From a bacterium (GTDB taxonomy: Bacteria > Patescibacteriota > Microgenomatia > Levybacterales > UBA12049), in NCBI GenBank assembly GCA_021813145.1, contig JAKALS010000004.1:72594-136593 (forward strand): 64,000 nt of DNA, in the 5' to 3' direction. Shown here one piece after another: positions 1 to 64,000 of this stretch (position 1 is the stretch's first letter; every line of letters begins with the position of its first letter). The notes beneath the pieces are model-generated. The model was not told the DNA's origin and made no database searches. It saw nothing but the letters and a program-made list of their open reading frames with translations. The translations under genes were made by a program, and so were the position numbers.

Positions 1-15
1 TCGCCCCGTCTATTT

Positions 16-1212
16 CTAGGAATGTGTATTTTTTCTTGTTCTTTCATAGTAAAAAGTTGGGAGTGTCAGTTTAACCATGGTCCCTCTGTCTAATTCAGAA
101 GATATTTTAATTTTTCCGTTGTGCCTGTCGATTATCTGTTTACTTAGATAAAGACCGAGTCCCATTCCCTCTATTGTATGGTTTTCGCCTTTATAGAAAC
201 TATTAAATATTTTAGGTAAGTCTTTTTTAGGTATTCCTTTTCCCTTGTCTTCCACAGAGACGGTTGTATATTTTTTATCAGGCGATTCGATTTTTACAAT
301 TATCGAATTTTCCTCCGCGGAATATTTTGCCGCGTTATCTAAAAGGTTAATTACAACTTCTATCATCTTGTTAAAATCCGCAATAACGGTATCATTGGTT
401 ACTCCTACCCCGTCTTTAAATACTACTTTTCTTTGCTGATGATTCGCCTTAAAGCTCATTATTGCGTGTTTAACGATTTCTTTAAGACTTGAGGGTTCAA
501 ATTCATACTCGAGCCTTCCAGATTTTATCCTGTCAAGTTCCAGTAATTCGTCAATTAACTTTGTCAGCCTTGCCATTTCATCAAGGATATGCTCTACCCA
601 GTCTGTATTTAATTTTTCACCTTTTGCTAACCTTCTTTGCATTAATTGAACAAAAGTAGAAACAGTTGTTATAGGAGTTTTTAGCTCATGAGAGGCAAGA
701 GAAATAAATAAATCTCTTGTTTCTATTTCTTTTTCCAAATCCGCATATAATTGAGCTTTTCTTATGGATAACATAGAAAGCGATGCCAGGAGTTGTAGAT
801 TGGCCATATCTTCCCTTGTAAATTCTTTTGTTTCAGAGGTTACGGCAAGCGCCCCCATAGACTTTCCCCTGTTTTCCAAGGGGACTACCAAATCGGATTT
901 TATTTTTGTGCCTGTGAATTCGGAGTGGGCCCTTCGGAGATCCTCACCTTTTAATATTTTGGGTTTTCCGGTTTTGTATACCTTATAAATATATCCTTCC
1001 TTTCGCGGCTTTATTTTCCCAAGGAGCGGGTTTGTAGTATAGACAATTATAAACCTGGATTTTTCCCTTAAGAGGATAGAGGCATAGTTGGCTCCGGAAA
1101 TTCTTACCGCCTCTTTAGCTATAATAGCGTAAGTATCCGCAATTGTTACGGGCTGCAAAAACTTCACTGCACTTTCATATAATCCGTAAATGTTATTTAG
1201 TCTCTTACTCAT
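16..1212 (-). CDS. Sensor histidine kinase (GAF-like sensor + HisKA + HATPase_c)
   Basis: 398-aa ORF with H-box 'SHELKTPITTV' and G-box 'GMGLGLYLSKQIIDRHNGKI'; adjacent to an OmpR-type regulator on the same strand. Confidence 0.85.
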   Translation of the reverse strand: MSKRLNNIYGLYESAVKFLQPVTIADTYAIIAKEAVRISGANYASILLREKSRFIIVYTTNPLLGKIKPRKEGYIYKVYKTGKPKILKGEDLRRAHSEFTGTKIKSDLVVPLENRGKSMGALAVTSETKEFTREDMANLQLLASLSMLSIRKAQLYADLEKEIETRDLFISLASHELKTPITTVSTFVQLMQRRLAKGEKLNTDWVEHILDEMARLTKLIDELLELDRIKSGRLEYEFEPSSLKEIVKHAIMSFKANHQQRKVVFKDGVGVTNDTVIADFNKMIEVVINLLDNAAKYSAEENSIIVKIESPDKKYTTVSVEDKGKGIPKKDLPKIFNSFYKGENHTIEGMGLGLYLSKQIIDRHNGKIKISSELDRGTMVKLTLPTFYYERTRKNTHS

Positions 1213-1350
1213 AGAAGAATTCTAATGGGGAATTGTATTATATCACTCTTTGTCCAATTCGTTCTTACATTTTTCTTACTTCTTTTTTGTTGTGTTCACA
1301 TGCATTAAGAATAGTATTATAAATCCAAAAGATGAAAAAGGGAGTTAATT

Positions 1351-1518
1351 ATGAAACAAGATTTACAAAAAGTATTATTCTATCCGTTGAAGAAAATAAA
1401 TTCTGTAGTTATGGCTTTCGCTATAGTTGTTTCGTCGCCCTTAGACGATGAATCGGCAGAACACGTAAGTTCAATCGTCTTCGAAGGGAATAAGAAAACT
1501 ATTTTAAATCCCGTTTAA
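1351..1518 (+). CDS. Small hypothetical protein (55 aa) in the 300-nt gap between kinase and regulator genes
   Basis: ATG preceded by AAAGGGAG about 7 nt upstream; hydrophobic core; too short for the ORF track; no homology recognised. Confidence 0.3.
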   Translation: MKQDLQKVLFYPLKKINSVVMAFAIVVSSPLDDESAEHVSSIVFEGNKKTILNPV

Positions 1519-1520
1519 TT

Positions 1521-2192
1521 TTATTCTTTAATTATATATCCGAATCCTCTTACCGAGTGGATCAGTTTTTGGGGGAAACCGGAATCCACCTTTTTTCTTA
1601 AGTATCCGATGTATACATCTACGGATCTTGTTTCGATATCCGGAGAGGTATACCAAATGTTGTTGAGTATCATTTCTCGTGTTACAACCTTCCCCTTATG
1701 AGTTATAAGGTATTCAAGGAGCTTGTACTCTCTTGGAGTAAGCTGGATGAGTTTTCCGTCTCTCCTTACCTCGTATGTTTCCTGATCGAGCTCCAGATTG
1801 GCGACCCTTTTCTTCACTTCTGCGCTGGGGTGATTTCGAAGTCTTGCATTTATTCTTGCCAAAAGTTCCTCGAGCTCGAAAGGTTTTGTCACGTAGTCGT
1901 CTGCTCCGAGGTTTAAGCCCTTTACGATATCAAGGGTATCATTTCGTGCGCTAAGTATTACAACACGTAAATCCGGATAATTTGCTTTAATTTCTTTACA
2001 AACACTTTCTCCTCCCATATTGGGCAAGCCCAAATCCAAAAGGACAAGATCAACTTTTGTCTTTTTAAGCGCATTAAGAGCCTGTATACCGTCGTAAGCA
2101 CTGTGGACCAGAAACTGGTTTTCGGAAAGAAACTGCTTCAAGTATTCGTGTAGGTCTTTTTCGTCTTCGACTATCAATATGTTCCTAACCAT
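1521..2192 (-). CDS. OmpR-family response regulator (REC + winged-helix DNA-binding domain)
   Basis: N-terminal 'ILIVEDEKDL...VLLDLGLPNMGG' receiver motifs, C-terminal winged-helix 'YIGYLRKKV'; 223 aa. Confidence 0.9.
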   Translation of the reverse strand: MVRNILIVEDEKDLHEYLKQFLSENQFLVHSAYDGIQALNALKKTKVDLVLLDLGLPNMGGESVCKEIKANYPDLRVVILSARNDTLDIVKGLNLGADDYVTKPFELEELLARINARLRNHPSAEVKKRVANLELDQETYEVRRDGKLIQLTPREYKLLEYLITHKGKVVTREMILNNIWYTSPDIETRSVDVYIGYLRKKVDSGFPQKLIHSVRGFGYIIKE

Positions 2193-2201
2193 AGGGGTAC
2201 T

Positions 2202-2210
2202 ATTATATCA
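2202..2210 (-). promoter_or_regulatory. Extended -10 box (TGATATAAT) 9 nt upstream of the regulator ATG; probable leaderless transcript
   Basis: Minus-strand TGATATAAT-AGTACCCCT-ATG; no Shine-Dalgarno between box and start. Confidence 0.4.
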
Positions 2211-2315
2211 AATATATTCAAGTTTGTGCCCCTTTTACCCTTCTCTTACATTTTTATGCTTTAAACTTAAACTAAAATTGTTAACCTTTTAAAACTCTAA
2301 AAGGAGGTGAAAAAA

Positions 2316-2567
2316 ATGGGAGTAATTTCGTGGATTGTATTCGGGTTGATAGTAGGTGTGATAGCCAACTATATTGACCCTCAGGCGGCAAGAGGAGGAT
2401 TGGTAGGAGCCATAATATTGGGGATAGTAGGCGGATTGGTAGGAGGCTTTCTCTCCTCAATGGTTTTTGGAGTGGGAGTAACAGGATTTAACATAACTTC
2501 TCTTGTAATCGCTGTAGTAGGAGCTTTGGTGCTTCTTCTAATAGGAAGAGCTTTAAACAGAGCTTAA
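2316..2567 (+). CDS. GlsB/YeaQ/YmgE-family transglycosylase-associated small membrane protein
   Basis: Gly-rich twin TM pattern 'WIVFGLIVGVIANYI...GGLVGAIILGIVGGLVGGFL'; AAGGAGG SD 8 nt before the ATG at 2316 (the ORF-track start at 2307 is a GTG inside the SD). Confidence 0.75.
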   Translation: MGVISWIVFGLIVGVIANYIDPQAARGGLVGAIILGIVGGLVGGFLSSMVFGVGVTGFNITSLVIAVVGALVLLLIGRALNRA

Positions 2568-2615
2568 ATTAAAGTAAATGCGCGGATCTTCCTTTTTTCC
2601 GTGCATTTGCTGTGG

Positions 2616-2999
2616 CTATTTGCGGTTTTCTTCCTCTATTCTTTTTTCCAGAGTTTTAAGCTTATCGTTTATGGCCCTTTCTATGTCCACACCCGCAGCT
2701 TCTGCAAGCATCATTGTAGTTAAAATTACATCGGCAAACTCCTGGTAAATGTTTCTTTTGTCGAATTTTTCTAACTTAGCCCTTCTTTGCAGTTTTAAAA
2801 TTCCCAAAATATCGTTGCAAAGCTCTCCTACTTCTTCATTGAGTTTTACGGTTTTTGTGAGGATCTCTTTTTCTTTTTGAGAGTAGAGCTTATAATGGGG
2901 CCTTGATTTGGCATTAAGAACCGAAACTTTCTCTGCAAGATTTTTTAAATTCATGTTATACTGAGTATAACATGAATGAATTAATGATTTTATCTGCAA
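2616..2999 (-). CDS. MazG-like nucleotide pyrophosphohydrolase domain protein
   Basis: 127-aa all-alpha protein with 'EEVGELCNDI...EFADVILTTMMLAEAAGVDIE' resembling the MazG/NTP-PPase EExxE/D core. Confidence 0.5.
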   Translation of the reverse strand: MQIKSLIHSCYTQYNMNLKNLAEKVSVLNAKSRPHYKLYSQKEKEILTKTVKLNEEVGELCNDILGILKLQRRAKLEKFDKRNIYQEFADVILTTMMLAEAAGVDIERAINDKLKTLEKRIEEENRK

Positions 3000-3478
3000 A
3001 ATATCTTTTTATAGTCCCAGTGCTGTTAACGGTTATTTATATACTCCTTGAGTTTATAAAAAATAAAAAGGAAATTATTTTTTTTGCAGTTTTTAATCTC
3101 CCCTTATCTTTAATAATCGCCAAAATAGCAGGACATTTTTTTTATGACACTAGACCCTTTGTCAGAGGGCATTTTGTTCCGCTTATAAGTCATGCTCCCG
3201 ACAACGGTTTTCCCTCGGATCATGCTCTTTTGAGCTTTGCCTTAGCCTCGTTGGTTTTTGCCTATAGTAAGCCTTTGGGTTTAATCCTTTTTGCGATAGG
3301 TCTAATAGTCGGATTTTCAAGGGTTTATGTAGGCGTTCATTCTCCCCTAGATATAGCCGGGAGTTTTGTTATAAGCGTCCTTATTGCCTGTCTCGTTTAT
3401 CTGTTCTTAAAGACGAAGAGGGGGCAGGCATTTTTTGTTAAATTTAATTCCCTGAGTTTGCAAAAGAAAACCTCATAA
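2972..3478 (+). CDS. PAP2-family phosphatase (undecaprenyl-diphosphatase-like membrane protein)
   Basis: PAP2 motifs 'PSDHA' and 'SRVYVGVHSPLD' within a multi-TM protein. Confidence 0.75.
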   Translation: MNELMILSAKYLFIVPVLLTVIYILLEFIKNKKEIIFFAVFNLPLSLIIAKIAGHFFYDTRPFVRGHFVPLISHAPDNGFPSDHALLSFALASLVFAYSKPLGLILFAIGLIVGFSRVYVGVHSPLDIAGSFVISVLIACLVYLFLKTKRGQAFFVKFNSLSLQKKTS

Positions 3479-3492
3479 CCTACAATAAGCTC

Positions 3493-3873
3493 ATGAAAGA
3501 ACTGGAAGTTGTCGGTGAAGAAACCTGGAATAAGAAAAGAGTGGCTCTTGGAATTTTTGTCCTTATATTGATTTTGGCAGGACTGTTTGGGTTTAAGACT
3601 TATGTGCTGGATAAAAATTCTCCTTCACAATCCGTAGAGGGGGCATCGGTTTTTGCGACACCCGCAGATACCTCAAGTCCTCTGCCCGACTTAAAGTCGA
3701 ATGTTTCGGATCAGATAAATACCCTCCAACAGGAGGCATCAAACTTAAATATAACCGATATTGCAACTTCATCGCCTCAAGTACAAAAGGTGATCAATGA
3801 TTTAAAATCTCTTCAGGATTTGCCAAAAAGCCAGGCAAAGGATTTTTGCCAGCAGGTATGTAACAGCTTATAA
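3493..3873 (+). CDS. Hypothetical membrane-anchored protein
   Basis: N-terminal TM helix, Ser/Pro-rich linker; no recognisable domain. Confidence 0.5.
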
Positions 3874-3875
3874 AT

Positions 3876-4880
3876 ATGGAAGAAATAAGAGAAAGAGTAA
3901 ACAATCTTATAAATAAGCTCGACATAGAGGAAAAACAGATAAGAATAAAAAGTATAGAAGCTGAGAGTACTGACCCGGCTTTCTGGCAGGACCACGTAAA
4001 TGCAGCCTCAAAAATGAAAGAGCTTTCAATGTTGCAGGAAGAAGTGGCAAAAGTGGACCTTTTAAAAAATTTTCTTTCGGAAGGTAAGGGCCAAGAGGCT
4101 GAAAAGCTTCTTGATGAGCTCGAGGAGCTTTTATATTTTTCAAGCCCTTATGACAAAGGCAATGCGATTGTGTCTCTGCATTCGGGACAAGGAGGGGTAG
4201 AGGCTATGGACTGGACGCATATGCTTTACAGGATGTATACAAGGTATTTCGAGCGAAAAGGATGGAAGTTTGAAGCGTTTGAAGAAACCCCCGGGGAAGA
4301 GACTGGGCTTAAAAGTGTCACAATTTCCGTAGAAGGTCCTTATGCATACGGACTTTTAAAGGGAGAAGCGGGAGTGCACAGGCTTGTACGTCAGTCTCCT
4401 TTTAACGCCGATAATTTAAGACAGACATCTTTTGCCCTTGTGGAGGTATTACCCGATGTAGGAGAAGAAAACGACATAGAAATAAAAGACGATGATTTGG
4501 AATGGGATTTTTTCAGAAGCGGAGGTCACGGAGGCCAGAATGTCAATAAGGTTTCAACAGCGGTAAGATTAAAACATAGGCCTACGGGAATAATAGTAAC
4601 TGCCCAAAGTCAGCGTTATCAGGGGCAAAACAGAGAATACGCACTTAAAGTTCTTAAAGCAAAGCTTTGGGTACTCAGAGAAGAGGAGCGCAAAAAACAG
4701 GAACAGGAGCTTAAAGGTGGATACAAAACTCCCGGATGGGGTAATCAGATAAGATCATATGTTCTTCATCCTTACAAAATGGTCAAAGATTTGCGGACAG
4801 GATTTGAAACCGGCAACACAGAGGCTGTTTTAGATGGAGATATCGACGAATTTATAGACGAGGAGCTTAGAAAACTCTAA
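3876..4880 (+). CDS. prfB: Peptide chain release factor 2
   Basis: GGQ motif '[12 protein letters not shown]' and SPF tripeptide '[16 protein letters not shown]'; reading frame is continuous (no +1 frameshift site). Confidence 0.9.
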
Positions 4881-4953
4881 AATTGAGTATAAAAGGGTTG
4901 ATAAAAATCCCAAAATATGTTTTACTTAGTGGAGGAGGTGAGAACTTTATTAA

Positions 4954-5412
4954 ATGGAAGAAAAACAAAACGATTTAGTCCACGATTTTAATCCTTCAGG
5001 AAAAAGCTTTAAGTTTACACCTAAAGTCGCACTTATTTTTTTAGTTATCATTTTGCTTGGACTCGGAAGCGGATATGCCCTTTCTAAAAAATCTTCACCG
5101 GTAGCAAAATTATCGGGAAGTAATGTAACTGCAAGTAATGGCTCTACGCTTCAAAAAGGAACTATTTACGGTTCGAACGATACTTCAACCTTTAAGGATA
5201 CTGCGGAAGGGGTATTGAATGTAGGCGGAATAGACGGAGAAGGAGCCTATCATTTAGTAAGACCGGGAGGCCCAAGTCAGGATGTTTATCTTACCTCTTC
5301 ATCGTTAGATTTATCCAAATTTGTTAATCAAAAGGTAAAAGTTTGGGGACAAACTCAGAAAGCTCAGCACGCCGGCTGGCTAATGGATGTCGGCAGGGTT
5401 GAAGTAGAATAA
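4954..5412 (+). CDS. Hypothetical membrane-anchored secreted protein
   Basis: Single N-terminal TM helix, Ser/Thr-rich; GGAGGAGGTG SD upstream. Confidence 0.5.
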   Translation: MEEKQNDLVHDFNPSGKSFKFTPKVALIFLVIILLGLGSGYALSKKSSPVAKLSGSNVTASNGSTLQKGTIYGSNDTSTFKDTAEGVLNVGGIDGEGAYHLVRPGGPSQDVYLTSSSLDLSKFVNQKVKVWGQTQKAQHAGWLMDVGRVEVE

Positions 5413-6185
5413 TGATAAAACTGGATAAAGTCTCAAAAAAATTCGGAACGGGAGTTTTTGGTCTCTCGGATATAAGTTTTGATATAGAAAAAGGAGAATT
5501 TGTTTTTCTTGTGGGTCCAACAGGATCCGGTAAGACTACAATTTTTAGGCTTCTTATAAGAGAAACATTACCAAGCGAAGGTTCTATTTTTGTTAACGGT
5601 TGGGATATAGTTACGTTACCAAAACAAAAGATACCTCATTTAAGAAAAAAAGTTGGAGTCGTTTTTCAGGATCTTAAGCTTCTTTCCGACAGGACAATAC
5701 TTGAGAATATCCTTTTGCCTTTGGATGTAGCGGGAGTGAGTCTAAATGAAGCTAAGGTAAAAGCCGAGGAAGTCCTAACTCAAGTAGGTCTTATTTCCCA
5801 CAAAGATAAATTTCCGATTCAGCTTTCGGGCGGAGAACTTCAAAGAGTCGCAATAGCAAGGGCCCTTATACTTTCTCCGGATATTATTCTGGCAGACGAG
5901 CCCACAGGAAATCTTGATCCTGCAACTTCCTGGGAAATAGTAAAACTTCTTTCTGATATAAATGAAAAAGGAACAACAATTCTTATGGCTACGCATAACC
6001 TCGATATTGTCAAAAGCCTTGCGAAAAGAATAATCGAACTTGAAAAAGGGCATTTGGTAAACGACAATAAAAACAATAAAGAAGAAAAAGAAAAAAAGTC
6101 TCATCCAAAAAAAGAGGAAGAAAAAGAAATTAAAGAAAAAGAAACAGGAGAGGAAAAAAAGGAGGAAAAACATGAAACACTTTAA
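5412..6185 (+). CDS. ftsE: Cell-division ABC ATPase FtsE with a C-terminal Lys/Glu-rich tail
   Basis: Walker A 'GPTGSGKTT', ABC signature 'LSGGELQRVAIARAL', Walker B 'ILADEPTGNLD'; followed by FtsX; about 40-aa KE-rich extension. Confidence 0.85.
   Translation: MIKLDKVSKKFGTGVFGLSDISFDIEKGEFVFLVGPTGSGKTTIFRLLIRETLPSEGSIFVNGWDIVTLPKQKIPHLRKKVGVVFQDLKLLSDRTILENILLPLDVAGVSLNEAKVKAEEVLTQVGLISHKDKFPIQLSGGELQRVAIARALILSPDIILADEPTGNLDPATSWEIVKLLSDINEKGTTILMATHNLDIVKSLAKRIIELEKGHLVNDNKNNKEEKEKKSHPKKEEEKEIKEKETGEEKKEEKHETL
6060..6180 (+). repeat. Purine-rich (A/G) low-complexity tract encoding the FtsE KE tail and containing the ftsX RBS
   Basis: About 120 nt almost devoid of pyrimidine runs: aaagaagaaaaagaaaaaaag...ggaggaaaaacatg. 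Confidence 0.6.
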
Positions 6186-7038
6186 AACTACATGGAGAAA
6201 TATGAGAAGATCCCCGTACCAGGCCTTTGCAGCGATTCTTATAATGATGTTGACTTTTCTTACGGTTTCCTTCTTTGTATTTCTAATAGGAGGTTCTTCG
6301 GAGGTTATTAATTATTTCGAATCCAAGCCCCAGGTTACAGCTTTCTTCAAAAATGACGCAAAACAAAGCGATATAAATACTCTAGAAAATAATTTACAGT
6401 CAACTGGTAAAATAGCTTCGATAAAATTCGTTTCTAAAGATGAAGCTTTAAAAATTTACAGAGAACAGAATAAAAATGATCCGCTTCTTTTAGACCTTGT
6501 TACGGCAGACATACTCCCCGCATCTTTGGAGATTTCAACTACTCAGATAGAAGACTTGGCTCCCATTTCGAATACTTTAAAAAATTCGCCTATTGTACAG
6601 GAAGTAGTTTATCAGCAGGATGTGGTTTCTGCTTTAACGTCCTGGACATCTGCCATTAGGAAAATAGGACTGGCTTTAATAGTTGTTCTTTCTCTCGTTT
6701 CGGTTTTTATAATGGTGACTATAATAGGAATAAAAATATCCCAGAAAAAAGAAGACATAGAGATAATGAGGCTCATAGGAGCATCCAATTGGTATATCAG
6801 ATGGCCCTTTATATTTGAAGGCATGTTTTATGGAGTAATAGGAGCTTTATTCGGTTGGGCGATAGCTTCCGGAGTTCTTTGGTACAGCACACCTTTTTTG
6901 GAATCCTTTTTAAGAGGCATTCCGGTCCTTCCCGTTTCTCCGCTTATTTTTGTCGAGCTTTTGGGAACAGAGCTTGTTTTGGCGGCCCTTTTAGGTGCCT
7001 TTTCGAGCTATCTGGCAGTTTTAAGATATCTTAAATAG
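6172..7038 (+). CDS. ftsX: Cell-division permease FtsX
   Basis: N-terminal 'RRSPYQAFAAIL' TM, large periplasmic loop, three C-terminal TMs; overlaps the ftsE stop. Confidence 0.8.
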   Translation: MKHFKTTWRNMRRSPYQAFAAILIMMLTFLTVSFFVFLIGGSSEVINYFESKPQVTAFFKNDAKQSDINTLENNLQSTGKIASIKFVSKDEALKIYREQNKNDPLLLDLVTADILPASLEISTTQIEDLAPISNTLKNSPIVQEVVYQQDVVSALTSWTSAIRKIGLALIVVLSLVSVFIMVTIIGIKISQKKEDIEIMRLIGASNWYIRWPFIFEGMFYGVIGALFGWAIASGVLWYSTPFLESFLRGIPVLPVSPLIFVELLGTELVLAALLGAFSSYLAVLRYLK

Positions 7039-7069
7039 AAACCGGCATAAAAATAATGTTATATGAGAT

Positions 7070-8347
7070 ATGAAATTAAAAATGAAAAAAATTCTTTTTC
7101 CGGCTCTTTTGATTTTGGTTTTTCTTTTTAACGTATCTTCGGGAGTTTTGGCTCAAAGTGCTTCTCCCACCCCCACTCCTTCTTCCTCTCCGTCCGACGC
7201 CTCGACAGCTACCAGTAGTGTTCCCGATTGCGCAAACAACAATATAAGCGTTGCGGATTGTCCTTCTTATTTACAAAATAAAATAAGCGGTTTGCAGGGA
7301 CAGGAAAAAACTTTGTCTACTCAGATTGCAGTGATGAATAGCCAGATAAATCTTACCGAGGCAAGGATTGAAGCAACTCAGGAGCAGATTACCAATTTGT
7401 CTTTGGACATCGATACGGCAGGTAAAAAAATATCGGGGCTTGAAAGCTCACTAAATTCCCTGGTAACAGTCTTGGCAAACAGGATAGTAGCAACTTATGA
7501 AGTAGGAACTATCCAGCCTCTTCAGATACTCTTAACTTCCTCTACGGCTTCCGACTTTTTCTCAAGGCTTAACTATTTAAAAATTGCTCAGGCTCATGAT
7601 AAGGAGCTTATATATGACACCCAGCAGGCAAAGGTCGATTACACAAATCAAAAGACGATTCTTGAGGCTGAAAAGAAGAAAGTTGTTGATCTTCAAGCAC
7701 AGCTCCAGTCTTATACTGACCAATTAAATCAGGAGAAATCGTCAAAACAGGATTTACTTACGCAGACTCAGGGAAATGAAGCTACTTATCAATCTTTGCT
7801 CCAGCAAGCTCAAGCTCAACTTTCAGGTTTTCAGAGATTTGTAGCAAATCAGGGTGGAGCTTCCATATTAAGCGGTCAGACTTATTGTGACGGTTGGGGA
7901 TGTTATTATAATCAAAGAGACTCGCAGTGGGGAAATACTCTAATAAATAACCAGTCCGGGTATACAATGGCGGGGTACGGGTGTCTGATTACCTCAATTG
8001 CAATGATAGCAAGCCACATGGGACATAAAGAAATTCTTCCGGGAGATATAGCAACAAGCGGAGACAGTAATTTTGCCGTAGGTACGGCAATGCTTAAATA
8101 CTCTATTTCGGTAAAAGGAGTTAATATTTCAAGAAGCGGAGTCTCTCCTCTCGACTCGGCTTTATCGAGCGGGCCTGTGATAGTAGGAATATATGCTTAC
8201 GGGGGAACCCATTTTGTTGTCCTTAAAAGCGGATCGAACGGAAATTATACAATGGATGACCCTTTTATAGCGGGTGGACATGACATATCTTTTACCGACC
8301 ATTATTCCTTAAATAGTATATTTGAAATAGACAGAGTCTCTATGTAG
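7070..8347 (+). CDS. PcsB/EnvC-like secreted coiled-coil protein with C-terminal papain-like (C39/CHAP-like) peptidoglycan hydrolase domain
   Basis: Signal peptide, about 200-aa heptad-rich coiled coil, C-terminal Cys-containing 'GYGCLITSIAMIASHMGH' block; directly downstream of ftsEX. Confidence 0.6.
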   Translation: MKLKMKKILFPALLILVFLFNVSSGVLAQSASPTPTPSSSPSDASTATSSVPDCANNNISVADCPSYLQNKISGLQGQEKTLSTQIAVMNSQINLTEARIEATQEQITNLSLDIDTAGKKISGLESSLNSLVTVLANRIVATYEVGTIQPLQILLTSSTASDFFSRLNYLKIAQAHDKELIYDTQQAKVDYTNQKTILEAEKKKVVDLQAQLQSYTDQLNQEKSSKQDLLTQTQGNEATYQSLLQQAQAQLSGFQRFVANQGGASILSGQTYCDGWGCYYNQRDSQWGNTLINNQSGYTMAGYGCLITSIAMIASHMGHKEILPGDIATSGDSNFAVGTAMLKYSISVKGVNISRSGVSPLDSALSSGPVIVGIYAYGGTHFVVLKSGSNGNYTMDDPFIAGGHDISFTDHYSLNSIFEIDRVSM

Positions 8348-8501
8348 ACTTTTATGTTCGATAGAAATAAAGAGTTGTTCATTTTGTTTTCTATATACTT
8401 ATCTTTATTAAACTTTGTTTTTGTATTTAAGGCTTATTCTGTTTCCTCACCGTTGATAAATATCCCCTATCTTGTTTTTAGCAATTCATTATAAGAAAAT
8501 A

Positions 8502-8954
8502 AAAAACAGGATGAATAAAGAGGAAGTTTATATAACAAAAAGTTTTGAAGAAACGAAATTACTCGGCGAAAAATGCGCAAAAAATCTTAAGGCCGGAGGA
8601 ATTATAGCTCTTTACGGTGAATTGGGAGGCGGAAAAACGACTTTCGTTCAAGGTATTGCTCTAGGACTTGGTATAGAAAGAAGGATAATTTCGCCTACTT
8701 TTATAATAGTAAGGACATACGAATTAAATATAGAAAACGCCAAAAATTTTTACCATATCGATTTATATAGAACACAAAATCAAGATGATATAAAAGGTTT
8801 AGGATTAGAAGAAATTATAAGTGATGGAAAAAATATTGTTGCGATAGAATGGGCAGAAAAGATGGGAGAATTTCTTCCTGAAAAAAGAACAGATATATTT
8901 TTTAAATATATAGAAGGTGATAAAAGAGAGATAAAAATAATAAAACATGAATGA
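8502..8954 (+). CDS. tsaE: tRNA t6A37 biosynthesis ATPase TsaE (YjeE)
   Basis: P-loop 'GELGGGKTTFVQGIA' and 'ISPTFII' motif; start placed at ATG 8502 (MNKEEVY). Confidence 0.8.
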   Translation, partial: KNRMNKEEVYITKSFEETKLLGEKCAKNLKAGGIIALYGELGGGKTTFVQGIALGLGIERRIISPTFIIVRTYELNIENAKNFYHIDLYRTQNQDDIKGLGLEEIISDGKNIVAIEWAEKMGEFLPEKRTDIFFKYIEGDKREIKIIKHE

Positions 8955-9525
8955 TATAGAAAAAGCGGTAAAAATTTTAAACCAAGGAGGAATCATAATT
9001 TTTCCTACGGATACGGCTTTTGGAATAGGCTGCCGTGTGGACAGGGAAGATGCCATAAAAAAATTGTTTGCAATCAGAAAGAGGCCAAGAGATCAGGCAG
9101 TGCCCGTATTATTTGATAATAAAGAAACAATAAAAAAATTTGTTACCGAAATACCTTCAGACGTAGAGGAAAAGTTAATGGACAGATATTGGCCCGGTGC
9201 TTTGACAATAGTAATGTCTTGCTTAACAGATAGAGTTCCCGTTCTTGTGCGGGGAGGAGGAAAAAATATAGGAGTAAGAATTCCCGATAATGAAACGATA
9301 CTTTCGATCATAAAAAAAACAGGAACGGGAATTTTGGGACCTTCTGCAAATTTTCACGGAGAGGCCACTCCCTACGCATTTGAAGACCTAAATCCTGAGC
9401 TAGTAGGATTGGTAGACTATGTAGTTCCCGGGGAATGTAAACTTAAAAATGCGTCTACTGTTATTGACTGTTCGGGAAATGAGTGGCAAATTATAAGAGA
9501 AGGGGCAATTAAGCTTAATTTATGA
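8947..9525 (+). CDS. tsaC: L-threonylcarbamoyladenylate synthase TsaC/YrdC
   Basis: YrdC fold motifs 'IIIFPTDTAFGIGC', 'RPRDQAVPVL', 'SANFHGE'. Confidence 0.85.
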   Translation: MNDIEKAVKILNQGGIIIFPTDTAFGIGCRVDREDAIKKLFAIRKRPRDQAVPVLFDNKETIKKFVTEIPSDVEEKLMDRYWPGALTIVMSCLTDRVPVLVRGGGKNIGVRIPDNETILSIIKKTGTGILGPSANFHGEATPYAFEDLNPELVGLVDYVVPGECKLKNASTVIDCSGNEWQIIREGAIKLNL

Positions 9526-9845
9526 TGGGAAGAATTCTGTTTATAGATACAAGCAGCAGTAAGGAAGCATCGGTAACTTTAAGGGAAGACAGAGGGGCCT
9601 TTTGTGTAACTTCTGACGCAACAAAACTCAAATCACAGGTTCTTTTACTTTTAATAGATAAAGTTTTAGAAGATAACGAAATTTCCCTTAGAGACTTGAC
9701 TGGAATCGAAGTTAATTTGGGCCCGGGTTCTTTTACGGGTTTGAGAGTGGGTGTTTCAGTGGGTAATACCCTTGCTTTTGCATTAAAAATTCCTATTAAC
9801 GGCAATAAAGTTGGCGTTTTAGTTGAGCCGTTATATAATAATTAA
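9522..9845 (+). CDS. tsaB: Short-form TsaB-like protein (N-terminal ASKHA half of YeaZ/TsaB)
   Basis: 'ILFIDTSS...' start and 'GPGSFTGLRVGVSVGNTLAFAL' motif typical of TsaB/TsaD; only 107 aa. Confidence 0.55.
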   Translation: MMGRILFIDTSSSKEASVTLREDRGAFCVTSDATKLKSQVLLLLIDKVLEDNEISLRDLTGIEVNLGPGSFTGLRVGVSVGNTLAFALKIPINGNKVGVLVEPLYNN

Positions 9846-9847
9846 GT

Positions 9848-10768
9848 ATGAAGGATTTTATGCGCCATTTATTTTTTCCTCATGTTTCAAATAATTACCG
9901 TCCGAAGCTTCTTCATCATAAAACTTTACTCATTGTTACCCTAATAATATTTTTTGCCGGATTCTCCCTTTCGGCTATAAGGAACACTTTCCCTTCAGTT
10001 CTGGGCACATTCAGTAATATCAGCAATCAACAGCTACTTCTTTTAACAAATGAAAAAAGACAGGAAAACGGTCTTCCGCCTCTTACTTTAAACTCGGAGC
10101 TTGACAGCGCTGCCTTGGCTAAGGCCAACAATATGTTCACAGAGGATTACTGGGCCCATGATTCTCCGGATGGAAAAACGCCTTGGTATTTTATAAAGCA
10201 GGCAGGATATAACTATGTTTATGCGGGAGAAAATCTCGCAAGAGGTTTTACTACCCCTTCCGACGTAGTAAACGCCTGGATGGCAAGCCCTGAGCACAGA
10301 CAGAACATGCTTTCTCCAAATTATACAAATGTGGGTTTCGCGGTAGAAACAGGGAAATTAACGGGAGAAGATACGGTTCTGGTTGTTGAGATGTTTGGAA
10401 GTACTACGCTCGCGGGTTCTACTCAAAATGAATTGGGTAGTCAAAACAATAATACGAAAGAGGTATCTTCCGCAAGCTCGCCCACTCCTCCTGTTGTTAC
10501 AGAAAACAGCGTTCCTAAAAGCGGTACGGTTCTTGATGCGAGCAAAACGCCTATTCCCAGCGTGAAACCCCTGATAGACAGCGCTTCTTTTTCTTCCGAT
10601 ATAGCTCTTTTTATAGTTTCGATTTTTATACTCACTCTTATTCTTGATATGATCGTAATAGAGAGAAAAAAAGTCGTTCGTATTGTCGGACACAACATAG
10701 ACCATATAATGTTTTTGTCTTTGCTTTTGATTCTTATCCTGTTTATGATTAGGGGAGTAATAATATGA
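9848..10768 (+). CDS. CAP/SCP/PR1-like (YkwD-type) secreted domain protein with C-terminal membrane anchor
   Basis: CAP motifs 'TEDYWAHDSPDG', 'GENLARGF', 'VNAWMASPEHRQNML', 'NYTNVGFAV'; N- and C-terminal TM helices. Confidence 0.75.
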   Translation: MKDFMRHLFFPHVSNNYRPKLLHHKTLLIVTLIIFFAGFSLSAIRNTFPSVLGTFSNISNQQLLLLTNEKRQENGLPPLTLNSELDSAALAKANNMFTEDYWAHDSPDGKTPWYFIKQAGYNYVYAGENLARGFTTPSDVVNAWMASPEHRQNMLSPNYTNVGFAVETGKLTGEDTVLVVEMFGSTTLAGSTQNELGSQNNNTKEVSSASSPTPPVVTENSVPKSGTVLDASKTPIPSVKPLIDSASFSSDIALFIVSIFILTLILDMIVIERKKVVRIVGHNIDHIMFLSLLLILILFMIRGVII

Positions 10769-11040
10769 TTAAGAAAAAAATTAACGAACACTTACTGTAT
10801 TACATTTCGCTTTTTATCATTCTTTTTTTAGGTTTTATTTTAATTATTTCTTTATCAGTGAATAAATCTTTACAGCTTGCAGTATTTATAGTACTGGCCC
10901 TTTTCTATGTAATTTGGGGCCTATTACATCATTATATGAATCATGAATTAATGACTAAGGTTGTGGTAGAATATATCCTTATTGCATCACTTGGAGTAGC
11001 AATAATGCTATTTTTGCTAAAAGGAGGTTACGGAATATGA
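10765..11040 (+). CDS. Small integral membrane protein
   Basis: 91 aa, three predicted TM helices; stop/start overlap with the upstream gene. Confidence 0.5.
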   Translation: MIKKKINEHLLYYISLFIILFLGFILIISLSVNKSLQLAVFIVLALFYVIWGLLHHYMNHELMTKVVVEYILIASLGVAIMLFLLKGGYGI

Positions 11041-11079
11041 CCGGTTCGATTTTGAACGGCCGTATTTGAAGATAGAAAT

Positions 11080-11805
11080 ATGAAAGGAGTAATTCTTGCA
11101 GGAGGACTTGGAACAAGACTTTATCCTCTCACACATGTTACCAATAAGCATCTTTTGCCTATTTACGACAAGCCAATGATTTTTTATCCGATAGAAACCC
11201 TTGTGAAAGCCGGAATAACCGAGGTTCTTTTGGTAACAAGCGGTCCACATGTCGGTCATTTTTTGGGTGTTTTAAAAAACGGAAAAGAATTAGGTCTAAA
11301 GCACCTCGAATATGCCTATCAGGAAAAACCGGACGGCGGTATAGCCGACGCGCTTTCTTTAGCCGAAAGTTTTGCAGACGGCCAGAGCCTTGCGGTTATC
11401 CTAGGCGATAATACTACAGACTCCGATATTTCCGAGGATGTCAAAAATTTTAAAGAGGGAGCTCTTATTTTTCTAAAGAAAGTAGAAGATCCCAAACGTT
11501 TCGGGGTCGCTGTTTTTGATGAGAAAGACAAAAGTAAGGTTATAGCCATAGAGGAAAAACCTCAAAATCCGAAAAGCGATATGGCCGTTACAGGACTTTA
11601 TTTATACGATTCAAAGGTTTTCGACATTATTCATAGTATCAGGCCTTCAGATAGAGGTGAGCTTGAAATAACAGACGTTAACAATACCTATATCAATGAA
11701 GGACAATTAAGATGGGCAGAGCTTAAAGGCTTTTGGAGCGATGCGGGTACTTTCGACAGTTTGGCTGCGGCCAATTATTATTGGGCAAAAAAGGGTGGTA
11801 AATAA
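11080..11805 (+). CDS. rmlA: Glucose-1-phosphate thymidylyltransferase, short form (sugar nucleotidyltransferase)
   Basis: 'MKGVILAGGLGTRLYPLT...KHLLPIYDKPMIFYPIE' signature of RmlA-type NTP-transferases; 241 aa. Confidence 0.8.
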   Translation: MKGVILAGGLGTRLYPLTHVTNKHLLPIYDKPMIFYPIETLVKAGITEVLLVTSGPHVGHFLGVLKNGKELGLKHLEYAYQEKPDGGIADALSLAESFADGQSLAVILGDNTTDSDISEDVKNFKEGALIFLKKVEDPKRFGVAVFDEKDKSKVIAIEEKPQNPKSDMAVTGLYLYDSKVFDIIHSIRPSDRGELEITDVNNTYINEGQLRWAELKGFWSDAGTFDSLAAANYYWAKKGGK

Positions 11806-12818
11806 TGAAAATTTTGGTCACCGGCGGGGCGGGATTTATAGGTTCTAATTTTATCCTCTATTGGCTTAAGAATCATCCCCAAGATTTAGTCATAAACTTG
11901 GATAAGCTTACTTATGCAGGCAATCTCGAAAATCTCAAAGACATAAAAGATAATAAGAATTATTCTTTTATGCACGGGGATATATGTGATAGGGAAATTG
12001 TGGATAAGGCGATGGAGGGAGTAGGTCTTGTAGTCCATTTTGCTGCCGAAAGTCATGTCGACAGGTCGATAATGAACCCTTCCGAATTTGTAAAAACAAA
12101 CGTTTTAGGCACACAAGTCCTTTTAGACAGTGCTTTAAAGAATAAAATAAAGAGATTTCATCATATTTCAACGGATGAGGTTTTCGGAAGCCTTAAACTT
12201 AATGATTTGAGTATTTTTAATGAACGAACAAATTATAACCCCAGAAGCCCTTATGCAGCAAGTAAAGCTGGGTCAGATCATTTAGTAAAAGCCTATCATG
12301 TAACCTATGGTCTTCCTGTTACAATTTCCAATTGTTCAAATAATTTCGGACCATATCAATTTCCGGAAAAATTTATTCCTCTGGCTATTACAAACCTTTT
12401 GGAAGGTAAAAAAGTTCCCGTTTATGGCGACGGTCTTTATGTAAGAGATTGGTTATATGTAGAAGACCATTGCCGGGCAATAGACCTGATCTTGGAAAAA
12501 GGGACAGTCGGCGAAACATACTGTATAGGAGGGCTTACGCAAGACATCAATAATCTTGAAGTGGTAAAAAAGATTCTGAAAATATTAGGAGAAGGAGAAG
12601 AAAAGATAGAATACGTAAAAGACAGACCCGGACACGACAGAAGATATGCGTTGGATTGGTCAAAAATTAAAGATGAACTCGGGTGGGAACCTTTATACGG
12701 TTTTGACGAATGGCTTAAAAAAACCGTTGAATGGTACAAAAAAAACAGGCAGTGGTGGACAAATGTAAAAAACGGCGAATACAAAACATACTATAAAAAA
12801 CTGTATGGGAGGCCTTAA
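11805..12818 (+). CDS. rmlB: dTDP-glucose 4,6-dehydratase
   Basis: 'MKILVTGGAGFIGSNF', catalytic 'SPYAASKAGSDHL' (YxxxK), 337 aa SDR. Confidence 0.9.
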   Translation: MKILVTGGAGFIGSNFILYWLKNHPQDLVINLDKLTYAGNLENLKDIKDNKNYSFMHGDICDREIVDKAMEGVGLVVHFAAESHVDRSIMNPSEFVKTNVLGTQVLLDSALKNKIKRFHHISTDEVFGSLKLNDLSIFNERTNYNPRSPYAASKAGSDHLVKAYHVTYGLPVTISNCSNNFGPYQFPEKFIPLAITNLLEGKKVPVYGDGLYVRDWLYVEDHCRAIDLILEKGTVGETYCIGGLTQDINNLEVVKKILKILGEGEEKIEYVKDRPGHDRRYALDWSKIKDELGWEPLYGFDEWLKKTVEWYKKNRQWWTNVKNGEYKTYYKKLYGRP

Positions 12819-12820
12819 TA

Positions 12821-13735
12821 ATGAAAGTGTTAATGACCGGTTCCTCGGGCCTTGTCGGAACGAGAATAAAAGATCTTTTAGACTACGAATTTGAGGATAT
12901 AAACAGAAGGCACGGAGTGGATATTGCAGATAAAAATTCTCTCTTTAAAAAAGTAGCTTCTTCAAATGCCCGAATTCTTCTTCATCTTGCGGCAAAAACG
13001 GACGTAGATACTTGTGAAAAAGATAGGGAAATTGATGAAAAATTCCTGCAACAAAATAATCCGGACAGAGATTTATGGCTAAAATCACAGACAGCATGGG
13101 GAATAAATGTTTTGGGAACAAAAAATGTTGTGGATGCATGCAGAAAATACAATAAAAAACTTATATATATATCAACGGACTTTGTTTTCGACGGAACAAA
13201 AGAAGATGGATACACGGAAGAAGATAAGGAAAATCCTCTAAACTGGTATGGGAAAACAAAATTCGAGGCTGAAAAAACGGTAAGGGAATCCGGAATAAAT
13301 TGGGCAATAGCAAGAATTGCATATCCTTACAGAGCGGAGTTTGTCGAAAAAAAAGATTTCGTCAGAACAATTCTTGAAAGACTACAAGCCGGAAAAGCTG
13401 TTTATATGATTACGGATCACATTATGACACCTACTTTTGTTGATGATTTTGTTTTAGCGGTTGATACACTTATAAAAAATAATTCGGAAGGCACTTTCCA
13501 TACGGTTGGAGAAAGTTTTATTTCTCCTTATGATGCGGCAAATCTAATTGCGGAAAGGTTTGATCTTAACAAAGGCCTAATTTTTAAAACAACAAGAGAT
13601 ATTTATTTTAAGGGAAAAGCCGAAAGGCCCTTTTTTCTAGGCCTTAAAAATGATAAAATCACAAAGTTAGGGCAAAAAATGAGAGCGTTTGAGGAAGGAT
13701 TGGATGTAATCCAGAAACAGCTCCGGGATAAATAA
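12821..13735 (+). CDS. dTDP-4-dehydro-6-deoxyhexose reductase (RmlD-like)
   Basis: 'MKVLMTGSSGLVGTRI' Rossmann start, RmlD-like length; no rmlC epimerase in the window. Confidence 0.6.
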   Translation: MKVLMTGSSGLVGTRIKDLLDYEFEDINRRHGVDIADKNSLFKKVASSNARILLHLAAKTDVDTCEKDREIDEKFLQQNNPDRDLWLKSQTAWGINVLGTKNVVDACRKYNKKLIYISTDFVFDGTKEDGYTEEDKENPLNWYGKTKFEAEKTVRESGINWAIARIAYPYRAEFVEKKDFVRTILERLQAGKAVYMITDHIMTPTFVDDFVLAVDTLIKNNSEGTFHTVGESFISPYDAANLIAERFDLNKGLIFKTTRDIYFKGKAERPFFLGLKNDKITKLGQKMRAFEEGLDVIQKQLRDK

Positions 13736-13737
13736 AT

Positions 13738-15027
13738 ATGACTGTAACATTTATAGGACACGGCTATGTTGGACTTGTGACAGCTGCCGTATTTGCGGAT
13801 TTTGGCAATACGGTTTATGTGATAGGTCATACAAAAGAAAAAATCGAGAACCTCAAAAAAGGAATAATACCGATTTATGAGCCCGGACTTGAAGAATTGG
13901 TCAAAAAAAATGTAGACTCGGGAAGATTAATTTTTACCCTTGATTATAAACCCGCAATATCAGAATCAGATATCGTTTTTATTGCTGTAGGTACGCCTAC
14001 AACAAAGACAGGCGATGCCGATCTTTCTGCGGTTTTGGCGGTGGCAGAAGAAATAGGAAGAAATTTGGAAGGTTATACGGTTGTGGCTACAAAAAGTACC
14101 GTTCCGGCGGGAACAAACAAAAAAGTAAAAAGAATACTTGAAGAAACAAAGCCGGAGGGAACAGAAATTGACTATGCTTCGGTTCCGGAATTTTTAAGGG
14201 AGGGAAGTGCAATTTCAGATACAACAAACCCGGACAGGGTAGTGATAGGCGCAGAAAGTCAGAGAGCAAGGGATTTACTGGTAAAACTCCATGAACCGAT
14301 TAAAGCTCCGGTAATACTTACAAATTTCGAAACGGCAGAGCTTATAAAATATGCAGCAAATGCTTTTTTGGCTCTTAAAATCTCCTATGCAAACTCTATT
14401 GCCAAGCTTTCCGAGGCTTTGGGGGCAGATGCACTAAAGGTTTTAGAGGGAATAGGAATGGATAGAAGAATCGGAAACATGTTTCTTTCTCCGGGTCCCG
14501 GATACGGAGGGAGCTGTTTTCCGAAAGACGTTAAAGCTCTTATTTCTATAGCTAAAGATAATGATTATCCTTTTTCTCTTTTGGAAGAAGTTGAAAATAT
14601 TAATGGCCAATCACGAAGAGATATTGTAAGAAAAGCAAGAAAAACTTTAAGCGATTTAAGAGGTAAGAAAATAGGAATACTGGGCCTTGCCTTTAAAGCT
14701 AATACCGATGACATGAGGGATGCTCCGGCTATAGACATCATCAATTTATTGCAGAACGACGGGGCAAAAATTTCTGCTTTCGATCCTAAGGCAATGGAGA
14801 TTGCTGCGGGTGTTTTAAAGAATGTAGATTATAAAAAAGATGCCTACCAAGCATGCGATGGCGCAGATTTAGTCATTGTTCTTACCGAATGGAATGAATT
14901 CAGAGAGTTGGACTTCGAAAAGATAAAATCTGAAATGAAAACGCCGAACATTATTGACGGAAGAAATCTTTATGACCCGGAAGAAATGAAAGCAAGAGGA
15001 TTTACATATATAGGTGTAGGAAGATAA
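13738..15027 (+). CDS. ugd: UDP-glucose 6-dehydrogenase
   Basis: 'MTVTFIGHGYVGLVTAAVFA', catalytic Cys block 'GYGGSCFPKDV'. Confidence 0.9.
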   Translation: MTVTFIGHGYVGLVTAAVFADFGNTVYVIGHTKEKIENLKKGIIPIYEPGLEELVKKNVDSGRLIFTLDYKPAISESDIVFIAVGTPTTKTGDADLSAVLAVAEEIGRNLEGYTVVATKSTVPAGTNKKVKRILEETKPEGTEIDYASVPEFLREGSAISDTTNPDRVVIGAESQRARDLLVKLHEPIKAPVILTNFETAELIKYAANAFLALKISYANSIAKLSEALGADALKVLEGIGMDRRIGNMFLSPGPGYGGSCFPKDVKALISIAKDNDYPFSLLEEVENINGQSRRDIVRKARKTLSDLRGKKIGILGLAFKANTDDMRDAPAIDIINLLQNDGAKISAFDPKAMEIAAGVLKNVDYKKDAYQACDGADLVIVLTEWNEFRELDFEKIKSEMKTPNIIDGRNLYDPEEMKARGFTYIGVGR

Positions 15028-15031
15028 TTTT

Positions 15032-15994
15032 ATGTCCAAAAAAATTCTTATCACCGGAATCTCCGGCTTCGTAGGAAGCCACCTTGCCGAACTTCTCCTT
15101 TCAAAAAACTTTGCCCAAATTTATGGAACTTATCTATCGGACTCCGGTTTTACCAATCTTGAAGGCTTTAAAGAAAAAGTAGAACTGATACATGTCGATC
15201 TTTCTGACGAGGAAAAAGTTGATGCTCTCATAAAAGATATAAAACCTGATATTATTTATCATCTTGCTGCTGCGGCTTCGGTTGCTCAAAGTTTTTCTTC
15301 TCCGGCAAAACCCGTTTTAAACAATATTTCTTCGCAGATAAATATTCTAGAAGCCTTAAAAAAGTACGAGCTTTTTGATACTAAAATTCTTGTCGTATCA
15401 TCCGCCGAGGTTTACGGAGACGTCTCATCGGAATTTTTACCTATCGATGAAAGTACCCCGTTTAAGCCTACAAATCCTTACGCGGTTTCAAAACTTACAC
15501 AGGATTTTTTGGGACTCCAGTATTTTCTTTCTTACGGAATAAAAGCCGTAAGAGTAAGACCATTTAACCATATAGGTCCAAGACAAAGCCCGAATTTTGT
15601 AGTAGCGGCATTTGCAAAAAAAATTGTAGAAATAGAAAAAGGTAAAAGGGAAAATATTCTGACGGTAGGAAATCTCGATGCTAAAAGGGATTTTACCGAC
15701 GTGAGAGACATGGTAAAAGCTTATGCCCTGGCGATGGAAAAAGGCAAAGACGGAGATGTCTATAATCTCGGTTCGGGAGTGTCGTATAAAATAAAAGATG
15801 TCCTTGATAAAATGCTTTCTTTGTCTAGTGTCGATATTAAGGTAGAAACGGACAGATCATTATTGCGTCCCATCGATAACCCCGATCTTGTCTGTAACCC
15901 TAATAAATTTAAAAAGCTTACAGGGTGGAAAACGGAAATATCTCTTGAAAAAACAGTCAAAGACACTCTGGACTATTGGAGAGAGATAATCTAA
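15032..15994 (+). CDS. GDP-4-dehydro-6-deoxy-D-mannose reductase-like NAD-dependent epimerase/dehydratase (Rmd-like)
   Basis: SDR with 'ILITGISGFVGSHLAELL' and 'NPYAVSKLTQDFL'; immediately upstream of gmd. Confidence 0.55.
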   Translation: MSKKILITGISGFVGSHLAELLLSKNFAQIYGTYLSDSGFTNLEGFKEKVELIHVDLSDEEKVDALIKDIKPDIIYHLAAAASVAQSFSSPAKPVLNNISSQINILEALKKYELFDTKILVVSSAEVYGDVSSEFLPIDESTPFKPTNPYAVSKLTQDFLGLQYFLSYGIKAVRVRPFNHIGPRQSPNFVVAAFAKKIVEIEKGKRENILTVGNLDAKRDFTDVRDMVKAYALAMEKGKDGDVYNLGSGVSYKIKDVLDKMLSLSSVDIKVETDRSLLRPIDNPDLVCNPNKFKKLTGWKTEISLEKTVKDTLDYWREII

Positions 15995-15999
15995 AATAA

Positions 16000-16980
<981 letters not shown>

Positions 16981-16981
16981 T

Positions 16982-17932
16982 ATGCAGACAGTTCTGGTTG
17001 CAGGAGGTGGAGGATTCATCGGTTCCCATCTTTGCAAAAGTTTACTCTCCGATAACTTCAAAGTAATTTGCGTAGATAATTTTGTTACAAGTAATAAAAG
17101 AAATGTTGAGGAACTGTTGCCGGATAAAAATTTCAGGCTTATAGAGCAGGATATAACAAAATCTTTTGAACCGGGGGAAAAAATAGACTTTATTTTTCAT
17201 CTTGCTTCTCCGGCTTCCCCCAATGCCAAAAGTCCGAGAAGCTATATTAACTTTCCTGTAGAAACACTTCTTGCCAATTCCCAGGGCACACATATGCTCT
17301 TGGATTTGGCGAGAGAAAACAAGAGTAAATTTTTATATGTTTCGTCTTCCGAGATTTACGGTGATCCCGAAGTTTCGCCCCAGAAAGAGGATTATTTCGG
17401 GAATGTCAATCCGAATGGACCAAGATCCGTATATGACGAATCAAAAAGGTTTGGGGAAGCCATAACAATGGCGTATTTCAGAAAATTCGGACTGAATATA
17501 AGAATAATCAGGATTTTCAATACGTACGGGCCAAAAATGCAAAAAGACGACGGAAGGGTTGTTTCAAATTTTATAAATCAAGCCCTTTGGGAAAAAGATT
17601 TTACTATTTACGGCGACGGAAGCCAGACAAGAAGCTTTTGTTATGTAGATGATATGGTTTCGGGACTTAAGCTTGCAATGTTTAAAGACGGAACGCAGGG
17701 AAAAGTATACAATCTTGGAAATCCCGATGAACGATCTGTAAAAGAACTTGCAGATATAATAAAAAAACTTACGGGGTCTGAATCTAAAATAATTTTTGAG
17801 GAACTTCCATTTGACGATCCTAAAACCAGAAGGCCCGATATCGAAAGAGCAAAAGAAGAACTCGGATGGGAACCTATGGTCCGTCTTGAAGAAGGCCTTC
17901 AAAGGACAATAGAATATTTTAGAAGTTTGTGA
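16982..17932 (+). CDS. uxs: UDP-glucuronate decarboxylase (UDP-xylose synthase)
   Basis: 'MQTVLVAGGGGFIGSHLC', 'YDESKRFGEAI'; start at ATG 16982 directly after the gmd stop. Confidence 0.85.
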   Translation: MQTVLVAGGGGFIGSHLCKSLLSDNFKVICVDNFVTSNKRNVEELLPDKNFRLIEQDITKSFEPGEKIDFIFHLASPASPNAKSPRSYINFPVETLLANSQGTHMLLDLARENKSKFLYVSSSEIYGDPEVSPQKEDYFGNVNPNGPRSVYDESKRFGEAITMAYFRKFGLNIRIIRIFNTYGPKMQKDDGRVVSNFINQALWEKDFTIYGDGSQTRSFCYVDDMVSGLKLAMFKDGTQGKVYNLGNPDERSVKELADIIKKLTGSESKIIFEELPFDDPKTRRPDIERAKEELGWEPMVRLEEGLQRTIEYFRSL

Positions 17933-17948
17933 TTTAATATAAGTAGCA

Positions 17949-19082
17949 ATGAAAGTAGTAATAATAATTCCTACATATAACGAGAAGGGCAACATAGAGA
18001 GATTAATTAAAATTTTAGAAGAAGAAATTTTTCCTCAAATAAAAAACCACGATATGAACATTCTTATTGCAGATGACAGTTCCCCGGACGGAACGGAGCA
18101 GGTGGTCAGAGAACTCATGAAAAAATGGGAGAATATTGACATAAATATAGGGGAAAAACATGGTCTGGGAGCGGCTTATGTAAGAGCTATGACTTATGCG
18201 ATAGATAAGATGGATGCAGATGTTATGTTTGAAATGGATGCCGACCTTTCCCACGATCCTCAAAAAATCCCGGCTTTCTTGGAAAAAATTGATCAGGGGT
18301 ATGATTTTGTAATAGGCACACGTTACAGTCAGGGTGGCTCTATCCCGGCAAATTGGGGTATAAGCAGAAAAATGTTTTCCGTATTCGGCAATCTTCTTGT
18401 TAGAACAATATTGTTGAAGTTTTCTATACATGATTGGACAGGCGGATACAGGGCGATTAAAAAAGAAGTGTTTTTAAAAGAAAAAAGTGAGCTCACCGCG
18501 TTTAGAGGATACACTTTTCAAGTATCTTTTCTTAATAAGGCCGTGAGGGACGGATTTAAGGTGGCCGAAGTGCCTATTGCGTTTACAGACAGGACTTTGG
18601 GTAAATCAAAAATTGCCGCAAAAGAATACATAATTGATCTATTGAAATACGTAATTACAGCAAGTATAAAAGAAAAACTTTTCGGTCCTTTCGGTAAATT
18701 CCTGGTTGTAGGAGGAATAGGGTTTATAATCCAGACCGTTCTTTATTATCTTTTAGTGCATAATACCAACCTTTTATTGGGAATCGCTAATTTTATAGCT
18801 GCCCAGTTTGCCATTTTTTCCAATTATAATTTAAATAATTTATGGACTTTTGGCGAGAGGAAGTCAAAGGGGATTAAAGAATATTTTGCAAAAATGATAG
18901 GTTTTTTTGCCACATCGGAATTAGGAGTTTTTATAATACAGTCGGGAATAATTCAATTATGCCAGATTTTATTCGGAAGAAAATATGCTTTCGAGTATTA
19001 TATATTTGCAACTATAATACTTCTGTTTTATAATTTTGGAGCGTATAATTTAATCATTTGGCGAAAAAAACCTCATAAATGA
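17949..19082 (+). CDS. Polyprenyl-phosphate glycosyltransferase (GT2, Dpm1/ArnC-like) fused to a C-terminal GtrA-like membrane domain
   Basis: 'VIIIPTYNEKGNIERLI', 'ADDSSPDGT', 'DADLSH' GT2 motifs plus four C-terminal TM helices. Confidence 0.8.
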   Translation: MKVVIIIPTYNEKGNIERLIKILEEEIFPQIKNHDMNILIADDSSPDGTEQVVRELMKKWENIDINIGEKHGLGAAYVRAMTYAIDKMDADVMFEMDADLSHDPQKIPAFLEKIDQGYDFVIGTRYSQGGSIPANWGISRKMFSVFGNLLVRTILLKFSIHDWTGGYRAIKKEVFLKEKSELTAFRGYTFQVSFLNKAVRDGFKVAEVPIAFTDRTLGKSKIAAKEYIIDLLKYVITASIKEKLFGPFGKFLVVGGIGFIIQTVLYYLLVHNTNLLLGIANFIAAQFAIFSNYNLNNLWTFGERKSKGIKEYFAKMIGFFATSELGVFIIQSGIIQLCQILFGRKYAFEYYIFATIILLFYNFGAYNLIIWRKKPHK

Positions 19083-20662
19083 AGTTCATAAATTGGTTTA
19101 AGAAAAATCCCGAAAAGTTGCTGCTTGTTGTCATTTTGTTGACTGCGGCTTTTTTAAGGCTCTACAGAATTCAGGATTACATGACCTTTTTGGGAGACGA
19201 GGGAAGGGATGTCCTTGTAGTTTACGGAATTTTGCACGGGCACCTTACTCTCTTGGGTCCCACCGCATCCGTCGGGGGTTTTTTCCTTGGACCCATTTAT
19301 TACTATTTTATGGCTCCATTCCTCTGGTTATTTAATTATAATCCTGTGGGTCCCGCCGTAATGGTAGCTTTATTCGGAATCGCGACAGTTTGGCTCGTTT
19401 ACAAATTCTCTGAAGAATTTTTCGGTAAAGAGGTTGGAATAATAAGCTCTTTATTATATGCAATATCTCCCCTGGTAATCGAATATTCTCGGTCTTCGTG
19501 GAATCCCAATCCTCTCCCTTTTTTCTCGCTGCTTGGTCTTTATGTCCTTTACAGAGGTGTGGTAAGTGGTAAGCTGAGAAATTTCTTTATTGCAGGTATT
19601 CTTCTTGGTATTTCTATGCAGCTTCATTATCTGGCCACTTTTCTGGCTCTAATAATGATTTTATATGTTTTGTTCTCCGAAATCTTTAGGATAAAAAATG
19701 ATTGGATAAATTTAATTAAATCTTTGCTTATAAAATATCTTTATTCGTTTGCAGGTTTTCTTATCGGTTGGTCGCTTTTTCTTGCTTTTGAAATAAGGCA
19801 CGGTTTTCCGGACTTTAAAAGCATTATCAACTTTATTTTTCACTCGGGAAATACGGGGCCAAGTACAGGATTTTTACCTATTGTATCGAATGTTTTTTTC
19901 AGATTATTCGGAAGGCTGATAGCTTATTTTCCTTCTCCCGATCAATATTTTCATTACAATCCTTTTGCCCTGAATTTATGGATCTTATTTACTTTGATGC
20001 TTGCTTTATTCAGCACTTTTCTTTTAGTGGTTAAACTGTTCAAGAGCTTCAGGGAGAAGAGCGAAAACTTCAATAAATACCTTCTTCTTTTTATGTGGAT
20101 TTTTGCAGGAGTGGTTCTTTTCGGATTTTATAAAAAAGATATTTATGATTATTATTTCGCCTTTATGTTTCCCCTGCCGTTTATTCTGACAGGTTTGTTT
20201 ATTTGGAATATTTTCAGTTTTAATAAATTCAAAATTCTTGCAAAAGGTCTCGCCGTGGGTCTATTTTTAGTTTTGTTTTTGTTGAACATTTCGGGGATTC
20301 CATTCAGATATCAACCTAATAGACAATTAAATCAGATGGAAACGATATCAAGATTTGTAATGGACAAGACAGGAGGAAAGCCTTTTAATTTTGCCCTGAT
20401 AACGGGTAGCAACTCCGATTTTGCTTACCGTTATTTCTTTACGCTTTGGGGAAATCCTCCTGTTACTATACAAAATTCAGTAATTGATCCTAAAAGAACA
20501 ACGGTAACTAGCCAACTTATGGTTGTTTGCGAAAGCCTTCCCTGTCAGCCTTTGGGAAATTCATTGTGGGAAATCGCAGGTTTTGGCAGGGCAAATATAG
20601 CAGGTCATTGGAATGTTTCGGTTGTAGAGGTGTATAGGTTGGTGCATTATAAGGGTAAGTAG
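19079..20662 (+). CDS. GT-C fold membrane glycosyltransferase (ArnT/PMT-like, family 39/83-like)
   Basis: 527-aa polytopic membrane protein, first-loop acidic motif 'FLGDEGRD'; overlaps the upstream GT2 stop. Confidence 0.6.
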   Translation: MKFINWFKKNPEKLLLVVILLTAAFLRLYRIQDYMTFLGDEGRDVLVVYGILHGHLTLLGPTASVGGFFLGPIYYYFMAPFLWLFNYNPVGPAVMVALFGIATVWLVYKFSEEFFGKEVGIISSLLYAISPLVIEYSRSSWNPNPLPFFSLLGLYVLYRGVVSGKLRNFFIAGILLGISMQLHYLATFLALIMILYVLFSEIFRIKNDWINLIKSLLIKYLYSFAGFLIGWSLFLAFEIRHGFPDFKSIINFIFHSGNTGPSTGFLPIVSNVFFRLFGRLIAYFPSPDQYFHYNPFALNLWILFTLMLALFSTFLLVVKLFKSFREKSENFNKYLLLFMWIFAGVVLFGFYKKDIYDYYFAFMFPLPFILTGLFIWNIFSFNKFKILAKGLAVGLFLVLFLLNISGIPFRYQPNRQLNQMETISRFVMDKTGGKPFNFALITGSNSDFAYRYFFTLWGNPPVTIQNSVIDPKRTTVTSQLMVVCESLPCQPLGNSLWEIAGFGRANIAGHWNVSVVEVYRLVHYKGK

Positions 20663-20664
20663 CC

Positions 20665-20814
20665 GTGGAAAAACCTTCAAGCGAAAAGGAAAAATTCAGA
20701 AAAGGCTTAAGACTTCAGCCTTGCCGTAATTGCGGATTTTTAATGGGAGATATGCCGGGTTCAAGAGACGCTTACTGTAAAAACTGCGGATATAAAGACC
20801 CCTGCTGCGAATAA
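20665..20814 (+). CDS. Zinc-ribbon microprotein (49 aa, GTG start)
   Basis: CxxC-x17-CxxC 'CRNCGF...CKNCGY'; ends at an intrinsic terminator; not in the ORF track. Confidence 0.4.
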   Translation: MEKPSSEKEKFRKGLRLQPCRNCGFLMGDMPGSRDAYCKNCGYKDPCCE

Positions 20815-20862
20815 AAAAAACCCCGGATTATTAGTAGAACTAGATAACGCGGGGTTTTTCTA
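20813..20862. terminator. Bidirectional intrinsic terminator between convergent microprotein genes
   Basis: A-run, 7-bp stem AACCCCG/CGGGGTT, then TTTTT. Confidence 0.6.
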
Positions 20863-20872
20863 TTCAAAGAAA

Positions 20873-21016
20873 TTAAGCAGCTCCGATTTTGTACATTCCT
20901 GTACCGCAAACTGGGCATTTGCCCTTGAGAGCCGGTTTACCATTTTTCATGGTAACTTTCTGTGCGTTCGGATCTTCTCTCTTTGCTCTGCATTTAACAC
21001 AATACATTGATGCCAT
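20873..21016 (-). CDS. Zinc-ribbon microprotein (47 aa)
   Basis: 'MASMYCVKCRAKRE...GKCPVCGTGMYKIGAA' with two CxxC pairs; strong SD AAGGGGGGTG upstream. Confidence 0.6.
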   Translation of the reverse strand: MASMYCVKCRAKREDPNAQKVTMKNGKPALKGKCPVCGTGMYKIGAA

Positions 21017-21037
21017 ATAATTTTTCACCCCCCTTCA

Positions 21038-21340
21038 TCAATAAATTAGGCCGTCTATAGAAAATATATGAGCTTTCAAAATAAATAAAAGCAAAAACTG
21101 TAAAACGATAATCACCGCGCTAAGAATTGCAGTTTTTCTTAAGTCTTTTACAAGATATGGATAAGTGTTTGTAAAAATCTCCTGTCTTTTTATTGGTGCT
21201 TTAAAAGTGGTTTGTATAACCGGAGTTTCTTTTTTTTCTTCGTTACTTACCGAAAAAGTCACATGGTTCGTCGAGGCATTTAATTGTCGTCTAAGATCGG
21301 CTATTATTTTCTGTTGACGAGTTTTTTTCTTTTTAGCCAT
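21038..21340 (-). CDS. Hypothetical membrane-anchored protein with basic N-terminus
   Basis: 100 aa, 'MAKKKKTRQQKIIADLRRQ' then a C-terminal TM helix. Confidence 0.5.
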   Translation of the reverse strand: MAKKKKTRQQKIIADLRRQLNASTNHVTFSVSNEEKKETPVIQTTFKAPIKRQEIFTNTYPYLVKDLRKTAILSAVIIVLQFLLLFILKAHIFSIDGLIY

Positions 21341-21362
21341 GCTAGAAGCCTAGATTACACTA

Positions 21363-21391
21363 TTGACACGAGCCTGTCAAGAGGCTAAGAT
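21363..21391 (+). promoter_or_regulatory. Putative sigma70-type promoter with palindromic -35 operator (TTGACAcgagccTGTCAA) and TAAGAT -10
   Basis: TTGACA-N17-TAAGAT, about 13 nt before the ATG of the DUF4446 gene. Confidence 0.35.
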
Positions 21392-21403
21392 AATTAAATA
21401 TCT

Positions 21404-21871
21404 ATGGCTGTCGATTTAGTGCTGGTTGCCTTGGGAATTGTTTCTATTTGGCTTTTAGTACTAACGATTTTTTTTTGGAAAACCCTTTCGCACTACAACA
21501 AGCTAACAAAGGGAGTAAGTGAAAAAAGTTTAAAAACTGTACTGGAGAGGCTTTTAAAAGACGACGAATTAAACAGGAAAGAGATTGATTTTTTAAAGGA
21601 ATATTGTGCTAGAATTGAAAAGGAAGGCCTTTTACATATCCAGAAAGTAGGCCTTATAAGATTTAACCCTTTTAAGGATACGGGAGGAGACCAGAGTTTT
21701 ATCCTGTCTCTTACCGACGGTAATGATACGGGAGTCATAATTTCGGGATTATATTCCAGGTCGGGGACAAGGTGGTACGCAAAAAGAGTTCTCGACGGAA
21801 AGGGCGCAGAATACGAACTTACAGACGAAGAAAAGAAAGTTTTAAAAGAAGCGTCCGGTACAAATAAGTAA
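21404..21871 (+). CDS. DUF4446-family protein
   Basis: N-terminal TM helix then 'LIRFNPFKDTGGDQSFILSLTDGNDTGVIISGLYSRSGTRWYAKRV'. Confidence 0.65.
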   Translation: MAVDLVLVALGIVSIWLLVLTIFFWKTLSHYNKLTKGVSEKSLKTVLERLLKDDELNRKEIDFLKEYCARIEKEGLLHIQKVGLIRFNPFKDTGGDQSFILSLTDGNDTGVIISGLYSRSGTRWYAKRVLDGKGAEYELTDEEKKVLKEASGTNK

Positions 21872-21874
21872 TTT

Positions 21875-23047
21875 ATGAATAAACAAAAGTTATTTACGGT
21901 TCTTGCGGCGGTTTTAGTATATTTATTGTCTACAGGCGCTTCTTATTTCTTGTTCACAAGGGCCGTATCCTCTCAGGCTATAACATCACCTCTTCCTACC
22001 CCGGCTGTAGGCGCAAACGGGCAACTTGCATTCGACAACTCGCTCCCAAAAACAGAGGCTTGTCCTTTAAATGGGGTCTTATATTCTAAACAACAGGAGC
22101 AGTGGTGGCAAAAACACAGGCCTTTGGGGGTAATGATAGAGAATCAGGTGGAGGCAAGGCCGCAGTCAGGACTTTCGGGAGCAGACGTAGTCTATGAGGC
22201 TGTCGCGGAAGGCGGAATCACAAGGTTCTTGGCGGTTTTCTACTGTCAGGACGCGGGAGAAATAGGTCCCATAAGGTCGGCAAGAACATATTTTATTGAC
22301 TTTATATCCGAATATGGAAACAGCCCGTTATACGCCCACGTTGGAGGAGCAAACCAGCCGGGTCCGGCGGATGCTCTGGGGCAACTGGATACTTACGGAT
22401 GGACAGGATATAACGATATGAACCAGTTTTCCATAGGCTTTCCCACCTATTGGAGAGATTACAACAGGGCGGGTCATACCGTTGCGACTGAACATACGAT
22501 GTATTCTACCGTACAGAAACTTTGGGACTATGCAGCGACTAATAGGGGTTTGACGAATGTGGATAAAAACGGGGTATCCTGGGATACAACCTTTATTCCT
22601 TATAAATTCGTAGACGACGCTCCTCTTTCGACAAGGCCGGCTTCCCAGACGATACATCTGGAATTTTGGACCGGGGACCCGAATTACTATGTAGACTGGA
22701 ATTACAACCCCAAAACAAATCTTTACGCAAGAGTCAACGGCGGACAACCTTTCATAGACAGGGATACGAATAAACAGGTAATGGCTAAAGATATAGTTGT
22801 TCTTGAAATGGTCCAGACTCACGCAAATGACGGATACGAAGATAATGTCCACCTCTTATTCCAGGATAAGGGAACGGGTAGGGCGGTAGTATTTAAGGAC
22901 GGAAAAAGGATAAATGCCACATGGGAGAAAGACAGCAGGACCGGAAGAACAATAATAAGGGATACAAGCGGAAATCAGATTGCCTTTGACAGAGGACTTA
23001 TCTGGTTCGAAATACTACCCACGGATGGTGTCCTCACCGTTAAGTAA
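21875..23047 (+). CDS. DUF3048 (YerB-like) secreted lipoprotein-type protein
   Basis: Signal anchor plus 'RPLGVMIENQVEARPQSGLSGADVVYEAVAEGGITRFLAVFY'. Confidence 0.65.
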   Translation: MNKQKLFTVLAAVLVYLLSTGASYFLFTRAVSSQAITSPLPTPAVGANGQLAFDNSLPKTEACPLNGVLYSKQQEQWWQKHRPLGVMIENQVEARPQSGLSGADVVYEAVAEGGITRFLAVFYCQDAGEIGPIRSARTYFIDFISEYGNSPLYAHVGGANQPGPADALGQLDTYGWTGYNDMNQFSIGFPTYWRDYNRAGHTVATEHTMYSTVQKLWDYAATNRGLTNVDKNGVSWDTTFIPYKFVDDAPLSTRPASQTIHLEFWTGDPNYYVDWNYNPKTNLYARVNGGQPFIDRDTNKQVMAKDIVVLEMVQTHANDGYEDNVHLLFQDKGTGRAVVFKDGKRINATWEKDSRTGRTIIRDTSGNQIAFDRGLIWFEILPTDGVLTVK

Positions 23048-23087
23048 AAATAATACTTGAAAATTATTTTTACAATGTTGTATATTA

Positions 23088-23684
23088 GTGTTCAGAAAAG
23101 AACAAAATATGTTTTCAGATCTTATTACATCTAAATCGCGAATAAGAATTTTAAACGTTTTTTTAACGTCACCTTCCTCCATGTATCACGTAAGAGAGCT
23201 AGTCAGAAAAACGGGAGATGAAATTAACGCGGTAAGAAGAGAACTCGCTTATCTTGAAAAAAAAGGAATTTTAGTAAAAGAACCGAGGGCAAACAGAGTT
23301 TACTATTCGCTTAGCAGAAATTACCCGTTTTATTATGACCTTTTAAGGCTCGGTTCTAAAAGTTTTGGTTTGGGGGCAGAAATAATCAAAAACAGGGTAA
23401 AGCTTGGAAAAATAAAATACGCAATGTTTTCAGGTAAATTTGCCAGGAGAATAAAAGACAAACCCGATGAGGTAGATTTCTTGATAGTAGGGACAATTGT
23501 TCTTCCCGAACTTGCTCTTTTAATAAGGGAGGAAGAGAGAAAGCTTGAAACAGAGATAAACTATACCGTAATGACCGAAGAGGAGTTTGATTTCCGAAAG
23601 AAAAAAAGTGATCCTTTTATCTTATCGATACTATCAGGCTCCAGGGTAATGCTTATAGGTGACGAGGAGAGTATGCTTTCATGA
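23088..23684 (+). CDS. Winged-helix (ArsR-like) transcriptional regulator, hypothetical
   Basis: 'SRIRILNVFLTSPSSMYHVRELVRKTGDEINAVRRELAYLEKKGIL' HTH; C-terminal domain unassigned. Confidence 0.5.
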   Translation: MFRKEQNMFSDLITSKSRIRILNVFLTSPSSMYHVRELVRKTGDEINAVRRELAYLEKKGILVKEPRANRVYYSLSRNYPFYYDLLRLGSKSFGLGAEIIKNRVKLGKIKYAMFSGKFARRIKDKPDEVDFLIVGTIVLPELALLIREEERKLETEINYTVMTEEEFDFRKKKSDPFILSILSGSRVMLIGDEESMLS

Positions 23685-25036
23685 GAAAAAATCCCCGAAT
23701 TCTTTTCTGGTTTATAATAGCTCTGACTATTTTTGCAATAATAGTTGATTTACCTGCCATCAATAATTTATCCTTAGGTCCTTTTAAACAGAAAATAAAC
23801 TTCGATTTAAATAGCGTATTAAAAAGTGTGGGTATAAACGGTCAGATTGCATTTAGGCGGGGATTAGATATAGAAGGCGGGACAAGCATGACTTTTCAAG
23901 CCGATATGGCCGGAATTCCACAAGCACAAAGAGCAGCAGCGCTAAGCTCGGAAAAAGATACAATAGAAAGAAGAATAAATCTTTTTGGAGTATCGGAGCC
24001 GGTAGTTCAAACTTCTACTCTTTCGACCGGTCAATCGAGAATTATAGTAGAGCTCCCGGGAATTTCCGACCTTAACCAGGCAAGAAGCATCGTTGGCACA
24101 ACCGCTAAATTGTCTTTCTGGGAAGAGGGGGCTTCGGGAAGTGCTAAAATAGCTTCATCTTCCGCCTTGCCTTTAGGCATCACTTCGGTTCTTCAAAACC
24201 CTGTCAAGACAAACTTAAGCGGCAACGATATACAATCTACAAGTGTTACTTTTGACCAGAATACCGGAAAACCACAAGTCCAGCTTAACTTTACGTCTGA
24301 AGGCACACAAAAATTTGCGGACATAACAAAAAGAAATGTGGGGAAAGTTGTTGCCATTGTTCTTGATAATGTTGTCATAGAGGCCCCGACGGTTCAGCAG
24401 CCGATACTTACGGGGAATGCCGTAATAACAGGGGCTTTTACAACAGACCAGGCAAATCAATTGAGTACGGAGCTTAATGCGGGTGCTTTGCCGGTCTCGT
24501 TAACTCTTTTACAAAGTCAGGTTGTAGGCCCTACATTAGGTCTTACATCCCTTGAAAAAAGTCTTGTCGCCGGAATATTGGGTTTTATCATTATTATAGT
24601 TTTTATGACGATTTTATACGGCAGATTGGGCGCCATCGCAAGCGTGGCACTTACTCTATATACTTTATTTGTTTTAGGTATTTTTAAATTAAGTTCCCTG
24701 ACTCCCTACGGTGTCACCCTGACGCTTTCAGGAATCGCAGGATTTATCCTTTCGATAGGAATGGCTGTAGATGCTAATATTTTAATTTTTGAAAGGATGA
24801 AAGAAGAAAGGCGCCTCGGAAAACCGACTGAAGCCGCTATAGAAATTGGTTTTTCAAGAGCCTGGACGTCGATAAGAGATTCAAATGTTTCTACCCTTAT
24901 AACAAGCGCTGTGCTCTATGACTTAGGAACAGGGGAAGTAAAAGGTTTTGCCCTTGTACTCGCAATAGGAGTTTTGGTTTCTATGTTTTCGGCAATAGTA
25001 GTGACCAGAACATTTTTAAGAGTTGTATATAAGTAA
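23681..25036 (+). CDS. secD: Protein translocase subunit SecD
   Basis: 'GLDIEGGTSMTF', 'RINLFGVSEPVVQ' and six C-terminal TM helices. Confidence 0.9.
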   Translation: MRKNPRILFWFIIALTIFAIIVDLPAINNLSLGPFKQKINFDLNSVLKSVGINGQIAFRRGLDIEGGTSMTFQADMAGIPQAQRAAALSSEKDTIERRINLFGVSEPVVQTSTLSTGQSRIIVELPGISDLNQARSIVGTTAKLSFWEEGASGSAKIASSSALPLGITSVLQNPVKTNLSGNDIQSTSVTFDQNTGKPQVQLNFTSEGTQKFADITKRNVGKVVAIVLDNVVIEAPTVQQPILTGNAVITGAFTTDQANQLSTELNAGALPVSLTLLQSQVVGPTLGLTSLEKSLVAGILGFIIIIVFMTILYGRLGAIASVALTLYTLFVLGIFKLSSLTPYGVTLTLSGIAGFILSIGMAVDANILIFERMKEERRLGKPTEAAIEIGFSRAWTSIRDSNVSTLITSAVLYDLGTGEVKGFALVLAIGVLVSMFSAIVVTRTFLRVVYK

Positions 25037-25946
25037 TATGAATATAATCGGTAAAAAATATCTTTATTTTTTAATTTCTCTCATAGTAATCATACCCGGG
25101 GTTGTGTCGCTTATTCTTTTCGGGCTAAATCTGTCGATAGATTTTACGGGGGGCTCTCTTATTACTGTTTCTTTTCCTAAGTCAATAACGCAAAGCGATG
25201 TGAATTCAGTTTCTTCTATTCTCAAAAAGGAAGGATTGACGGTATCTAGTACCCAGGCTTCGGGTAATCTGCTTAACGTAAGAACCCAGACAATGGACCA
25301 GAAACAGGATGAAAGGTTTATCTCTGACCTTTCATCTCTCAAAGGCACAAAACAGGAAGAATTTCAGTCAATAGGCCCTACCATAGGAGCCGAGACTACT
25401 ACCAACGCTGCGACAGCTGTCGCACTGGCTTCACTTTTTATCGTTTTGTATATAACCTGGTCTTTCAGAAAAGTTCCCAAGCCCGCAAGCAGCCTAAGAT
25501 TCGGAATCTGCGCTGTTATAGCTCTTATTCATGATGTTTTAGTTGTTGTCGGGCTTTTTGCCATATTCGGACATTTTTTCGGGGTAGAAGTCGACAGTCT
25601 TTTTGTAACTGCACTTCTTACGATTATCGGCTTTTCGGTGCACGACACGATTGTGGTTTTTGATAGGATAAGGGAGAATTTAAGGAGAGTAAGCGGCCTT
25701 TCCTTCGAGCAGGTCGTAAACGAGTCTATACTTCAGACTTTAGACAGGTCTCTGAATACCTCTTTAACCGTCGTTCTTGTCCTTGTCGCGCTCCTTTTAT
25801 TCGGAGGCGAGAGCATAAAATGGTTTGTTGTGGCGCTTTTGATAGGCGTAATAAGCGGAACATATTCTTCTATATTTAATGCTTCTCCCCTTCTTGTTCT
25901 CTGGCAGGAACTGAGCGAGAAATTTGGAAAGAACAAGAATAAATGA
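25023..25946 (+). CDS. secF: Protein translocase subunit SecF
   Basis: '[17 protein letters not shown]', '[13 protein letters not shown]'. Confidence 0.9.
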
Positions 25947-27133
25947 GAAAATTTTTTACCTCGGAATCGGTTACCGAAGGACATCCCGATAAAATTTGCG
26001 ACCAGATTGCAGATGCTGTTTTGGACGAGCTTTTGACAAAAGATCCCAAGTCAAGGGTAGCGATAGAAGCCCTTATTACAAACGGAGTAGTATTTATAGC
26101 AGGTGAGGTTACCTCTGACGCTTATGTAGAAATTCCGGAAATCGCAAGAAACGTAATAAAAGATATAGGTTATACAAATGCGGAGTACGGATTTCATTGG
26201 GAAACAAGCGGAGTTGCAACGGCTATTCACTCCCAGTCTTCCGATATAGCAAAAGGCGTGGACAGTTTTAAAGAAGGAAAAGGAGGGAAAATCTTAAAAG
26301 AAGACCTTGAAAATTTGGGAGCGGGAGACCAGGGGTTAATGTTTGGTTATGCCTGTAGCGAGACAAAGGAGCTCATGCCCTTACCAATAACTCTTGCCCA
26401 CAATCTGTGCAAAAAACTGACGCTGGTGCGTAAAAAGGGAATAATAAAAGGCTTAAGACCGGACGGTAAATCCCAAGTTACCGTAGAATACGAAAACGGG
26501 ATTCCCATAAGAGTCGACGGTGTTCTTATAGCAGCCCAGCATGACGAAAACATTAACCCGGAAAAGCTTAAAAAGGAAATTACGGAAAAAGTGATTAAGT
26601 CTGTAATACCCGCAAAATTAATAGACAAAAAAACAAAATTCTGGGTTAACACAACGGGAAGATTTGTAATCGGAGGACCCCAGGGAGACACCGGTCTTAC
26701 AGGAAGAAAAATCATAGTAGATACCTACGGAGGCTATGCAAAACACGGCGGGGGAGCGTTTTCGGGCAAAGACCCCACAAAAGTCGATAGGAGCGCCCAA
26801 TATATGGCAAGATATGTAGCAAAGAACATAGTGGCGGCAGGTCTTGCCGACAGATGTGAGGTACAGATTTCTTATGCCATAGGAAGGTCCGAGCCAATGT
26901 CGGTTTTGGTTGATACCTTTCAAACGGGAAAAATAGACGATGCGAGGTTAAGCGGAATAGTTACAGAAATTTTCGATTTAAGGCCCGGAATGATAATCAA
27001 GAATTTAAATTTAAGAAGGCCTATCTACAGACAAGTGTCGGCATACGGCCACTTCGGCAGACCCGAACTTGACTTGCCTTGGGAGAAAACTGATAAAATA
27101 AATGTATTGAGGAGGCTCTCAAAATATGAATAA
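25943..27133 (+). CDS. metK: S-adenosylmethionine synthetase
   Basis: '[24 protein letters not shown]', '[16 protein letters not shown]'. Confidence 0.92.
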
Positions 27134-27578
27134 GCAAAAATTACAGGAAGAATTAAAACAGTCTATGCTTGCAAAAGACGAACTTAAAACTTCTGTTTTA
27201 AGAATGCTTCTTTCAGCATTAAACTATTACGAAATTCAAAAAGGCGGGGCCGGTTATGAGGCAACAGAAGAAGATGTTTTAACAGTAATCCAAAAAGAAG
27301 TGAAACAAAGAAATGATTCCATAGAACAATTTAAAAATGCGGGAAGAAATGAGCTGGCGGAGAAAGAAGAAAAAGAGCTCGAAATTCTAAAGAAATATTT
27401 ACCCGAACAATTAAGCGAAGAAGATGTAAAATCTTTGGTAGACGAAGCCATAAAACAAACAGGCGCATCAACCATGCAGGATATGGGAAAAGTAATGGGT
27501 TATTTATCTGCGAAAATAAAAGGGAAAGCCGACGGGGGATTTGTAAGTAGATTGGTAAAAGAAAAACTTTCCTCTTAA
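27126..27578 (+). CDS. yqeY: GatB/YqeY domain protein
   Basis: 150-aa all-helical protein with the conserved '[13 protein letters not shown]...EVKQR' YqeY pattern. Confidence 0.8.
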
Positions 27579-28945
27579 CTTAAACCTTCGTATATTTCCC
27601 TTGCTCTTTGCAATAAATATTTCTTGGAGTTTTTGGATAAGTCTTCGTCCGTTTCTTCGAAAAGTTTTTCAAGTATTATTCCTACATTTGGCCCGGGTTT
27701 TATATTAAGCTCTTTCATGATATCGTTTCCGTCAATCGCAAGGTCGTTTATAGAAAAGGGCGCAGGTTTTAATTGCTCTTCAATTTTATCCTTGAATAAC
27801 TTAAGTCTCCAGCTTTCTGCCGTTTGGGTTCCTCCTCCCAGTCTGTCTCCAACTCTTAAATCCATCATATCTTTTACGTTTTCGACTCCGACTTTTCTTA
27901 TAAATCTTCTAACAGCCGCATCTGTCTGATTTTCGTTAACAGAAAACATATGCCAGCGTATAAGATTTACTATTTTGTCGCAGTCTTTTTTTGAAAATCT
28001 TAATCTTTTGCATATTTCTCCGGCCATTTTTGCTCCTACAACCTCATGGTTATGGAAAATTACAAGACCTTCTTTATCTTCTCCTTTTACCCTCGGTTTT
28101 CCTATATCATGTATCAAGGCCGAAAATCTTACGACAGGATCATTAGACGGGCAGAATTTTAAAGACAAAACATTATGGGTAAAAACATCTTCTTTATGGT
28201 GTCTCCCCGGTCTTGCTTGCGATACTCCCACTCCTTCCAAAAGTTCGGGTAATATATATACCAGAAGTCCGCTTTCTTTAAGCATCATAATACCCTCGTA
28301 TGGATTTTGGCTTTTTAATATTTTCAGAAGTTCGTCGTGGATTCTTTCGTTGGACACATTTTTTATAAGAGCCGAATCTTCTTTTATTTTATTCCAGGTA
28401 TTTTCTTCGATTTGAAAATCTAATTCGGTTGCAATTCTTACTGCTCTTATAAGCCTTAACGCATCTTCTTTAAACCGTATATTTGCATCTCCCACAGCCT
28501 TTATAACTTTATCTTTTATATCTTTTTGCCCGTTAAAAGGATCAATTAGTTCGAATGACAATGGCTCGGATGAAGCAAGATGAAGGGCTATGGCATTGAT
28601 GGTAAAATCTCTTCTTGAAAGATCCTCTTCTATTGTTTTTCCCCAGGAAACGCTTTCGGGGTGTCTTTTGTCTTTATACTCTCCTTCTGTCCTGTATGTT
28701 GTTATCTCTACGACTGCATTTTCTTTTAAGGGGATGCCCACCGTTCCGAAATTATTATCGTAAAAAGCACTAGGAAAAATTTTTAACAGTTCTTTTGGCG
28801 TTGCATTGGTAGTCAAATCCCAGTCTTTAACGCCCTTTTTAAGAAGGAGATTTCTTACGCATCCCCCTACAAAATAAATTTCAAATCCGGCTTTTTCTAC
28901 CTTTTTATAAACTTCGAGTATATTTGCGGGAATCATGTTTTGCAT
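27575..28945 (-). CDS. cca: CCA-adding tRNA nucleotidyltransferase with HD domain
   Basis: 'YFVGGCVRNLLL..DWDLTTNATP' Pol-beta head, 'RRDFTINAIA', HD motif 'HDIGK'. Confidence 0.9.
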   Translation of the reverse strand: MQNMIPANILEVYKKVEKAGFEIYFVGGCVRNLLLKKGVKDWDLTTNATPKELLKIFPSAFYDNNFGTVGIPLKENAVVEITTYRTEGEYKDKRHPESVSWGKTIEEDLSRRDFTINAIALHLASSEPLSFELIDPFNGQKDIKDKVIKAVGDANIRFKEDALRLIRAVRIATELDFQIEENTWNKIKEDSALIKNVSNERIHDELLKILKSQNPYEGIMMLKESGLLVYILPELLEGVGVSQARPGRHHKEDVFTHNVLSLKFCPSNDPVVRFSALIHDIGKPRVKGEDKEGLVIFHNHEVVGAKMAGEICKRLRFSKKDCDKIVNLIRWHMFSVNENQTDAAVRRFIRKVGVENVKDMMDLRVGDRLGGGTQTAESWRLKLFKDKIEEQLKPAPFSINDLAIDGNDIMKELNIKPGPNVGIILEKLFEETDEDLSKNSKKYLLQRAREIYEGLS

Positions 28946-28994
28946 AGCTTGCCGCGGTTCGTTAATCTTGCTATAGTATAGCAGAACTTTTTGT

Positions 28995-30695
28995 ATGAAA
29001 AAATGGGAGCTGATAAGTAAGTTTGGAATTCAGAATTCAAAATTGGGAATAGAAGATATAGTAAAAATACTTCTTGCAAATAGGAATATTAATACAAAAA
29101 GAGAAACAGAAGAATTTTTAAACCCCAAACTTTCGCAAGTAACACCAAAAAACGTAAAAATAAACAAACTCCATCTTGAAAAAGCGGTAAAAAGAATAAA
29201 GAAGGCTATAAAAAATAAAGAACAAATTATAGTATTCGGGGATTATGATGTGGACGGAATTTGCGGGAGCGCAATTCTTTGGGAGACCTTAAATTATTTG
29301 GGTGCAAAAGTGCTTCCGTATATACCAAACAGGATAGATGAAGGTTACGGACTTTCAAAAAAAGGAATTTCAAATCTCAAACTAAAAATACCTGATATAG
29401 AATTAATAATAACGGTAGATAACGGAATTGTCGCCAACGAAGCAGTTGAGTTTGCAAAAAAAGAGGGAATAGAGATAATTATTACCGATCATCATGTTCC
29501 TTCGAAAAATCTGCCGAAGGCATACGCAATTGTTCATACGACTCTTCTTTGCGGAACAGGAGTGGCATATCTTTTTGCGAAGGAAATTTCAAATTCCAAA
29601 TTTCAAATTCCAAATAAATCAATAATCAGTAATCAAAAATCTTTAATCGATAGTCATTTGGAATTGGTTGCTTTGGCAACGGTTGCCGATTTGGTTCCTT
29701 TAACGGGAGCAAGCAGGGTTCTTCTAAAGGATGGTCTTTTAAAATTGCACGAAACAAAAAGGCCCGGACTTTTGGCATTATTTCAGGAAGCGGGAATAGA
29801 CAAAAACTCGATAGGAGTCTATGAGATAGGGCACATAATTGCCCCGAGGCTTAACGCAATGGGAAGATTAGAGAGCGCAATGGATTCCCTGCGTTTGGTA
29901 TGTACGACAAATAAACAGAGGGCAAGGGAACTCGCTTTTAAGCTTTCAAGCACGAATAAAGAAAGACAAATTCTAACCGAGGAAACGGTTAACCATGCCA
30001 GATCTTTGGCAAAAGAAAAAGGAATAGAAGAGCTTTTATTTATTTCCAACGAAACATACGAACAGGGAGTAATAGGACTTGTAGCAGGGAGGTTGGTAGA
30101 AGAGTTTTACAGGCCTTCCATTGTCGTATCAAAAGGAGAAATTTTCAGCAAGGCTTCTGCCCGTTCGGTTTCGGGGTTTAATATCATTGATTTTATAAGA
30201 GAAGACTTGGGACTTTTGGTAGATGTAGGAGGACATCCTATGGCAGCAGGCTTTACGGTAGAAACGCAAAAATTGCTGCTTTTGGAAGAAAGCCTTAAAA
30301 AAAGAGCTAAAAAATTGCTGACTCCTGAAATTTTGGAAAGAACATTAAGAATAGATATGGAATTGCCGGAAGGTCTTATAACACAGAAGTTGTACGACTC
30401 ATTGAAAAAACTTGAGCCTTTTGGAATGAAAAATCCTGAACCCACCTTTTTAACGAAAGGACTTGTTATTGAGAATATAAGATTAGTGGGAAATGGAAAT
30501 AAACACCTAAAGATAGATTTCAAAACTCAAATTTCAAATTCCAAATTTCAAAGCATTTACTTTAAAGGAGGCGAAAATAATTCGCTTTCAATAGGGGAAA
30601 ATGTTGATGTGGTCTACGTAATTGATGAAAATGAATGGAACGGTAGAAAAAGTTTGCAGCTGAAAATAAAAGATATCAGGCCGACGGAAAACTAA
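28995..30695 (+). CDS. recJ: Single-stranded-DNA-specific exonuclease RecJ
   Basis: DHH motifs 'VFGDYDVDGICG', 'ITDHH', DHHA1 'GGHPMAAG'; two in-frame copies of an identical 24-nt repeat inside the ORF. Confidence 0.9.
   Translation: MKKWELISKFGIQNSKLGIEDIVKILLANRNINTKRETEEFLNPKLSQVTPKNVKINKLHLEKAVKRIKKAIKNKEQIIVFGDYDVDGICGSAILWETLNYLGAKVLPYIPNRIDEGYGLSKKGISNLKLKIPDIELIITVDNGIVANEAVEFAKKEGIEIIITDHHVPSKNLPKAYAIVHTTLLCGTGVAYLFAKEISNSKFQIPNKSIISNQKSLIDSHLELVALATVADLVPLTGASRVLLKDGLLKLHETKRPGLLALFQEAGIDKNSIGVYEIGHIIAPRLNAMGRLESAMDSLRLVCTTNKQRARELAFKLSSTNKERQILTEETVNHARSLAKEKGIEELLFISNETYEQGVIGLVAGRLVEEFYRPSIVVSKGEIFSKASARSVSGFNIIDFIREDLGLLVDVGGHPMAAGFTVETQKLLLLEESLKKRAKKLLTPEILERTLRIDMELPEGLITQKLYDSLKKLEPFGMKNPEPTFLTKGLVIENIRLVGNGNKHLKIDFKTQISNSKFQSIYFKGGENNSLSIGENVDVVYVIDENEWNGRKSLQLKIKDIRPTEN
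29584..29607 (+). repeat. 24-nt exact repeat copy 1 (aaatttcaaattccaaatttcaaa) inside recJ, encoding ISNSKFQ
   Basis: Identical to 30529-30552, same reading frame; region contains nested aattccaaatttcaa tandem units. Confidence 0.9.
30529..30552 (+). repeat. 24-nt exact repeat copy 2 inside recJ
   Basis: Identical to 29584-29607. Confidence 0.9.
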
Positions 30696-31563
30696 CCGTT
30701 CTGGCGTTTAAAGCTCTATATGTCAATTTTTCCAATTCTTGTACCACTCTTTCTCTCTTTTTCATAGATGCTCCCGTGTATGATTCGACAAAGCTTTGCG
30801 GAGAAGGGAAGTCTGAACCATTTAATCCTTTTTCACGAATCTGGTGAGTATAGAGTTCGAAGAAATCGTTAAATTTGCTGTCATATGCCGTAGCAAGTTT
30901 TTCCCTTAAGCCTTTTGCTATCCCCACCTGTCCCCTGGGAGAAGCACTCAAAAATCTATCTTCGAGTTTTTCTATCTCTGCTGCTACTTGGTCCTCATCT
31001 TTACCCATATTGGTTAAAGCTGTTCTCCAGGCGTCGGTATAGACGTCAAATCTTCTAAGAAGAAAATCTTCTGCCTCGGTTTTCATTTTTAAAGCCAATT
31101 CAACTTTTCTTGGTAGATTTGCGGAATCGAAAGCTGCTTTTCTGACATTAAATATTTCTGCTATTTCATCGTTAGATTTCCCGTTTGCTTCTATGAGAAG
31201 TTCATCGTAAAAACAAAGACTTTCCATAAAAACCGAATTAACCGAGCTTGTAACTCTTGTCCTTTCTTCCTCTAAAAAATCTTTTTGGTCACTTAATGAC
31301 AATTTATTGAATGCATACTCTCTCTCCGAGAGACTCATTTCTACTTCTTCAGGGATTCTACCCCTTCCTACTTGAAATGCTCTGTCAGCATTTTGGATGG
31401 CATTAAATCTTTCGACAGCATGCATATACCTGATTCTTTTAGATACTTCCACGCGAGGGAAAGCCGGAGCTTTATCGGGGGAAAAAGCTTTACCCGCTGT
31501 AATTAATGCTTCGCTAGGTGTATATGTAAAAGTCTCTATCGCCATAAAAAAACCTTTAAACAC
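30676..31563 (-). CDS. Hypothetical protein (295 aa, helical, acidic)
   Basis: No recognisable motif; 3' end overlaps recJ by 20 nt. Confidence 0.5.
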   Translation of the reverse strand: MFKGFFMAIETFTYTPSEALITAGKAFSPDKAPAFPRVEVSKRIRYMHAVERFNAIQNADRAFQVGRGRIPEEVEMSLSEREYAFNKLSLSDQKDFLEEERTRVTSSVNSVFMESLCFYDELLIEANGKSNDEIAEIFNVRKAAFDSANLPRKVELALKMKTEAEDFLLRRFDVYTDAWRTALTNMGKDEDQVAAEIEKLEDRFLSASPRGQVGIAKGLREKLATAYDSKFNDFFELYTHQIREKGLNGSDFPSPQSFVESYTGASMKKRERVVQELEKLTYRALNARTVSFPSA

Positions 31564-31690
31564 AACTTCAGTTGTGATTAAAGGATACTACTTAGTAATA
31601 AGCCTTAAACTATAAGTCATTACTATAAGATAATTTAATACTAACACTATTGAGGCTTCTTGTCAAGATTACTATTTTCAGGTATTATGT

Positions 31691-33052
31691 ATGGGCATGA
31701 CAGGTACAAAAAGGGTTTTATCTTCAGAGGCTACGCAGTTTATTGGAAAAGAAATAAGTATTTCGGGTTGGGTACGTATAAGACGTGATCACGGAAAACT
31801 TATTTTTTTGGATATAAGAGACAGAGAAGGAATAATTCAGGTTGTAGTAAATCCTAAGGTTTCGGAAGAGGCTTACAGGGAGGCGTTGGAATTAAAGCCC
31901 GAGTATGTAGTAACTATTGTAGGAAAAGTAAATAAAAGGCCTGAGACTGCAATAAATAAAGACATTATAAGCGGGACCGTAGAGCTAGAAGCTTTAAAAA
32001 TAAAAATAATTACAAAAGCCAAAATACTCCCCTTTGATATGGGCGGAAATGAGCTAAATCTTGAGCTTCCTACACTTTTAGACCACCGGGCTCTTACTTT
32101 AAGACATCCAAAAATTCAGGCAATCTTTAAGATTCAGGCAGTAATAATAGACAGTTTTAGGGAATACTTAAAAAAAGAGGGATTTTTTGAATTTCAAGCT
32201 CCTTCCATAGCGCCAGCTGTCGCCGAAGGGGGAGCAGAAGTTTTTCAAATAGATTATTTCGGCAATAAAGCTTATCTTTCACAAAGTCCTCAGCTATACA
32301 AACAGATTGTAATGTCGGCATTCGAAAGAGTCTTTTCGGTGAATAAAATTTTCAGGGCAGAGCCGAGCGTTACGACAAGACATTTGGCCGAAGTAATTTC
32401 CCTTGATGCGGAAATGGCATTTATAGATTCATGGACGGATGTTAAAGACATGGCGGAATCGGTAGTACGCTATATCCTTGAAAGAGTAGGGAAAGAATGC
32501 GGATCAGAGCTTAAACTTTATAACGCTGCTCTTCCGAAAATGATAGATAAAACTCCCGTTCTAAGCTTAAGAGAGGCACAAGAAAAAATATTTAAACATT
32601 CCAAAAGAGACGTGAGAAAAGATAAAGATTTAAATCCCGAAGATGAAAAAGAGATATGTGCGATTATAAAAGAAGAAACAGGTTCGGATTTTGTATTTAT
32701 CTACGGTTACCCTACAAAAAATAAACCTTTTTATGTTTATCCAAACCCTAAGGATCCCCAGTATAACGAAGGTATGGATTTATTATGCAGGGGTGTGGAG
32801 TGGTTATCGGGTGGAAGAAGAGTAAACGATTACGATCAATTAATGAATCATGTCAAAGAATGGAATATGGATCCTAAAAAAATCGCAATGTTTCTCGAGG
32901 CCTTTTCTTACGGGGTGCCTCCCGAGGGAGGATTTGCTTTCGGCGCGGAAAGAATGACTATGCAAATTTTAGAGCTCCAAAATGTCCGGGAGGCCAGTAT
33001 GTTCCCGAGAGATATGGAGAGAATCGATGAAAGGCTTTCCAAAGTTAAGTAG
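31691..33052 (+). CDS. aspS: Aspartate--tRNA ligase, archaeal/eukaryotic-type short form (possibly non-discriminating; AsnRS not excluded)
   Basis: Class II motif 2 'FRAEPSVTTRHLAEVISLDAEMAF', motif 3 'GFAFGAERMTM', OB-fold N-terminus. Confidence 0.65.
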   Translation: MGMTGTKRVLSSEATQFIGKEISISGWVRIRRDHGKLIFLDIRDREGIIQVVVNPKVSEEAYREALELKPEYVVTIVGKVNKRPETAINKDIISGTVELEALKIKIITKAKILPFDMGGNELNLELPTLLDHRALTLRHPKIQAIFKIQAVIIDSFREYLKKEGFFEFQAPSIAPAVAEGGAEVFQIDYFGNKAYLSQSPQLYKQIVMSAFERVFSVNKIFRAEPSVTTRHLAEVISLDAEMAFIDSWTDVKDMAESVVRYILERVGKECGSELKLYNAALPKMIDKTPVLSLREAQEKIFKHSKRDVRKDKDLNPEDEKEICAIIKEETGSDFVFIYGYPTKNKPFYVYPNPKDPQYNEGMDLLCRGVEWLSGGRRVNDYDQLMNHVKEWNMDPKKIAMFLEAFSYGVPPEGGFAFGAERMTMQILELQNVREASMFPRDMERIDERLSKVK

Positions 33053-33962
33053 TCTTAAAAAGAATTACTTACTTCTATCATTTTCATTTCTTGTAATACT
33101 ACTTCTGATTCTGCTTTTTTTAAGCGTTTATCTTAGGGTAAGAATAATAGAAGATACGGTTTTTCCCTCTTCTTTTGCAGTTTCTTCCGGGTTTAAGTTT
33201 CCTATCTTAAAAACCGAATTTATACCCGATATTTCCGCCCAGGGAGCAGTAATTATGGACGCCGATTCAAAAACTGTTTTATATTCCAAGAATCCCGAGT
33301 TGCGGTTTTCTCCCGCATCTACCACAAAAATAATGACTGCCTTAACTGCTCTTGAGTATTTTAAGACTACGGATATCTTAACGGTTAAAACAGCAACAGA
33401 TGACGGTTCTATTTTGGGGCTTAAAAAGGGTGAAAAAATGACCTTTCAGAATATGCTCTATGCAATGCTTTTGCCATCCGCAAACGATGCTGCTTTAGCA
33501 ATATCTCAAAATTATCCGGGTGGGGAAAAGGCTTTTGTTGCAAAAATGAACGATAACGCAAAAAAATTCAACCTTTATAATACCCACTATGAGGATCCGG
33601 CCGGACTTATGGACGACGGAGATTATACTACACCCGTAGACCTTGCGCGCCTTGCGTCGATAGCCATTAAAAACCCGGAATTTGCAAAAGTAGTTTCTAC
33701 GAAAGAAAAAGTTATAAGTGATATATCCGGAGCAAATGTCTATGACATTCAAAATCTTAACGAACTTTTAGGAGTTGACGGAATAGACGGTGTAAAAACC
33801 GGCTATACGGAAGAGGCCGGACAGGTCTTAGTTACGTCAAAGCTGGAAAACGGACACACTATAATAATGGTTGTGATGTTGAGTCAGGACAGATTTGCGG
33901 ATACCGAAAAACTTCTTAACCTTGTTTCGGGGAATATTACTTATTTACCCATACATCCGTAA
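33027..33962 (+). CDS. D-alanyl-D-alanine carboxypeptidase (S11, PBP5/DacA-like)
   Basis: SxxK 'SPASTTKIMTA', SxN 'LPSANDAA', KTG 'KTGYT'; start placed at ATG 33027 (ORF-track start lies inside aspS). Confidence 0.8.
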   Translation: MKGFPKLSSLKKNYLLLSFSFLVILLLILLFLSVYLRVRIIEDTVFPSSFAVSSGFKFPILKTEFIPDISAQGAVIMDADSKTVLYSKNPELRFSPASTTKIMTALTALEYFKTTDILTVKTATDDGSILGLKKGEKMTFQNMLYAMLLPSANDAALAISQNYPGGEKAFVAKMNDNAKKFNLYNTHYEDPAGLMDDGDYTTPVDLARLASIAIKNPEFAKVVSTKEKVISDISGANVYDIQNLNELLGVDGIDGVKTGYTEEAGQVLVTSKLENGHTIIMVVMLSQDRFADTEKLLNLVSGNITYLPIHP

Positions 33963-35019
33963 CAAGAGGAACATAGGCATAAAAACCGTTGTCTCCAGAA
34001 AAAACAGCAATAGGCATAAGATAGTCCTGTTTTTTATCCCCTATGTAATATCCGAGAGCAACATTTCTTATCGAAATGTAATCGCTGTTTCCAAAGTAAG
34101 AAGCTATATATCCTTTACCTTGTTTTAATTCATCAAATGCCTGTTGTGCTGTTTTTATAGGATAGGTAGCATAAGTTGAAGAGATGGTTTGATGATAAAA
34201 ATTTACCTGTGCCACTTGAGGTTGGTCTTGTCCTGCAACTACAAGAACATTCATTGTAGAATTTATTGCCTTCGGATAATAAATCGGAAGCTTATCTACA
34301 TCTTTTTGGAAGAAATCAACTTCAATAACCTGCGTATTTGAAATGCTGGATGCAGTTGTAAGGGTATTATTATTTATGGAATAAATGAAAGTTTGCGTTT
34401 TTGATGTATCTATATCGGATGGAAAAGAATCCATACCTGAAAGGAAACTCTCTGCCACACTGATAGCTCCATTTTGATCGGGAAGGTTTCCGGCCGCCTG
34501 AACAGTAGGATCGGTCATAAAAGAAGAAGAAAGGTTAAAGTTTAGAGAAAAAATGTTCATTGTTATGGTGCGGTTGAGTGGTCCGTTATCTTCCCACTGG
34601 TACACCTGGTTGGAAACAGGCACCTCTGCGGAATTAAATCCTACTGCTGCAACGCTGCTTCTTGCTTTATTAAGAGCCAAGAGATCCGGAGCTTTGGAAA
34701 CCATTTTGTAAACTTTTAACCTGTCGGGAAAAACCGGCAAGATTCCCGTAACGGTGTCGAGGGAATACGTAAAGCTTTTACCACTGGCATTGGCCGGAAA
34801 GGATATTGTAGGCAGTTTATTAAAGGAAACTGTCGGAGGGGGCGGAGGTGTAGGAAAAAACGTGTTTTTAAAGTAAGAAATAAGTCTTACCGAGATTACG
34901 GCTAAAAAAAGTAAGACTATTATTATTGCACCCCATTTAATAAATGTTCTTGTTTCGGCAGTAGCCTGACTTAATGTCAGCATATATTGAGTATAGGAAA
35001 ATTTTAAGCTACAATGCAA
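33937..35019 (-). CDS. Hypothetical secreted protein with N-terminal TM anchor and poly-Pro linker
   Basis: 360 aa; 'PTPPPPPTVSF' after the TM helix; no recognised domain. Confidence 0.5.
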   Translation of the reverse strand: MHCSLKFSYTQYMLTLSQATAETRTFIKWGAIIIVLLFLAVISVRLISYFKNTFFPTPPPPPTVSFNKLPTISFPANASGKSFTYSLDTVTGILPVFPDRLKVYKMVSKAPDLLALNKARSSVAAVGFNSAEVPVSNQVYQWEDNGPLNRTITMNIFSLNFNLSSSFMTDPTVQAAGNLPDQNGAISVAESFLSGMDSFPSDIDTSKTQTFIYSINNNTLTTASSISNTQVIEVDFFQKDVDKLPIYYPKAINSTMNVLVVAGQDQPQVAQVNFYHQTISSTYATYPIKTAQQAFDELKQGKGYIASYFGNSDYISIRNVALGYYIGDKKQDYLMPIAVFSGDNGFYAYVPLVTDVWVNK

Positions 35020-36285
35020 GAGACGTCAGCTATGAAAGAAAACTCAAAAGTGAAAGTAAGATTTGCCCCGAGTCCCACGGGAATACCGCATATAGGAAAT
35101 ACAAGGACGGCTCTTTTTAATTTTTTGTTTGCAAAGCACAACGGAGGCGAATTCATATTAAGGATTGAGGATACCGATCAAAAACGAATTGTAAATGGTG
35201 CTAAGGAGGCTATATTTGAGATTCTTCAATGGTTGGGAATAAAACACGACGGAGAGGTTGTTTACCAGTCTCAAAGACTCGATTTGTATAGAAAATATGT
35301 TCAAGAGCTTTTGGACAAAAAAATTGCGCATGAAAAGGAAGGAGCTATTTGGATAAAGGTTCCCGAAGAAGAAAAATTCGAATGGGAAGATAAGGTAGGA
35401 AATAAAAAAATTTCCTTTGTTGGAAAAGATGTTGATGAATTTGTAATCTTGAAATCCGACGGTTATCCAACGTATCATCTTGCAAATGTTATTGATGATC
35501 ACTTGATGGAAATTACTCATGTAATAAGGGGTGAAGAATGGATTTCTTCGACTCCGAAACACATATATCTATATCGGGTATTCGGCTGGGACAGACCTCA
35601 TTTTGCACATCTTCCGGTTATTCTTGGTCCCGATAAGACAAAACTTTCAAAAAGACACGGCGCAAAATCCGCGCTTGATTACAAAGCAGAAGGTTATCTT
35701 CCGGAGGCGTTGATTAATTTTATGGCGCTTTTAGGTTGGAATCCGGGAGGGGATCAAGAACAATTTTCCTTTGAGGAGATGATTAAATTGTTTAAACTGG
35801 AAGACATAAATACCGCTAATCCTGTTTTTGATATCAAAAAACTCGATTGGTTAAATGGCTTATGGATTAGGACTCTGGACGAGAAGGGAAAGCTGAAAGA
35901 AGAACTCGAAGAGTTCTATGCAGGGAATAAAAGGATGGAAAGGGAACTAAAAGGAGAAAAATCAAAAATAATGATTAAGGCATCTGCTTCACGAATGAAG
36001 ACTCTTTCGGATTTTCAATCTTTAATAAATTTAAAAAGACAAAGATATTTAACGGAAAAAGAAAAAGAAACGGCATTAAAACTTTTAGATTTTCTGAAGA
36101 AAAAATTAGGTGATAAATGGGAAAATGAAAAACTGCTTCTGGCAATGAAGGACTTTAGTAAAAGCGAAGGAATTCCTTTTAAAACTATTTATTTTCTTAT
36201 GTCGGGGAAAGAACAGGGAATAGGATTATTGGAATTAAACGAAATATACGGAAAAGAATTTTTTATTAAAAATCTTAAAGGATGA
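35014..36285 (+). CDS. gltX: Glutamate--tRNA ligase (short C-terminus)
   Basis: HIGH 'PSPTGIPHIGN', 'KLSKRHG' KMSKS variant. Confidence 0.85.
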   Translation: MQETSAMKENSKVKVRFAPSPTGIPHIGNTRTALFNFLFAKHNGGEFILRIEDTDQKRIVNGAKEAIFEILQWLGIKHDGEVVYQSQRLDLYRKYVQELLDKKIAHEKEGAIWIKVPEEEKFEWEDKVGNKKISFVGKDVDEFVILKSDGYPTYHLANVIDDHLMEITHVIRGEEWISSTPKHIYLYRVFGWDRPHFAHLPVILGPDKTKLSKRHGAKSALDYKAEGYLPEALINFMALLGWNPGGDQEQFSFEEMIKLFKLEDINTANPVFDIKKLDWLNGLWIRTLDEKGKLKEELEEFYAGNKRMERELKGEKSKIMIKASASRMKTLSDFQSLINLKRQRYLTEKEKETALKLLDFLKKKLGDKWENEKLLLAMKDFSKSEGIPFKTIYFLMSGKEQGIGLLELNEIYGKEFFIKNLKG

Positions 36286-36872
36286 GTAAATTTATAGCAG
36301 AGTTTATTTCAGTTATTCTCAATCCACTTGTTCTTCTTGTGCCTTTGCCGTTTTTTCTTGTTTATGAAACAGGAGGAAGTTTGGCAAGCTCCATTCTTTG
36401 GACGATTATAACATTTCTCTTTATTTTTTTATTTTTTGTTTTTATACTTTTCGGTATCTGGAGAGGATTTTTTTCTGATCTTGACGTTTCCAGAAGAAAA
36501 CAAAGACCTCTTTTATTCCTGGTTGCAATACTTTTAACTTTAGTTTATATATCAATCCTTTTTATTTTTCATGCTCCCGTAATCCTTTATATTGCCGCTG
36601 TTTCTGTTATGGCGGGGCTTGGAGCGGTGGATATGGTGAATTCTGTTATAAAAGCAAGCGTGCACCTTGCTACGCTTTCTGCTGTTTCCACTTTTTTAGT
36701 AATAGTAGAAGGTTGGCCTTTTCTTTTCGCATATTTACTTATTCCGGTTCTTGCTTGGTCTAGGATTAAGACTAAAAATCATACCCCGAAAGAAACAGCC
36801 CTGGGAACAAGTCTTGGAATTCTGTTTACTTTAACGGTTTATGTTATATTTAAATATATAATTCATGTTTAA
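36282..36872 (+). CDS. Hypothetical integral membrane protein
   Basis: 196 aa, five or six TM helices. Confidence 0.5.
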   Translation: MSKFIAEFISVILNPLVLLVPLPFFLVYETGGSLASSILWTIITFLFIFLFFVFILFGIWRGFFSDLDVSRRKQRPLLFLVAILLTLVYISILFIFHAPVILYIAAVSVMAGLGAVDMVNSVIKASVHLATLSAVSTFLVIVEGWPFLFAYLLIPVLAWSRIKTKNHTPKETALGTSLGILFTLTVYVIFKYIIHV

Positions 36873-37227
36873 CAATTTAATAAAATCTTTTGGTTACGCA
36901 TTCCAGGGAATATATTTCGCCTTTAAATACAACAGAAATATCAGGATTCATTTTGCTGCCGCAATTCTGGTTATTATTGCCAGCATTATTTTAAAAGTTA
37001 ATGCTTTTGAGATGGGAATTTTGGGAATAATGATACTTTTGGTTATTTGTACGGAGATGATAAATACGGCAATAGAAGAAGTTGTAAATCTTTTAGTAAA
37101 TGAGCATAGAAAAGAGGCAAAAATAGCAAAAGATGTTTCTGCGGGAATGGTTTTACTTACCGCAATGGGTTCTGTTATAGTAGGAATCCTTATATTCGTT
37201 CCTCATATTTTAAAATTTTTCAGATAA
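36865..37227 (+). CDS. dgkA: Diacylglycerol/undecaprenol kinase DgkA family
   Basis: 'FGYAFQGI', 'RIHFAAA', 'EMINTAIEEVVNL'. Confidence 0.8.
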   Translation: MFNNLIKSFGYAFQGIYFAFKYNRNIRIHFAAAILVIIASIILKVNAFEMGILGIMILLVICTEMINTAIEEVVNLLVNEHRKEAKIAKDVSAGMVLLTAMGSVIVGILIFVPHILKFFR

Positions 37228-37229
37228 AC

Positions 37230-38207
37230 TTATGTCTTTTTTAGCTCGCCATGAGTATAGAGCCATGCAAGTTGGCTTTTTACCTGTTGTAGTGTGACTT
37301 CCTGTCCTAATTCTTCGCTTAACAATCTCGCAATTTCTGTTCTTTCCGGTCGTTTATTCTTGGGAAGACGCATGTATCTTTTAACTCCTTCGCGAATCTT
37401 CGCAAATCCTTTCCCAGTGTAGTAAGGGGTCCTTTCGAACACCATTCTACGGTCAACCACCCTTATTCTTCTGGCTCCGGTCATTCTGCCAACAACACTT
37501 CTTACCTGCTCTTTTGTAAATACCGTACTTTCCGCAATCTCGTTTACATTCATATTTTCTCTCAACTCTATTATCTGTTTTGCTTTTTCTTCAAATCGTT
37601 GGCTTTGTACCTTTCCCCTCGGATCCGGCTCAATAAGTTTTAACGCGATAAGCTTGCTTCTTATTCTACCTATTTTCCCCTGGTCAATACCTATTTCTTT
37701 TTCCATATATGAATAACTTTTTCCGAGTTTGCTTAGTCTGAATACATCTAAAACATTTGGTTGGCTTAATAAATCTCGTATTCTGTCATCCCGGTCAATT
37801 TTCTCAACCGACTCCATGGACATGTCAAATTCTTCCGCTGTTTTCCAAACCGTGTGCCCCCTTTTTAAAAGTTTTTGCACTCTTAGCCTGAATAAAGGGT
37901 GAAGCTCTTGATAACGGTTATAAAAATCGCTGTATCTTTGTGTTTGTTTGTTATCCTGCAAAACATTATCGACAATAGCATCAGGGTTATCTCTTATTTC
38001 TCCGAATTCTTTTAAGGGTCCAAAAGATCCGGTTTCATGCCAGACAAAAAAATAAAAGAGTGCCTGCCTGTCTTTATGAGAAAAATTAAATCTGTCGAGG
38101 ATATTTACTGCAAGAGCTTGATCCTCACTAAGTTTAAATCCGGCTAGGCTCTTTTTAAGAGACGGAGAAAACTGTTCCGGATTAAGGGTTTCGCTTTTTT
38201 GAGGCAT
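37230..38207 (-). CDS. Hypothetical DNA-binding protein with sigma-70 region-4-like HTH motifs
   Basis: 'SYMEKEIGIDQGKIGRIRSKLIALKL' and 'NEIAESTVFTKEQVRSVVGRM' HTH-like segments; 325 aa. Confidence 0.45.
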   Translation of the reverse strand: MPQKSETLNPEQFSPSLKKSLAGFKLSEDQALAVNILDRFNFSHKDRQALFYFFVWHETGSFGPLKEFGEIRDNPDAIVDNVLQDNKQTQRYSDFYNRYQELHPLFRLRVQKLLKRGHTVWKTAEEFDMSMESVEKIDRDDRIRDLLSQPNVLDVFRLSKLGKSYSYMEKEIGIDQGKIGRIRSKLIALKLIEPDPRGKVQSQRFEEKAKQIIELRENMNVNEIAESTVFTKEQVRSVVGRMTGARRIRVVDRRMVFERTPYYTGKGFAKIREGVKRYMRLPKNKRPERTEIARLLSEELGQEVTLQQVKSQLAWLYTHGELKKT

Positions 38208-38217
38208 AAGAATTGAG

Positions 38218-38226
38218 ATTATACCA
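38218..38226 (-). promoter_or_regulatory. Extended -10 box (TGGTATAAT) 10 nt upstream of the ATG at 38207; probable leaderless transcript
   Basis: Minus-strand TGGTATAAT-CTCAATTCTT-ATG, no SD. Confidence 0.4.
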
Positions 38227-38305
38227 TAGCTGTGAAAGAATGAAGTAGGTGTGTTTCCCTCGATTTCTCACTACAGCCGTAAGTGAGCGTAGCGAGTTGA
38301 ATCGG

Positions 38306-38376
38306 CTACGGGACTTGGATTCGAACCAAAATGAATGGATTCAAAATCCACGATCCTACCATTAGATGATCCTGCA
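38306..38376 (-). tRNA. tRNA-Gln (anticodon UUG)
   Basis: Hand-folded cloverleaf: acceptor TGCAGGA/TCCCGTA (one A-C mismatch), U8, D-stem ATCT/GGAT with AATGGTA loop, anticodon stem GTGGA/TCCAT with loop TTTTGAA, T-arm TTTGG-TTCGAAT-CCAAG, U1-A72 and discriminator G73 typical of tRNA-Gln; CCA not encoded. Confidence 0.7.
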
Positions 38377-38449
38377 ATACGCCCAAATTATATCAAAAGA
38401 CGAATAAGTTTGCCCATTTACATTAGCTAAGCCTTGCCTTAACTGTTGG

Positions 38450-38458
38450 TGCTATAAT
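38450..38458 (+). promoter_or_regulatory. Extended -10 box (TGCTATAAT) 8 nt upstream of the methyltransferase ATG; probable leaderless transcript
   Basis: TGCTATAAT-TTTAGAAT-ATG on the plus strand. Confidence 0.4.
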
Positions 38459-38466
38459 TTTAGAAT

Positions 38467-39072
38467 ATGTTTGGCCTTGGAGATATTATTTTAATAAGTT
38501 GGGCGGTTTATCTTTTTTATTGGATTATTAATTGGAAAAAAGTAAAGCCCTCTAAGGAGAAGAAATTCGATCTGGCCCGTTATCGTGCTTTAGGAATTAT
38601 ATTCGTAATTGTTATTATCGTAGTTTCCAAAAAATTTAACCTTTTGGCTTCGTGCAGGGCAAGTTCTTCGGGATGTATATATAGCAATATTTTCTCGCCT
38701 CAACATGCTTTATTTGCATTGCAACTTATCGGCGTTTTATTAACGGTTACCGGAGTAGTGATTGCCGTATTGGCAAGAAGAACTTTGGCCGATAACTGGA
38801 GTAATACAGTTGAGCTGAAAAAAGGACACGAGCTTGTGACAAAAGGTGTTTACGGTTATGTCAGGCACCCCATATATTTAGGAATCTGGCTTATGGCTTT
38901 AGGTACAGTCATGTATGTTCAGTCCGTAATCGTTTTTCTTATTTTCCTTTTTTTATTCGGAGTCTTTGCATTGAGAATAGGGGAGGAGGAAAAATTAATG
39001 ACGCAGACTTTCCCCAAAGAATACCCAGAATACAAGAAGCGAGTTAAGACCATTATTCCTTTTATCTGGTAA
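38467..39072 (+). CDS. Isoprenylcysteine carboxyl methyltransferase (ICMT/PEMT) family membrane methyltransferase
   Basis: 'ELVTKGVYGYVRHPIYLGIWLMALG' ICMT signature; multiple TM helices. Confidence 0.75.
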   Translation: MFGLGDIILISWAVYLFYWIINWKKVKPSKEKKFDLARYRALGIIFVIVIIVVSKKFNLLASCRASSSGCIYSNIFSPQHALFALQLIGVLLTVTGVVIAVLARRTLADNWSNTVELKKGHELVTKGVYGYVRHPIYLGIWLMALGTVMYVQSVIVFLIFLFLFGVFALRIGEEEKLMTQTFPKEYPEYKKRVKTIIPFIW

Positions 39073-39121
39073 AATAATACAGCCCAAAAACTACTGGGGT
39101 TCTTGGTTTTAGTTTTGTTAC

Positions 39122-39337
39122 TTGCATTCGGAGACTAATATAACTTTTGGAAATGTTGTGAGCGAAAACTCAGATTCTTATTCCCAAATGTTTTATTATT
39201 CGGTGCCCAAAAAGCCGGGAGGGGTCAAAGGAGCTTTGCTGGAGCTAGTTGAAGATTTCCGAACCGCAAACTGGTTAGAAATCGTCAAGTATCCAGAGTT
39301 AGTTTATCAACAAACTAACAAATATCTTTATTCTTAG
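39122..39337 (+). CDS. Small hypothetical protein (71 aa)
   Basis: ORF only; no SD recognised. Confidence 0.3.
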   Translation: MHSETNITFGNVVSENSDSYSQMFYYSVPKKPGGVKGALLELVEDFRTANWLEIVKYPELVYQQTNKYLYS

Positions 39338-39870
39338 GCTAACTTAAATGTCGATACCAAATCCCATTTGTGATTGTCTTTAGATGAGAATAAAGAAAAA
39401 GAATCAATTTTAATTTTATACTTAGGGTTATAATTTGATAGTTCTTGTTTACATTTTTCAAGTTCCGCCTTAGGAATGCTCTCTCCAATTGTAGCGTGAG
39501 GTATATAATTGTCTAATTCAAATTTGGGTTCTTCAACATCTTTAATAAAATCTTTTAATTTTAGAGCAATTAGTTTATGCAAATTTTTAATTTTATCAAT
39601 GTTTTTGATGGCAATAAAAATAACACCATTTGCTGAATTTTCAAAGTAACCCAAACCATTAGTTTCAATTTCAAAAGTATTAGTGCTTAATGCTATTTCA
39701 TTAAGAATTTCTGTAATCCTTTTTATAGAGACTAATAACATAAAAGGCATTTTCAGTGTAATATGAGGAACAATATCATAGATTGATTTGTTATATTTAT
39801 TTCTTAATACTGACAACTCGTTGGAAATAACATCTGGGAAAGTTAAAACTATTGCAAATTGCTCGTCCAT
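39334..39870 (-). CDS. 2H phosphoesterase (LigT-like 2'-5' RNA ligase/cyclic phosphodiesterase family)
   Basis: Two H-x-T/S-x motifs: 'VPHITLKMPF' and 'IPHATIGES'; 178 aa. Confidence 0.7.
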   Translation of the reverse strand: MDEQFAIVLTFPDVISNELSVLRNKYNKSIYDIVPHITLKMPFMLLVSIKRITEILNEIALSTNTFEIETNGLGYFENSANGVIFIAIKNIDKIKNLHKLIALKLKDFIKDVEEPKFELDNYIPHATIGESIPKAELEKCKQELSNYNPKYKIKIDSFSLFSSKDNHKWDLVSTFKLA

Positions 39871-39962
39871 AAAATGATTATATCAAATGAGGTTAAAGTT
39901 CGAATCAAGTCAGCGGTTGCACAGTTTGATGTAGTTTTTAGAGGGGTGATATAATCTCAGAC

Positions 39963-40538
39963 ATGGACGTATATTACAAAAAGGAAATAACATATCCCTT
40001 CGCTGGGCAAAAATTTGTATTTGATATTGGAGAAACTTTATTTTCCACATTTGCAGTTGATCATGGTACTGACATACTTATTCGTGCCCTTGTTACTAGT
40101 AGTCCTAAGAGCATCCTTGATTTAGGTTGTGGTTATGGACCACTTGGAATAATCCTTGCAAAAAATAATCCAAAAGCTGAAGTCACGATGGTTGATCGTG
40201 ATTTACTTGCTGTTAGATATACCAAATTCAATATTGAAAAAAATAATGTCTCTAATGCAATCGCAATGGGAAGCCTTGGGGTGGAAGAAGTAAAAGACAA
40301 AAAATTTGATCTGATAGTGTCAAATATCCCAGCAAAAATTGGCGATGATGCAATTGCGCAAGAATTTATTCTGCAACCCTATGAACAACTCAATCCAGGT
40401 GGTGAATATTGGTTTGTAGTTGTAAGTGCATTAAACCGTCTAATTCCTAAATTAAACCCGAAGTACAAACTGAATATTGAGTATATTAGAAAAAGAAGTG
40501 GTCACACCGTATACAAAATCAGGAAGCCTGAAAATTAA
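39963..40538 (+). CDS. Class I SAM-dependent methyltransferase (MTS/RsmC-like small domain)
   Basis: 'ILDLGCGYGPLGIILA' motif I, 'FDLIVSNIP' motif IV-like. Confidence 0.7.
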   Translation: MDVYYKKEITYPFAGQKFVFDIGETLFSTFAVDHGTDILIRALVTSSPKSILDLGCGYGPLGIILAKNNPKAEVTMVDRDLLAVRYTKFNIEKNNVSNAIAMGSLGVEEVKDKKFDLIVSNIPAKIGDDAIAQEFILQPYEQLNPGGEYWFVVVSALNRLIPKLNPKYKLNIEYIRKRSGHTVYKIRKPEN

Positions 40539-41066
40539 AATTAGAATAATAAGTTTCCACTTCGGACAACAGAGCCAGCAAGTTTTTTAACCTCGAAAAA
40601 GTAGATACCGCAAATATACCAAGAATGATCTTTCCGCCTTTAAATTCTATAATAACTTGGGTACGAGACATTTCTATTTCGTCAATATTACTTACCGATT
40701 TTGCTCCGAAAAATCTTCATATAGAAAGCAAAATCATAGTGAAACAAGCAAAAAGGAAGAGATTAACCGAAAGAAGATAAAATTAGAAGACAATAACAAT
40801 AAAATAGGGATGTTTTTTATGTGTTATTTATTATTCTAGATATAACACATCAAACGATATCATTATTGAGATACTCCTTTTATAGAGTCTCGTTTATCTA
40901 ACTTAGTCAACAAAAACAAATTGTTTCCGTAAATTATAAAATTTACCCCTGTTCCTAAACCTCTTCTTATCTATGATTTCCAGAATCCCAAAAATACGAA
41001 ATTTCCGAAACAAAGAGCTATTGAAAAGATTATAAGACTGAAATGGTTCTAGGCCGAGATGGCCAG

Positions 41067-42365
41067 CTAAGGTCGCAAGTTAAACTCTTCTTGTAGTTGA
41101 TTTATAGAAATTGTATTAGGTCTTTCGGGGTGAGGAGGTCCTAAGTCACTTCCTGTATCTACAAAATATATTTCTTTCCCGTCGAATAATAAGTTTGTCC
41201 AGAATTTTCCTACTGGTTGAAAACCTTGACTGTCAAGAATATTGGCAATATCTGTCAAACGTTGCATGAGATATGACCTTACACTACCTGGGGTAGAGTT
41301 GGAATTAATTATTGTGACTAATTCCTCATAACTTTTTGCATTGGCAATATACTCCTCAAATATATCCGCTCCTTTTATTCCATAAATTTTTGGAGTTATT
41401 ATGCCCAAACCTTGTAATAATTTAAGCCTATTCCACATTTGCCTCGCATGTAGTTCGCTATTTCCCATAGACACCACCGCTTTTTGGGCCACGTGTTGTA
41501 TCTTTACATTCCCTGATTCATCTTGAGTTACAACTGAATACGCAGTTAAGAATGTCTCAGCGCCTAATTGTGTAAACTCCATAATTCTTTTTAAGGCGAG
41601 CAGCATTTCTTCCTGTCTCAAAACGTTGACTTCTCTGAGCGTGGCTTCACTTACAGGCATTACCAAGTTTAAATTTCTAGATCTTAAAGCCTCAAGCCTT
41701 TTTTTTAGCCATTCGGTTTCTAGTTTTACATTATTAATTTTTTCTACTTTTGTATCCCCAGAACTTCCATGCACTAAGTTTTTCCTTACAGATAAAGCAA
41801 ATCTCCCCCTAATGCTGTCCGGAGATGCTTTCTCAGGATTAGTTGCGCCTATTTGCTGTCTCCATTCTGCTACTGCATTTCCATCAGGCGCATAAAGCAA
41901 GAAATATGTTATTGGGCCGCTAAGCATATGAGTTTTAAACAATTGCCATTCGTTTGTATCATCGGTTTTAATAGAAGAAAGCCTTTGCCTTACTTCTTCA
42001 GGATAGAATTCCTCAATGTCATCAGGCGAGGGAGATAGGCTAATTGTAAACACTACTTCCAGAGGGGATTTAATCATTCCAAGAAGTATTCTTTCGCCCA
42101 CCTCATCGCTATCAACGGATAATTTACTATCTTCGGTTCTTGGTTTGATTGCGCCTAATGTTACTTTCCCTTCTTCGATTAGTTGATTTAGCGCGGGATG
42201 GTCTAAAACGTCAATCATTTTATCGAGCTTATATCTTTCTAATTCTCCCAAGACGAGTCCTTCTGAATATCTAGTTTGAGAGTTTTCGGTAAAATAGGTT
42301 TCGGAAAGTACTTTTCTGCTTAACACTCGAGATTGTTCAATGGTAGCAAAACTTTCTCTAGTCAT
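41067..42365 (-). CDS. Nucleoside-diphosphate-kinase-domain protein with insertion, fused to an uncharacterised C-terminal domain
   Basis: N-terminal half aligns by eye to the NDK fold: 'KVTLGAIKP...', 'MLSGPITYFLLYAPDGNAVAEWRQQIGATNPEKASPDSIRGRFA', active-site-like 'NLVHGSSG'; about 210-aa C-terminal extension ending 'LLFDGKEIYFVDTGSDLGPP'. Confidence 0.55.
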   Translation of the reverse strand: MTRESFATIEQSRVLSRKVLSETYFTENSQTRYSEGLVLGELERYKLDKMIDVLDHPALNQLIEEGKVTLGAIKPRTEDSKLSVDSDEVGERILLGMIKSPLEVVFTISLSPSPDDIEEFYPEEVRQRLSSIKTDDTNEWQLFKTHMLSGPITYFLLYAPDGNAVAEWRQQIGATNPEKASPDSIRGRFALSVRKNLVHGSSGDTKVEKINNVKLETEWLKKRLEALRSRNLNLVMPVSEATLREVNVLRQEEMLLALKRIMEFTQLGAETFLTAYSVVTQDESGNVKIQHVAQKAVVSMGNSELHARQMWNRLKLLQGLGIITPKIYGIKGADIFEEYIANAKSYEELVTIINSNSTPGSVRSYLMQRLTDIANILDSQGFQPVGKFWTNLLFDGKEIYFVDTGSDLGPPHPERPNTISINQLQEEFNLRP

Positions 42366-42555
42366 ATTATTTTTTTATCCTTTCCAACAATCTCAAAAAG
42401 TCATCTATTTTTTTTATTTCCCTCTTGAGCTTTCCTATTTTTTTTGATTTAGTATCCATTTGGGCGCATTTTACTACTAGGAAGTTATGTTTGTCAAAAA
42501 ACTACGAGACTTGTAAATTATTCTATTTTGAGTATAATACTATCGGACAATTTAT

Positions 42556-44001
42556 ATGAGCCTAGAAAGAGAAGGGGGGAGGACGCTATTAATTAATCCT
42601 CCCTATACGGATTATTTTGATTCCGATCATTTTAAGCTTTCAAGACCTGATAGAAATTTATCTGGAGTTAATCTTCCTTTGGGAATAGGTTATATTGCTT
42701 CTTTCCTTCAAGAACGCGGAATTGAAGTTGACGGGCTAGATATGGAAGTGACTCAATCGTCACTTTCTGAAATAGCAGATAGAGTAAATAGAGAGGGAAT
42801 AAGATTTGTCGGTATTACTTCCGTAAGCAGTATTATAGATAAAGCTATCAGAATAGGAACTTATCTAAAAAAAAATACGGATGCCTATGTAGTCTTAGGT
42901 GGGGTTCATGCGACTGCAGAGCCTCAGGAAACAGCGTCTTTGGAAAGTTTTGATGCTGTAGCTGTCGGAGAAGGTGAGTTAACAATGCTTGATTTGGTGA
43001 CGGGATTACCTCCCGAGCAGGTAAGAGGGCTCTTATATAGAAAAAGTGGAGATGTAAAAATAAATCCGCCTCAACCAATTATTGAAGACTTAGATTCGCT
43101 GCCTCCTCCGGCGATAAACTTATTCCCTTTTGATCAATATAGGCCAAGCTTACATAGAGATTTGGATCCATCAATAGATCAGCCTTATTATACAGTAATT
43201 TCGTCTAGGGGATGTCCATACAGTTGTAGGTTTTGCTACTCCAAGGGAGTTTTTTCGTATAGAGTAAGAGATAGAAGTATAGGTAATGTAGTGGATGAAA
43301 TCGAGTCTTTCGCAAGAGAAAGAGGAAGAACTAAGGTAATGTTCTATGATGATACGTTTTCCTATGATAGGGCAAGAACTTTAGAGTTTTGCAATGAGGT
43401 AGGCCAAAGAAATCTAGATATTGTTTGGGGATGTAACACGAGGGTGGATAGAGTAACGCCGGAGATTTTAGCGGAAATGAGGAAAAGAGGATTAAAAAGA
43501 GTTTATGTTGGCGTAGAATCAGGCAATGATGCAATTTTAAAGCAGATGATGAAGGGGCTCACGAAAGATAAGGTTAGAAAGGGATTAGCAATTATGGCGG
43601 ATTCGGGTGTTGAAGTATCTGCTAGTTATATCATTGGAGTTCCGGGAGAAACAAGGAAGACTATTGAAGAAACGATAGCCTTTGCTATTGAAAATAATAC
43701 TGACTATGCTCATTTTTATACATTTACGCCTGACCCCGGATCTCCATATTACGTAGATTTGAAGTCGAGAGGAATCATAAAACCTTATGACTGGCTTAGC
43801 TACGGTCAAATGATTAGAAAAGGCACAGAGGCATTAGGCGAGAGAATTGATTGGGCAGAGCTACTCGAGTATACTAGAGAGGCGTATAGGAGATATTACT
43901 CTAGACCTGAATATCGTAGAATGAGAGAAAGGAAATTAAAAACTCCCTTGGAGCATTATCAAATGGAACTTTTAATAAATGAATATTCTGGAAATTTATA
44001 A
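42556..44001 (+). CDS. B12-binding radical SAM (class B) enzyme
   Basis: N-terminal cobalamin-binding Rossmann domain ('VNLPLGIGYIASFL'), CxxxCxxC 'CPYSCRFC', 481 aa. Confidence 0.85.
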   Translation: MSLEREGGRTLLINPPYTDYFDSDHFKLSRPDRNLSGVNLPLGIGYIASFLQERGIEVDGLDMEVTQSSLSEIADRVNREGIRFVGITSVSSIIDKAIRIGTYLKKNTDAYVVLGGVHATAEPQETASLESFDAVAVGEGELTMLDLVTGLPPEQVRGLLYRKSGDVKINPPQPIIEDLDSLPPPAINLFPFDQYRPSLHRDLDPSIDQPYYTVISSRGCPYSCRFCYSKGVFSYRVRDRSIGNVVDEIESFARERGRTKVMFYDDTFSYDRARTLEFCNEVGQRNLDIVWGCNTRVDRVTPEILAEMRKRGLKRVYVGVESGNDAILKQMMKGLTKDKVRKGLAIMADSGVEVSASYIIGVPGETRKTIEETIAFAIENNTDYAHFYTFTPDPGSPYYVDLKSRGIIKPYDWLSYGQMIRKGTEALGERIDWAELLEYTREAYRRYYSRPEYRRMRERKLKTPLEHYQMELLINEYSGNL

Positions 44002-44008
44002 TTAGAGT

Positions 44009-44452
44009 ATGGCTGAGCGAGAACCCGTAGAAAAACAGATTACTGTATTTGTAGGGTGCGTAGTGAAAAATGGATACGTATTGTTGGTTCAAAGAGCCGA
44101 GGAGGAATGTCCTGAAGCTCACATGAAATGGGAATTGCCTGGAGGTAAAGTGGATTTCAACGAGACACCGCAGGAATCGGTAGAGAGAGAATTTTTTGAG
44201 GAGACAGGGGTTAGGATAAAAGCTAGGAGTTTACTTCCCCGCGTTCAAGTTAGCTATTGGCAATATCCCTGGGGTAGGCAGCAGACGCTCGTTTTTTGTT
44301 TTACGTGTGATTTTGTTAATAGTAGTCCTTTCTTAGGTGATCATCACGTAGAGAAAATAGCATGGACACCAGTCAATGAAGTTAATAGATTACAAACAAT
44401 TCCGGGAACTAAGGAGTTTATTGAATTATCCCTACAACATTTAAGTTTATAA
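44009..44452 (+). CDS. NUDIX hydrolase
   Basis: Nudix box 'GGKVDFNETPQESVEREFFEETGV'. Confidence 0.85.
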   Translation: MAEREPVEKQITVFVGCVVKNGYVLLVQRAEEECPEAHMKWELPGGKVDFNETPQESVEREFFEETGVRIKARSLLPRVQVSYWQYPWGRQQTLVFCFTCDFVNSSPFLGDHHVEKIAWTPVNEVNRLQTIPGTKEFIELSLQHLSL

Positions 44453-45031
44453 TTTTTCTCTGTGCGTATAGTTGCCTTCTAACATTGTCGTAAATAATAT
44501 TTTGTCTAGTTTTGGAGTTAGGGAAGTAAGTCCATCATTTTCAATGACTGCATCTGCTAATTCTAAGCACCTTTCTGCCTGAACCCTGCTTCCATCTGTC
44601 TCCTCAAGGTTAATTAAATTTGTAAACTCTTGCCAAGTCGTCGGATCTCCTGGTCTTCCTCTTTCTTTTAACATCCTGAATCTAATCTCCGGAGGCATGC
44701 TTAATCCTAATATAAACGCACCCAACTCAGTTTTTAAAAATCTAACTTCTCCTGGGCTCCTAACACTATCTATTACCACTTTTTGAGTTCCTGAAGACTC
44801 AATCCAAATTTTTGCTCTTCTAGCCAAAATATCATCACCAAATTTTTCCCTGAGCGCACTACTTATTCCAAAAAGTGTTTTTCTATTATCGTCTAGCGCC
44901 AGGATGGTCGCAACGTCTCTCAAAGTTTGCGATAATGAATAATAGACAAAGCCTCTTCTTTGTAGATCTGAAGCGATAGTACTTTTGCCAGAAGCCGGGC
45001 TCCCGACAAGGCCGATAGCAAGAGTTTTCAT
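44447..45031 (-). CDS. P-loop nucleotide/nucleoside kinase-like protein
   Basis: 'IGLVGSPASGKSTIASDL' Walker A; start placed at ATG 45031 (MKTLAIGL), whose upstream has an extended -10. Confidence 0.55.
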   Translation of the reverse strand: MKTLAIGLVGSPASGKSTIASDLQRRGFVYYSLSQTLRDVATILALDDNRKTLFGISSALREKFGDDILARRAKIWIESSGTQKVVIDSVRSPGEVRFLKTELGAFILGLSMPPEIRFRMLKERGRPGDPTTWQEFTNLINLEETDGSRVQAERCLELADAVIENDGLTSLTPKLDKILFTTMLEGNYTHREKL

Positions 45032-45040
45032 TTGTACGAG

Positions 45041-45049
45041 ATTATAGCA
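45041..45049 (-). promoter_or_regulatory. Extended -10 box (TGCTATAAT) 9 nt upstream of the kinase ATG; probable leaderless transcript
   Basis: Minus-strand TGCTATAAT-CTCGTACAA-ATG. Confidence 0.4.
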
Positions 45050-45565
45050 GAAGAACCCTCTCCTTACAAATAATATAGGATAAATATTTTGGGATATCTC
45101 AAAGAACCCGGTAACTATCTGGTTATTGTTATATTTCGGGGATTTATTTCGGATAATGTTTATCAACCCAGGGTGGATACCCAGCCCATGGCTTCGGTTC
45201 TTGTAAAAAACGGATATATAACTCTTGCACCCGATTTTTGGACTACGGGCAGTCTTCCAAAGACCATATAAGCCAAGCCCGCTGCCTCCTCAGTTCGATA
45301 TTTGCTTCCGGGTTCAGTTGGGGTATCCGGGCTGTTCGAACTATACGATTAGCCCGTTATATCAAAAAATTCGTAATGCTGACAAGCAGGATGTTGATGA
45401 CAGCTGAGCATCTCGGTCTAGACCCGTTTAGTCGTTATAACTGATTGTATCACTTCGAGGCTAAATGAGACAAATGAGACAGTATAAAAAGGGATGTCTC
45501 AATGATGATATAGTTTGATATATTCATTCTTTGGGTCTGCTTTGTCTTGATGATATAATGCTTTT

Positions 45566-46054
45566 GTGGAAGTCAATGCTACGACAGAGAAAATAATTAA
45601 ATTATTAAAAGATAATAAGATTTGGTTCGAAATGCATGAGCATGCCCCAGTCAGAACCTCTGAAGAGGCAGCCAAATTAAGAATCGGATATACTCTACAT
45701 CAGGGCGCAAAAGCTTTAATTCTTCACATCGATGATGGTCAAAAAAAGCGGTTTTTAATGTGCGTTTTGCCTGCCGATAAAAAGATCGACAACAATAGAT
45801 TAAGGCAGATTTTACAAACTAAAGACATTCGTTTCGCAACCATCGATGAAGTAGAAATAGTCACAAATGGAGTAAAAATCGGAGGCGTTCCTCCATTTGG
45901 GAATTTATTTACTGTAGAAACTATTGTAGATAACGAACTGCTTACTAACGAGACCATAGTTTTCAATGCAGGAGATAGAAGAATCACTATTGCGATGAAA
46001 GCTAAGGACTACATTTTTCTTACAAAACCTAGGCTGGAGTCTTTCTGCAAATAG
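45566..46054 (+). CDS. YbaK/ProX-type aminoacyl-tRNA deacylase (trans-editing domain)
   Basis: 'GAKALILH', 'GGVPPFGNLF' motifs of the YbaK/ProRS-editing family. Confidence 0.8.
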   Translation: MEVNATTEKIIKLLKDNKIWFEMHEHAPVRTSEEAAKLRIGYTLHQGAKALILHIDDGQKKRFLMCVLPADKKIDNNRLRQILQTKDIRFATIDEVEIVTNGVKIGGVPPFGNLFTVETIVDNELLTNETIVFNAGDRRITIAMKAKDYIFLTKPRLESFCK

Positions 46055-46069
46055 TTTTGGTTTTGAAGA

Positions 46070-46771
46070 TTAGGTTTTTCTGCTGTAGTATCTTTCTAGT
46101 AATGCTAAGGATAAGATCTCAACAGAATTATAGACTGGAAGCGAATATTCAATTGGAAATACTAAAGGTAATTCTGTGCAAGCAAGCACTATAGCCTCCG
46201 CGCCCTCTGACTTTAATATATCAGCTATTCTTTTTAGGTTATTCATATCTTCACCGGTTGAGGACTCAGAAATAACATTTCTTATTGCCTGTTCTATTAT
46301 TGGAAACTCTTTTTCATCAGGTACTATTACATTTACTTCTTTTTTCTCAAGAGCCTTTTGATAAATAGATGAATTAAGAGTTGATGGGGTGCCTAGTAAC
46401 CCAACTTTCTTAATATTATCTTTTTCAATTTGAGTTACAACCTCATCAACGATAGAAACGAATGGAAAATTAGATATAGATTGTAAATCCTGAAGCATTA
46501 TGTGAGCAGTATTGCAAGCAATTGCGCCACATAGAACATTCAGCTTATTCAGTTCTAAAACTTTTTGTTTCAATATCTCAAGCGCTTCTTTTTCTTTCGT
46601 AGAAGAAGATATGAAATCAGGAACAGGAACAGAATACAAGACAATTTGCGGAAAGTCCTCATTATTTACCGCATGGAATTGTTTGACTGCATTATTAATC
46701 AGCGCCGAGTATAAATACGCAGACGCTTCTGGTCCCATTCCTCCTATAATTGCTATTGGTTTATTTTTCAT
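46070..46771 (-). CDS. Aspartate/glutamate racemase family protein
   Basis: 'KPIAIIGGMGPEAS', 'LCGAIACNTAH', 'IVLACTELP'; start placed at ATG 46771 (the ORF-track extension upstream is probably non-coding). Confidence 0.8.
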   Translation of the reverse strand: MKNKPIAIIGGMGPEASAYLYSALINNAVKQFHAVNNEDFPQIVLYSVPVPDFISSSTKEKEALEILKQKVLELNKLNVLCGAIACNTAHIMLQDLQSISNFPFVSIVDEVVTQIEKDNIKKVGLLGTPSTLNSSIYQKALEKKEVNVIVPDEKEFPIIEQAIRNVISESSTGEDMNNLKRIADILKSEGAEAIVLACTELPLVFPIEYSLPVYNSVEILSLALLERYYSRKT

Positions 46772-46780
46772 ATTAGTCAA

Positions 46781-46831
46781 CAAAAAACCCTTGCAAATTC
46801 TCAAGATGAAATTCTCAAAAACTTGCAAGGG
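46781..46831 (-). terminator. Hairpin (CCCTTGCAA...TTGCAAGGG) followed by a U-run just upstream of the racemase ATG; terminator of the upstream gene or attenuator
   Basis: Minus-strand CCCTTGCAAG-N26-TTGCAAGGG-TTTTTTG. Confidence 0.4.
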
Positions 46832-47014
46832 TCCTGCAAAAGGACTGTGCCACCTTGCTTTGGTCTTATTCATGACGCGCTCCGTTACCGACACACGTTG
46901 CTGACTTTTACGGTTTCGCCTCCGTGACTGATTAAGTCCTGCTCCCCGATCCCAACCATATCGGATCAACGCATTTACTTTCTAAGCGTAGGATACCACA
47001 AAACAGAAATTACG

Positions 47015-47506
47015 TCAAGCAGCTTGGGATGATTCAGGCACAGTCCATTCCTTTAGATCAGTCTCAAATTCTCTTACCAGATTAACTCCTTTTTTGACTG
47101 CATTTGTGCTGTTTGGTAAAGAACTTTCTCCCTGTCCAGTGTATTCAATTAATGCATCTGGGTATCCATGCGTAATTATAGTTGTATCCACATGTACCTT
47201 TCGACCATCTCCCATTAACTCCAACTGTTGCCCTTCCCATATTGGCATAAAATTAATTTCATATAAATGACCGTTGCCGGCGATTATTGGAAAGCTGCTC
47301 CTATTTCCTAAAACAAGCAAGCTTCCATATGTGTCGCTTTGAAGAAATCCGGGAGTTCTAATTAAAGCAGCAATTACAGTATCGATTATGCGACAAGCAT
47401 TATCTAATCTTTCTGATTGAATTAGTTGTCTATTTTCTGTCCCTAGCCATGCATCAAATGCTATAGCGCTTATTTGCTGCTGTACTGCTTCTCTATTTAA
47501 ACTCAT
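47015..47506 (-). CDS. Hypothetical protein (163 aa)
   Basis: Translationally coupled downstream of trpS (4-nt gap); no recognised motif. Confidence 0.5.
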   Translation of the reverse strand: MSLNREAVQQQISAIAFDAWLGTENRQLIQSERLDNACRIIDTVIAALIRTPGFLQSDTYGSLLVLGNRSSFPIIAGNGHLYEINFMPIWEGQQLELMGDGRKVHVDTTIITHGYPDALIEYTGQGESSLPNSTNAVKKGVNLVREFETDLKEWTVPESSQAA

Positions 47507-47510
47507 ACGC

Positions 47511-48680
47511 CTATTTTACCTTAAGAGGTGATCGGATTGGAGTATCAAATATAAATTCCGGTGTTCTTGCTTTTGCCTCTGGCAATTTACCTTGATGATC
47601 AGCGAGATACACCAAGACTTCATCGACTGCTTGAGCCTTACATTCTCCGCACAAAATCTCACCACTACTACATTGCTCAGCAAGCCTGCTATTATCAAAG
47701 TGGTATGTTCTTAATTGATATATAGGACAGATTTCGGGAACTCCTCCATGCTCCCTTTGGAAACTGCCCAAAACACTGCCCCCTGTGTAAGCTGACATAA
47801 TTTTCTTTTTTGCAGTTTTGGGATCATCTGTTAAGAATACCGCGCCTTCTGGTCTGGATGCGGACATTTTTCCTTTTCCATCCAAACCTGCTCCAAATTT
47901 TGTGAATGTTGCTGCAGGCGGAGTAAATCCCTTTTTGCGGGCTGCATCCCTTGCCAATAATATGTACGGATACTGATCAACTCCTACCGGAATTACCGTT
48001 GGTTTTGGCCCCCCAAGTTCTTCATATTGAGGTAAGAGAATTTGTGCTAGTTGAACTGCTCCTCGATAGAAAACCGTACCAGAGTTTTCACCTTCCTCAT
48101 CTTTACCGAATCCAAAAACTCCGAAAATTTTATTTAGGCTTGTGTGTTTTGCGATATCCATAGCGGCATTGTAAAGGTCCGGATAGTCAGAATCTACGAA
48201 TATGTGTGTTTTATCTGGAGAAAAACCCATAGCTATAATGCTTGGAATTACAGATTCGTAAGCAGTTCTTCTAGCCTCACCTAGACTACTAGCTTTACCA
48301 ACAAGATAACTCTCGTCGTTTGTTATGGGAATATATACATCCGCTCCTTGTCTTTGCATCCATAATAATTCGTCGAAGACTTGTTTGTGCCCAAAATGTA
48401 ATGGGCCTGAAGGGTTAAGCCCTGAAACCACAGCCCATGGCTCTCCATTGGCCATTGCGCCAACTACGCTTTCTAAATCTCTATGAGCGAAGGTAACTCC
48501 TAATTCCATTAGTCGACTTGGATCAGGATGATATAACCTAAATCTATCAATAGGTTTTAAATCTAGCTCAGCCATTTTTTGAGGATAATAAGCTAACTCC
48601 TCATCTCGCTTTGCTAATTTAGCTTGATGATCTTGTCTTGAAATTTCTTCTAGTTGTGTTTGTCGTTCAGGTCCTAGCAT
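47511..48680 (-). CDS. trpS: Tryptophan--tRNA ligase, archaeal/eukaryotic type
   Basis: HIGH-type 'GPLHFGH', 'GVDQYPYILLARD', KMSAS variant 'KMSASRPEG'. Confidence 0.75.
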   Translation of the reverse strand: MLGPERQTQLEEISRQDHQAKLAKRDEELAYYPQKMAELDLKPIDRFRLYHPDPSRLMELGVTFAHRDLESVVGAMANGEPWAVVSGLNPSGPLHFGHKQVFDELLWMQRQGADVYIPITNDESYLVGKASSLGEARRTAYESVIPSIIAMGFSPDKTHIFVDSDYPDLYNAAMDIAKHTSLNKIFGVFGFGKDEEGENSGTVFYRGAVQLAQILLPQYEELGGPKPTVIPVGVDQYPYILLARDAARKKGFTPPAATFTKFGAGLDGKGKMSASRPEGAVFLTDDPKTAKKKIMSAYTGGSVLGSFQREHGGVPEICPIYQLRTYHFDNSRLAEQCSSGEILCGECKAQAVDEVLVYLADHQGKLPEAKARTPEFIFDTPIRSPLKVK

Positions 48681-48681
48681 A

Positions 48682-49461
48682 TTATTTAACGGGATATGAA
48701 TTAACTAATGTTCTTAAAAACATTACGGTTTCGTCTATCGCCCTTGGATTGACATTAGTAATGTCATCATCTTTAGTTTGCATTCTGTGCCAAGCTCCTT
48801 CGTGGTAACGCGCTATTACTGCTGCTGCTAAACCCTCTTCTAGAAAGGCTAGATTGTCAGCATTTGGACTATGGTCCCTAAGCTCAACAGGTACTCCTAC
48901 TTTCTTCCCGTGCTCAATGAGAAGCTTATTTAGTTCAGCTGTGTTATCAAGTCTTCTTCCAGTTGTTTGGAAAACCGACATATTTCCTTTTCCAACTGCT
49001 TGAATTGTAATCGCCCCATCGTAAGTATCGATAAATTCCGTTTCATCTGTTATTAAATGTTGTACAAATAGTTTTGACCCTGGAACAAAATCAGGATTTC
49101 TTCGTTGTCTAGTAGCTAAATCCGGATCTAATCCAGCATCAAAATACACCAACCTGATATTAACCGGCAATTTTGCCTTCTGTAAGTGTTCGCTCAACTT
49201 TAATAGCGTGACTACGCTGCTTCCATTGTTGTTGGCGCTTGGTAATGTACCAAAAGTATCGTAATTCGCAGTTACCCAAAGATCATGCGGTTTGTCGTAA
49301 TCAAAAGCAACTACAAGATGTCTGTCAACCCCGCGGGGAGATGTAATTTCGTAAACACGAGGAATTATGCCAAGCTTTCTAGTCTCTTCATCCAAATAAT
49401 TTGCCCGGCCTTCGGTGCCTTGCCCCATTAAACTTTTTAAACTCTTATAGGTTTCTATCAT
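48682..49461 (-). CDS. Hypothetical protein with weak M28-peptidase-like core but substituted metal ligands
   Basis: 'WVTANYDTFGTLPSANNNGSSVVTLLKLSEHL' parallels the M28 'AHYDS...GA.DNASG' block with His->Asn and Asp->Asn. Confidence 0.35.
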   Translation of the reverse strand: MIETYKSLKSLMGQGTEGRANYLDEETRKLGIIPRVYEITSPRGVDRHLVVAFDYDKPHDLWVTANYDTFGTLPSANNNGSSVVTLLKLSEHLQKAKLPVNIRLVYFDAGLDPDLATRQRRNPDFVPGSKLFVQHLITDETEFIDTYDGAITIQAVGKGNMSVFQTTGRRLDNTAELNKLLIEHGKKVGVPVELRDHSPNADNLAFLEEGLAAAVIARYHEGAWHRMQTKDDDITNVNPRAIDETVMFLRTLVNSYPVK

Positions 49462-49463
49462 AT

Positions 49464-50474
49464 TTAAAATCTTGACAGTACGTAAGTTTCCACATCTCTT
49501 CCAACTCTTTCTTTTAAGACATTTGGCGAAATTTGTCCATCATAAAACTCATCAGCTAGTGTTATTGGAGAATCAACGCCTTCCAATCTTCTTTTTGCCA
49601 TTTCGCAAATAATTCCGATATCTAAGGTTGGATTGGGAACCGCGGGGTTAGTAGAAATGAATGAAGCACTTATTAATTCTCTAACATAATCAGGGTCTGA
49701 TCTTTCGATTACTATTCTATTTCTTTGCAAACGTTTGCTTCCTGTTTTATATGCAGTAATCCCATGATCTTCAATGCCCTCATTGGCAAAGAAATATGAC
49801 CAATTCATTCCTAGCGGAAAAGTTGGGGTTAGAAAAAGAGACATTAAGCCTTTTTGCCCACTTCTTTCAGCAACTCTTCTGGCGACATCGTCATACAGAT
49901 CTTCTCTTGGTGGCCCAACTTTTATGTCAAGCCCCAAGATTGTGGCGATTTCGTCAAAAGAATACATGAATCCTTTTACTCTTTCAATTTCTACTTTCGA
50001 TTCAGGAACTGTTTTCTCTACTGCCGCCATAAGTTCTGGATCTGCATTGCAGGTTTGCATAACCCTGTCTCTTTCGGCAACAAATTCTGGTGAATCTATA
50101 TATTCACTCATTCTTACAACTCTCAGTCCCGTATTGTATACGTCATTAACTTTACTTACGAATTTTGCTCTTTGATCGCCAAGAAGCATATAATAATCCT
50201 GATGTTCCTGTCCAACATTTCTACAAGCTGCGGTGTCTGCAACTAAAATTGAAGGATCAACGTTAGAACCCTCCTGTTTTAAGGCTTCTGCAAGATACGA
50301 AACGAACAAGTAATATTTAAGACTATCGATCGGATGACCTTTATCATCATATGTCTCTCCGTAGAAAAGTCTCATAGGCTCAGGAGCAATGCTGCCCGCT
50401 CTACTCCTTATGTCTTCTGCTGAAGGAGCTTGCGAAACTAAACCACGTGTCGATAGTAATCTTTCAATATTCAT
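49464..50474 (-). CDS. Class I aminoacyl-tRNA-synthetase-like paralog (TrpRS/TyrRS-like Rossmann core, degenerate motifs)
   Basis: 336 aa; 'KTGSKRL' in the KMSKS position, 'ILVADTAA' block; adjacent to trpS. Confidence 0.35.
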   Translation of the reverse strand: MNIERLLSTRGLVSQAPSAEDIRSRAGSIAPEPMRLFYGETYDDKGHPIDSLKYYLFVSYLAEALKQEGSNVDPSILVADTAACRNVGQEHQDYYMLLGDQRAKFVSKVNDVYNTGLRVVRMSEYIDSPEFVAERDRVMQTCNADPELMAAVEKTVPESKVEIERVKGFMYSFDEIATILGLDIKVGPPREDLYDDVARRVAERSGQKGLMSLFLTPTFPLGMNWSYFFANEGIEDHGITAYKTGSKRLQRNRIVIERSDPDYVRELISASFISTNPAVPNPTLDIGIICEMAKRRLEGVDSPITLADEFYDGQISPNVLKERVGRDVETYVLSRF

Positions 50475-50569
50475 ATCCTTTACTATAGGGACGTAATTAT
50501 ACTCCCAACTCTAGTTAATTTCAACCCATCTAGATTGAAAATAAAGATATTAAGCAGTATAATTCTGCC

Positions 50570-51613
50570 ATGGTTAATGAACAATATAGGCCAGAAGTCA
50601 TAAATGCCGAACAAAGACTAGGAATTCACTTTGTCAAACCCGATAGCTATTTGGCTGACAGATTAAATTCTCAAATTGCAATAATTGCTGAAACTTTGAA
50701 TGTTCCCGCTAGTATGCCCGTTATACCAGCAAGGGGATTTATTGATAGGCCTTTATTAACCGGGCAGAGACGTGAGATAGATCAACTTATAGAGCTAGAA
50801 TATGCTAATGATGCTGTAGACTTGCAAGATGGATTAACGGCAATTCCTGTAAGAGAAAATGGCGAACGAATGGTACATTTACCTACGCTATTTGAAAGAG
50901 ACAGAATTCCTCTAAGTTTATCATCGCTTCCGTTTCATGAGGCTTGTGGAGAATGGGCGGGAAAAGAAAGGGTATTCTGGGCAAGACAGCAAGTTGCAGA
51001 ACATTTATTAAGAGCAGGAATAGCATTAGATAAGTTAGATATCGTTTTGCATATTGAAGATGCTTTTCGTCCCGTTGGGGTTCAAGAAGGACTTTTTCTT
51101 AGAAGAGCGAAAATGATACTTCAGGAACATCCTGAATGGATAGTTAACTGGGATAAAGTTTGGGCAGAAGCAAGAAGCAAAACAGCCATAACTCCCTTAA
51201 TGGCAGGTCATAAGTCAGGCGCTGCGTTAGACATAACGTTACGAAAGAAATCTAATGGGGAACCTCTATCTATAGGGAACAAATATCCCGAAGGTGGAGC
51301 TAAGGTTGCATTACGTTATCCATATGTTACTCAAGAAGAATGGGCTGCGCGTCAGTTATTCGTCCGCACCATGGAAATGGCAGGTTTACGAAGATATCCA
51401 TATGAAACTTGGCATATCTCATACGGTGACTTGTCTGCGGGTATTTCAGCTGATTCTGATACGGAAATAACGTCGGGTTACGAAGCAATGTACGGTCCTA
51501 TTGAGGGCTTCAACTCTAATGGTGAAGTAATTCCTTACTCTACAGATACGTACAATCAACCATTCTATTCGCAGTTAGAATTACTGGATATAATAAAGAG
51601 GGAAGGTAGATAG
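50570..51613 (+). CDS. M15-family D-Ala-D-Ala dipeptidase-like (VanX-like) zinc peptidase
   Basis: 'HKSGAALDI' (SxHxxGxAxD-type) and 'ETWHISYGD' (ExxH) metal motifs in the C-terminal half. Confidence 0.6.
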   Translation: MVNEQYRPEVINAEQRLGIHFVKPDSYLADRLNSQIAIIAETLNVPASMPVIPARGFIDRPLLTGQRREIDQLIELEYANDAVDLQDGLTAIPVRENGERMVHLPTLFERDRIPLSLSSLPFHEACGEWAGKERVFWARQQVAEHLLRAGIALDKLDIVLHIEDAFRPVGVQEGLFLRRAKMILQEHPEWIVNWDKVWAEARSKTAITPLMAGHKSGAALDITLRKKSNGEPLSIGNKYPEGGAKVALRYPYVTQEEWAARQLFVRTMEMAGLRRYPYETWHISYGDLSAGISADSDTEITSGYEAMYGPIEGFNSNGEVIPYSTDTYNQPFYSQLELLDIIKREGR

Positions 51614-51617
51614 CTTC

Positions 51618-52775
51618 TTATTTTACTTCAAAAACAACAGTATCTTTTGTAATACGGTCCATTTTTTCTAGATCAACATCCCACCCTCTACCAGGTGTAG
51701 TTGGCACTTTAATATATGCTCCATCAGGTTCTCTTTCCATTGGAGCAACACATGGATCGTCACCTTCTTTAAAATATGCGGAAGTGCCTGAGATATCAGA
51801 TGGTAACGTAACTCCTGGATGCGCAGCCATCGCTAAAGAATGAGCCTTCCCAGGAGAAGTTAGCTCAACCATTCCGCCAACCCATGTGTCAACTCCTCTT
51901 TCTTGACAGTAATCAATCATTTTTCGAGCAATGTCTAATCCTCCAACTCTAGTCACCTTAATGTTAATTATGGGGATTCCTCCTTCTACTGCTTGTTCCA
52001 AATCGCTCATTGTATGAATACTCTCATCTAAGCAAATTCTTCCTGGAACACTATTTACATTAAATTCTTGTTGTAATTGTGTATGAGCAACGATATCGTT
52101 ATATGCCAATGGCTGTTCCATCATTAGCAAATCAAGATTTCCATATCCAATAAGTAATCTTTTGTGCTCTGGATTATGTAAATCAAAAGATGAGTTAGCG
52201 TCAATCATGAGTAGTACATCTGGATATGCTGTTCGAATACGTGCAATCTTATCCAAATCTCCTTGACTTGGCCCAACTTTTATTTTTATACGACGGTATT
52301 TATCTTTTGAAATTCTTTCTGCAATTTGTTCTAACGAATCGTTTTTTGAAATGCTTACTCCTACCTCGACTTGAGGCTTTTCTCCTCCCAATAATGTGAA
52401 CAAAGGAACATCCTTATCGATTGCTTCAGCATCCAAGTATAGATTAGCGAATGCCGCTTGGAAAATTGGATGATCCATAAGAAATCCTAGAGATCGAACA
52501 GCTTCGCGTGGATCATCGAAATCTTTGCCTACAAATTTACTTCCAATTTCATTTAGTAATGCCCATGCCTCTATGGTTGATTCAGACCCATAAACAGGGA
52601 ATTTAGTAGTATCTATTGAACTCCAAGCTTCAACTCCATTTGAAGTTTGCCCACGCAGAGCAATCATATCTCTTTTGGGACCAATATCTCGAGGTAAACC
52701 ATCAACGTCACCAAGAGAAAAGACATGTCTCATCTCCGGCGTGATGTATCGTGCTTCTAAACGTTCGAATTTCAT
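51618..52775 (-). CDS. Enolase-superfamily MR/MLE enzyme (dipeptide epimerase / o-succinylbenzoate synthase-like)
   Basis: 'IKIKVG', 'LMIDANSSF', 'MMEQPL', 'LDESI' metal/base motifs. Confidence 0.8.
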   Translation of the reverse strand: MKFERLEARYITPEMRHVFSLGDVDGLPRDIGPKRDMIALRGQTSNGVEAWSSIDTTKFPVYGSESTIEAWALLNEIGSKFVGKDFDDPREAVRSLGFLMDHPIFQAAFANLYLDAEAIDKDVPLFTLLGGEKPQVEVGVSISKNDSLEQIAERISKDKYRRIKIKVGPSQGDLDKIARIRTAYPDVLLMIDANSSFDLHNPEHKRLLIGYGNLDLLMMEQPLAYNDIVAHTQLQQEFNVNSVPGRICLDESIHTMSDLEQAVEGGIPIINIKVTRVGGLDIARKMIDYCQERGVDTWVGGMVELTSPGKAHSLAMAAHPGVTLPSDISGTSAYFKEGDDPCVAPMEREPDGAYIKVPTTPGRGWDVDLEKMDRITKDTVVFEVK

Positions 52776-52781
52776 AATAAT

Positions 52782-53408
52782 TTAGTAATCTAAGTTAAAT
52801 ACTAGAGCATATGCATCTCCAACATTGTAATTTAGTTCACTGTATGAAATCCTATCGTTTTGGGGAATATCCGCATACATAGGCCGTCCGTATAACCCTG
52901 GAAGCAAGACTCTCTCATCCATAGAATAACCTCTGATTTCCCCTGATTGCTTCATTGCTTCGAGTGTATTTTTAATACCGGCTTCAATATTTGGATTTTG
53001 CGTCTCGGTAAACACAATGTGATAACCTCTTTCAATTCCCCTTCTTACTCTTTCCTGAGACATTTTTCTATAAAGACCTGTTTTTTGCGCTTCACCTTCA
53101 ATTAAAACGCCTGCAAGGTAAACGCCCATTCCTTCTGGAAATGGAAAGTTAACCCCTGGAATTCCGTCAAAGGCATCTTTTGGAGATTTAAATTCTATTG
53201 AATCGAAACCAACAGCTCTTCCAGAGCCTTCTGCGACATAAATACTTAAAACATCTCCTTTTAAATGCCTTCGAACATCATCATCTGTGGGGACAAAACC
53301 GCTGGTATTTCGGCAGGCAAGAATTTGTTGAATTGTATCTTCGCCAATTCTCGGATCTTCACAACCAGCGACACTTTCTAAACGTCTAGCAATTATATTT
53401 TCTATCAT
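52782..53408 (-). CDS. Hypothetical protein (208 aa), possibly GNAT-like fold
   Basis: Strong SD AAAGGGAGGTGA; only a weak 'EGEAQKTGLYRKM' resemblance to GNAT motif A. Confidence 0.4.
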   Translation of the reverse strand: MIENIIARRLESVAGCEDPRIGEDTIQQILACRNTSGFVPTDDDVRRHLKGDVLSIYVAEGSGRAVGFDSIEFKSPKDAFDGIPGVNFPFPEGMGVYLAGVLIEGEAQKTGLYRKMSQERVRRGIERGYHIVFTETQNPNIEAGIKNTLEAMKQSGEIRGYSMDERVLLPGLYGRPMYADIPQNDRISYSELNYNVGDAYALVFNLDY

Positions 53409-53510
53409 TTAGTCTCACCTCCCTTTTTTTCAATCTCATAGTTAATTAATGGAGTTATACACCTAAGTCTTGTAAAATGCAAGAGTTATAGGCTTTAAGG
53501 AATATTTTAC

Positions 53511-53852
53511 TTAACCTTTTCTCTCACCACCTCTGTAGACATAGGTATCAATTTCATTACAAAGCCTTGGCCAAAGAACATCGATAATTCGTTCATGTAC
53601 CATGCCAACGTTTATATCAAGTTCTTGCATTGTCTGTTGCCCTTGTTCAGTAGTCATCTTATACAAAGGACTATCTCCCTTAATCCTGCTTCCACTAAAA
53701 GTCCATTCTATTTCAGTTCTTTGTTGATCACTTAGTCTAAATAAGTCAATCCCAGCTAATTCTAATGTAACCGGTTTATCTACGGGAATCTCTGTTGCAG
53801 CTAATATTGCTTTCACTTTCTCTGTGGGAGTTAACTCTGCAAAAGCTTTCAT
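53511..53852 (-). CDS. Hypothetical protein (113 aa)
   Basis: ORF only. Confidence 0.45.
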   Translation of the reverse strand: MKAFAELTPTEKVKAILAATEIPVDKPVTLELAGIDLFRLSDQQRTEIEWTFSGSRIKGDSPLYKMTTEQGQQTMQELDINVGMVHERIIDVLWPRLCNEIDTYVYRGGERKG

Positions 53853-53920
53853 TAGTCAATATTATACATCTGATATTCAAGAGTGGGGACTGCGCACATC
53901 TTGAGTTGTGCGACCCTAAA

Positions 53921-54415
53921 CTATTTCTTAAACTTATACCTTTTTGTAAATACCACCAAGAGGACGACAAAAATTAAGGAAGCACCTAGTGGTGGGAGAA
54001 TATATAATATTAAGCCCAAAATATTATAAGCAAATGAAATAATACCATTCATCAAATCAACGATCTTCGAAAAGATGCCATACATCCCAAGGATTAATAG
54101 CAACCATATAAATTTTTTAGTTTCTTTATACAACTTTCGATCCCTAAGTTTTCTTACAGCTAAGATATATAAACCTAGCCAAAGCTTAAGCCGATACAAT
54201 ACAGCTCCTACTGTTACATAAACCAATGCGCTGTAAAATGCACGATCTAATAAATTAGGGGCTGAAATTGGTTCTATCTTTTTCCACACAAAACTTTTTC
54301 CTAGAGTGAAAGACCACAATAATAATGCTAAAACAAAAAGAACAGTAAATAATGCAGACGCAATAATTCCCCTTTCACGTTTTATAAGAATTTTTTTATA
54401 CCATAACATAATCAC
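53921..54415 (-). CDS. Hypothetical integral membrane protein
   Basis: 164 aa, four or five TM helices. Confidence 0.5.
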   Translation of the reverse strand: MIMLWYKKILIKRERGIIASALFTVLFVLALLLWSFTLGKSFVWKKIEPISAPNLLDRAFYSALVYVTVGAVLYRLKLWLGLYILAVRKLRDRKLYKETKKFIWLLLILGMYGIFSKIVDLMNGIISFAYNILGLILYILPPLGASLIFVVLLVVFTKRYKFKK

Positions 54416-54441
54416 AAGAGGCAGGTTTAAAAATGTAAACT

Positions 54442-55182
54442 TTACTTTAAATATTCGTTTATATCCATAGCGGGGACAGTTCCTAATTTTTGAAGCTCAA
54501 TAATTAAATTCATAAAAAAATTTACCAAGCTATTTTCATCCTTTTGCAAAGCCAATTGATAAGGTTTTTTATTCTCATCCCAAGGATGATAACTTGAAAG
54601 TTTAAAATATGTTTTTCCTATCAATGAACAACCAAAATTTATTACTTTATTTTCATCGGAATTAACTACTATTCCTTGCATCTCCTTTGACAATGAGCCG
54701 TCAAAAGCTAAAATACCTGCAAGTACTCTAGCGTGTTTCTTAGGAGGATATACCCCTCCCGCATGAGGAATTTCAATACTCGTTCTTTTAAGTTTTCTTA
54801 CGGACTCTGCTTTATTTTGAGCGTAGGTTATATTCTCTTTACTTAAATCCTGTTTTACCTCAATAACTGCATACACACATTCAGCAGGAACATATGTAAC
54901 ACCATTTTGTCTCAATATAAATGGTGAATATTGCCTATCAAAGATGACAATGTCAATCTGGTCACTTATTTCTCCGTCGGAGTCAATAACGAAAGCTTTA
55001 TCCGCACAGTACCTTTTAGGAAGATAGGTTGAAAGCATTTCTATCCACTCTAATTCTGTGAAATCACCTTTCGCCGTAGAATGTCCAACAACAGATCTGT
55101 TAAAAGTTAGCTTAGCTTCCATTTGCGTTTGTAAACCTTTAAATATTTCTTTTGTATTGATTTTGTTTTTTGCTTTTACCAT
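54442..55182 (-). CDS. PD-(D/E)xK nuclease-fold protein (candidate effector)
   Basis: 'QIDIVIFD...ECVYAVIEVKQ' gives D...E-x-K spacing of restriction-endonuclease-like nucleases; start overlaps the nucleotidyltransferase stop by 7 nt. Confidence 0.5.
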   Translation of the reverse strand: MVKAKNKINTKEIFKGLQTQMEAKLTFNRSVVGHSTAKGDFTELEWIEMLSTYLPKRYCADKAFVIDSDGEISDQIDIVIFDRQYSPFILRQNGVTYVPAECVYAVIEVKQDLSKENITYAQNKAESVRKLKRTSIEIPHAGGVYPPKKHARVLAGILAFDGSLSKEMQGIVVNSDENKVINFGCSLIGKTYFKLSSYHPWDENKKPYQLALQKDENSLVNFFMNLIIELQKLGTVPAMDINEYLK

Positions 55183-55967
55183 ATAACAGGCGACAAATTT
55201 CCCGTAAGATAAATCGATGTTAAACTACTCGCCGCTTCATTTTTTATTTTAGCTTTTTCTACTTGCGTTAATTCTTCAGATACTTCGTTTCCTAGATTTG
55301 AGGGATCGAGAATAACTTTATCTTCAAAATCATTTGCAAGATAAGTCATTATATCAATAAAATTTTGTGAGGGGCTTCTCGAATAGGATTTTCCGCTTAA
55401 AGCTTCAATAACAGACAACTCTAAATAAAAGGATGGAAAATCTAAGCTCCATAATTTTCTCCAAATTTTCAAAGCTTTGATGTCGGAAATCCTACCTGAA
55501 TTTGCAACGTAACTTATATGTTCATCTATATTTGTTTTCGTCCATGTACCTGGTTTTCTTTTCCAAATAGAGTGATCAGCACTATTAAGAGACTGCTCAA
55601 CCCCTGCTACTAAATCAATTTTGTATCCTGAATGATTTATGCCGATGGAAACATTTTGTTCTCTTACGGAATATCCGGCACCATTAAATCTATTTTTTAA
55701 AGTTGTATATACCTGTTGTAATGTATTACAGGTACTAACAGACGGATTTAGCGAAATGAAATAATCTATGTCAGTTGTACCCGTTATACCAGTCCCTTTT
55801 GCTAAAGATCCCGATAGTTTTAATTCATACTCGTGTCCATTTGCCCAAGAAAGTATATGTATATTCAATTCATTTCCTATTTGAATAACATCATAAGTGA
55901 CATTTGGCGAATGACTTAAAACAACGCTGTTTATGTAATTATCGCTTGCAGATATGTCTAAATTCAT
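55176..55967 (-). CDS. Minimal Pol-beta-superfamily nucleotidyltransferase (SMODS/CD-NTase-like)
   Basis: 'LSGSLAKGTGITGTTDIDYFISL' (GS...DxD) plus third acidic 'YKIDLVAG'; helical C-terminus 'ISDIKALKIWRKLWSLDFPSFYLELSVIEAL'. Confidence 0.6.
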   Translation of the reverse strand: MNLDISASDNYINSVVLSHSPNVTYDVIQIGNELNIHILSWANGHEYELKLSGSLAKGTGITGTTDIDYFISLNPSVSTCNTLQQVYTTLKNRFNGAGYSVREQNVSIGINHSGYKIDLVAGVEQSLNSADHSIWKRKPGTWTKTNIDEHISYVANSGRISDIKALKIWRKLWSLDFPSFYLELSVIEALSGKSYSRSPSQNFIDIMTYLANDFEDKVILDPSNLGNEVSEELTQVEKAKIKNEAASSLTSIYLTGNLSPVIW

Positions 55968-56013
55968 AAATTCTATTGTAATTTTGATAACAACAAAGAC
56001 TTGATGTCTGGGA

Positions 56014-56205
56014 TTATCTTCCGTGACCAGCTTTATTGTGAGCTCGTCTGGAAATTACATATTCTTCTCCACTTTTTGGAGTAGGGGGAAATCTTTCTCC
56101 TCGATCAACGGTAACTTCATGTTCCGTTTTTCCACCGCGGGGACCGATTACTCTTGCTTCTCCTGAAAACGGAGATATTTCTCCTGGCTTAAATGTTTTA
56201 GGCAC
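56014..56205 (-). CDS. YjzC-like microprotein (63 aa from GTG; 74 aa if the upstream ATG is used)
   Basis: 'FKPGEISPFSGEARVIGPRGG...DRGERFPPTPKSGEEY' resembles the B. subtilis YjzC family; AAGGCGGG SD; overlaps the last lexA codons. Confidence 0.45.
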   Translation of the reverse strand: MPKTFKPGEISPFSGEARVIGPRGGKTEHEVTVDRGERFPPTPKSGEEYVISRRAHNKAGHGR

Positions 56206-56833
56206 TTTTATCACCCGCCTTAACAACATCAACAACAATTCCTTGTATTAAAAGGTCTTCGAAAACATAGATCGGTTTATTTGCGGGGTTTGACGAAATT
56301 GGCTCAAGGATAATATGTCCATCTCCATTTTTAAGCTTTTTAATTGTCGCATCGTCTCCGATTAAAGCTACAATTATTTGTCCAGGGTTTGCTGTATTTT
56401 GTTTCCTGATTAACACGTAGTCACCGTTATCGATTGTTCTGCCGTTAATATCCGCCTCGTTCATACTATCTCCAACCGCTTTTAAGAAGAAGTAATCATT
56501 TAGCGTAACTTTTATTTTTTTAGATTCGTAGGGAATGTAGGCTTCGATATTTTGAGTAGCAAGAATTGGAGTACCAGCCGCAACGTTTCCCACAAGGGGA
56601 ATGTTTATTTTTTCTCCAGAATAAGAAGGCTGTAAAGATCGGGATTGATTAGGAGTGTGGGAAAGATAATCCTTCTCCTTTAGAGCCTCCACGTGTCTTT
56701 GAACGGCGCTAATATAGTTATGTCCAGAAGCTTTTCTAATCTCTTCAAGAGTTGGAGGTTTACCAAGTTTAATAGTTAAATCTTTTATGATTGTTAAGAT
56801 ATTTCCCTGTTGGGCTGTTAGACTTTTTCTCAT
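56198..56833 (-). CDS. lexA: LexA repressor (wHTH + S24 autopeptidase)
   Basis: N-terminal LexA DNA-binding domain 'LTAQQGNILTIIKDL...PPTLEEIRKASG', cleavage site 'VAAG', Ser/Lys dyad 'GDSM' and 'TIKKL'. Confidence 0.85.
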   Translation of the reverse strand: MRKSLTAQQGNILTIIKDLTIKLGKPPTLEEIRKASGHNYISAVQRHVEALKEKDYLSHTPNQSRSLQPSYSGEKINIPLVGNVAAGTPILATQNIEAYIPYESKKIKVTLNDYFFLKAVGDSMNEADINGRTIDNGDYVLIRKQNTANPGQIIVALIGDDATIKKLKNGDGHIILEPISSNPANKPIYVFEDLLIQGIVVDVVKAGDKSA

Positions 56834-56836
56834 GGT

Positions 56837-56851
56837 TGGTATATAATACCA
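56837..56851. promoter_or_regulatory. Palindromic operator candidate TGGTAT-ATA-ATACCA overlapping divergent -10 elements in the 32-nt lexA / phage-region intergenic gap
   Basis: Perfect 6-bp arms around a 3-nt spacer; minus-strand TGGTATTAT lies 9 nt before the lexA ATG, plus-strand TATAAT 18 nt before ATG 56866. Confidence 0.4.
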
Positions 56852-56865
56852 CTAATAGTGTAAAT

Positions 56866-57582
56866 ATGCAAGCAGCAGATTCAAACAAAGGTATTAAGTC
56901 AAACCAGTATTGGGAAGATATGGCTTCTATCCTCTCTAATATGAAAAGGTTTAAAAAAGCTGTTATTGATGCTAGGATAAAATGGAAAATCCCAATAACA
57001 GGCTTGCCATGGGATAAAAGGGGTAATTGGTATTCTTCATTATTCGTAAATCCAGACAACACAGATAAAAACTATTATACTTCTGGACAAGATCAACTTA
57101 TTCCGCCAAGTGAAGTTATTCGTTCGACTTTAAAAGAAATATCCGAACAGTTTAACTTAGATAACAGATGGCATTCCTCGCTTCTTCTGCATATTGCTTC
57201 TGATGACGTTCCTTTAACTGCCCCTTTCGGATCACCCTCCCTTGAAATACGCATAAACGATTCAAGACTACCGGAGAAGGAGTGGATTATAAAAAGAATG
57301 TGGATTGAGATTTATCCCGACACCAGTTTAAAAGATATTCAAACACTCTGGAAACGTATCGAGACTTACCAATCAATGATGTCTACGCAATATCCTAAAA
57401 AGAGACGTCCTTTGGAAAACGTTAAAAAGTATATTAAAGTTAGGGAACTTGAAGATAACAATACTACACATAAAAAGATAGCAAATGATTATCCTGAACT
57501 TGGATTTGGCACTTACAAAGACGTCGCAGACTTTAAAAATCGGATTGAAGAAAGATTTTCCCCAAAAAGAGTTAGAAAATAA
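56866..57582 (+). CDS. Hypothetical protein (phage-region ORF, divergent from lexA)
   Basis: Start placed at ATG 56866 (MQAADSNK); the ORF-track start at 56791 lies inside lexA. Confidence 0.5.
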   Translation: MQAADSNKGIKSNQYWEDMASILSNMKRFKKAVIDARIKWKIPITGLPWDKRGNWYSSLFVNPDNTDKNYYTSGQDQLIPPSEVIRSTLKEISEQFNLDNRWHSSLLLHIASDDVPLTAPFGSPSLEIRINDSRLPEKEWIIKRMWIEIYPDTSLKDIQTLWKRIETYQSMMSTQYPKKRRPLENVKKYIKVRELEDNNTTHKKIANDYPELGFGTYKDVADFKNRIEERFSPKRVRK

Positions 57583-57645
57583 CGGTCTTTATTAAAGCAA
57601 TATAAATCGGTATTCATAGTGCTCTTGATGCCCTAGTATAAGGGT

Positions 57646-58962
57646 ATGCAAAACTTAAACATTGTCTATTCGGACATTTCCCAGCTTAAACCCGCTACAT
57701 ATAATCCGAGGGCTTGGAATGATGAGGCAATAAAGCAACTTACGGAAAGTATTAAACGTTTCGGATTAGTAGACCCTATTATCGTAAACGGTTCTAAAGA
57801 AAGATTTAATATTGTAATTGGTGGACATTTTAGACTTAAGGTTGCCAAGGATCTAGGATATGCTGAAATCCCCTGTGTCTATGTAAATATCCCTGACATT
57901 GAGAAAGAAAAGGAATTAAATCTTCGATTAAACCGTAATGTCGGTGAATGGGACTGGGATTTACTTTCCGAATTTGGAGAAAACTTGCTTTCAGACGTTG
58001 GCTTCTCTAGTGAAGAACTGGATGATATTTTTCAAATTGAAGAAACACCCGAGCAATTTGACCTTTGGAAAGAACTACAAAAATTAAATATCACTAAAAT
58101 TGCGACTCAAAAGGGGGACGTATATAAGCTAGGTGAAAATAGATTAATGTGTGGAGATAGCACCATAGAAAGTGATGTGCTGAAACTAATGAACGGTGAA
58201 CAAGCGGATATGTGCTTCACGGATCCTCCGTATCTTTTAGATTATCTCCACGGAAAGAAAAAGAAGGGTAAAGTAACCGAGGGTTTTGGAGCAAAAAGAG
58301 ATAGAAAATATCTTGAAACAGACGTACTTCCTCCTGATTTTACAGAAAAGTGGATGACAAACATCGCCAAAATCCAAAAGCTAGATTTCTCAATCATAAT
58401 TTTTGAAAATCCCAAGAACTTAAGGACAATTTGGTGTGAACTTGAGAAACATTGGAGATACAGAAATACAATTGTTTGGCATCTTCCAAATAGAATGCAA
58501 GGATTTGCCGCAAAATATAAGTTCTTCAATAAACATGACATTGCTCTAGTTGGGACAAGTGGCGATATTGGTTTAAACCTTGCTAGCGAAGACGAACTGT
58601 TTCAGAATGAATATGAAAATGCTCTATACGCAACTTCCGGAAAACCACACTGGGAAGGATATGAAAAAGGAAAGAAAATCCAACCAAGTGATTTTATTGA
58701 ATTTGTTGCTTCAGACGAAAAACACTCAGGACAAGGAATAATTTTCGGCACCAAACCTATCGAGGTTCTTATTCCTTATCTTAAGGTTTTAACAAAACGC
58801 GGAGATTTGGTAATTGAACCATTTGGTGGTAGCGGTAGTACGCTTATCGCCAGCGAAAAACTTAGAAGACGCTGCTTCATTATGGAGAAATCACCTGTCT
58901 ATGCGGAAGTAATCATAAAACGCTGGGAAAAGTTAACTGGACAAAAAGCAATAAAAATGTGA
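57646..58962 (+). CDS. ParB-like nuclease domain fused to N6-adenine/N4-cytosine DNA methyltransferase (phage-type orphan MTase)
   Basis: ParB N-terminus 'VDPIIVNGSKERFNIVIGGHFRLKVAK'; 'DPPY' (MCFTDPPY) and 'FGGSGST' MTase motifs. Confidence 0.8.
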   Translation: MQNLNIVYSDISQLKPATYNPRAWNDEAIKQLTESIKRFGLVDPIIVNGSKERFNIVIGGHFRLKVAKDLGYAEIPCVYVNIPDIEKEKELNLRLNRNVGEWDWDLLSEFGENLLSDVGFSSEELDDIFQIEETPEQFDLWKELQKLNITKIATQKGDVYKLGENRLMCGDSTIESDVLKLMNGEQADMCFTDPPYLLDYLHGKKKKGKVTEGFGAKRDRKYLETDVLPPDFTEKWMTNIAKIQKLDFSIIIFENPKNLRTIWCELEKHWRYRNTIVWHLPNRMQGFAAKYKFFNKHDIALVGTSGDIGLNLASEDELFQNEYENALYATSGKPHWEGYEKGKKIQPSDFIEFVASDEKHSGQGIIFGTKPIEVLIPYLKVLTKRGDLVIEPFGGSGSTLIASEKLRRRCFIMEKSPVYAEVIIKRWEKLTGQKAIKM

Positions 58963-59369
58963 AAACAGATAAAAACAAACAAATATTAATTGATCAACTA
59001 AGAAAAACGCCGATTATTCAAATCGCTTGCGAAAAATCAGGAATTGGACGAGCAACATATTATCGTTGGAAAAAAGACGATGCAAAATTTTGCGAAAACG
59101 CAGACGAAGCTTTGCAAGAAGGAAGCTTGTTGGTTAATGATATTGCGGAATCTCAGTTAATGAGTGCAATTAAGGATAAAAATATAACTGCAATAATCTT
59201 TTGGCTTAAACACCATCACCCAAATTACGCGACCAAAGTAGAAGTTACTGCAAGACTTAAGGCAGACAATGAAACTTTAAGCCCAGAGCAAGAAGCTTTA
59301 GTAACTAAGGCTTTACAAATTGCGGCTCTAATTCCAAAAGTAAAGGAGGAAGAAAAGCATGATACCTAA
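58959..59369 (+). CDS. Phage terminase small subunit-like HTH protein
   Basis: 136 aa, 'IACEKSGIGRATYYRWKKDD' HTH; immediately upstream of and overlapping the large terminase. Confidence 0.45.
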   Translation: MKTDKNKQILIDQLRKTPIIQIACEKSGIGRATYYRWKKDDAKFCENADEALQEGSLLVNDIAESQLMSAIKDKNITAIIFWLKHHHPNYATKVEVTARLKADNETLSPEQEALVTKALQIAALIPKVKEEEKHDT

Positions 59370-60867
59370 TTTAACTGAAAATGAATTACTCGAGATAAAA
59401 AATAAAAGAGTTGTCAGAAGAAACCTTGCAAAAAATAGTCATTTTTGGTTTTTCTCCATTTATCTTAGTCACTATATTAAATTCCCCTTTGCCGCTTTTC
59501 ATCATGAAATGTTTCGTATTACCGAAGATTTACTTCTTCGTTTTGTTGTGCTAGTTGCTTTTAGAGGCTCTGGCAAATCAACCATTATGACTTTGTCTTA
59601 CGTAATTTGGTCAATAGTCGGATTACAAAAGAGAAAATTTGTTCTCATCTTAAGCCAGACACAAAATCAAGCCAAAACACACATGGCAAATATCAAAAGA
59701 GAGTTGGAATCTAATGAATTGTTAAAAGCGGACATCGGGCCATTTGAAGAGATAAGCGATGAATGGGGTTCAAATTCAATTGTTCTTTCAAACTTTGGCG
59801 CAAGGATTACTATTGCCTCAACAGAACAAAGTATTAGAGGGTTAAGACATGGTGAACACAGACCGGATTTAGTTATTTGTGACGATGTAGAAGACTTAAA
59901 TAGCGTTAAAACTAGAGAAGGACGGGATAAAACATTTCAGTGGTTAACAGGAGAAGTTTTACCAATCGGAGACCAGAATACCAAGATTTTAATTATTGGT
60001 AATCTTTTACACGAAGACAGCCTTTTAATGAGACTCAGGCAGGCAATTGAAAATGAAAGAATTAATGGAAGATTTTACTCTTATCCTTTACTCGATGACG
60101 ACGATCAAATTTCTTGGCCCGGGAAATATAAAACATTAAAAGATATCGAAGATTTAAAAAAGTCTATTGCTTCAGATTCGGCTTTCTCAAGAGAATATCT
60201 ATTAAAAATTATTTCTGAGGATGATAGGCTGGTTAGGCCGGAGTGGGTTCAGTATTACGATGTTCTTCCTAACCAAGAAGGAAATAACTTTCGAGAAACA
60301 GCAACTGGAATTGATTTAGCAATCTCTGAAAAAGAGTCAGCGGACTGTACAGCAATGGTTTCAGCAAAAGTTTTTGGTTACGGAGACGATTTAAAAGTGT
60401 ACATACTTCCAGATCCTATAAACGCAAGAATGGATTTCCCCACAACCTTAGAATCGGCCATAACTCTATCAAAAGGGTTAGGAACTTATTATCCGACAAA
60501 ACTATACATAGAAGAAGTTGGTTATCAGTCCTCTTTAATACAAAGCTTAGTCAGTAAAAACATTCCGGCCGAGGGAGTAAAGGTAGCAGGTCAAGATAAA
60601 AGGGCAAGACTGGCATTGGTTACGCACATGATTCAACAAGGTAAGGTTTTATTTCCAAGAACCGGTGCTGAACAATTAATTGAACAGCTAACAGGTTTTG
60701 GAATTGAAAAACACGATGATTTAGCAGATGCCTTTGCAATACTTATGTTAAAAATTCTTGAAATGGAAAGCCAAGCGGAACCAAGAATCACTATTTTAGA
60801 AGTTGGAAGTATGTTTGGAGATTCTCCGTTTGATTACAAACCTATCACTATAGATACAATTTTCTAG
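59359..60867 (+). CDS. Phage terminase large subunit
   Basis: Walker A 'AFRGSGKST', Walker B 'LVICDDVED', C-terminal RNaseH-like nuclease acidic residues 'GIDLAIS...ADCTAMV'. Confidence 0.8.
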   Translation: MIPNLTENELLEIKNKRVVRRNLAKNSHFWFFSIYLSHYIKFPFAAFHHEMFRITEDLLLRFVVLVAFRGSGKSTIMTLSYVIWSIVGLQKRKFVLILSQTQNQAKTHMANIKRELESNELLKADIGPFEEISDEWGSNSIVLSNFGARITIASTEQSIRGLRHGEHRPDLVICDDVEDLNSVKTREGRDKTFQWLTGEVLPIGDQNTKILIIGNLLHEDSLLMRLRQAIENERINGRFYSYPLLDDDDQISWPGKYKTLKDIEDLKKSIASDSAFSREYLLKIISEDDRLVRPEWVQYYDVLPNQEGNNFRETATGIDLAISEKESADCTAMVSAKVFGYGDDLKVYILPDPINARMDFPTTLESAITLSKGLGTYYPTKLYIEEVGYQSSLIQSLVSKNIPAEGVKVAGQDKRARLALVTHMIQQGKVLFPRTGAEQLIEQLTGFGIEKHDDLADAFAILMLKILEMESQAEPRITILEVGSMFGDSPFDYKPITIDTIF

Positions 60868-61073
60868 AATAGGTCAGATAAGGAGACTTTAAGAGCTTTT
60901 GCTATTTTATCAATCGTTTGAACAGGTGGGTTACTAAGACCCCTTTCAATCCTACTAACAGTTGTGTAGTGTAGTCCGACTTTATCAGCCAAATCTTCTT
61001 GGGTCATCTTTTTATCTTTCCTTGCCCTTTTAATCCTTTTTCCTAATTTCTCATTGACTCTATATTTTCTCAT
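60864..61073 (-). CDS. XRE-family (Cro/CI-type) HTH transcriptional regulator
   Basis: 'MTQEDLADKVGLHYTTVSRIERG' canonical HTH_3. Confidence 0.8.
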   Translation of the reverse strand: MRKYRVNEKLGKRIKRARKDKKMTQEDLADKVGLHYTTVSRIERGLSNPPVQTIDKIAKALKVSLSDLF

Positions 61074-61184
61074 AGTAATAAAGTAATGAATCTAAGAATA
61101 AAAATGTATAGCGTCAGACGCTTTATTTAGCCTTGACTTTATGCTTAAATATAAGTAATATGTCATCAATAGGCACGAAAGGAG

Positions 61185-61697
61185 GTGATAAGAATGGAAG
61201 AAAAGAAAAAGAATTGGTTTATGCGACATAAAATTATCACTGGGATTTTAGTTTTTATTGTATTAGTTGGCGTATTGGGCGCAGCAGGTAGTAAGTCGGG
61301 AAACTCCGGAAGCAACAATCAATCTAGTTCAGCAAGTAATAGCGCTCCAACGCAAGCAGTCCAACAGCCACCTACGGTTGTTGTTGCAACAGCTCTTGTC
61401 GGAGATTATGATAAAAACAAACTCTCGGCACAAGATAAATATACGGGCAAAACCGTTCAGACAACTGCATACATAGATAATATCAGCGATGATATTACTG
61501 GAAATTACTATTTATCTTTGCATCCAACAAATGACCAGTATTACGCAGGAACAAGTATTTCCTGCTACTTTGCAGATAAATCTGCGAAATCTGAATTAAC
61601 GTCTTTGCAAAACGGTCAATCAGTGACGGTGCAAGGAACAATGGCAGATATGTCGTTAGGGATTGTAGTAATGAACGATTGTAAAGTCGTGAAATAG
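61185..61697 (+). CDS. Hypothetical membrane-anchored secreted protein
   Basis: N-terminal TM helix, Ser/Asn-rich linker; followed by a terminator. Confidence 0.5.
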   Translation: MIRMEEKKKNWFMRHKIITGILVFIVLVGVLGAAGSKSGNSGSNNQSSSASNSAPTQAVQQPPTVVVATALVGDYDKNKLSAQDKYTGKTVQTTAYIDNISDDITGNYYLSLHPTNDQYYAGTSISCYFADKSAKSELTSLQNGQSVTVQGTMADMSLGIVVMNDCKVVK

Positions 61698-61719
61698 GTA
61701 ATAGAATTATTCTATTAAG

Positions 61720-61745
61720 AAAACCTCTGGGCAAGGGGTTTTCTT
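61720..61745 (+). terminator. Intrinsic terminator after the 61185-61697 gene
   Basis: AAAACCTCT-GGGCA-AGGGGTTTT stem-loop followed by a TTC-interrupted T-run. Confidence 0.5.
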
Positions 61746-61800
61746 ATGTCTTCTACTGGACTTCCTCTCTTTTCTGCGGTACTGTTGACCTATAAATAGG

Positions 61801-63087
61801 ATGAGTATAAATAGTATCCAAAACAATGAGAATATCCTGTATTGTCTGTATGCTCGAAAATCTACAGAAGATGACGAAAGACAAGCTATGTCGATAGACT
61901 CCCAGATCAAAGAAATGACAGAAATGGCATTAAAAGAAGGAATAATTATTAAAGAAATTCGTCAGGAAAAACACTCTGCAAAGCTTTCAGGACAAAGACC
62001 AATATTTAACTCCCTTCTCCAAGACATACGAAACGGAGTATTTACTGGAATCCTTACTTGGGCACCAGACAGATTAAGTAGAAATGCCGGGGATTTAGGA
62101 ATGTTGGTAGATTTAATGGATCAAGAGAAATTACAAAAGATTAAAACGTATTCTCAAACATTTTCCAATAATCCTAATGAAAAATTCTTATTGATGATTT
62201 TATGTTCTCAGGCAAAACTTGAAAACGACCAGAAAGGAATAAATGTTAAAAGAGGCATTAGAGCAAAGTGCTCAATGGGATGGCGCCCGGGAATTGCGCC
62301 ACTCGGATACATGAATAGAGCTTTTGGAGGTGTAAAGGATATAATCGTTGATCCAAAGCGAGGACCAGTTGTAAAAGAAATGTTCGAGAGGGTTGCGTAT
62401 AGACAACAAAGTGGAAGAAGAATAAAAGAATGGATGGATAAAATTGGTTTTACCACCAGAAACGAAAAGAAAATACAAATTAGCTTAATCTATCTTATGC
62501 TTCGTAATCCATTTTATTACGGATATTTCGAATACTCAGGGGACTGGCATAAGGGAGCACATGAACCGTTAATTACAAAAGAAGTATTTGATGAGGCACA
62601 AAAAGAGCTAGATGAAAGATGCATTCCAAAAGTCAGAGGCAAAACAGAATTCCCATACAAAGGATTATTTAATTGTTATACTTGCGGAACGTCTGTCTGT
62701 GGGGAGGAAAAATATAGGAAAAAGAAAAATGGATCAACCAATTATCATGTTTATTATCACTGCACAAGATCTAGGAATCCTAACTGTAAGGAACCATATG
62801 TAACTGAAATAGATTTAATAAAGTTAATTAAGCAAAATATCCTTAACCTATCAGAGGAGACATTAAAAGAGAATTTAACATCTAATATTATTGATGAACT
62901 CTATAAATATCAGCCTATTGTTGAGGAAATAGAGTTTTACAAAAGAGATGACATTGAATACGACGGGAAGGTGGATCTGAAAGACATTATTGTTTACGCT
63001 TGCAGCAAATCCCCGATTAAATTTAGAAGAGAATTAATTCAGAGTCTTCCGATTCCTAAAAACCTACACAATCTTCTGCTTATTTAA
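61801..63087 (+). CDS. Large serine recombinase (resolvase/invertase catalytic domain + recombinase domain + zinc ribbon)
   Basis: 'LYCLYARKSTEDDERQAMSIDSQ' catalytic Ser block; 'CYTCGTSVCGEE...YHCTRSRNPNC' Zn-ribbon; 428 aa. Confidence 0.85.
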   Translation: MSINSIQNNENILYCLYARKSTEDDERQAMSIDSQIKEMTEMALKEGIIIKEIRQEKHSAKLSGQRPIFNSLLQDIRNGVFTGILTWAPDRLSRNAGDLGMLVDLMDQEKLQKIKTYSQTFSNNPNEKFLLMILCSQAKLENDQKGINVKRGIRAKCSMGWRPGIAPLGYMNRAFGGVKDIIVDPKRGPVVKEMFERVAYRQQSGRRIKEWMDKIGFTTRNEKKIQISLIYLMLRNPFYYGYFEYSGDWHKGAHEPLITKEVFDEAQKELDERCIPKVRGKTEFPYKGLFNCYTCGTSVCGEEKYRKKKNGSTNYHVYYHCTRSRNPNCKEPYVTEIDLIKLIKQNILNLSEETLKENLTSNIIDELYKYQPIVEEIEFYKRDDIEYDGKVDLKDIIVYACSKSPIKFRRELIQSLPIPKNLHNLLLI

Positions 63088-63398
63088 GAATGCAATATGC
63101 TATATGGCCTAAATGGTTCGAATCCGAGAAGTCTGATTAAGTAAATTTTAGCTTCAAAATAGCATTTTGGGGGAGTTAGAACCAAAAAATCTACAGCATG
63201 AGTTATACAAGATTAGCTTACTATCATAATCTAATCTTAAGTGGTGCTTTCGTTCGAGCACAGTTCTGCTGGCGAACTTGCCCGTAGGTGGAACCAGATT
63301 TTACCTAGCTTTTTAGCTACCTTTGAGAAACTCAAGAATCTTGGCTTCACCTACTACAATGGCAACGTCTCTGTTATTTTACCAGAAAAGGAGGAAAA

Positions 63399-63848
63399 AT
63401 GAATTCCCTTCTCTCTTCCGGACTTTTTGACGAAAAGACCTTTTATCAAGTCTTTATTCAAGACTTAGAAAACAGTAAAGAGGAAGTGTTTATTGAAAGC
63501 CCGTTTATAACAACAGAACGGACAAAACCCCTTATTCCCCTATTCAATAAATTGCTTGAAAAAGGAGTGAGAATATACGTAATGACAAGAGATCCAAAAG
63601 AACACGAGGAAAAAATGGAATATCAATCAGAAGAAATAATATCCTGTTTTGAAAGACTTGGAATACAGGTTTTACTCTGTATCGGAAATCATCATAGAAA
63701 ACTGGCAATAATTGACAGAAATATTTTATGGGAAGGAAGTCTTAATATTCTTTCCCAAAACAATAGCCGGGAGATAATGAGAAGAATAGAAGGTGAAGAG
63801 TTGTCTTTGGAAATGTTTAATTTCCTTAAGCTTTACAAATTTATTTAA
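63399..63848 (+). CDS. Single-HKD phospholipase-D-family nuclease (Nuc/BfiI-like)
   Basis: 'HHRKLAIIDRNILWEGSLN' = HxK(x4)D(x6)GS motif; 149 aa. Confidence 0.7.
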   Translation: MNSLLSSGLFDEKTFYQVFIQDLENSKEEVFIESPFITTERTKPLIPLFNKLLEKGVRIYVMTRDPKEHEEKMEYQSEEIISCFERLGIQVLLCIGNHHRKLAIIDRNILWEGSLNILSQNNSREIMRRIEGEELSLEMFNFLKLYKFI

Positions 63849-64000
63849 CGAATATATACTACGGCTATGAGTTACGAAATAAACGAAAAAGATATTCAAA
63901 GCATTATTAATTTCTTAAAGAAAACCGATCCGGAAAATGCCACTCCTGAAATGGCAATAGCTATTTTGGAACATCTTCAAAAAACTTTTCATTCTTTAAG

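Follow-up and report, generated by a model that had tools for sequence, protein, structure and literature searches.

Nucleoside-diphosphate kinase fusion, radical SAM–NUDIX gene pair and P-loop kinase at a Patescibacteria locus

The radical SAM enzyme and its described relatives

OxsB acts on a 2'-deoxyadenosine phosphate, and its partner OxsA is an HD-domain phosphohydrolase. AprD4, another radical SAM (rSAM) enzyme, is not known to contain cobalamin. In the making of oxetanocin A, an oxidative contraction of the ring is attributed to OxsB as a B12-dependent rSAM, and AprD4 is grouped with 'unrelated enzymes' outside the B12-dependent set (PMC12931638). For HpnJ, the hopanoid cyclitol-ether rSAM, a role in ring contraction is a hypothesis of the literature (PMC13459092). 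The chemistry of AprD4 and OxsB, like that proposed for HpnJ, is rearrangement, dehydration or contraction of a sugar ring.

The stretch of DNA analysed here, called the window, is 64,000 nucleotides long and its positions are counted from the first letter. All the four ORFs of the locus and their domains were confirmed. The rSAM gene (42556..44001, plus strand) encodes a class-B-type protein of 481 aa, HpnJ/BchE-like, with a predicted B12-binding domain (Pfam, 64.1 bits, residues 38-147) and a Radical_SAM domain (95.8 bits, residues 214-377). The cluster cysteines C220, C224 and C227 in its CPYSCRFC motif are invariant. The first-pass annotation had recognised a class-B rSAM from a cobalamin-binding domain and this motif. 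The best curated family matches were HpnJ (188 bits, cut-off 577) and BchE, the anaerobic Mg-protoporphyrin cyclase (157 bits, cut-off 481). It aligned with both near full length and has a similar size and the common architecture of B12-binding and rSAM domains. As the scores are far below the cut-offs, however, the protein is a neighbour of these families and not a member. Hopanoid and bacteriochlorophyll genes are absent near the window rSAM, and its partner there is a NUDIX hydrolase. Grouping with known families, which the first-pass annotation had named as a point against its own reading, was seen in so far as HpnJ and BchE are the best matches, but not at the level of their cut-offs.

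The closest solved relatives are, in order, AprD4, QCMT (9CCB) and OxsB. The analogy with OxsB drawn earlier holds in that OxsB is detectably homologous (E 4e-15) and the scheme is alike, a B12-domain rSAM with a phosphohydrolase. It is weakened by the third place of OxsB among the solved relatives, by its solved chain of 744 aa with extra N-terminal and helix-bundle domains, and by the partner at the window, which is a NUDIX protein while the HD-domain enzyme is missing. The probable substrate of the rSAM is nucleotide-linked, either a nucleotide or an NDP-sugar, and the radical chemistry of the enzyme would be directed at its sugar moiety.

Recurrence and context of the rSAM–NUDIX pair

The NUDIX gene (44009..44452, plus strand) encodes a MutT-like hydrolase of 147 aa and starts 7 nt after the rSAM stop on the same strand. 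The translational coupling proposed earlier was supported, while the gap had been given as 8 nt. The protein scored 74 bits with Pfam NUDIX, and the sequence itself shows a perfect Nudix box (G46-V68). It is matched best by MutT, NudG-like and 'MutT related' proteins, a type which includes 8-oxo-dGTP and pyrimidine (d)NTP diphosphatases. It differs from this type in falling under the MutT equivalog cut-off (50.6 vs 97.9 bits) and in being translationally coupled to an rSAM. The subfamily is Patescibacteria-centred and comprises 34 proteins with 41-95% identity.

In the comparison of loci, the rSAM orthologues scored above 350 bits and the paralogues no more than 270 bits. In counts which represent about six to seven distinct loci, some of them sharing ancestry, a NUDIX gene was found within 210 nt of the rSAM in four of the six informative orthologue loci from Patescibacteria and Nanoarchaeota (the window, L010, L017 and the L015 group) and was missing in the other two (L011/12 and L013/14). 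A NUDIX gene of any kind was present in only 1 of 155 paralogue loci, covering 1.18 Mb of flanks. Gene order and NUDIX type vary between the loci which carry the pair. Genes overlap in L010, and this overlap along with the 7-nt spacing of rSAM and NUDIX in the window indicates co-translation. Of the closer relatives of the NUDIX in the window, at least three (P0293, P0298 and P0311) lie in unrelated contexts without rSAM. Because the subfamily is broad and MutT-like and has such members, the NUDIX is not a dedicated, co-evolving partner. As judged from the sequences, the rSAM and the MutT-like NUDIX appear to form a two-gene operon, and the pairing is recurrent in Patescibacteria and Nanoarchaeota. 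The NUDIX may cleave the pyrophosphate of the rSAM substrate or product.

Other genes also adjoin the orthologues. A PfkB sugar/nucleoside kinase gene overlaps the rSAM start in L010, an ATP-cone nuclease-like gene overlaps the end of an orthologue, and a MazG-like pyrophosphatase is among the neighbours of an orthologue. An orthologue pair from Nanoarchaeia is positioned inside an N-glycosylation cluster, between STT3, GT4 and Alg9-like genes. The five CPR/DPANN paralogue loci inspected contain cassettes of glycosyltransferases (GT1/GT2/PMT_2) and LPG_synthase_TM proteins, flanks which we take to resemble the hpnI-J-L arrangement. These cassettes and the N-glycosylation pair are as compatible with a lipid- or glycan-linked sugar as with a nucleotide. 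The rSAM could be an HpnJ-like enzyme which remodels the sugar head group of an envelope lipid or glycan, with nucleotides as such not being the substrate. This alternative agrees with HpnJ as best or near-best family match of both orthologues and paralogues and with the wide occurrence of the NUDIX subfamily without rSAM, but it was considered unlikely, as no glycosyltransferase was found beside the rSAM in the window, L010, L011, L013 and L015 loci, the NUDIX adjacency is particular to the orthologue group and missing from the glycosyltransferase-linked paralogues, and the score lies far under the HpnJ cut-off. The adjoining NUDIX would in that case have a housekeeping role of the MutT type or hydrolyse NDP-sugars.

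Another reading takes the pair for an antiviral or signalling module which would make or destroy a modified nucleotide by viperin-like logic and would occupy variable, island-like stretches of CPR/DPANN genomes. Neighbours of defence type do occur with the orthologues: three archaeal orthologue loci contain CARF-wHTH (Csa3-like) regulators, an ATP-cone-Mrr/PD-(D/E)xK protein overlaps an rSAM orthologue, MazE/PIN and MazG-like genes lie near an orthologue, L010 has a GajA/AriA/mad3-like ATPase and a DUF4145 protein, and in L013 a further rSAM matches pVip in part. The distribution is patchy and extends over more than one domain of life. In PADLOC, the kinase of the window matched positions 154-329 (of 630) of the dCTPase model, the NUDIX matched PDC-S07 and the rSAM matched PDC-M51A. 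These matches are, however, weak or of generic superfamily level, that of the NUDIX (72 bits) being about its Pfam NUDIX score, and the window rSAM does not match the pVip models. The neighbours in the window are housekeeping genes (aaRS, methyltransferase), no composition anomaly was found at the locus, and viral contigs hold only distant relatives. Such a module was thus considered improbable, and the reading with a nucleotide-linked substrate of the rSAM is preferred.

The NDK fusion protein and its kinase-like domain

The minus-strand gene at 41067..42365 encodes a fusion protein of 432 aa. As the first-pass annotation had proposed, its N-terminal half has the fold of a nucleoside-diphosphate kinase (NDK), and it scores 59.1 bits with Pfam NDK (PF00334), where the cut-off is 27. 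In the AlphaFold model of the fusion (pLDDT 82), the NDK domain occupies about residues 66-205 (41751..42170, minus strand). The top 50 Foldseek matches were NDKs throughout, with target-normalised TM of 0.65-0.83 and alignments of about 150 columns to NDKs of 140-155 aa. The proposed His-containing motif 'NLVHGSSG' was also borne out, as in the alignment solved NDKs have their catalytic 'NVIHGSDS' in the place of 'NLVHGSS'. The protein shares with Ndk/NME the complete fold, the canonical active-site residues and the phospho-accepting His in N-x-x-H-G-S, here His199; among 16-18 homologues no variation was seen at K74, Y121, R169, T175, R186, N196, H199, S201 and E216. The full set of active-site residues predicts a complete and active NDK domain, which would transfer phosphate between NTP and NDP by a ping-pong mechanism through phospho-His199. 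The insertion of about 60 aa reported earlier was not found in the domain. Instead, an N-terminal extension of about 65 aa precedes it, with residues 1-40 disordered and 41-64 helical in the model, and there are two insertions, each of less than 10 aa. Apart from this extension and the added C-terminal domain, the fusion differs from Ndk/NME in its divergence, the NCBIfam equivalog models giving 50 bits against cut-offs of 155-255. Its 18 homologues all came from Patescibacteria-type sources, to which the fusion form is confined.

The C-terminal domain (about residues 240-425; 41091..41648, minus strand) had been described as about 210 aa without assignment. A domain is present, of about 190 aa, and it could be assigned by Foldseek. 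Its model (pLDDT 93) indicates a RIO/Bud32-like minimal kinase fold, with A. fulgidus Rio1, RIOK2 and PRPK/Bud32 as best matches (E ~1e-5, TM ~0.5), and profile alignments were obtained to Rio1 and Bud32. Weak sequence similarity to these closest folds takes in alphaC-beta4-beta5-hinge as well as the catalytic loop and the metal loop; the minimal kinase core without activation loop is common to them, as are the beta3 Lys, the catalytic-loop Asn/Asp and the DFG-type Asp. Pfam search gave no match for the domain of the window and a weak RIO1 match in 8 of 46 family members, none of them above the Pfam threshold. The conserved residues among 155 sequences are E270, K295, R313, D/N391, D403 and D407. 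In the Bud32 alignment, the HxD Asp corresponds to 'g' in the family, the Asn to D/N391 and the DFG Asp to D403. The domain also differs from Rio and Bud32 proteins in an Arg for Glu at a conserved alphaC position, in an extra invariant Asp in 'DxGxDLG' and in its partners, which are nucleotide kinases instead of ribosome or KEOPS components.

The family comprises 223 cluster representatives at 50% identity (E<=1e-3), most of the members being stand-alone. An NDK is fused to or adjoins the domain in every locus inspected. Fusions with an NDK domain were found in P0157, P0161, P0252, P0262 and P0156, the reversed domain order in P0185, a fusion with adenylate kinase in P0187, and split genes 20 nt apart in L177/L178. 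Its position beside NDK and in the reversed and adenylate kinase fusions suggests that the domain is a functional partner of nucleotide kinases. It retains the ATP/Mg-binding residues (beta3 Lys, catalytic-loop Asn/Asp, a DFG-type Asp with 100% conservation and one more Asp) and lacks the HxD catalytic-base Asp. It may act as an ATP-binding, ATP-hydrolysing or phosphate-acceptor-type phosphotransfer module which feeds or regulates NDK. We do not think that it is a protein Ser/Thr kinase.

In the relatives, the gene of the NDK fusion is surrounded by dTMP and nucleotide-salvage genes, with ThyA, DHFR, SHMT, Tmk, dCTP deaminase, dNK, adenylate kinase, GTP cyclohydrolase I and Ppx-GppA among the neighbours, and NUDIX genes are one or two genes away in L001, L002 and L005. 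The nucleotide-centred neighbourhood suspected earlier is thus found in the relatives also. The NUDIX gene is the element common to these neighbourhoods and, elsewhere, to the rSAM orthologue loci. The rSAM was not found next to the NDK fusion in the relatives' loci examined.

The P-loop kinase and the transcription units of the locus

The fourth gene (44447..45031, minus strand) encodes a P-loop kinase of 194 aa with Walker A GSPASGKS and Pfam AAA_18/AAA_17 matches. The NUDIX gene runs towards it and the stops of the two overlap by 6 nt, so the kinase-like gene converging on the pair was correctly recognised earlier. The start is most likely M46 (45031) rather than 45049 or 45166; solved homologues align from M46, and a TTGTAA-17-TATAAT site is directly upstream. 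The protein shares Walker A and the NMP-kinase fold with archaeal AdkA-like/UPF0200 structures such as S. solfataricus SSO1041 (E 4e-13) but lies under the PRK08356 cut-off (69 vs 189 bits). The PADLOC dCTPase match (57.5 bits) covers what is presumably the kinase-like domain of anti-phage dCTP deaminases, and the window kinase has no deaminase domain. It is an AdkA/UPF0200-type NMP-kinase-fold protein which is not a conserved partner of the other genes, and no homologue was found in any other fetched locus.

The divergent intergenic region (42366..42555) contains back-to-back promoter-like sites. The minus strand has TTGACA-18-TAAAAT (42497->42468, 11/12) and the plus strand TTGTAA-16-TATAAT (42511-42538, 10/12), both being consensus matches only. 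Promoter-like sites were no more numerous than in shuffled controls. No riboswitch was found there at the Rfam gathering score.

The first-pass annotation had placed all the four genes in one pathway of modified nucleoside or nucleotide biosynthesis or salvage, OxsB/OxsA-like. In such a scheme, the kinases would supply or activate the substrate, the rSAM modify it and the NUDIX trim phosphates. All four products plausibly handle nucleotides, the genes are contiguous around a common divergent promoter region, OxsB is related, and non-homologous kinases adjoin rSAM orthologues elsewhere (PfkB in L010, APH-like in L097). Against this, the NDK fusion resembles the general NDK of the lineage, neither NDK nor P-loop kinase homologues adjoin the rSAM orthologues in the loci examined, and OxsB is distant and its HD-domain partner missing. 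The single pathway is therefore quite doubtful, and the four genes are real but not one conserved pathway. Loss of gene order in relatives, which that annotation had counted against its own proposal, was found for two of the four genes, while the rSAM–NUDIX pair is conserved.

The opposite view, four unrelated housekeeping genes brought together by chance, has equally little to recommend it. From one relative to the next, the order of the genes around each of the four differs greatly, unrelated genes stand close in compact genomes, and the promoter-like sites are no commoner than in the controls. However, NUDIX adjacency in 4/6 orthologue against 1/155 paralogue loci is hard to call chance, the adjacency occurs in two gene orders and two domains of life, the pair shows signs of co-translation, and NUDIX genes repeatedly adjoin NDK-fusion genes. 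The region is best read, with a probability of about one half, as three transcription units in a nucleotide-pool neighbourhood rather than a dedicated four-gene pathway, with the rSAM/NUDIX chemistry as proposed. The 432-aa protein would be the lineage-specific form of NDK in Patescibacteria, its RIO-like domain defines an undescribed family without a Pfam model, and the rSAM–NUDIX is a rare pair, recurrent in ultra-small bacteria and archaea.

Organization of the nucleotide-related genes

Our preferred reading of the region is a nucleotide-pool neighbourhood with three units: a CPR module joining a nucleoside diphosphate kinase (NDK) to a RIO-like domain, a radical SAM (rSAM)-NUDIX operon and an unlinked NMP-kinase-fold gene. 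The four open reading frames of the first-pass annotation were recovered in the orientations claimed, and Pfam domains were confirmed in all four. The NDK fusion gene (41067-42365, minus strand) encodes a protein of 432 aa. The rSAM gene (42556-44001, plus strand, 481 aa) is divergent from it and is followed by the NUDIX gene (44009-44452, plus strand, 147 aa). The P-loop kinase gene (AAA_18/AAA_17), on the minus strand with its stop at 44447, converges on these two. The four genes had been proposed to form one pathway. This unit was not upheld, as no NDK fusion adjoins an rSAM among the retrieved relatives. The P-loop kinase was likewise dropped as a conserved partner, since no homologue of it was found in any other retrieved locus. 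NUDIX is the element common to two independent linkages, one with the NDK fusion in its relatives and the other with the rSAM in its orthologues.

Back-to-back promoter-like sites were located in the 190-nt divergent spacer, which are consensus matches only and whose total does not exceed that of shuffled controls; a third such site, also a consensus match only, lies 5' of the M46 start of the kinase. No cobalamin or other riboswitch was detected upstream of the rSAM gene, and the sole Rfam match in the window is a tRNA. A tRNA gene is present at 38306-38376. Identical or related proteins carry source names that assign the window to a Patescibacteria (CPR) genome. Composition is flat, and no GC or skew discontinuity indicating horizontal transfer was found at the locus. 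A phage origin of the rSAM was considered and rejected, as viral contigs hold only 32%-identical relatives.

The P-loop kinase read from M46 has 194 aa and contains a Walker A motif. It scored 69.4 bits against PRK08356 (UPF0200/AdkA-like; cut-off 189) and matched the SSO1041/AdkA-like structures of S. solfataricus with E 4e-13. It also matched the PADLOC dCTPase model (57.5 bits) at positions 154-329 of 630, which correspond to a kinase-like region in the anti-phage dCTP deaminase.

Other genes of the window were also recorded. A LigT-like 2H phosphoesterase gene (39334-39870, minus strand), divergent from an MTS/RsmC-type methyltransferase gene (39963-40538), is positioned with it just upstream of the NDK fusion. 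Between 46070 and 52775, a set of D-amino-acid or peptidoglycan-peptide genes is interleaved with TrpRS. They encode an Asp/Glu racemase (46070-46969), an M28 peptidase (48682-49461), an M15 D-Ala-D-Ala dipeptidase-like protein (50570-51613) and an enolase-superfamily MR_MLE protein (51618-52775), and the ORFs at 47015-47506 and 49464-50474 have no Pfam match. Phage or mobile-element genes at 57646-63087 suggest that an element is integrated near the window's right-hand edge, with a ParB_N and N6/N4 DNA methylase fusion (57646-58962), a terminase large subunit (59359-60867) and a large serine recombinase (61801-63087).

NDK and RIO-like domains of the fusion protein

The NDK domain of the fusion scored above the gathering threshold of PF00334 (59.1 bits, cut-off 27) over residues 91-208, and H199 aligned to the catalytic histidine of solved NDKs. 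This histidine lies in NLVHGSS (N-x-x-H-G-S motif) and was aligned with that of 3vvu/3vvt. K74, Y121, R169, T175, R186, N196, H199, S201 and E216 are invariant in the homologues, and we take these nine to be the canonical NDK active-site Lys, Tyr, Arg, Thr, Arg, Asn, His, Ser and Glu. The AlphaFold model of the fusion (pLDDT 82, built on 16 homologues) consists of disordered residues 1-40, two helices at 41-64, the NDK fold at about 66-205, a long helix at 206-234 and then a separate C-terminal domain. All of the top 50 Foldseek matches of the fusion were NDKs, and the roughly 150 aligned columns with target TM 0.65-0.83 indicate a complete alpha/beta NDK domain. The insertion of about 60 aa reported in this domain was not found, as the fold aligned end to end with canonical NDKs in Foldseek. 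According to the predicted structure, the supposed insertion is an N-terminal extension together with small loops. The fusion is nevertheless far from the canonical bacterial Ndk, with only 50.2 bits against the equivalog cut-off of 155 in NF001908. Two NDK homologues from Levybacteria-type sources (P0015 and P0017, 426-427 aa) share the N-terminal extension and the NDK domain with the fusion and end in ~200 aa that are unrelated and do not align to the RIO-like domain.

The structure search proposed for the C-terminal half was run and gave RIO/Bud32-type kinases as best matches. The RIO-like domain modelled alone with 46 relatives reached pLDDT 93, and Foldseek placed A. fulgidus Rio1 (1zth, 1ztf), human RIOK2 and PRPK/Bud32 first, at E ~1e-5 and TM ~0.5, the Rio1 and RIOK2 matches having E 1.2e-5 to 4e-5 and query TM 0.47-0.57 over a two-lobe protein-kinase-like fold. 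The family profile matched Rio1 weakly (E 0.016) and aligned to Bud32 across the catalytic and metal loops. The window domain itself has no match to PF01163 (RIO), and 8 of the 46 relatives match it weakly (the strongest at E 4e-4 and about 19 bits, where the cut-off is 22); none of the 46 reaches a Pfam threshold. Residue conservation analysis of 155 sequences showed E270 (95%), K295 (84%), R313 (88%), D/N/E391 (~97%), D403 (100%) and D407 (99%) to be highly conserved. When the family is aligned to Bud32, D/N391 takes the position of the catalytic-loop Asn and D403 that of the DFG Asp. For the catalytic-base Asp of the HxD motif no conserved counterpart exists in the 155 sequences, and at its position the same alignment shows a Gly that is not conserved or a variable residue. 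The domain thus keeps the Lys, Asn and DFG-type Asp positions of an ATP/Mg site without the usual base. Judging from these residues, an ATPase or a phosphate-acceptor kinase would be a better fit than a hydroxyl-directed protein kinase.

Exhaustive phmmer searching (E<=1e-3) collected 223 representatives of the RIO-like family, mostly stand-alone proteins of 200-260 aa; the members looked up are annotated as "hypothetical" and come from Patescibacteria and one Omnitrophota genome. Several proteins, one of 994 aa, possess the NDK-then-RIO-like architecture, P0185 shows the reversed order, and P0187 combines the RIO-like domain with adenylate kinase. At L177/L178, a 240-aa NDK gene is followed after a 20-nt gap by a stand-alone member. 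NDK is fused or adjacent in every retrieved locus containing the domain. Fusions in both orders along with a split version are classical evidence of a functional partnership between NDK and the RIO-like domain.

The retrieved neighbourhoods of the fusion relatives are rich in nucleotide genes, NUDIX being the most frequent neighbour. In L007 the order is ThyA-DHFR-fusion-SHMT. In L002, dCTP deaminase, Tmk, ThyA and NUDIX-DHFR lie upstream of the fusion and three NUDIX genes downstream of it, followed farther along by dNK and SHMT. A divergent NUDIX gene and then GTP cyclohydrolase I, adenylate kinase and a second NUDIX gene accompany the fusion in L005, and in L001 it lies between Ppx-GppA upstream and a NUDIX gene with a UbiE-type methyltransferase downstream. 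With salvage genes and no rSAM as neighbours, the fusion behaves as the NDK of its lineage in nucleotide-salvage neighbourhoods. Homologues of ThyA, DHFR, SHMT, Tmk and dCTP deaminase were all absent from the 64-kb window. The presence of ThyA, DHFR and SHMT beside the fusion relatives had prompted the idea that the rSAM replaces thymidylate synthase, which was set aside as nothing else supports it.

Radical SAM enzyme and its linkage with NUDIX

The class-B assignment of the rSAM is borne out in so far as the cluster motif and both the Radical_SAM and B12-binding domains are present. The motif CPYSCRFC (CX3CX2C) is invariant with C220, C224 and C227, the Radical_SAM domain scored 95.8 bits (PF04055), and the N-terminal B12-binding domain spans residues 38-147 (PF02310, 64.1 bits, cut-off 32.1). 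As for the housekeeping families, the protein is closest to HpnJ (TIGR03471, 188.2 bits) and BchE (TIGR02026, 156.8 bits) but falls below both cut-offs (577.6 and 481); many further B12-domain rSAM families come after these two. When a profile built from ten orthologues was used, the closest solved proteins were AprD4 (3e-34), 9CCB (2e-24) and OxsB (4e-15), 9CCB being QCMT, the glutamine methylase of methyl-coenzyme-M reductase. AprD4 is listed among 'unrelated enzymes' in a review of B12-dependent rSAMs. The family scores and solved relatives together make the window rSAM an unassigned member of the HpnJ/BchE neighbourhood, whose reactions, as far as they are known or proposed, are rearrangements or cyclisations and not methylations. 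For HpnJ, contraction of the glucosamine ring of a hopanoid has been proposed (PMC13459092), and in the biosynthesis of oxetanocin A a ring is contracted oxidatively by OxsB (PMC12931638). An OxsB-type assignment was not supported, as close homology, OxsB-specific domains and the HD-domain partner are all missing. Homology with OxsB is only at the profile level, the 744 aa of OxsB stand against 481 aa here, and the OxsB partner OxsA is an HD-domain protein whereas the neighbour of the window rSAM is a NUDIX. The substrate of OxsB is a deoxyadenosine phosphate.

Close orthologues of the rSAM are rare, only about 10 among 5.8 billion proteins (42-60% identity), and are followed by a broad family of at most ~35% identity. 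The bit scores leave a gap between orthologues (>350) and paralogues (<=270). The rSAM→NUDIX order of the window recurs in the Nanoarchaeota loci L015/16/18/98/99, L010 shows PfkB→rSAM→NUDIX with overlapping genes, and L017 (Nanoarchaeia) has NUDIX→rSAM. In L011/12 the rSAM precedes an ATP-cone nuclease-like gene, L013/14 carry a convergent CARF-wHTH gene, and in L097 an APH-like kinase precedes the rSAM and the gene order ends at the contig end. By NUDIX HMM, NUDIX lies within 210 nt of the rSAM in 4/6 informative orthologue loci against 1/155 paralogue loci (1.18 Mb of flanks), and the linkage is accordingly conserved. P0021 and P0304, whose contigs have the same length of 2334, hint at a possible fifth pair. 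The L097 gene (153-1196), directly upstream of a 48%-identical orthologue, encodes an APH/choline-kinase-like phosphotransferase with a lipoprotein-like N-terminus; its best families, GntI and thiamine kinase, are well below cut-off.

The window NUDIX has the Nudix box GX5EX7REUXEEXGU (GKVDFNETPQESVEREFFEETGV, residues 46-68; PF00293, 74 bits, cut-off 21.1). It scored 50.6 bits against MutT (TIGR00586), below the equivalog cut-off of 97.9, and groups in a MutT-like subfamily of 34 proteins (41-95% identity). Three subfamily members resemble it more than do the NUDIX proteins paired with the rSAM in L010 and L017, and these three lie in unrelated contexts, and rSAM-linked genes are scattered among unlinked members in the neighbour-joining tree. 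These observations rule out a dedicated co-evolving partner and indicate a general enzyme to which the rare rSAM attaches.

Candidate substrates and significance

From its relatives and neighbours, the rSAM most likely carries out radical chemistry on the sugar ring of a nucleotide-linked substrate. It may instead be an HpnJ-like enzyme acting on the sugar head group of an envelope lipid or glycan. In favour of this, the paralogues in five CPR/DPANN loci have GT1/GT2/PMT_2 glycosyltransferases and LPG_synthase_TM proteins as neighbours, these flanked paralogues score best on HpnJ or BchE, and the rSAM-NUDIX pair of L017 lies between STT3, GT4 and Alg9-like genes. The arrangement resembles that of the hopanoid hpnI-hpnJ-hpnL genes. 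The Patescibacteria and Nanoarchaeia bearing the paralogues are not known to produce hopanoids, and no hpnI, hpnK or squalene-hopene cyclase gene was found among the window ORFs examined. Glycosyltransferase-flanked paralogues (30-34% identical; Patescibacteria and Nanoarchaeia) were seen at L028 (4092-8386) and L053 (5042-8370), and in L035, L043 and L031 (around 6001-7400).

A role of the rSAM-NUDIX pair in defence, as an antiviral or signalling module with a viperin-like modified nucleotide, is suggested by weak signals near the orthologues. These are CARF regulators, an ATP-cone-PD-(D/E)xK protein, MazG-like, MazE/PIN and GajA/AriA-like ATPase genes, and a second rSAM that matches pVip in part. 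The window rSAM differs from prokaryotic viperin in having no pVip match, only PDC-M51A (43.5 bits). The CARF-wHTH (Csa3-like, Pfam HFX_2341_N) gene is convergent to archaeal rSAM orthologues at three loci (L013 2317-3069; L015 8708-9466; a remnant at L017 5753-5935), and in L011 an ATP-cone-Mrr/PD-(D/E)xK protein, not CARF, overlaps the rSAM 3' end. The second radical SAM (L013 3265-4659; 464 aa; Radical_SAM and Fer4_12) lies ~200 nt past the CARF gene and roughly 940 nt from the orthologue, with a partial match to PADLOC viperin models (52.5 bits, positions 2-155 of 257).

A joint reading, which we consider unlikely, would make rSAM-NUDIX a B12-domain counterpart of OxsB or viperin in CPR/DPANN. 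The pair would turn a common (d)NTP or NDP-sugar into a ring-modified antiviral, toxic or signalling nucleotide, with NUDIX detoxifying or maturing the product and CARF or ATP-cone sensors serving as read-outs in the archaeal versions. In the same reading, though independently of the pair, the RIO-like domain would represent a novel class of nucleotide-directed phosphotransferase acting in tandem with NDK.

Both the NDK/RIO-like architecture and the rSAM-NUDIX pair appear to be undescribed and are built from known superfamilies. Neither has a family in Pfam or NCBIfam, and literature searches on a CPR rSAM-NUDIX system, an NDK-RIO fusion and UPF0200 returned nothing relevant. With two genes, the rSAM-NUDIX system is small, and it belongs to the HpnJ/BchE-like B12-domain rSAMs, the branch that is least understood and whose chemistry is non-methylating. 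If nucleotides are the substrates of its rSAM, OxsB would be the only earlier case of this kind. The RIO-like domain lacks a Pfam model and spans at least 223 sequence clusters; assigning it a function would put a name to a conserved "hypothetical protein" radiation-wide and could reveal new phosphotransfer wiring to NDK. To our knowledge, Patescibacteria and DPANN archaea lack de novo nucleotide synthesis and depend on salvage, so the management of nucleotide pools bears on their symbiotic lifestyle.

Follow-up and report, generated by a model that had tools for sequence, protein, structure and literature searches.

What does an aminoacyl-tRNA synthetase (aaRS) paralog of class I do beside a TrpRS gene and a set of D-amino-acid genes, and do all of these genes serve one pathway? 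The question is raised by a gene cluster in the 64-kb stretch of DNA analyzed here (the window). Every open reading frame named in a first-pass annotation of this DNA was found at its coordinates. The core of the cluster is an operon of four genes on the minus strand. It starts with the aaRS paralog of 336 aa (X336, 49464..50474), followed by the genes for a 259-aa M28-fold protein (48682..49461), a 389-aa TrpRS (47511..48680), and, as the last gene, a 163-aa protein (47015..47506). The intergenic gaps are 2, 1, and 4 bp, respectively.

The paralog and the TrpRS form a known module. The 336-aa protein is "ORF1" and the 389-aa TrpRS is "TrpRS-A2" of Mukai et al. 2017 (PMC5370408), where the pair was already published and a TrpRS-A was described as the constant neighbor of ORF1. 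The match to that description consists of ORF1 beside TrpRS-A, the four-cysteine motif of A2, and the traits of A1-type loci (tRNA-Trp with A73, no Trp residues, and a bacterial TrpRS downstream). No later characterization of ORF1/TrpRS-A2 was found in the literature. Among 32 related loci from CPR and DPANN (L005-L036), a TrpRS-A gene follows ORF1 in every informative one, and the homologue lists of the two proteins fall on the same contigs. A tRNA-Trp gene adjoins the module in 9 loci, and ORF1 and TrpRS are naturally fused in one or two cases. In P0280 the X domain covers 42-320 and tRNA-synt_1b covers 465-741, and P0251, judged by eye, looks like a truncated version of this fusion. A natural fusion folded without an alignment reached a pLDDT of 34.6. 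The two-gene module is transferred between ultra-small bacteria and archaea. Canonical TrpRS genes are additionally present in L007, L015, L027, and L030. The window contains no tRNA-Trp and no second TrpRS, so that an "accessory" role of its TrpRS-A2 is deduced from relatives. In L007, the bacterial trpS is followed by a gene for a protein of 555 aa that carries a precomputed Pfam match to Beta_methylindole_red_C, and a homologue of this protein adjoins a methyltransferase in another locus, L038.

TrpRS-A2 is a complete, motif-intact TrpRS of the archaeal type. It matches Pfam tRNA-synt_1b (127 bits) and TIGR00233 (220 bits, over the cut-off), and within NCBIfam the archaeal-type PRK12285 set fits it best. 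The HFGH and KMSAS motifs are intact, the four cysteines of the motif C-x18-C-x6-C-x2-C (C318, C337, C344, and C347) are invariant, and the full C-terminal domain is kept.

The sequence of ORF1 gave no Pfam, NCBIfam, or PDB sequence match. Its AlphaFold (AF2) model is of high quality (pLDDT 90.7), archaeal TyrRS came out on top when the model was compared with known structures in Foldseek (TM 0.69), and hhalign aligned ORF1 to Methanocaldococcus jannaschii TyrRS (MjTyrRS) with a probability of 93%. ORF1 is thus a full-length homologue of archaeal TyrRS, with a Rossmann fold, CP1, and a C-terminal helical domain, which corrects the 2017 paper with respect to the fold. The first-pass annotation had been right to see a TrpRS/TyrRS-like organization and a class-I paralog beside an archaeal-type TrpRS; the paralog is class-Ic, has lost HIGH, and retains a KMSKS-like loop. 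Profile similarity between ORF1 and its partner TrpRS-A is absent. A likeness to cyclodipeptide synthases (CDPSs) shows as weak but repeated matches, all under the family thresholds (13.5 bits vs 45). ORF1 matches AlbC (E = 0.006) and three further CDPSs among the PDB sequences, and the hhalign comparison with AlbC gave E = 3e-4. Of 49 ORF1 members, 10 match TIGR04539, 10 match archaeal TyrRS, and 6 match Pfam CDPS. Any other family is matched by at most 2 of 49, making TyrRS and CDPS the sole recurring weak matches.

What is left of the active site? MjTyrRS and AlbC served as the references for this comparison, and AlbC residues 73-155 were checked against the PDB match. In the alignment to MjTyrRS, both histidines of HIGH are replaced, and the KMSKS-like loop reads YKTGSKRL (K-x-G-S-K). 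The Tyr-specific residues are changed as well (Tyr32 to Leu and Asp158 to Thr in MjTyrRS numbering), and Arg190 of ORF1 stands opposite MjTyrRS Glu172, presumably the ribose-binding acid. The TyrRS triad Tyr151/Gln155/Gln173, which we take to bind the alpha-amine, corresponds to Tyr171/Glu175/Glu191 in ORF1, and these residues are invariant or nearly so. Tyr171 and Glu175 form a Tyr-x-x-x-Glu arrangement as is typical of CDPSs. The register of a putative nucleophile is ambiguous, as hhalign placed AlbC Ser37 opposite Phe37 of ORF1 and not Thr41. The residues that the ORF1 superfamily conserves are confined to what used to be the catalytic pocket and to the KMSKS-like loop, and no residue of the C-terminal domain is invariant in the superfamily.

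The reading that we tentatively prefer, with slightly less than even confidence, is that ORF1 has no adenylation activity of its own and works with TrpRS-A2 on activated tryptophan, the D-amino-acid genes being separate neighbors. An ORF1 that cannot form an aminoacyl-adenylate alone would explain why ORF1 was not seen without a TrpRS-A gene. The tight operon and the natural fusions suggest that the two proteins are physically coupled. Several points argue against this reading. TrpRS-A2 is apparently self-sufficient and does not need ORF1 to complete it, the CDPS matches are subthreshold with an ambiguous register at the putative nucleophile, the low-confidence model of the fusion gives no direct sign of a complex, and the K-x-G-S-K loop together with the many invariant basic residues of ORF1 may reflect altered nucleotide binding.

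It is unlikely, and yet to be taken seriously, that ORF1 is instead a non-catalytic subunit in an asymmetric heterodimer with TrpRS-A2, the pair serving as an alternative TrpRS under stress or when tryptophan is scarce. TrpRS-A2 would then carry out catalysis, and ORF1 would bind the tRNA (anticodon) or stabilize the complex. Such a heterodimer would resemble the double-length TyrRS pseudo-dimer of Leishmania, and 3p0j is among the Foldseek matches of ORF1. Dimerization is obligatory for class-Ic enzymes, in which tRNA binding spans the subunits. The strict pairing, the fusions, the adjacent tRNA-Trp genes, and the loss of HIGH in ORF1 are all consistent with a heterodimer. However, the conservation of ORF1 is strongest in the former active site and not in the C-terminal domain that would read the anticodon, and TrpRS-A2 has its own full C-terminal domain. 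Moreover, it is not evident that the two would share a dimer interface, because ORF1 is TyrRS-derived and without profile similarity to TrpRS-A. Mukai et al. proposed ORF1 as a non-catalytic partner of TrpRS-A and described a trp repressor gene at the head of some bacterial ORF1/TrpRS-A operons (PMC5370408). A repressor in this position suits charging at times of starvation better than a secondary pathway that consumes tryptophan.

How do the D-amino-acid and editing genes relate to this module? A VanX/DdpX-type M15 dipeptidase gene (347 aa, 50570..51613, plus strand; Pfam Peptidase_M15 52.6 bits) diverges from ORF1 across a 95-bp gap, as the first-pass annotation had it. The protein has an extra N-terminal region of ~130 aa and the motifs GHKSGAALD and ETWH, and orthologues at 56-57% occur in L005, L007, L034, and L035. 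Next, on the minus strand, is an MR/MLE enolase-superfamily enzyme (385 aa, 51618..52775; NCBIfam menC_lowGC_arch 195.4 bits, cut-off 200.65) with the visible motifs KIKV, IDAN, MEQP, LDES, and NIKV. Its superfamily had been correctly recognized. However, in the PDB it is closest to N-acylamino-acid racemases (E = 7e-42) as opposed to the dipeptide-epimerase subgroup (E 1e-11 to 1e-14), which places it in the N-acyl/N-succinyl-amino-acid racemase (NSAR)/OSBS subgroup and makes its likening to L-Ala-D/L-Glu epimerases wrong. Located 6 bp away and co-operonic with it is the gene for a 208-aa protein (52782..53408, minus strand). This protein may be an acyltransferase; a GNAT-like nature was not confirmed by any Pfam, NCBIfam, or PDB-profile match. 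It belongs to a tiny lineage-restricted family (13 clusters in 5.8 billion proteins), most of which share contigs with ORF1, and in L037 a homologue heads a 213-aa/MR-MLE/M20 operon. A 113-aa protein (53511..53852, minus strand) has no family match and no homologue in related loci, and its membership in the cluster is uncertain. On the other side of the operon lie an Asp/Glu-type racemase (46070..46771, minus strand, whose start may lie farther upstream, at most at 46969; Pfam Asp_Glu_race 120 bits, TIGR00035 137.6 bits, over the cut-off) and the expected YbaK/ProX-superfamily trans-editing-domain protein (45566..46054, plus strand; Pfam tRNA_edit 93 bits, under the YbaK equivalog cut-off).

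The first-pass annotation had joined these genes in one pathway, in which the aaRS paralog would activate or transfer an amino acid and the M15 dipeptidase, MR/MLE epimerase, GNAT-like protein, and racemase would help to make, edit, or recycle D-amino-acid dipeptides or cell-wall peptides. The neighbors are indeed found repeatedly next to the module in several CPR genomes. In five of them, ORF1/TrpRS-A2 is accompanied by the M15/MR-MLE/208-aa triad and the racemase, despite an ORF1 identity of 63-69% and local rearrangements. The loci with the racemase next to the module are L005, L007, L017, L033, and L034 (upstream of the cassette in L017), YbaK-like genes are near the module in L033-L036 and fused to bacterial TrpRS in L028-L030, and an MR/MLE gene is directly upstream of ORF1 in the archaeal locus L008. 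These associations and the CDPS-like features of ORF1 speak for one pathway. However, whereas the ORF1-TrpRS-A pair is kept in all informative loci, the triad stands beside ORF1 in only 5, all from one Microgenomates clade, and most ORF1 loci (those of the archaea and of the A1 type) have none of the M15, MR/MLE, 208-aa, and racemase genes, the archaeal cassettes having an aminotransferase and a chorismate mutase at their flanks instead. Conversely, a triad-like cluster in L038 lacks an ORF1 within 9 kb, and in L034/L037 the NSAR-type enzyme and an M20 peptidase make up an operon of their own, similar to an acylase/racemase pathway from D to L. The constant partners of ORF1 indicate tryptophan and tRNA-Trp, not cell-wall amino acids. 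With the neighbors confined to one clade, the proposal is only partly supported: its components and their recurrence stand, and a single pathway built on the paralog is improbable.

It is just as hard to credit, if not slightly harder, that TrpRS-A2 is an inhibitor-insensitive enzyme for self-resistance, with ORF1 and its neighbors making or detoxifying a Trp-derived TrpRS inhibitor. Producers of indolmycin carry an inhibitor-insensitive TrpRS copy, and in relatives TrpRS-A2 is an extra copy beside a canonical TrpRS. The 555-aa protein of L007, whose Pfam match presumably refers to indolmycin chemistry by name, its L038 homologue beside a methyltransferase, and the aminotransferase and chorismate mutase that flank archaeal cassettes point in the same direction. 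However, no recognizable biosynthetic set accompanies the module, which often consists of just ORF1 and TrpRS (with or without the tRNA) in very reduced genomes of two domains, and Mukai et al. favored Trp metabolism and encoding over antibiotics from the operon structure (PMC5370408). It is very improbable that ORF1 is a stand-alone, highly divergent aaRS, such as a TyrRS variant or an enzyme for a different aromatic or a non-canonical amino acid, with no more than an operon in common with TrpRS-A2: the TyrRS architecture, complete with its C-terminal domain, the K-x-G-S-K loop, and the precedent of TIGN for HIGH in bacterial TrpRS are outweighed by the loss of both HIGH histidines, Arg190 opposite Glu172, the lack of a linked dedicated tRNA apart from tRNA-Trp, and a family (193 homologues, in CPR and DPANN) too rare and patchy for a housekeeping role (135 clusters at 50% identity among 1.84 billion).

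The module in the window would be extended by two further proteins of the same operon. The M28-like protein (Pfam M28 38 bits, cut-off 21.3) bears out the noted replacement of His and of Asp by Asn. Aligned to YwaD (6hc6), TAHYDS becomes TANYDT and GANDNGSG becomes SANNNGSS, and at least two zinc ligands are missing. Its gene is an operon insert between ORF1 and TrpRS-A2 in four loci, and all three orthologues at this position (L009, L010, and L011) keep the substitutions. The 163-aa protein has no family match and no homologue in related loci and is alone in its 90% cluster.

If ORF1 acts on tryptophan activated by TrpRS-A2, its substrate would be Trp-AMP or Trp-tRNA-Trp, and it may transfer or process the tryptophanyl group or control its fate. 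The racemase, the NSAR-type MR/MLE enzyme with its 208-aa partner, the M15 dipeptidase, and the YbaK-like protein would not be steps of this chemistry. As recurrent neighbors in one Microgenomates clade, they would most simply salvage amino acids (from D to L, N-acyl, and dipeptide forms) and proofread tRNA beside the genes that charge tryptophan.

The cluster around the 336-aa synthetase-like protein, referred to here as ORF1 (49464-50474, minus strand), consists of ten open reading frames between 45.5 and 53.9 kb of the window, all of which were confirmed as described in the first-pass annotation. Family scans and motifs identified an Asp/Glu-type racemase (46070-46771, minus), a 389-aa archaeal/eukaryotic-type tryptophanyl-tRNA synthetase (TrpRS) with HFGH and KMSAS motifs (47511-48680, minus), a 259-aa M28-family protein (48682-49461, minus; PF04389 at 38 bits against a cut-off of 21.3, residues 58-248), a 347-aa VanX-type M15 peptidase (50570-51613, plus), and a 385-aa MR/MLE enzyme (51618-52775, minus). 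A 162-aa protein (45566-46054, plus) carries a YbaK-superfamily editing domain (PF04073, 93 bits). It matches this superfamily domain alone and scores below the level of the YbaK Cys-tRNA(Pro) deacylase equivalog (TIGR00011, 68 bits versus a cut-off of 153). The family scans returned no match for ORF1 or for the 163-aa (47015-47506), 208-aa (52782-53408), and 113-aa (53511-53852) proteins, all encoded on the minus strand. The genes for ORF1, the M28-like protein, TrpRS, and the 163-aa protein follow one another with gaps of only 2, 1, and 4 bp, and the racemase gene comes after a 243-bp gap. The M15 and ORF1 genes are divergently oriented, 95 bp apart, and 6 bp separate the 208-aa and MR/MLE genes. 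Base composition is unremarkable throughout the region, and an Rfam scan of 44-55 kb found no T-box, leader, or riboswitch. No defense or phage label was assigned to ORF1 or to the M28-like, 163-aa, 208-aa, and 113-aa proteins because PADLOC and PHROGs gave no matches for these five. Cluster-member names for the window proteins were not on record.

The surroundings of the cluster contain genes of other kinds. A CBASS-type anti-phage system adjoins it (54442-55967, minus, possibly together with 53921-54415) and includes a 263-aa oligonucleotide cyclase (PADLOC, 252 bits) and a 246-aa NucC endonuclease effector (294 bits); a 164-aa membrane protein beside them weakly matches a 2TM effector. Further downstream, Pfam labels in 56198-64000 include a LexA-like repressor, a 438-aa fusion of ParB-N with an N6-N4 methyltransferase, and a weak terminase large-subunit match, which suggests a putative prophage or mobile element. 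A 481-aa B12-binding radical SAM protein is encoded 2 kb from the other end of the cluster (42556-44001, plus), and a fragment 31% identical to it occurs in a related bacterial locus (L028, 10262-10756).

The core of the cluster belongs to a system that Mukai, Reynolds, Crnkovic and Soll published in 2017 (PMC5370408), and is therefore not new as a kind. Their new TrpRS clade, TrpRS-A, comprises an A1 type confined to CPR bacteria and an A2 type bearing a four-cysteine [4Fe-4S]-like motif, and they also reported a TrpRS-A-like paralog. ORF1 was the name given to an always associated, co-evolving protein that is dissimilar in sequence to known proteins. Twelve instances were known at that time. 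TrpRS-A was found to coexist with canonical TrpRS, and a linked tRNA-Trp was mainly a feature of A1-type bacterial operons, which carry tRNA-Trp(A73); A73 was also spoken of in archaea. The function was left open; ORF1 was suggested either to bind to dimers of TrpRS-A or to be part of a heterodimer like that of Leishmania (PMC5370408). In those parts of the later literature that our searches reached, there was no further characterization of ORF1, the term TrpRS-A appeared nowhere else, and citing papers mentioned the system in passing.

The window belongs to this system because an ORF1-family gene without a detectable sequence family shares one operon with a TrpRS that appears to be of the A2 type, and the two genes are adjacent in every informative relative. 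The best NCBIfam models for this TrpRS (TrpRS-A2 hereafter) are the PRK12285 set, and its cysteines C318-x18-C337-x6-C344-x2-C347 are invariant in 28 homologues. Many relatives also show the TrpRS-A-like gene with a second ORF1 gene (ORF1'), a linked tRNA-Trp, and a coexisting canonical TrpRS. Unlike the modules described in 2017, the window operon holds genes for the M28-like and 163-aa proteins, and it has neither a tRNA-Trp nor the TrpRS-A-like/ORF1' pair. The present analysis adds some 190 close homologues, a complete TyrRS fold, a remodeled Tyr/Glu/Glu pocket with other signals resembling cyclodipeptide synthases (CDPSs), natural fusions, and new accessory genes.

ORF1 homologues (n = 193) are typically 334-345 aa long and 56-100% identical among the 120 matches listed. 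All are unnamed and none has a Pfam domain. Taxon labels, available for a few, point to CPR bacteria (Woesebacteria, Daviesbacteria) and to DPANN archaea (Woesearchaeota, Nanoarchaeota). Mean column identity of ORF1 is 69% in a 34-sequence alignment, similar to that of its synthetase partner. An AlphaFold2 model built on this alignment (pLDDT 90.7, pTM 0.91) has five parallel strands alternating with helices, a C-terminal helical bundle, and a poorly ordered loop at residues 220-250. A Foldseek search of the PDB with the model found archaeal TyrRS over nearly the full length (best 2cyb; E = 5e-11, TM 0.69, ~360 columns), while TrpRS and the double-length Leishmania TyrRS were lower in the list. 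The model and these matches show the class Ic architecture of a Rossmann-fold catalytic domain, CP1, and a C-terminal helical domain, the last at residues 261-336 and aligned to the TyrRS C-terminal domain. According to the model, the fold of ORF1 is a complete TyrRS-like fold, Rossmann fold included, which corrects the 2017 statement and model of an ORF1 lacking a Rossmann fold (PMC5370408).

Sequence methods detect the TyrRS kinship of ORF1 only through a broad superfamily alignment (A4; 49 sequences, 24-74% identity). Residues 15-336 of this profile were aligned by hhalign to M. jannaschii TyrRS (MjTyrRS) with 93% probability and E = 3e-7. A narrow ORF1 profile matched MjTyrRS weakly and gave one chance-level match in the PDB (E = 2.1), and the single sequence found nothing there at E ≤ 10. 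The window protein matched neither Pfam tRNA-synt_1b nor the NCBIfam TyrRS and TrpRS models; ORF1' of an archaeal locus (L009) scored 25 bits with PRK08560, against a cut-off of 220. The structural matches and the profile alignment to TyrRS support the earlier description of a synthetase paralog with TyrRS-type organization and a degenerate HIGH motif. ORF1 is not a recent duplicate of TrpRS-A2, because hhalign found no similarity between the narrow ORF1 profile and the TrpRS-A2 profile, and it is not a housekeeping TyrRS, because the family is rare and patchy and lacks HIGH.

ORF1 shares its overall fold and domain order with archaeal TyrRS (2cyb, 1j1u, 7fg6) over the full length, but its active-site motifs differ. 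In the hhalign residue map, H42-L-G-H45 of MjTyrRS, which we take to be the HIGH motif, lies opposite S51-L-K-Y54 of ORF1, with both histidines gone. A search for H-x-G-H in the ORF1 proteins scanned found none. MjTyrRS Tyr32 and Asp158, presumably ligands of the tyrosine hydroxyl, are replaced by Leu36 and Thr178. Among the presumed alpha-amine binders, Tyr151 corresponds to ORF1 Tyr171, whereas Gln155 and Gln173 are replaced by Glu175 and Glu191. Asp68 is conserved as Asp80, and Glu172, which we assume to be the ribose-binding acid, lies opposite Arg190. Like TyrRS, ORF1 has a mobile loop at the position expected for KMSKS: the KMSKS-like Y242-K243-x-G-S246-K247 falls in the low-pLDDT loop, where the hhalign register is uncertain. 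ORF1 further differs from archaeal TyrRS in its rarity, its accessory character, its constant pairing with a TrpRS, and its missing tRNA-synt_1b match.

G39, D43, D80, Y171, G187, E191, Y194, D195, G238, Y242, and R253 are invariant over the ORF1 superfamily, counted across the partners of A1, A2, and A-like TrpRS, and T41, G46, D50, K53, Y54, S123, E175, K185, P188, P220, K243, and S246 are conserved in at least 90%. All of these residues are in the catalytic domain or the KMSKS-like loop and none is in the C-terminal domain. This pattern would be expected of an active or ligand-binding site, and not of a decayed pseudo-subunit that holds the anticodon.

Apart from archaeal TyrRS, the only family recurring among the weak matches of ORF1 is that of the CDPSs (AlbC, Rv2275, YvmC; PF16715, TIGR04539). 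The broad profile found AlbC (E = 0.006) and three more CDPS chains in the PDB ahead of TyrRS (E = 0.6), and an hhalign alignment to AlbC gave E = 3e-4 over residues 33-157. Among the 49 superfamily members, weak matches were to TIGR04539 (10/49), PRK08560 (10/49), and Pfam CDPS (6/49), with any other family matched by at most two. All of these matches were sub-threshold for their families; window ORF1 reached 13.5 bits with TIGR04539, whose cut-off is 45. In CDPSs, Tyr-x-x-x-Glu takes the place of the synthetase Tyr-x-x-x-Gln, and the Y-x-x-x-E of Porphyromonas gingivalis CDPS aligns on ORF1 Y171/E175. In AlbC, Y178 and E182 are presumably catalytic and S37 presumably the nucleophile; the ORF1 counterpart of Ser37 is ambiguous, Thr41 or Phe37 depending on the alignment register. 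ORF1 resembles CDPSs in having a catalytic domain that derives from class Ic and has no HIGH, a Tyr-x-x-x-Glu at the synthetase Tyr-x-x-x-Gln position, weak repeated matches over residues 74-176, and a presumed reliance on a pre-activated amino acid. However, CDPSs are single-domain proteins of ~200-300 aa without an anticodon-binding domain, whereas ORF1 retains the C-terminal helical domain and the KMSKS-like loop. Its scores are far under the cut-offs, its catalytic Ser equivalent is uncertain (Thr41?), and, unlike ORF1, CDPSs have no dedicated synthetase partner.

ORF1 is strictly paired with its TrpRS. In every informative locus compared (28 from GTDB genomes and 4 from metagenome contigs), an orthologue of TrpRS-A2 comes after the ORF1 gene, 53-75% identical in A2-type modules and 40-46% in more divergent ones. 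Likewise, the same long contigs appear in the match lists of both proteins. The M28-like gene lies between the two in the window and in three archaeal loci. Many loci carry a larger cassette, in which a divergent TrpRS-like gene (~460 aa) and a second, distant ORF1 copy (28-31% identical) precede the pair, and several loci carry two pairs. One protein, and apparently a second, joins the partners in one chain. A 778-aa protein (P0280) has an ORF1 domain (42-320) fused to a TrpRS domain (465-741), and a 612-aa protein (P0251) has an ORF1 domain (12-327) followed by an apparent TrpRS start, as read from its sequence. The partner TrpRS is an extra copy in L007, L015, L027, and L030, because these loci also contain a canonical TrpRS, of bacterial type in L007, L027, and L030 and a second archaeal-type one in L015. 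No second TrpRS was found within the 64-kb window. In the archaeal cassette of L009, a gene of the octopine/nopaline-dehydrogenase family (8916-9986; Pfam, 136 bits) lies between the two ORF1 copies.

A tRNA-Trp(CCA) gene directly adjoins the ORF1 gene in nine loci. None was found in the window, whose sole tRNA is a tRNA-Gln at 38304. The linked tRNA is always tRNA-Trp(CCA), and genetic-code expansion through a suppressor or odd-anticodon tRNA was rejected on this ground. The tRNA-Trp genes beside ORF1 in DPANN archaea (L012, 91-164; L014, 9882-9952; L021, 3018-3088; L022, 6875-6945; L023, 7703-7773) have a G1-C72 pair and a G73 discriminator, according to ARAGORN in L012, L014, and L023 and to reading of the sequence in L021 and L022. 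The operon tRNA-Trp of CPR A1-type loci L027, L029, L030, and L031 has A73. The A1-type group (L027-L031) reproduces what was observed in 2017 (PMC5370408): A73 is accompanied by an ORF1, a TrpRS-A1, and a bacterial TrpRS that contain no Trp residue, the bacterial TrpRS being located downstream in L027-L030. The discriminator of the accessory pair may be opposite to the usual one of its host.

How might ORF1 function? From the observed homology, motif changes, pairing, and fusions we infer the following scheme. ORF1 would be unable to adenylate because HIGH is gone and Arg190 lies opposite MjTyrRS Glu172. It would retain an alpha-amine-holding site for an amino acid, made more acidic. With this site and no adenylation of its own, ORF1 would for that reason rely on TrpRS-A2 for activated tryptophan. 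We propose that ORF1, physically coupled to TrpRS-A2, acts on Trp-AMP or Trp-tRNA-Trp. Work on tryptophan activated by TrpRS-A2 would explain why ORF1 is strictly paired and in places fused with this synthetase, why tRNA-Trp is linked, and why the pocket is conserved. An unlikely, more specific version is that ORF1 is a tRNA-dependent tryptophanyl-transferase or peptide-bond former, an intermediate between class Ic synthetases and CDPSs that keeps the anticodon-binding domain and KMSKS-like loop and is fed by a dedicated TrpRS-A/tRNA-Trp pair apart from that of translation. If true, this would be the first natural private synthetase/tRNA pair serving a non-ribosomal reaction.

The main rival explanation is that ORF1 is a non-catalytic heterodimer partner of TrpRS-A2, forming a pseudo-dimer. 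Such a role agrees with the strict pairing and with the trp-repressor-headed operons reported in 2017 (PMC5370408), but is a poor match to the concentration of conserved residues in the catalytic domain of ORF1. A precedent is the double-length TyrRS of Leishmania and Trypanosoma (3p0j), where two class Ic modules cooperate and one lacks the catalytic motifs; the natural ORF1-TrpRS fusions mimic this single-chain layout. However, the trypanosomatid enzyme consists of two TyrRS copies, of which the inactive one is degenerate, whereas ORF1 and TrpRS belong to different families and the "inactive" ORF1 has a highly conserved, remodeled pocket. Folding of the fusion P0280 without an alignment, as a test of the pseudo-dimer, gave an unusable model (pLDDT 34.6, pTM 0.22).

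The M28-like protein that lies between ORF1 and TrpRS-A2 has the M28 fold by its score above the PF04389 cut-off. Its alignment to the aminopeptidase YwaD bore out the substitutions of co-catalytic zinc ligands noticed earlier, a His by Asn66 (TANYDT) and an Asp by Asn (SANNNGSS). Both Asn residues are kept in three archaeal orthologues in the same slot. In a motif comparison, Gly-Leu stands at what we take to be the Glu-Glu position and Gln at that of the second Asp; only the last His is apparently kept. The protein is predicted to be a metal-less M28 fold and is an operon member in a minority of modules.

The first-pass annotation had also proposed that the cluster makes, edits, or recycles D-amino-acid-containing peptides with a synthetase-like activation step. 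This proposal is supported only in part. In the window and in L005, L007, L034/L037, and L035, ORF1/TrpRS-A2 is accompanied by the M15, MR/MLE, and 208-aa genes in one common arrangement, but these three genes are absent from archaeal and A1-type loci, and a related cluster in L038 has no ORF1 within 9 kb. L038 (9001-14478) encodes a 231-aa homologue of the 208-aa protein, two MR/MLE enzymes, a GCS2 carboxylate-amine ligase, and M15, with a tRNA_edit protein in the cluster and an M20 further downstream; it looks like a small peptide- or amino-acid-modifying pathway independent of ORF1. The likening of the MR/MLE enzyme to dipeptide epimerases did not hold, as its nearest PDB entries are N-acylamino-acid racemases (E = 7e-42 versus 1e-11 to 1e-14 for dipeptide epimerases). 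It scores 195.4 bits with TIGR01928 (low-GC OSBS/NSAR), just under the cut-off of 200.65, and has the motifs KIKV, IDAN, MEQP, LDES, and NIKV, which we take to be the K-x-K, the Asp/Glu/Asp metal ligands, and the catalytic Lys. By these signatures it is assigned to the NSAR/OSBS subgroup of the enolase superfamily.

The N-succinylamino-acid racemase operon of Geobacillus kaustophilus combines an acyltransferase, NSAR, and an M20 deacylase for irreversible D-to-L conversion. The window resembles it in an NSAR-type MR/MLE enzyme that is co-operonic with a small upstream protein, and in L034/L037 an M20 peptidase gene comes after MR/MLE. It differs in that the window has no M20, the 208-aa protein has no GNAT match, and an M15 dipeptidase is attached. 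The 208-aa family is tiny, with 13 clusters in all, and most of these share a contig with ORF1; its membership of the GNAT family was unconfirmed because a PDB search with the family profile gave only noise.

Editing and tryptophan-related genes recur near the module. YbaK-like genes are present in the window and in 4/8 other CPR A2-type loci (L033-L036), and racemase genes in six loci (window, L005, L007, L017, L033, L034). A YbaK-like (tRNA_edit) domain is found N-terminal on bacterial-type TrpRS in L028 (4573-6054), L029 (7492-8946), and L030 (13215-14678), the last with Pfam tRNA_edit at 58.9 bits and tRNA-synt_1b at 211.8 bits. In these A1-type Microgenomates loci the bacterial-type TrpRS would contain an editing-type domain of its own, an uncommon feature for this synthetase. 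On the flanks of archaeal cassettes are genes for a class I/II aminotransferase in 8 loci and for a type II chorismate mutase in 6. A ~555-aa protein with a precomputed Pfam label Beta_methylindole_red_C occurs in L007 (7465-9132), where it overlaps the end of a bacterial trpS, and in L038 (5861-7516; 60% identical), where it adjoins a methyltransferase and the triad-like cluster; it is another indole/tryptophan-related neighbor. Near the module, the CPR loci L034 (14285-16957) and L035 (2811-5409) encode an ABC transporter whose substrate-binding protein belongs to PF04392, a family that includes predicted tryptophan (TrpXYZ) transporters. SHMT genes recur in L034 and L036. The D-amino-acid and editing neighbors are read as amino-acid salvage and tRNA proofreading around tryptophan charging in hosts unable to make amino acids, and they may have a direct biochemical link with ORF1.

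ORF1 represents a rare, strongly conserved, and uncharacterized branch of the class I synthetase superfamily that moves between minimal-genome bacteria and archaea; a second TrpRS always goes with it, and a second tRNA-Trp often does. Thr41, Tyr171, Glu175, Glu191, and Lys243/Ser246 are the residues singled out for mutation. Naturally coexisting TrpRS/tRNA-Trp pairs whose discriminator bases are opposite may be useful as orthogonal pairs in genetic-code engineering. The module would be of high interest should ORF1 turn out to be a tRNA-dependent transferase with a TrpRS/tRNA-Trp pair of its own. Its function would reveal either a new way to build or regulate a class Ic synthetase, as a hetero-oligomer with a remodeled pocket, or a new aminoacyl-tRNA-dependent enzyme linking synthetases with cyclodipeptide synthases.

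Follow-up and report, generated by a model that had tools for sequence, protein, structure and literature searches.

A lexA gene heading a candidate two-gene CBASS operon next to a divergent terminase/integrase module

Genes at the lexA locus

The window analyzed here is a stretch of 64 kb of DNA from a bacterium of the candidate phyla radiation, in which a lexA gene heads a run of minus-strand genes and lies divergent from a plus-strand operon with methylase and terminase genes (Table 1). All four tightly packed minus-strand ORFs that a first-pass annotation of the sequence had proposed were found, as were the overlap of the GTG start codon of the 63-aa ORF with the lexA stop codon (8 nt) and the overlap between the cyclase and nuclease ORFs (7 nt); the 63-aa ORF and the 263-aa ORF are separated by 46 nt. 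No terminator-like sites were detected on the minus strand between positions 53400 and 57700. The packing of these genes with overlapping stop and start codons, together with the lack of a terminator, suggests co-transcription rather than mere adjacency. The gene for a 164-aa membrane protein that follows nucC is possibly part of the same cargo; its GC content is 0.315, as compared to 0.332 for the cyclase and nucC genes and 0.38-0.39 for the next genes, and its product showed a weak match to a PADLOC 2TM-effector model (0.0017). A weak promoter-like site (CTCACA-18-GATAAT; 9/12 matches) just upstream of the cyclase gene could allow LexA-independent expression, which would count against LexA control of the genes behind it.

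Table 1. Positions of the genes and the candidate operator at the lexA locus, numbered along the 64-kb window
Feature	Position	Strand	Basis or remark
Multi-pass membrane protein, 164 aa	53921-54415	-	26 nt after nucC
NucC effector endonuclease, 246 aa	54442-55182	-	PADLOC and match to solved NucC
Minimal CD-NTase, 263 aa; CBASS cyclase, CdnC/CdnD-like type	55176-55967	-	Profiles and predicted fold
YjzC-like microprotein, 63 aa	56014-56205	-	Slot-filler after lexA; homolog N-termini support GTG start
lexA, 211 aa, first gene of operon	56198-56833	-	Predicted autocleavable LexA-family repressor
Candidate LexA operator on compact bidirectional promoter	56837-56862	.	Three 5-bp half-sites and conservation
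238-aa protein, first gene of divergent operon	56866-57582	+	88% identical homolog at same position in locus L038
ParB-N/DNA methyltransferase fusion	57646-58962	+	Pfam ParB_N and N6_N4_Mtase; phrog_498, 8e-83
Small terminase-like protein (TerS)	58959-59369	+	phrog_309, 1.2e-9
Large terminase (TerL)	59359-60867	+	phrog_38, 2.1e-79
XRE-type HTH protein, 69 aa	60864-61073	-	Gene call and Pfam HTH_3 from identical contig L001
Large serine recombinase (integrase)	61801-63087	+	phrog_95, 7.6e-62; Resolvase and Recombinase domains in L001

The product of lexA contains the Pfam domains LexA_DNA_bind (PF01726) and Peptidase_S24 (PF00717) and scored 143.2 bits against the NCBIfam equivalog TIGR00498 (cutoff 110.95). 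It aligned with E. coli LexA over the full length, with the motifs VAAG, GDSM and IKK (TIKKL) in register; this alignment indicates an intact Ala-Gly cleavage site and Ser/Lys dyad, the E. coli counterparts of the three motifs being A84-G85, S119 and K156. No other LexA homolog was found in the 64 kb, and homologs from elsewhere form a smooth series of 87 to 56% identity and are called LexA in their source annotations. The full-length match above the equivalog cutoff, the lack of a second homolog and the smooth identity series also fit an explanation in which this is the single housekeeping lexA of the cell, situated beside a chromosomal integration hotspot, so that the nearby defense genes would reflect where islands land and not regulation. 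We consider this explanation improbable, and the overlapping codons and missing terminator, which point to co-transcription, argue against it; further evidence on both sides is given below.

The 63-aa protein had been described as a YjzC-like microprotein. Similarity is indeed present, as phrog_3202 matched at 5.5e-12 and Pfam YjzC at 22.6 bits (under its gathering score of 25), but the protein is not specific to CBASS, and the slot after lexA is more often filled by a DUF2188 protein (19 of 38 related loci). The protein is conserved in 29 homologs, whose N-termini (MxKTFKPG) match the GTG start, and in one locus (L052) a CapH/CapP-like pair precedes a YjzC-like homolog. The predicted structure (pLDDT 85) has three beta-strands; no neighbor better than E = 0.5 was found for it in the PDB.

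The 263-aa protein had been proposed to be a signaling nucleotidyltransferase, as opposed to an aminoglycoside nucleotidyltransferase, on the basis of a GS/DxD/D triad. The triad residues (G53, S54, D66, D68 and D118) were invariant in 27 homologs, and the assignment was borne out by CBASS cyclase profiles: the PADLOC Cyclase model PDLC00803 matched residues 8-251 at 1.9e-75, and SMODS was the only Pfam match at E <= 0.01 (28.3 bits; gathering score 26.5), with no match to ANT, KNTase, AbiEii or DUF1814 at this threshold. The NCBIfam models CBASS_cyclase_a and CBASS_cyclase_b reached no more than 47-50 bits, where the cutoff is 200, and the protein is thus not an equivalog of either. When the predicted structure (pLDDT 93.9; a Pol-beta fold with a helical C-terminal lobe) was searched with Foldseek, the best matches were CdnC (6u7b/6p80; 8e-13, TM 0.76) and CdnD (6p82), and CdnB was also among the top matches. 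Judged by this CdnC/D-like fold and the NucC partner, the product of the cyclase is most likely cyclic tri-AMP.

The 246-aa protein matched the PADLOC model "Endonuclease (NucC)" at 1.8e-88, another NucC model at 7.7e-60, and E. coli MS115-1 NucC (6p7o) at 5e-50 over residues 11-245. The D...ExK core noted in the first-pass annotation was recovered in this comparison, as its "QIDIV" and "IEVK" motifs correspond in the alignment to D73 and E104/K106, respectively, of E. coli NucC; Pfam DUF6602 was found in the protein as well. By these matches the protein is a NucC, i.e., a member of a cyclic-oligonucleotide-activated effector family. What is known of NucC comes mainly from type III CBASS and type III CRISPR systems, and CdnC and CdnD relatives normally require a HORMA partner. 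Among the genes on either side of the cyclase-nucC pair in the window, no match to a HORMA or AAA model was found, and no HORMA or TRIP13 gene recurred beside 12 homologous cyclase-NucC pairs. As HORMA and TRIP13 genes are absent, type III CBASS was ruled out and the system is classified as a minimal two-gene CBASS of type I-like organization.

Overall, profiles, fold and catalytic residues identify a cyclase and a NucC, which supports the earlier suggestion of a CBASS-like module. Its alternative, a toxin-antitoxin or AbiE-like pair, or else an antibiotic nucleotidyltransferase next to an unrelated nuclease, could draw only on the Pol-beta nucleotidyltransferase motifs and the PD-(D/E)xK core, both of them generic features common to many families. 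We regard it as hardly credible, since the best matches of the two proteins were CBASS cyclases and NucC (E-values of 1e-75 and 1e-88), the structural neighbors of the cyclase were CD-NTases, and AbiEii, DUF1814, ANT and KNTase were not among the Pfam matches at E <= 0.01. The identification of the 246-aa protein as NucC leads us to reject the toxin-antitoxin/AbiE reading, and the profile and fold results rule out AbiE/toxin-antitoxin as well as ANT/KNTase identities.

A candidate operator on a bidirectional promoter

The spacer between lexA and the divergent gene is 32 nt long and contains the perfect palindrome TGGTATATAATACCA that had been reported in front of the lexA ATG; it occupies positions 56837-56851, leaving 3 nt to the lexA ATG and 14 nt to that of the divergent gene. 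On the lexA strand, three half-sites were recognized, i.e., TACAC, TGGTA and TACCA at -29, -18 and -8 relative to the ATG. The palindrome lies within a positionally conserved, operator-like footprint and comprises two of the three half-sites. Half-sites of the form TAC[AG]C/G[CT]GTA at -31 to -26, -18/-16 and -9 to -5 were present in 45 of 51 related lexA promoters, as compared to about 4 in shuffled sequences, and 34 of the 51 had at least two half-sites (0.55 expected from shuffles). The 15-bp palindrome was identical in two loci with differing flanks (L032 and L035); its outer arms did not co-vary in three others (L038, L042 and L051).

The predicted lexA promoter reads TTGCAT-17-TGgTATTAT, with the ATG approximately 3 nt from the predicted start, so the lexA mRNA appears to be leaderless, and the divergent promoter reads TAGACT-17-TATAAT. 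In agreement with the earlier description, the footprint extends over the -10 elements of the two promoters. As the candidate operator overlaps extended -10 elements, conservation of the promoter may explain part of the conservation of the footprint.

Rarity of the palindrome was rejected as evidence, as the window contained 23 perfect 6-N3-6 palindromes (21 +/- 4 in shuffles) and 3 matches to the palindrome with up to two mismatches (2.1 expected). The weight of the palindrome therefore comes from its position and its conservation. Half-site dyads elsewhere in the window, which does not include recA or uvrA promoters, were at chance level (8 as compared to approx. 10 expected), a result that speaks against the housekeeping lexA explanation. 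A related palindrome, TGCTATAGTATAGCA, is located 12 nt upstream of recJ and would favor that explanation if it were a LexA site; it is ambiguous, since a divergent promoter with two extended -10 elements that overlap would account for it equally well.

Variable cargo, a divergent module and possible control by LexA

Among 41 metagenomic loci of the LexA family of the window that carry cargo, 16 had a cyclase gene directly downstream of lexA, in several architectures. Eight cargo ORFs in these 41 loci were CBASS "1TM effectors", and other domains encoded behind lexA were Thoeris, Shedu, AbiEii and KAP. Further LexA-headed loci carry SMODS-type cyclase genes (L032, L040 and L041), and a further, more remote LexA-like family (25-35% identity) is encoded divergently from cyclase operons (L005-L008, L011, L013 and L050). 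The LexA-headed arrangement was encountered with at least four cyclase/effector architectures and with two unrelated LexA families; the association of both families with cyclase operons is a further point against the housekeeping lexA explanation.

The co-occurrence of cyclase and NucC anticipated by the first-pass annotation was found, as no fewer than 14 loci, spread over several phyla, have the two as a pair. The pair also lies next to a LexA-family gene in other genomes, co-directionally in L032 and L057 and divergently in L050. In most other phyla the pair occurs without any lexA, and LexA is thus not needed for its function. A dedicated operon of lexA, nucleotidyltransferase and nuclease, as first envisaged, is not what these comparisons indicate; instead, lexA heads a hypervariable slot for defense cargo, and a terminase/integrase module frequently accompanies this slot. 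CBASS cargo was observed in about 40% of the copies of this hotspot; other copies had Thoeris-, Shedu- or AbiE-like systems. As the same slot behind lexA holds many defense systems, DNA damage probably arms them.

We propose, with a probability of roughly 0.6, that the locus is a minimal two-gene CBASS of the abortive-infection kind under LexA control, carried as cargo directly behind lexA in a mobile defense hotspot. A single transcript would run from lexA through the small-protein and cyclase genes to nucC, and may extend to the gene for the 164-aa membrane protein. LexA would bind the three-half-site operator, covering the -10 elements of the leaderless lexA promoter and of the divergent methylase/terminase promoter, and would limit both promoters to weak basal activity. 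On DNA damage, prophage induction or phage infection, RecA would stimulate LexA to cleave itself, and CBASS expression would rise; the CdnC/CdnD-like CD-NTase would then make a cyclic oligonucleotide that activates NucC, and cellular DNA would be destroyed. Regulation of the CBASS genes by LexA, and hence gating by the SOS response, is what we infer from the arrangement of genes and promoter. Points against this proposal are the weak promoter-like site before the cyclase gene, the share of the footprint's conservation that may belong to the promoter, the outer palindrome arms that do not co-vary, the occurrence of the cyclase-NucC pair without lexA in most other phyla, the dispensability of CapH/CapP in the phage test mentioned below, and the HORMA partner that relatives of the cyclase normally require.

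The divergent module permits another reading. Its first product, the 238-aa protein, had no match in Pfam, PHROG or NCBIfam. Divergent placement of lexA and a ParB-methylase/TerS/TerL module was seen in 17 of the 38 metagenomic loci with enough upstream sequence, often together with a serine integrase, and also in L032, L035-L040 and L042; contigs carrying the terminase module are present in IMG/VR. LexA could accordingly be the immunity repressor of an integrated terminase/integrase mobile element, with the divergent methylase/TerS/TerL operon as its real target. CBASS would then be a passenger ("moron") in the repressor transcript, expressed during quiescence of the element, as is rexAB behind lambda cI, and its induction by damage would be incidental or absent. 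The recurrence of the module, often with the integrase, in the window and its relatives, the hypervariability of the cargo as compared to the conserved lexA and module, the GC content of the cargo below that of its flanks, and the contigs in IMG/VR are all consistent with a passenger.

We nonetheless judge this reading to be rather unlikely. With both promoters under one operator, loss of LexA binding would be expected to relieve repression in either direction, and six loci (L041, L049 and L080-L083) in which CBASS follows LexA lack a terminase module in the vicinity. Capsid, portal and tail genes were not found next to the module, and neither a capsid nor a portal gene turned up in the window or in L043-L046; att sites, empty sites and a helper phage were likewise not identified, and beside the module in the IMG/VR contigs only R-M and helicase genes were found in place of structural phage genes. 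Since capsid, portal and tail genes are lacking and att sites are undefined, mobility of the module is putative. The passenger model moreover overlaps the model of a LexA-controlled CBASS and does not exclude it.

A broader generalization can be put forward tentatively, and we would sooner doubt than assume it: in Patescibacteria, a hypervariable defense hotspot on a capsid-less terminase/integrase element (a candidate phage satellite) may have a LexA-family self-cleaving repressor as its conserved first component and switch, such that one signal sensed through RecA* would both mobilize the element and arm its cargo, with DUF2188/YjzC-like proteins as common accessories of damage-gated defense operons.

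Comparison with known systems

A literature search found no paper describing a LexA-headed CBASS. To our knowledge, the only regulators tied to CBASS so far are of the WYL type (CapW) and CapH/CapP. The LexA motif and regulon of Patescibacteria were reportedly treated by Sanchez-Osuna et al. in 2017, and DUF2188 and DUF3892 are said to have been covered by Burroughs and Aravind in 2020. The locus bears on the question of how CBASS and other suicide systems stay quiet and then become armed. If LexA control is real, immunity based on cyclic oligonucleotides would be coupled directly to the RecA*-LexA sensor of the classical SOS response, and bacteria of the candidate phyla radiation, which are reported to have few defense systems, would bear a modular and probably mobile defense hotspot.

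Compared to canonical LexA of the SOS response, the protein of the window has the same domain architecture, cleavage site and catalytic dyad, with an operator-like dyad over its own promoter; it differs in the half-site (TACRC), in having three sites one helical turn apart and an apparently leaderless mRNA, and in that no classical SOS genes are known under its control. The arrangement of a repressor gene followed by abortive-infection cargo, in a fixed slot with interchangeable defense systems, resembles lambda cI-rexAB and the defense hotspots of P2/P4-type prophages and satellites. In contrast to these, the repressor here has a LexA-type DNA-binding domain, the hosts are Patescibacteria, and the element consists of TerS, TerL, ParB-methylase and serine integrase, with no structural genes seen. 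With its serine integrase, HTH protein, TerS, TerL, ParB-methylase and LexA, the element may also be likened to a PICI-like phage satellite.

A cyclase with a single effector and no ancillary genes is the organization of type I CBASS, and the same cyclase-NucC pair occurs alone in R-M-rich neighborhoods of many phyla; on the other hand, NucC has mostly been characterized in type III settings. The type III CBASS of E. coli MS115-1 (CdnC-HORMA-TRIP13-NucC) has the NucC family in common with the window (5e-50, catalytic residues kept), and its CdnC is the closest solved structure to the window cyclase (TM 0.76). It differs in its HORMA and TRIP13 genes, which the window lacks, and in its cyclase of about 320 aa, as compared to 263 aa here, with approx. 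20% identity. In both loci a damage-linked, proteolytically inactivated repressor stands at the head, if LexA regulates the window genes as proposed.

CapH/CapP provides DNA-damage control of a CdnC-NucC CBASS, similar regulators also precede DUF2188 and DUF3892 operons, and the regulator was not required for protection in the test with the lytic phage lambda cI- (bioRxiv 10.1101/2022.04.27.489752). In the loci related to the window such small proteins follow LexA as they follow CapH/CapP-like regulators. No CapH/CapP-type genes (HTH repressor plus M78/ImmA-type metallopeptidase) were found in the window, where LexA takes the head position; CapH/CapP is a divergent pair of HTH protein and M78 metallopeptidase, whereas the window has one LexA/S24 protein, co-directional and probably co-transcribed with its cargo. 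Like CapW/BrxR (WYL) and CapH/CapP, which are transcription factors that head varied defense operons and are thought to respond to damage, LexA stands before interchangeable cargo; unlike them, it combines a winged-helix LexA domain with an S24 serine peptidase, and it would sense damage via RecA* rather than by direct binding of ssDNA. In our best reading, LexA control would be a functional analog of CapH/CapP control, achieved with one self-cleaving protein instead.

Gene content of the lexA-headed operon

The four packed minus-strand ORFs lie exactly where the first-pass annotation had placed them, and no minus-strand terminator-like sites were found in 53400-57700. The first gene encodes a protein with LexA_DNA_bind and Peptidase_S24 domains, which scores above the NCBIfam equivalog cutoff for lexA (143.2 bits; cutoff 110.95). 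It aligns with E. coli LexA over its full length, and the Ala-Gly site and the Ser (GDSM) and Lys (IKK) residues fall in register.

Coordinates of features in the window and in database loci compared with it (L numbers)
Feature	Locus	Coordinates	Strand	Remark
lexA	window	56198-56833	minus	ORF
63-aa ORF	window	56014-56205	minus	GTG overlaps lexA stop, 8 nt
263-aa ORF	window	55176-55967	minus	46-nt gap before
246-aa ORF	window	54442-55182	minus	overlaps 263-aa gene by 7 nt
164-aa multi-pass membrane protein	window	53921-54415		starts 26 nt past nucC
Palindrome TGGTATATAATACCA	window	56837-56851		between lexA and divergent 238-aa gene
Putative operator-like region	window	56837-56862		26 bp
Palindrome TGCTATAGTATAGCA	window	28969-28983		perfect; geometry same as lexA palindrome
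Divergent module	window	56866-63087
149-aa PLD-like (PLDc_2) protein	window	63399-63848		right after serine recombinase
165-185-aa TM protein	L006	7433-7987
165-185-aa TM protein	L011	7491-7997
165-185-aa TM protein	L040	8862-9371
165-185-aa TM protein	L041	8637-9155
520-aa ORF	L006	5809-7371	minus	single ORF
HTH_3 + Peptidase_M78 pair	L052	6602-9284		divergent from YjzC-like microprotein

The 263-aa protein had been read from its Pol-beta triad as a signalling, not an aminoglycoside, nucleotidyltransferase, and both parts of this reading held: the GS, DxD and third Asp do not vary across 27 homologues, and the protein matched PADLOC PDLC00803 (1.9e-75), while profile searches gave no ANT, KNTase or AbiEii match at E<=0.01. 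Its Pfam SMODS score barely exceeds the gathering score. The AlphaFold model (pLDDT 93.9) had E. coli MS115-1 CdnC as its nearest structure (E 8e-13, TM 0.76), followed by P. aeruginosa CdnD and CdnB, the same neighbours as those found with the sequence profile; these results identify the protein as a CBASS cyclase. The 246-aa protein, for which a D...ExK nuclease had been proposed, matched PADLOC NucC (1.8e-88) and the solved E. coli NucC (5e-50), has equivalents of D73 and E104/K106, and is identified as NucC. The 63-aa YjzC-like protein is well conserved and a member of phrog_3202; its Pfam YjzC score is below threshold. Its predicted model is a small, three-stranded beta fold, for which a structure search found no neighbours.

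Because HORMA/TRIP13 genes are absent from the window locus and likewise from 12 homologous cyclase-NucC pairs of other phyla, which lie amid R-M genes, the system is classed as minimal, type I-like CBASS, with NucC as the effector. The 164-aa membrane protein, with a weak PADLOC 2TM-effector match (E 0.0017), could be either another effector or unrelated to the system; its GC content (0.315) is low like that of the nucC and cyclase genes (both 0.332), as compared to 0.38-0.39 for neighbouring genes.

Comparison with the Patescibacteria contig L032 indicates a mosaic cargo: LexA is 86% and the cyclase 70% identical, NucC only 40%, and the small protein is DUF2188 in L032 and YjzC-like in the window. 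A NucC on a Berkelbacteria contig (L014) shares 70% identity with that of the window. Homologous cyclase-NucC pairs on contigs assigned to Bathyarchaeia (L016, L017, L023) suggest that this minimal CBASS has been transferred between domains.

Candidate LexA operator

The palindrome described ahead of the lexA ATG was recovered in the 32-nt spacer between this ATG (56833) and that of the divergent 238-aa gene (56866). It is identical in L032 and L035 despite differing flanks; its outer arms show no co-variation in more distant relatives, and 6-N3-6 palindromes are not rare in the window, which calls for caution.

An alignment of 63 lexA upstream regions shows TTACGCTA as a block within the stretch from -35 to -10, frequently in the form TTACGCTA-N1-2-TAGCGTAA with the right arm extending into the -10 element, and, as a third site, TACGC immediately ahead of the ATG. 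We compared observed and shuffled half-site counts in 51 distinct upstream regions of 50 nt each; TAC[AG]C was observed once or more in 45 (about 4 when shuffled) and two or more half-sites in 34 (0.55 when shuffled), at fixed positions (-31 to -26, -18/-16 and -9 to -5). As the window half-sites on the lexA strand, TACAC (-29), TGGTA (-18) and TACCA (-8), fit this spacing, the palindrome corresponds to half-sites two and three of the operator-like region, with the caveat that half-site dyads elsewhere in the window occur at chance level.

This region overlaps both the lexA promoter (TTGCAT-17-TGgTATTAT) and the divergent promoter (TAGACT-17-TATAAT). The predicted start and the ATG are only about 3 nt apart, so the lexA mRNA is predicted to be leaderless. 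The same arrangement is seen in loci of the L005/L011 type, where six nt separate the ATG from a palindromic -10 (AGTATACT).

The sole look-alike of the lexA palindrome, TGCTATAGTATAGCA, is located in the 49-bp divergent spacer between the CCA-adding enzyme gene (minus) and recJ (plus), 12 nt upstream of the recJ ATG. It may be bound by LexA, or it may be a symmetric bidirectional promoter made of two overlapping extended -10 elements.

LexA neighbourhoods across genomes

Homologue names place the window in the Patescibacteria (Microgenomates/Levybacteria-like); the same sequence is also present on a 122-kb ENA contig. Ordinary genes (menC-like, peptidases, aminoacyl-tRNA synthetase) lie left of the operon. 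Divergent from lexA on the right are genes for a 238-aa unknown protein, a ParB-methyltransferase and the small and large terminase, and further in an XRE HTH protein, an OB-fold protein and a large serine recombinase.

This module recurs on Patescibacteria contigs (L032, L035-L040, L042-L046) in the order ~240-aa protein, ParB-N/methyltransferase fusion, TerS, TerL, XRE HTH and large serine recombinase, with type IIG/ISP R-M and SNF2-PLD genes frequently on its flanks. No capsid, portal or tail genes were found near it, and it may be a phage-satellite-like element. The 149-aa PLDc_2 protein is possibly an island nuclease.

The closest LexA homologues (71-86% identity) are all divergent from the unknown protein/ParB-methylase/TerS/TerL module, often joined by the serine integrase. 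Downstream of lexA, L032 carries DUF2188, cyclase and NucC, L035-L037 unrelated genes, among them one for a trypsin-like protease, and L038-L039 DUF3892 and DUF5677 proteins. Homologues at 57-63% identity head other putative CBASS types: in L040, lexA is followed by DUF2188, a 1TM protein, a 352-aa DncV-like cyclase and two more genes, and in L041 and L049 by the same type of 1TM protein, which PADLOC scores as a CBASS 1TM effector, and a SMODS-AGS_C cyclase.

A metagenome scan with a LexA alignment, in which ORFs downstream of lexA were chained, gave 80 loci, 41 with at least one cargo ORF of at least 120 aa; 16 of these 41 carried a CBASS cyclase. Other cargo included PADLOC 1TM effectors (eight ORFs), ThsB_TIR (6), AGS_C (5), Cap15 receptor (3), bacterial HORMA (2) and SduA_C (2), as well as ThsA_Macro, SLATT_4, AbiEii and KAP NTPase. 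DUF2188 was the first small ORF after lexA in 19/38 loci, and DUF3892 in 2. In the window, L057 and L051 this position is taken by the YjzC-like protein. The divergent terminase/methylase module occurred within 7 kb in 17 of 38 loci with enough upstream sequence.

A second LexA-like family (25-35% identical) adjoins cyclase operons in divergent orientation: in L005-L008, L011 and L013, whose cyclases are the nearest relatives of the window one, and in L050, at a YjzC-like/cyclase/NucC operon. That LexA genes of two families accompany four or more CBASS architectures argues for a functional association.

In many Patescibacteria loci a 165-185-aa protein, with an N-terminal TM helix and a conserved C-terminal domain, is encoded directly upstream of the cyclase; it, not NucC, is the partner of the window cyclase's closest relatives. 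The eight metagenomic 1TM-effector ORFs matched PDLC00664; homologues of the L040/L041 TM protein in this set numbered eight, plus three matching TM172 alone. The L006 520-aa ORF joins an N-terminal portion resembling LexA with a DNA methyltransferase, and in L011 the two are encoded by separate, adjacent genes; the L006 ORF may be a real fusion or an assembly/frameshift artefact. In L052 a YjzC-like microprotein, followed by a metallo-beta-lactamase-fold protein, is divergent from the CapH/CapP- or ImmR/ImmA-like pair, and thus also stands behind the other class of damage-responsive repressor.

Proposed regulation and comparison with known systems

LexA is a repressor of its own promoter that undergoes self-cleavage on RecA*, and NucC, a DNase activated by cA3, brings about the death of the infected cell. 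The E. coli CdnC-NucC CBASS is de-repressed after DNA damage through CapH/CapP (bioRxiv 10.1101/2022.04.27.489752). The gene identities, packing, footprint and recurrence are observed here. We propose that LexA would keep basal expression low for both the CBASS operon and the divergent methylase/terminase operon, and that its removal upon damage or infection would raise cyclase and NucC levels, the cyclase product probably being cA3. The main rival explanation is that the CBASS genes ride as passengers in a mobile element's repressor transcript, with incidental induction; this arrangement would parallel lambda cI-rexAB. The passenger reading and that of control by LexA overlap.

The CBASS components are of known kinds, and damage-responsive control of CBASS by CapW and CapH/CapP is already known. 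We found no description in the searchable literature of a LexA/S24 repressor heading CBASS and other defence cargo. Operons with DUF2188 and DUF3892 behind CapH/CapP-like regulators were noted previously (bioRxiv 10.1101/2022.04.27.489752); these two families thus follow both CapH/CapP-like regulators and LexA of the window type.
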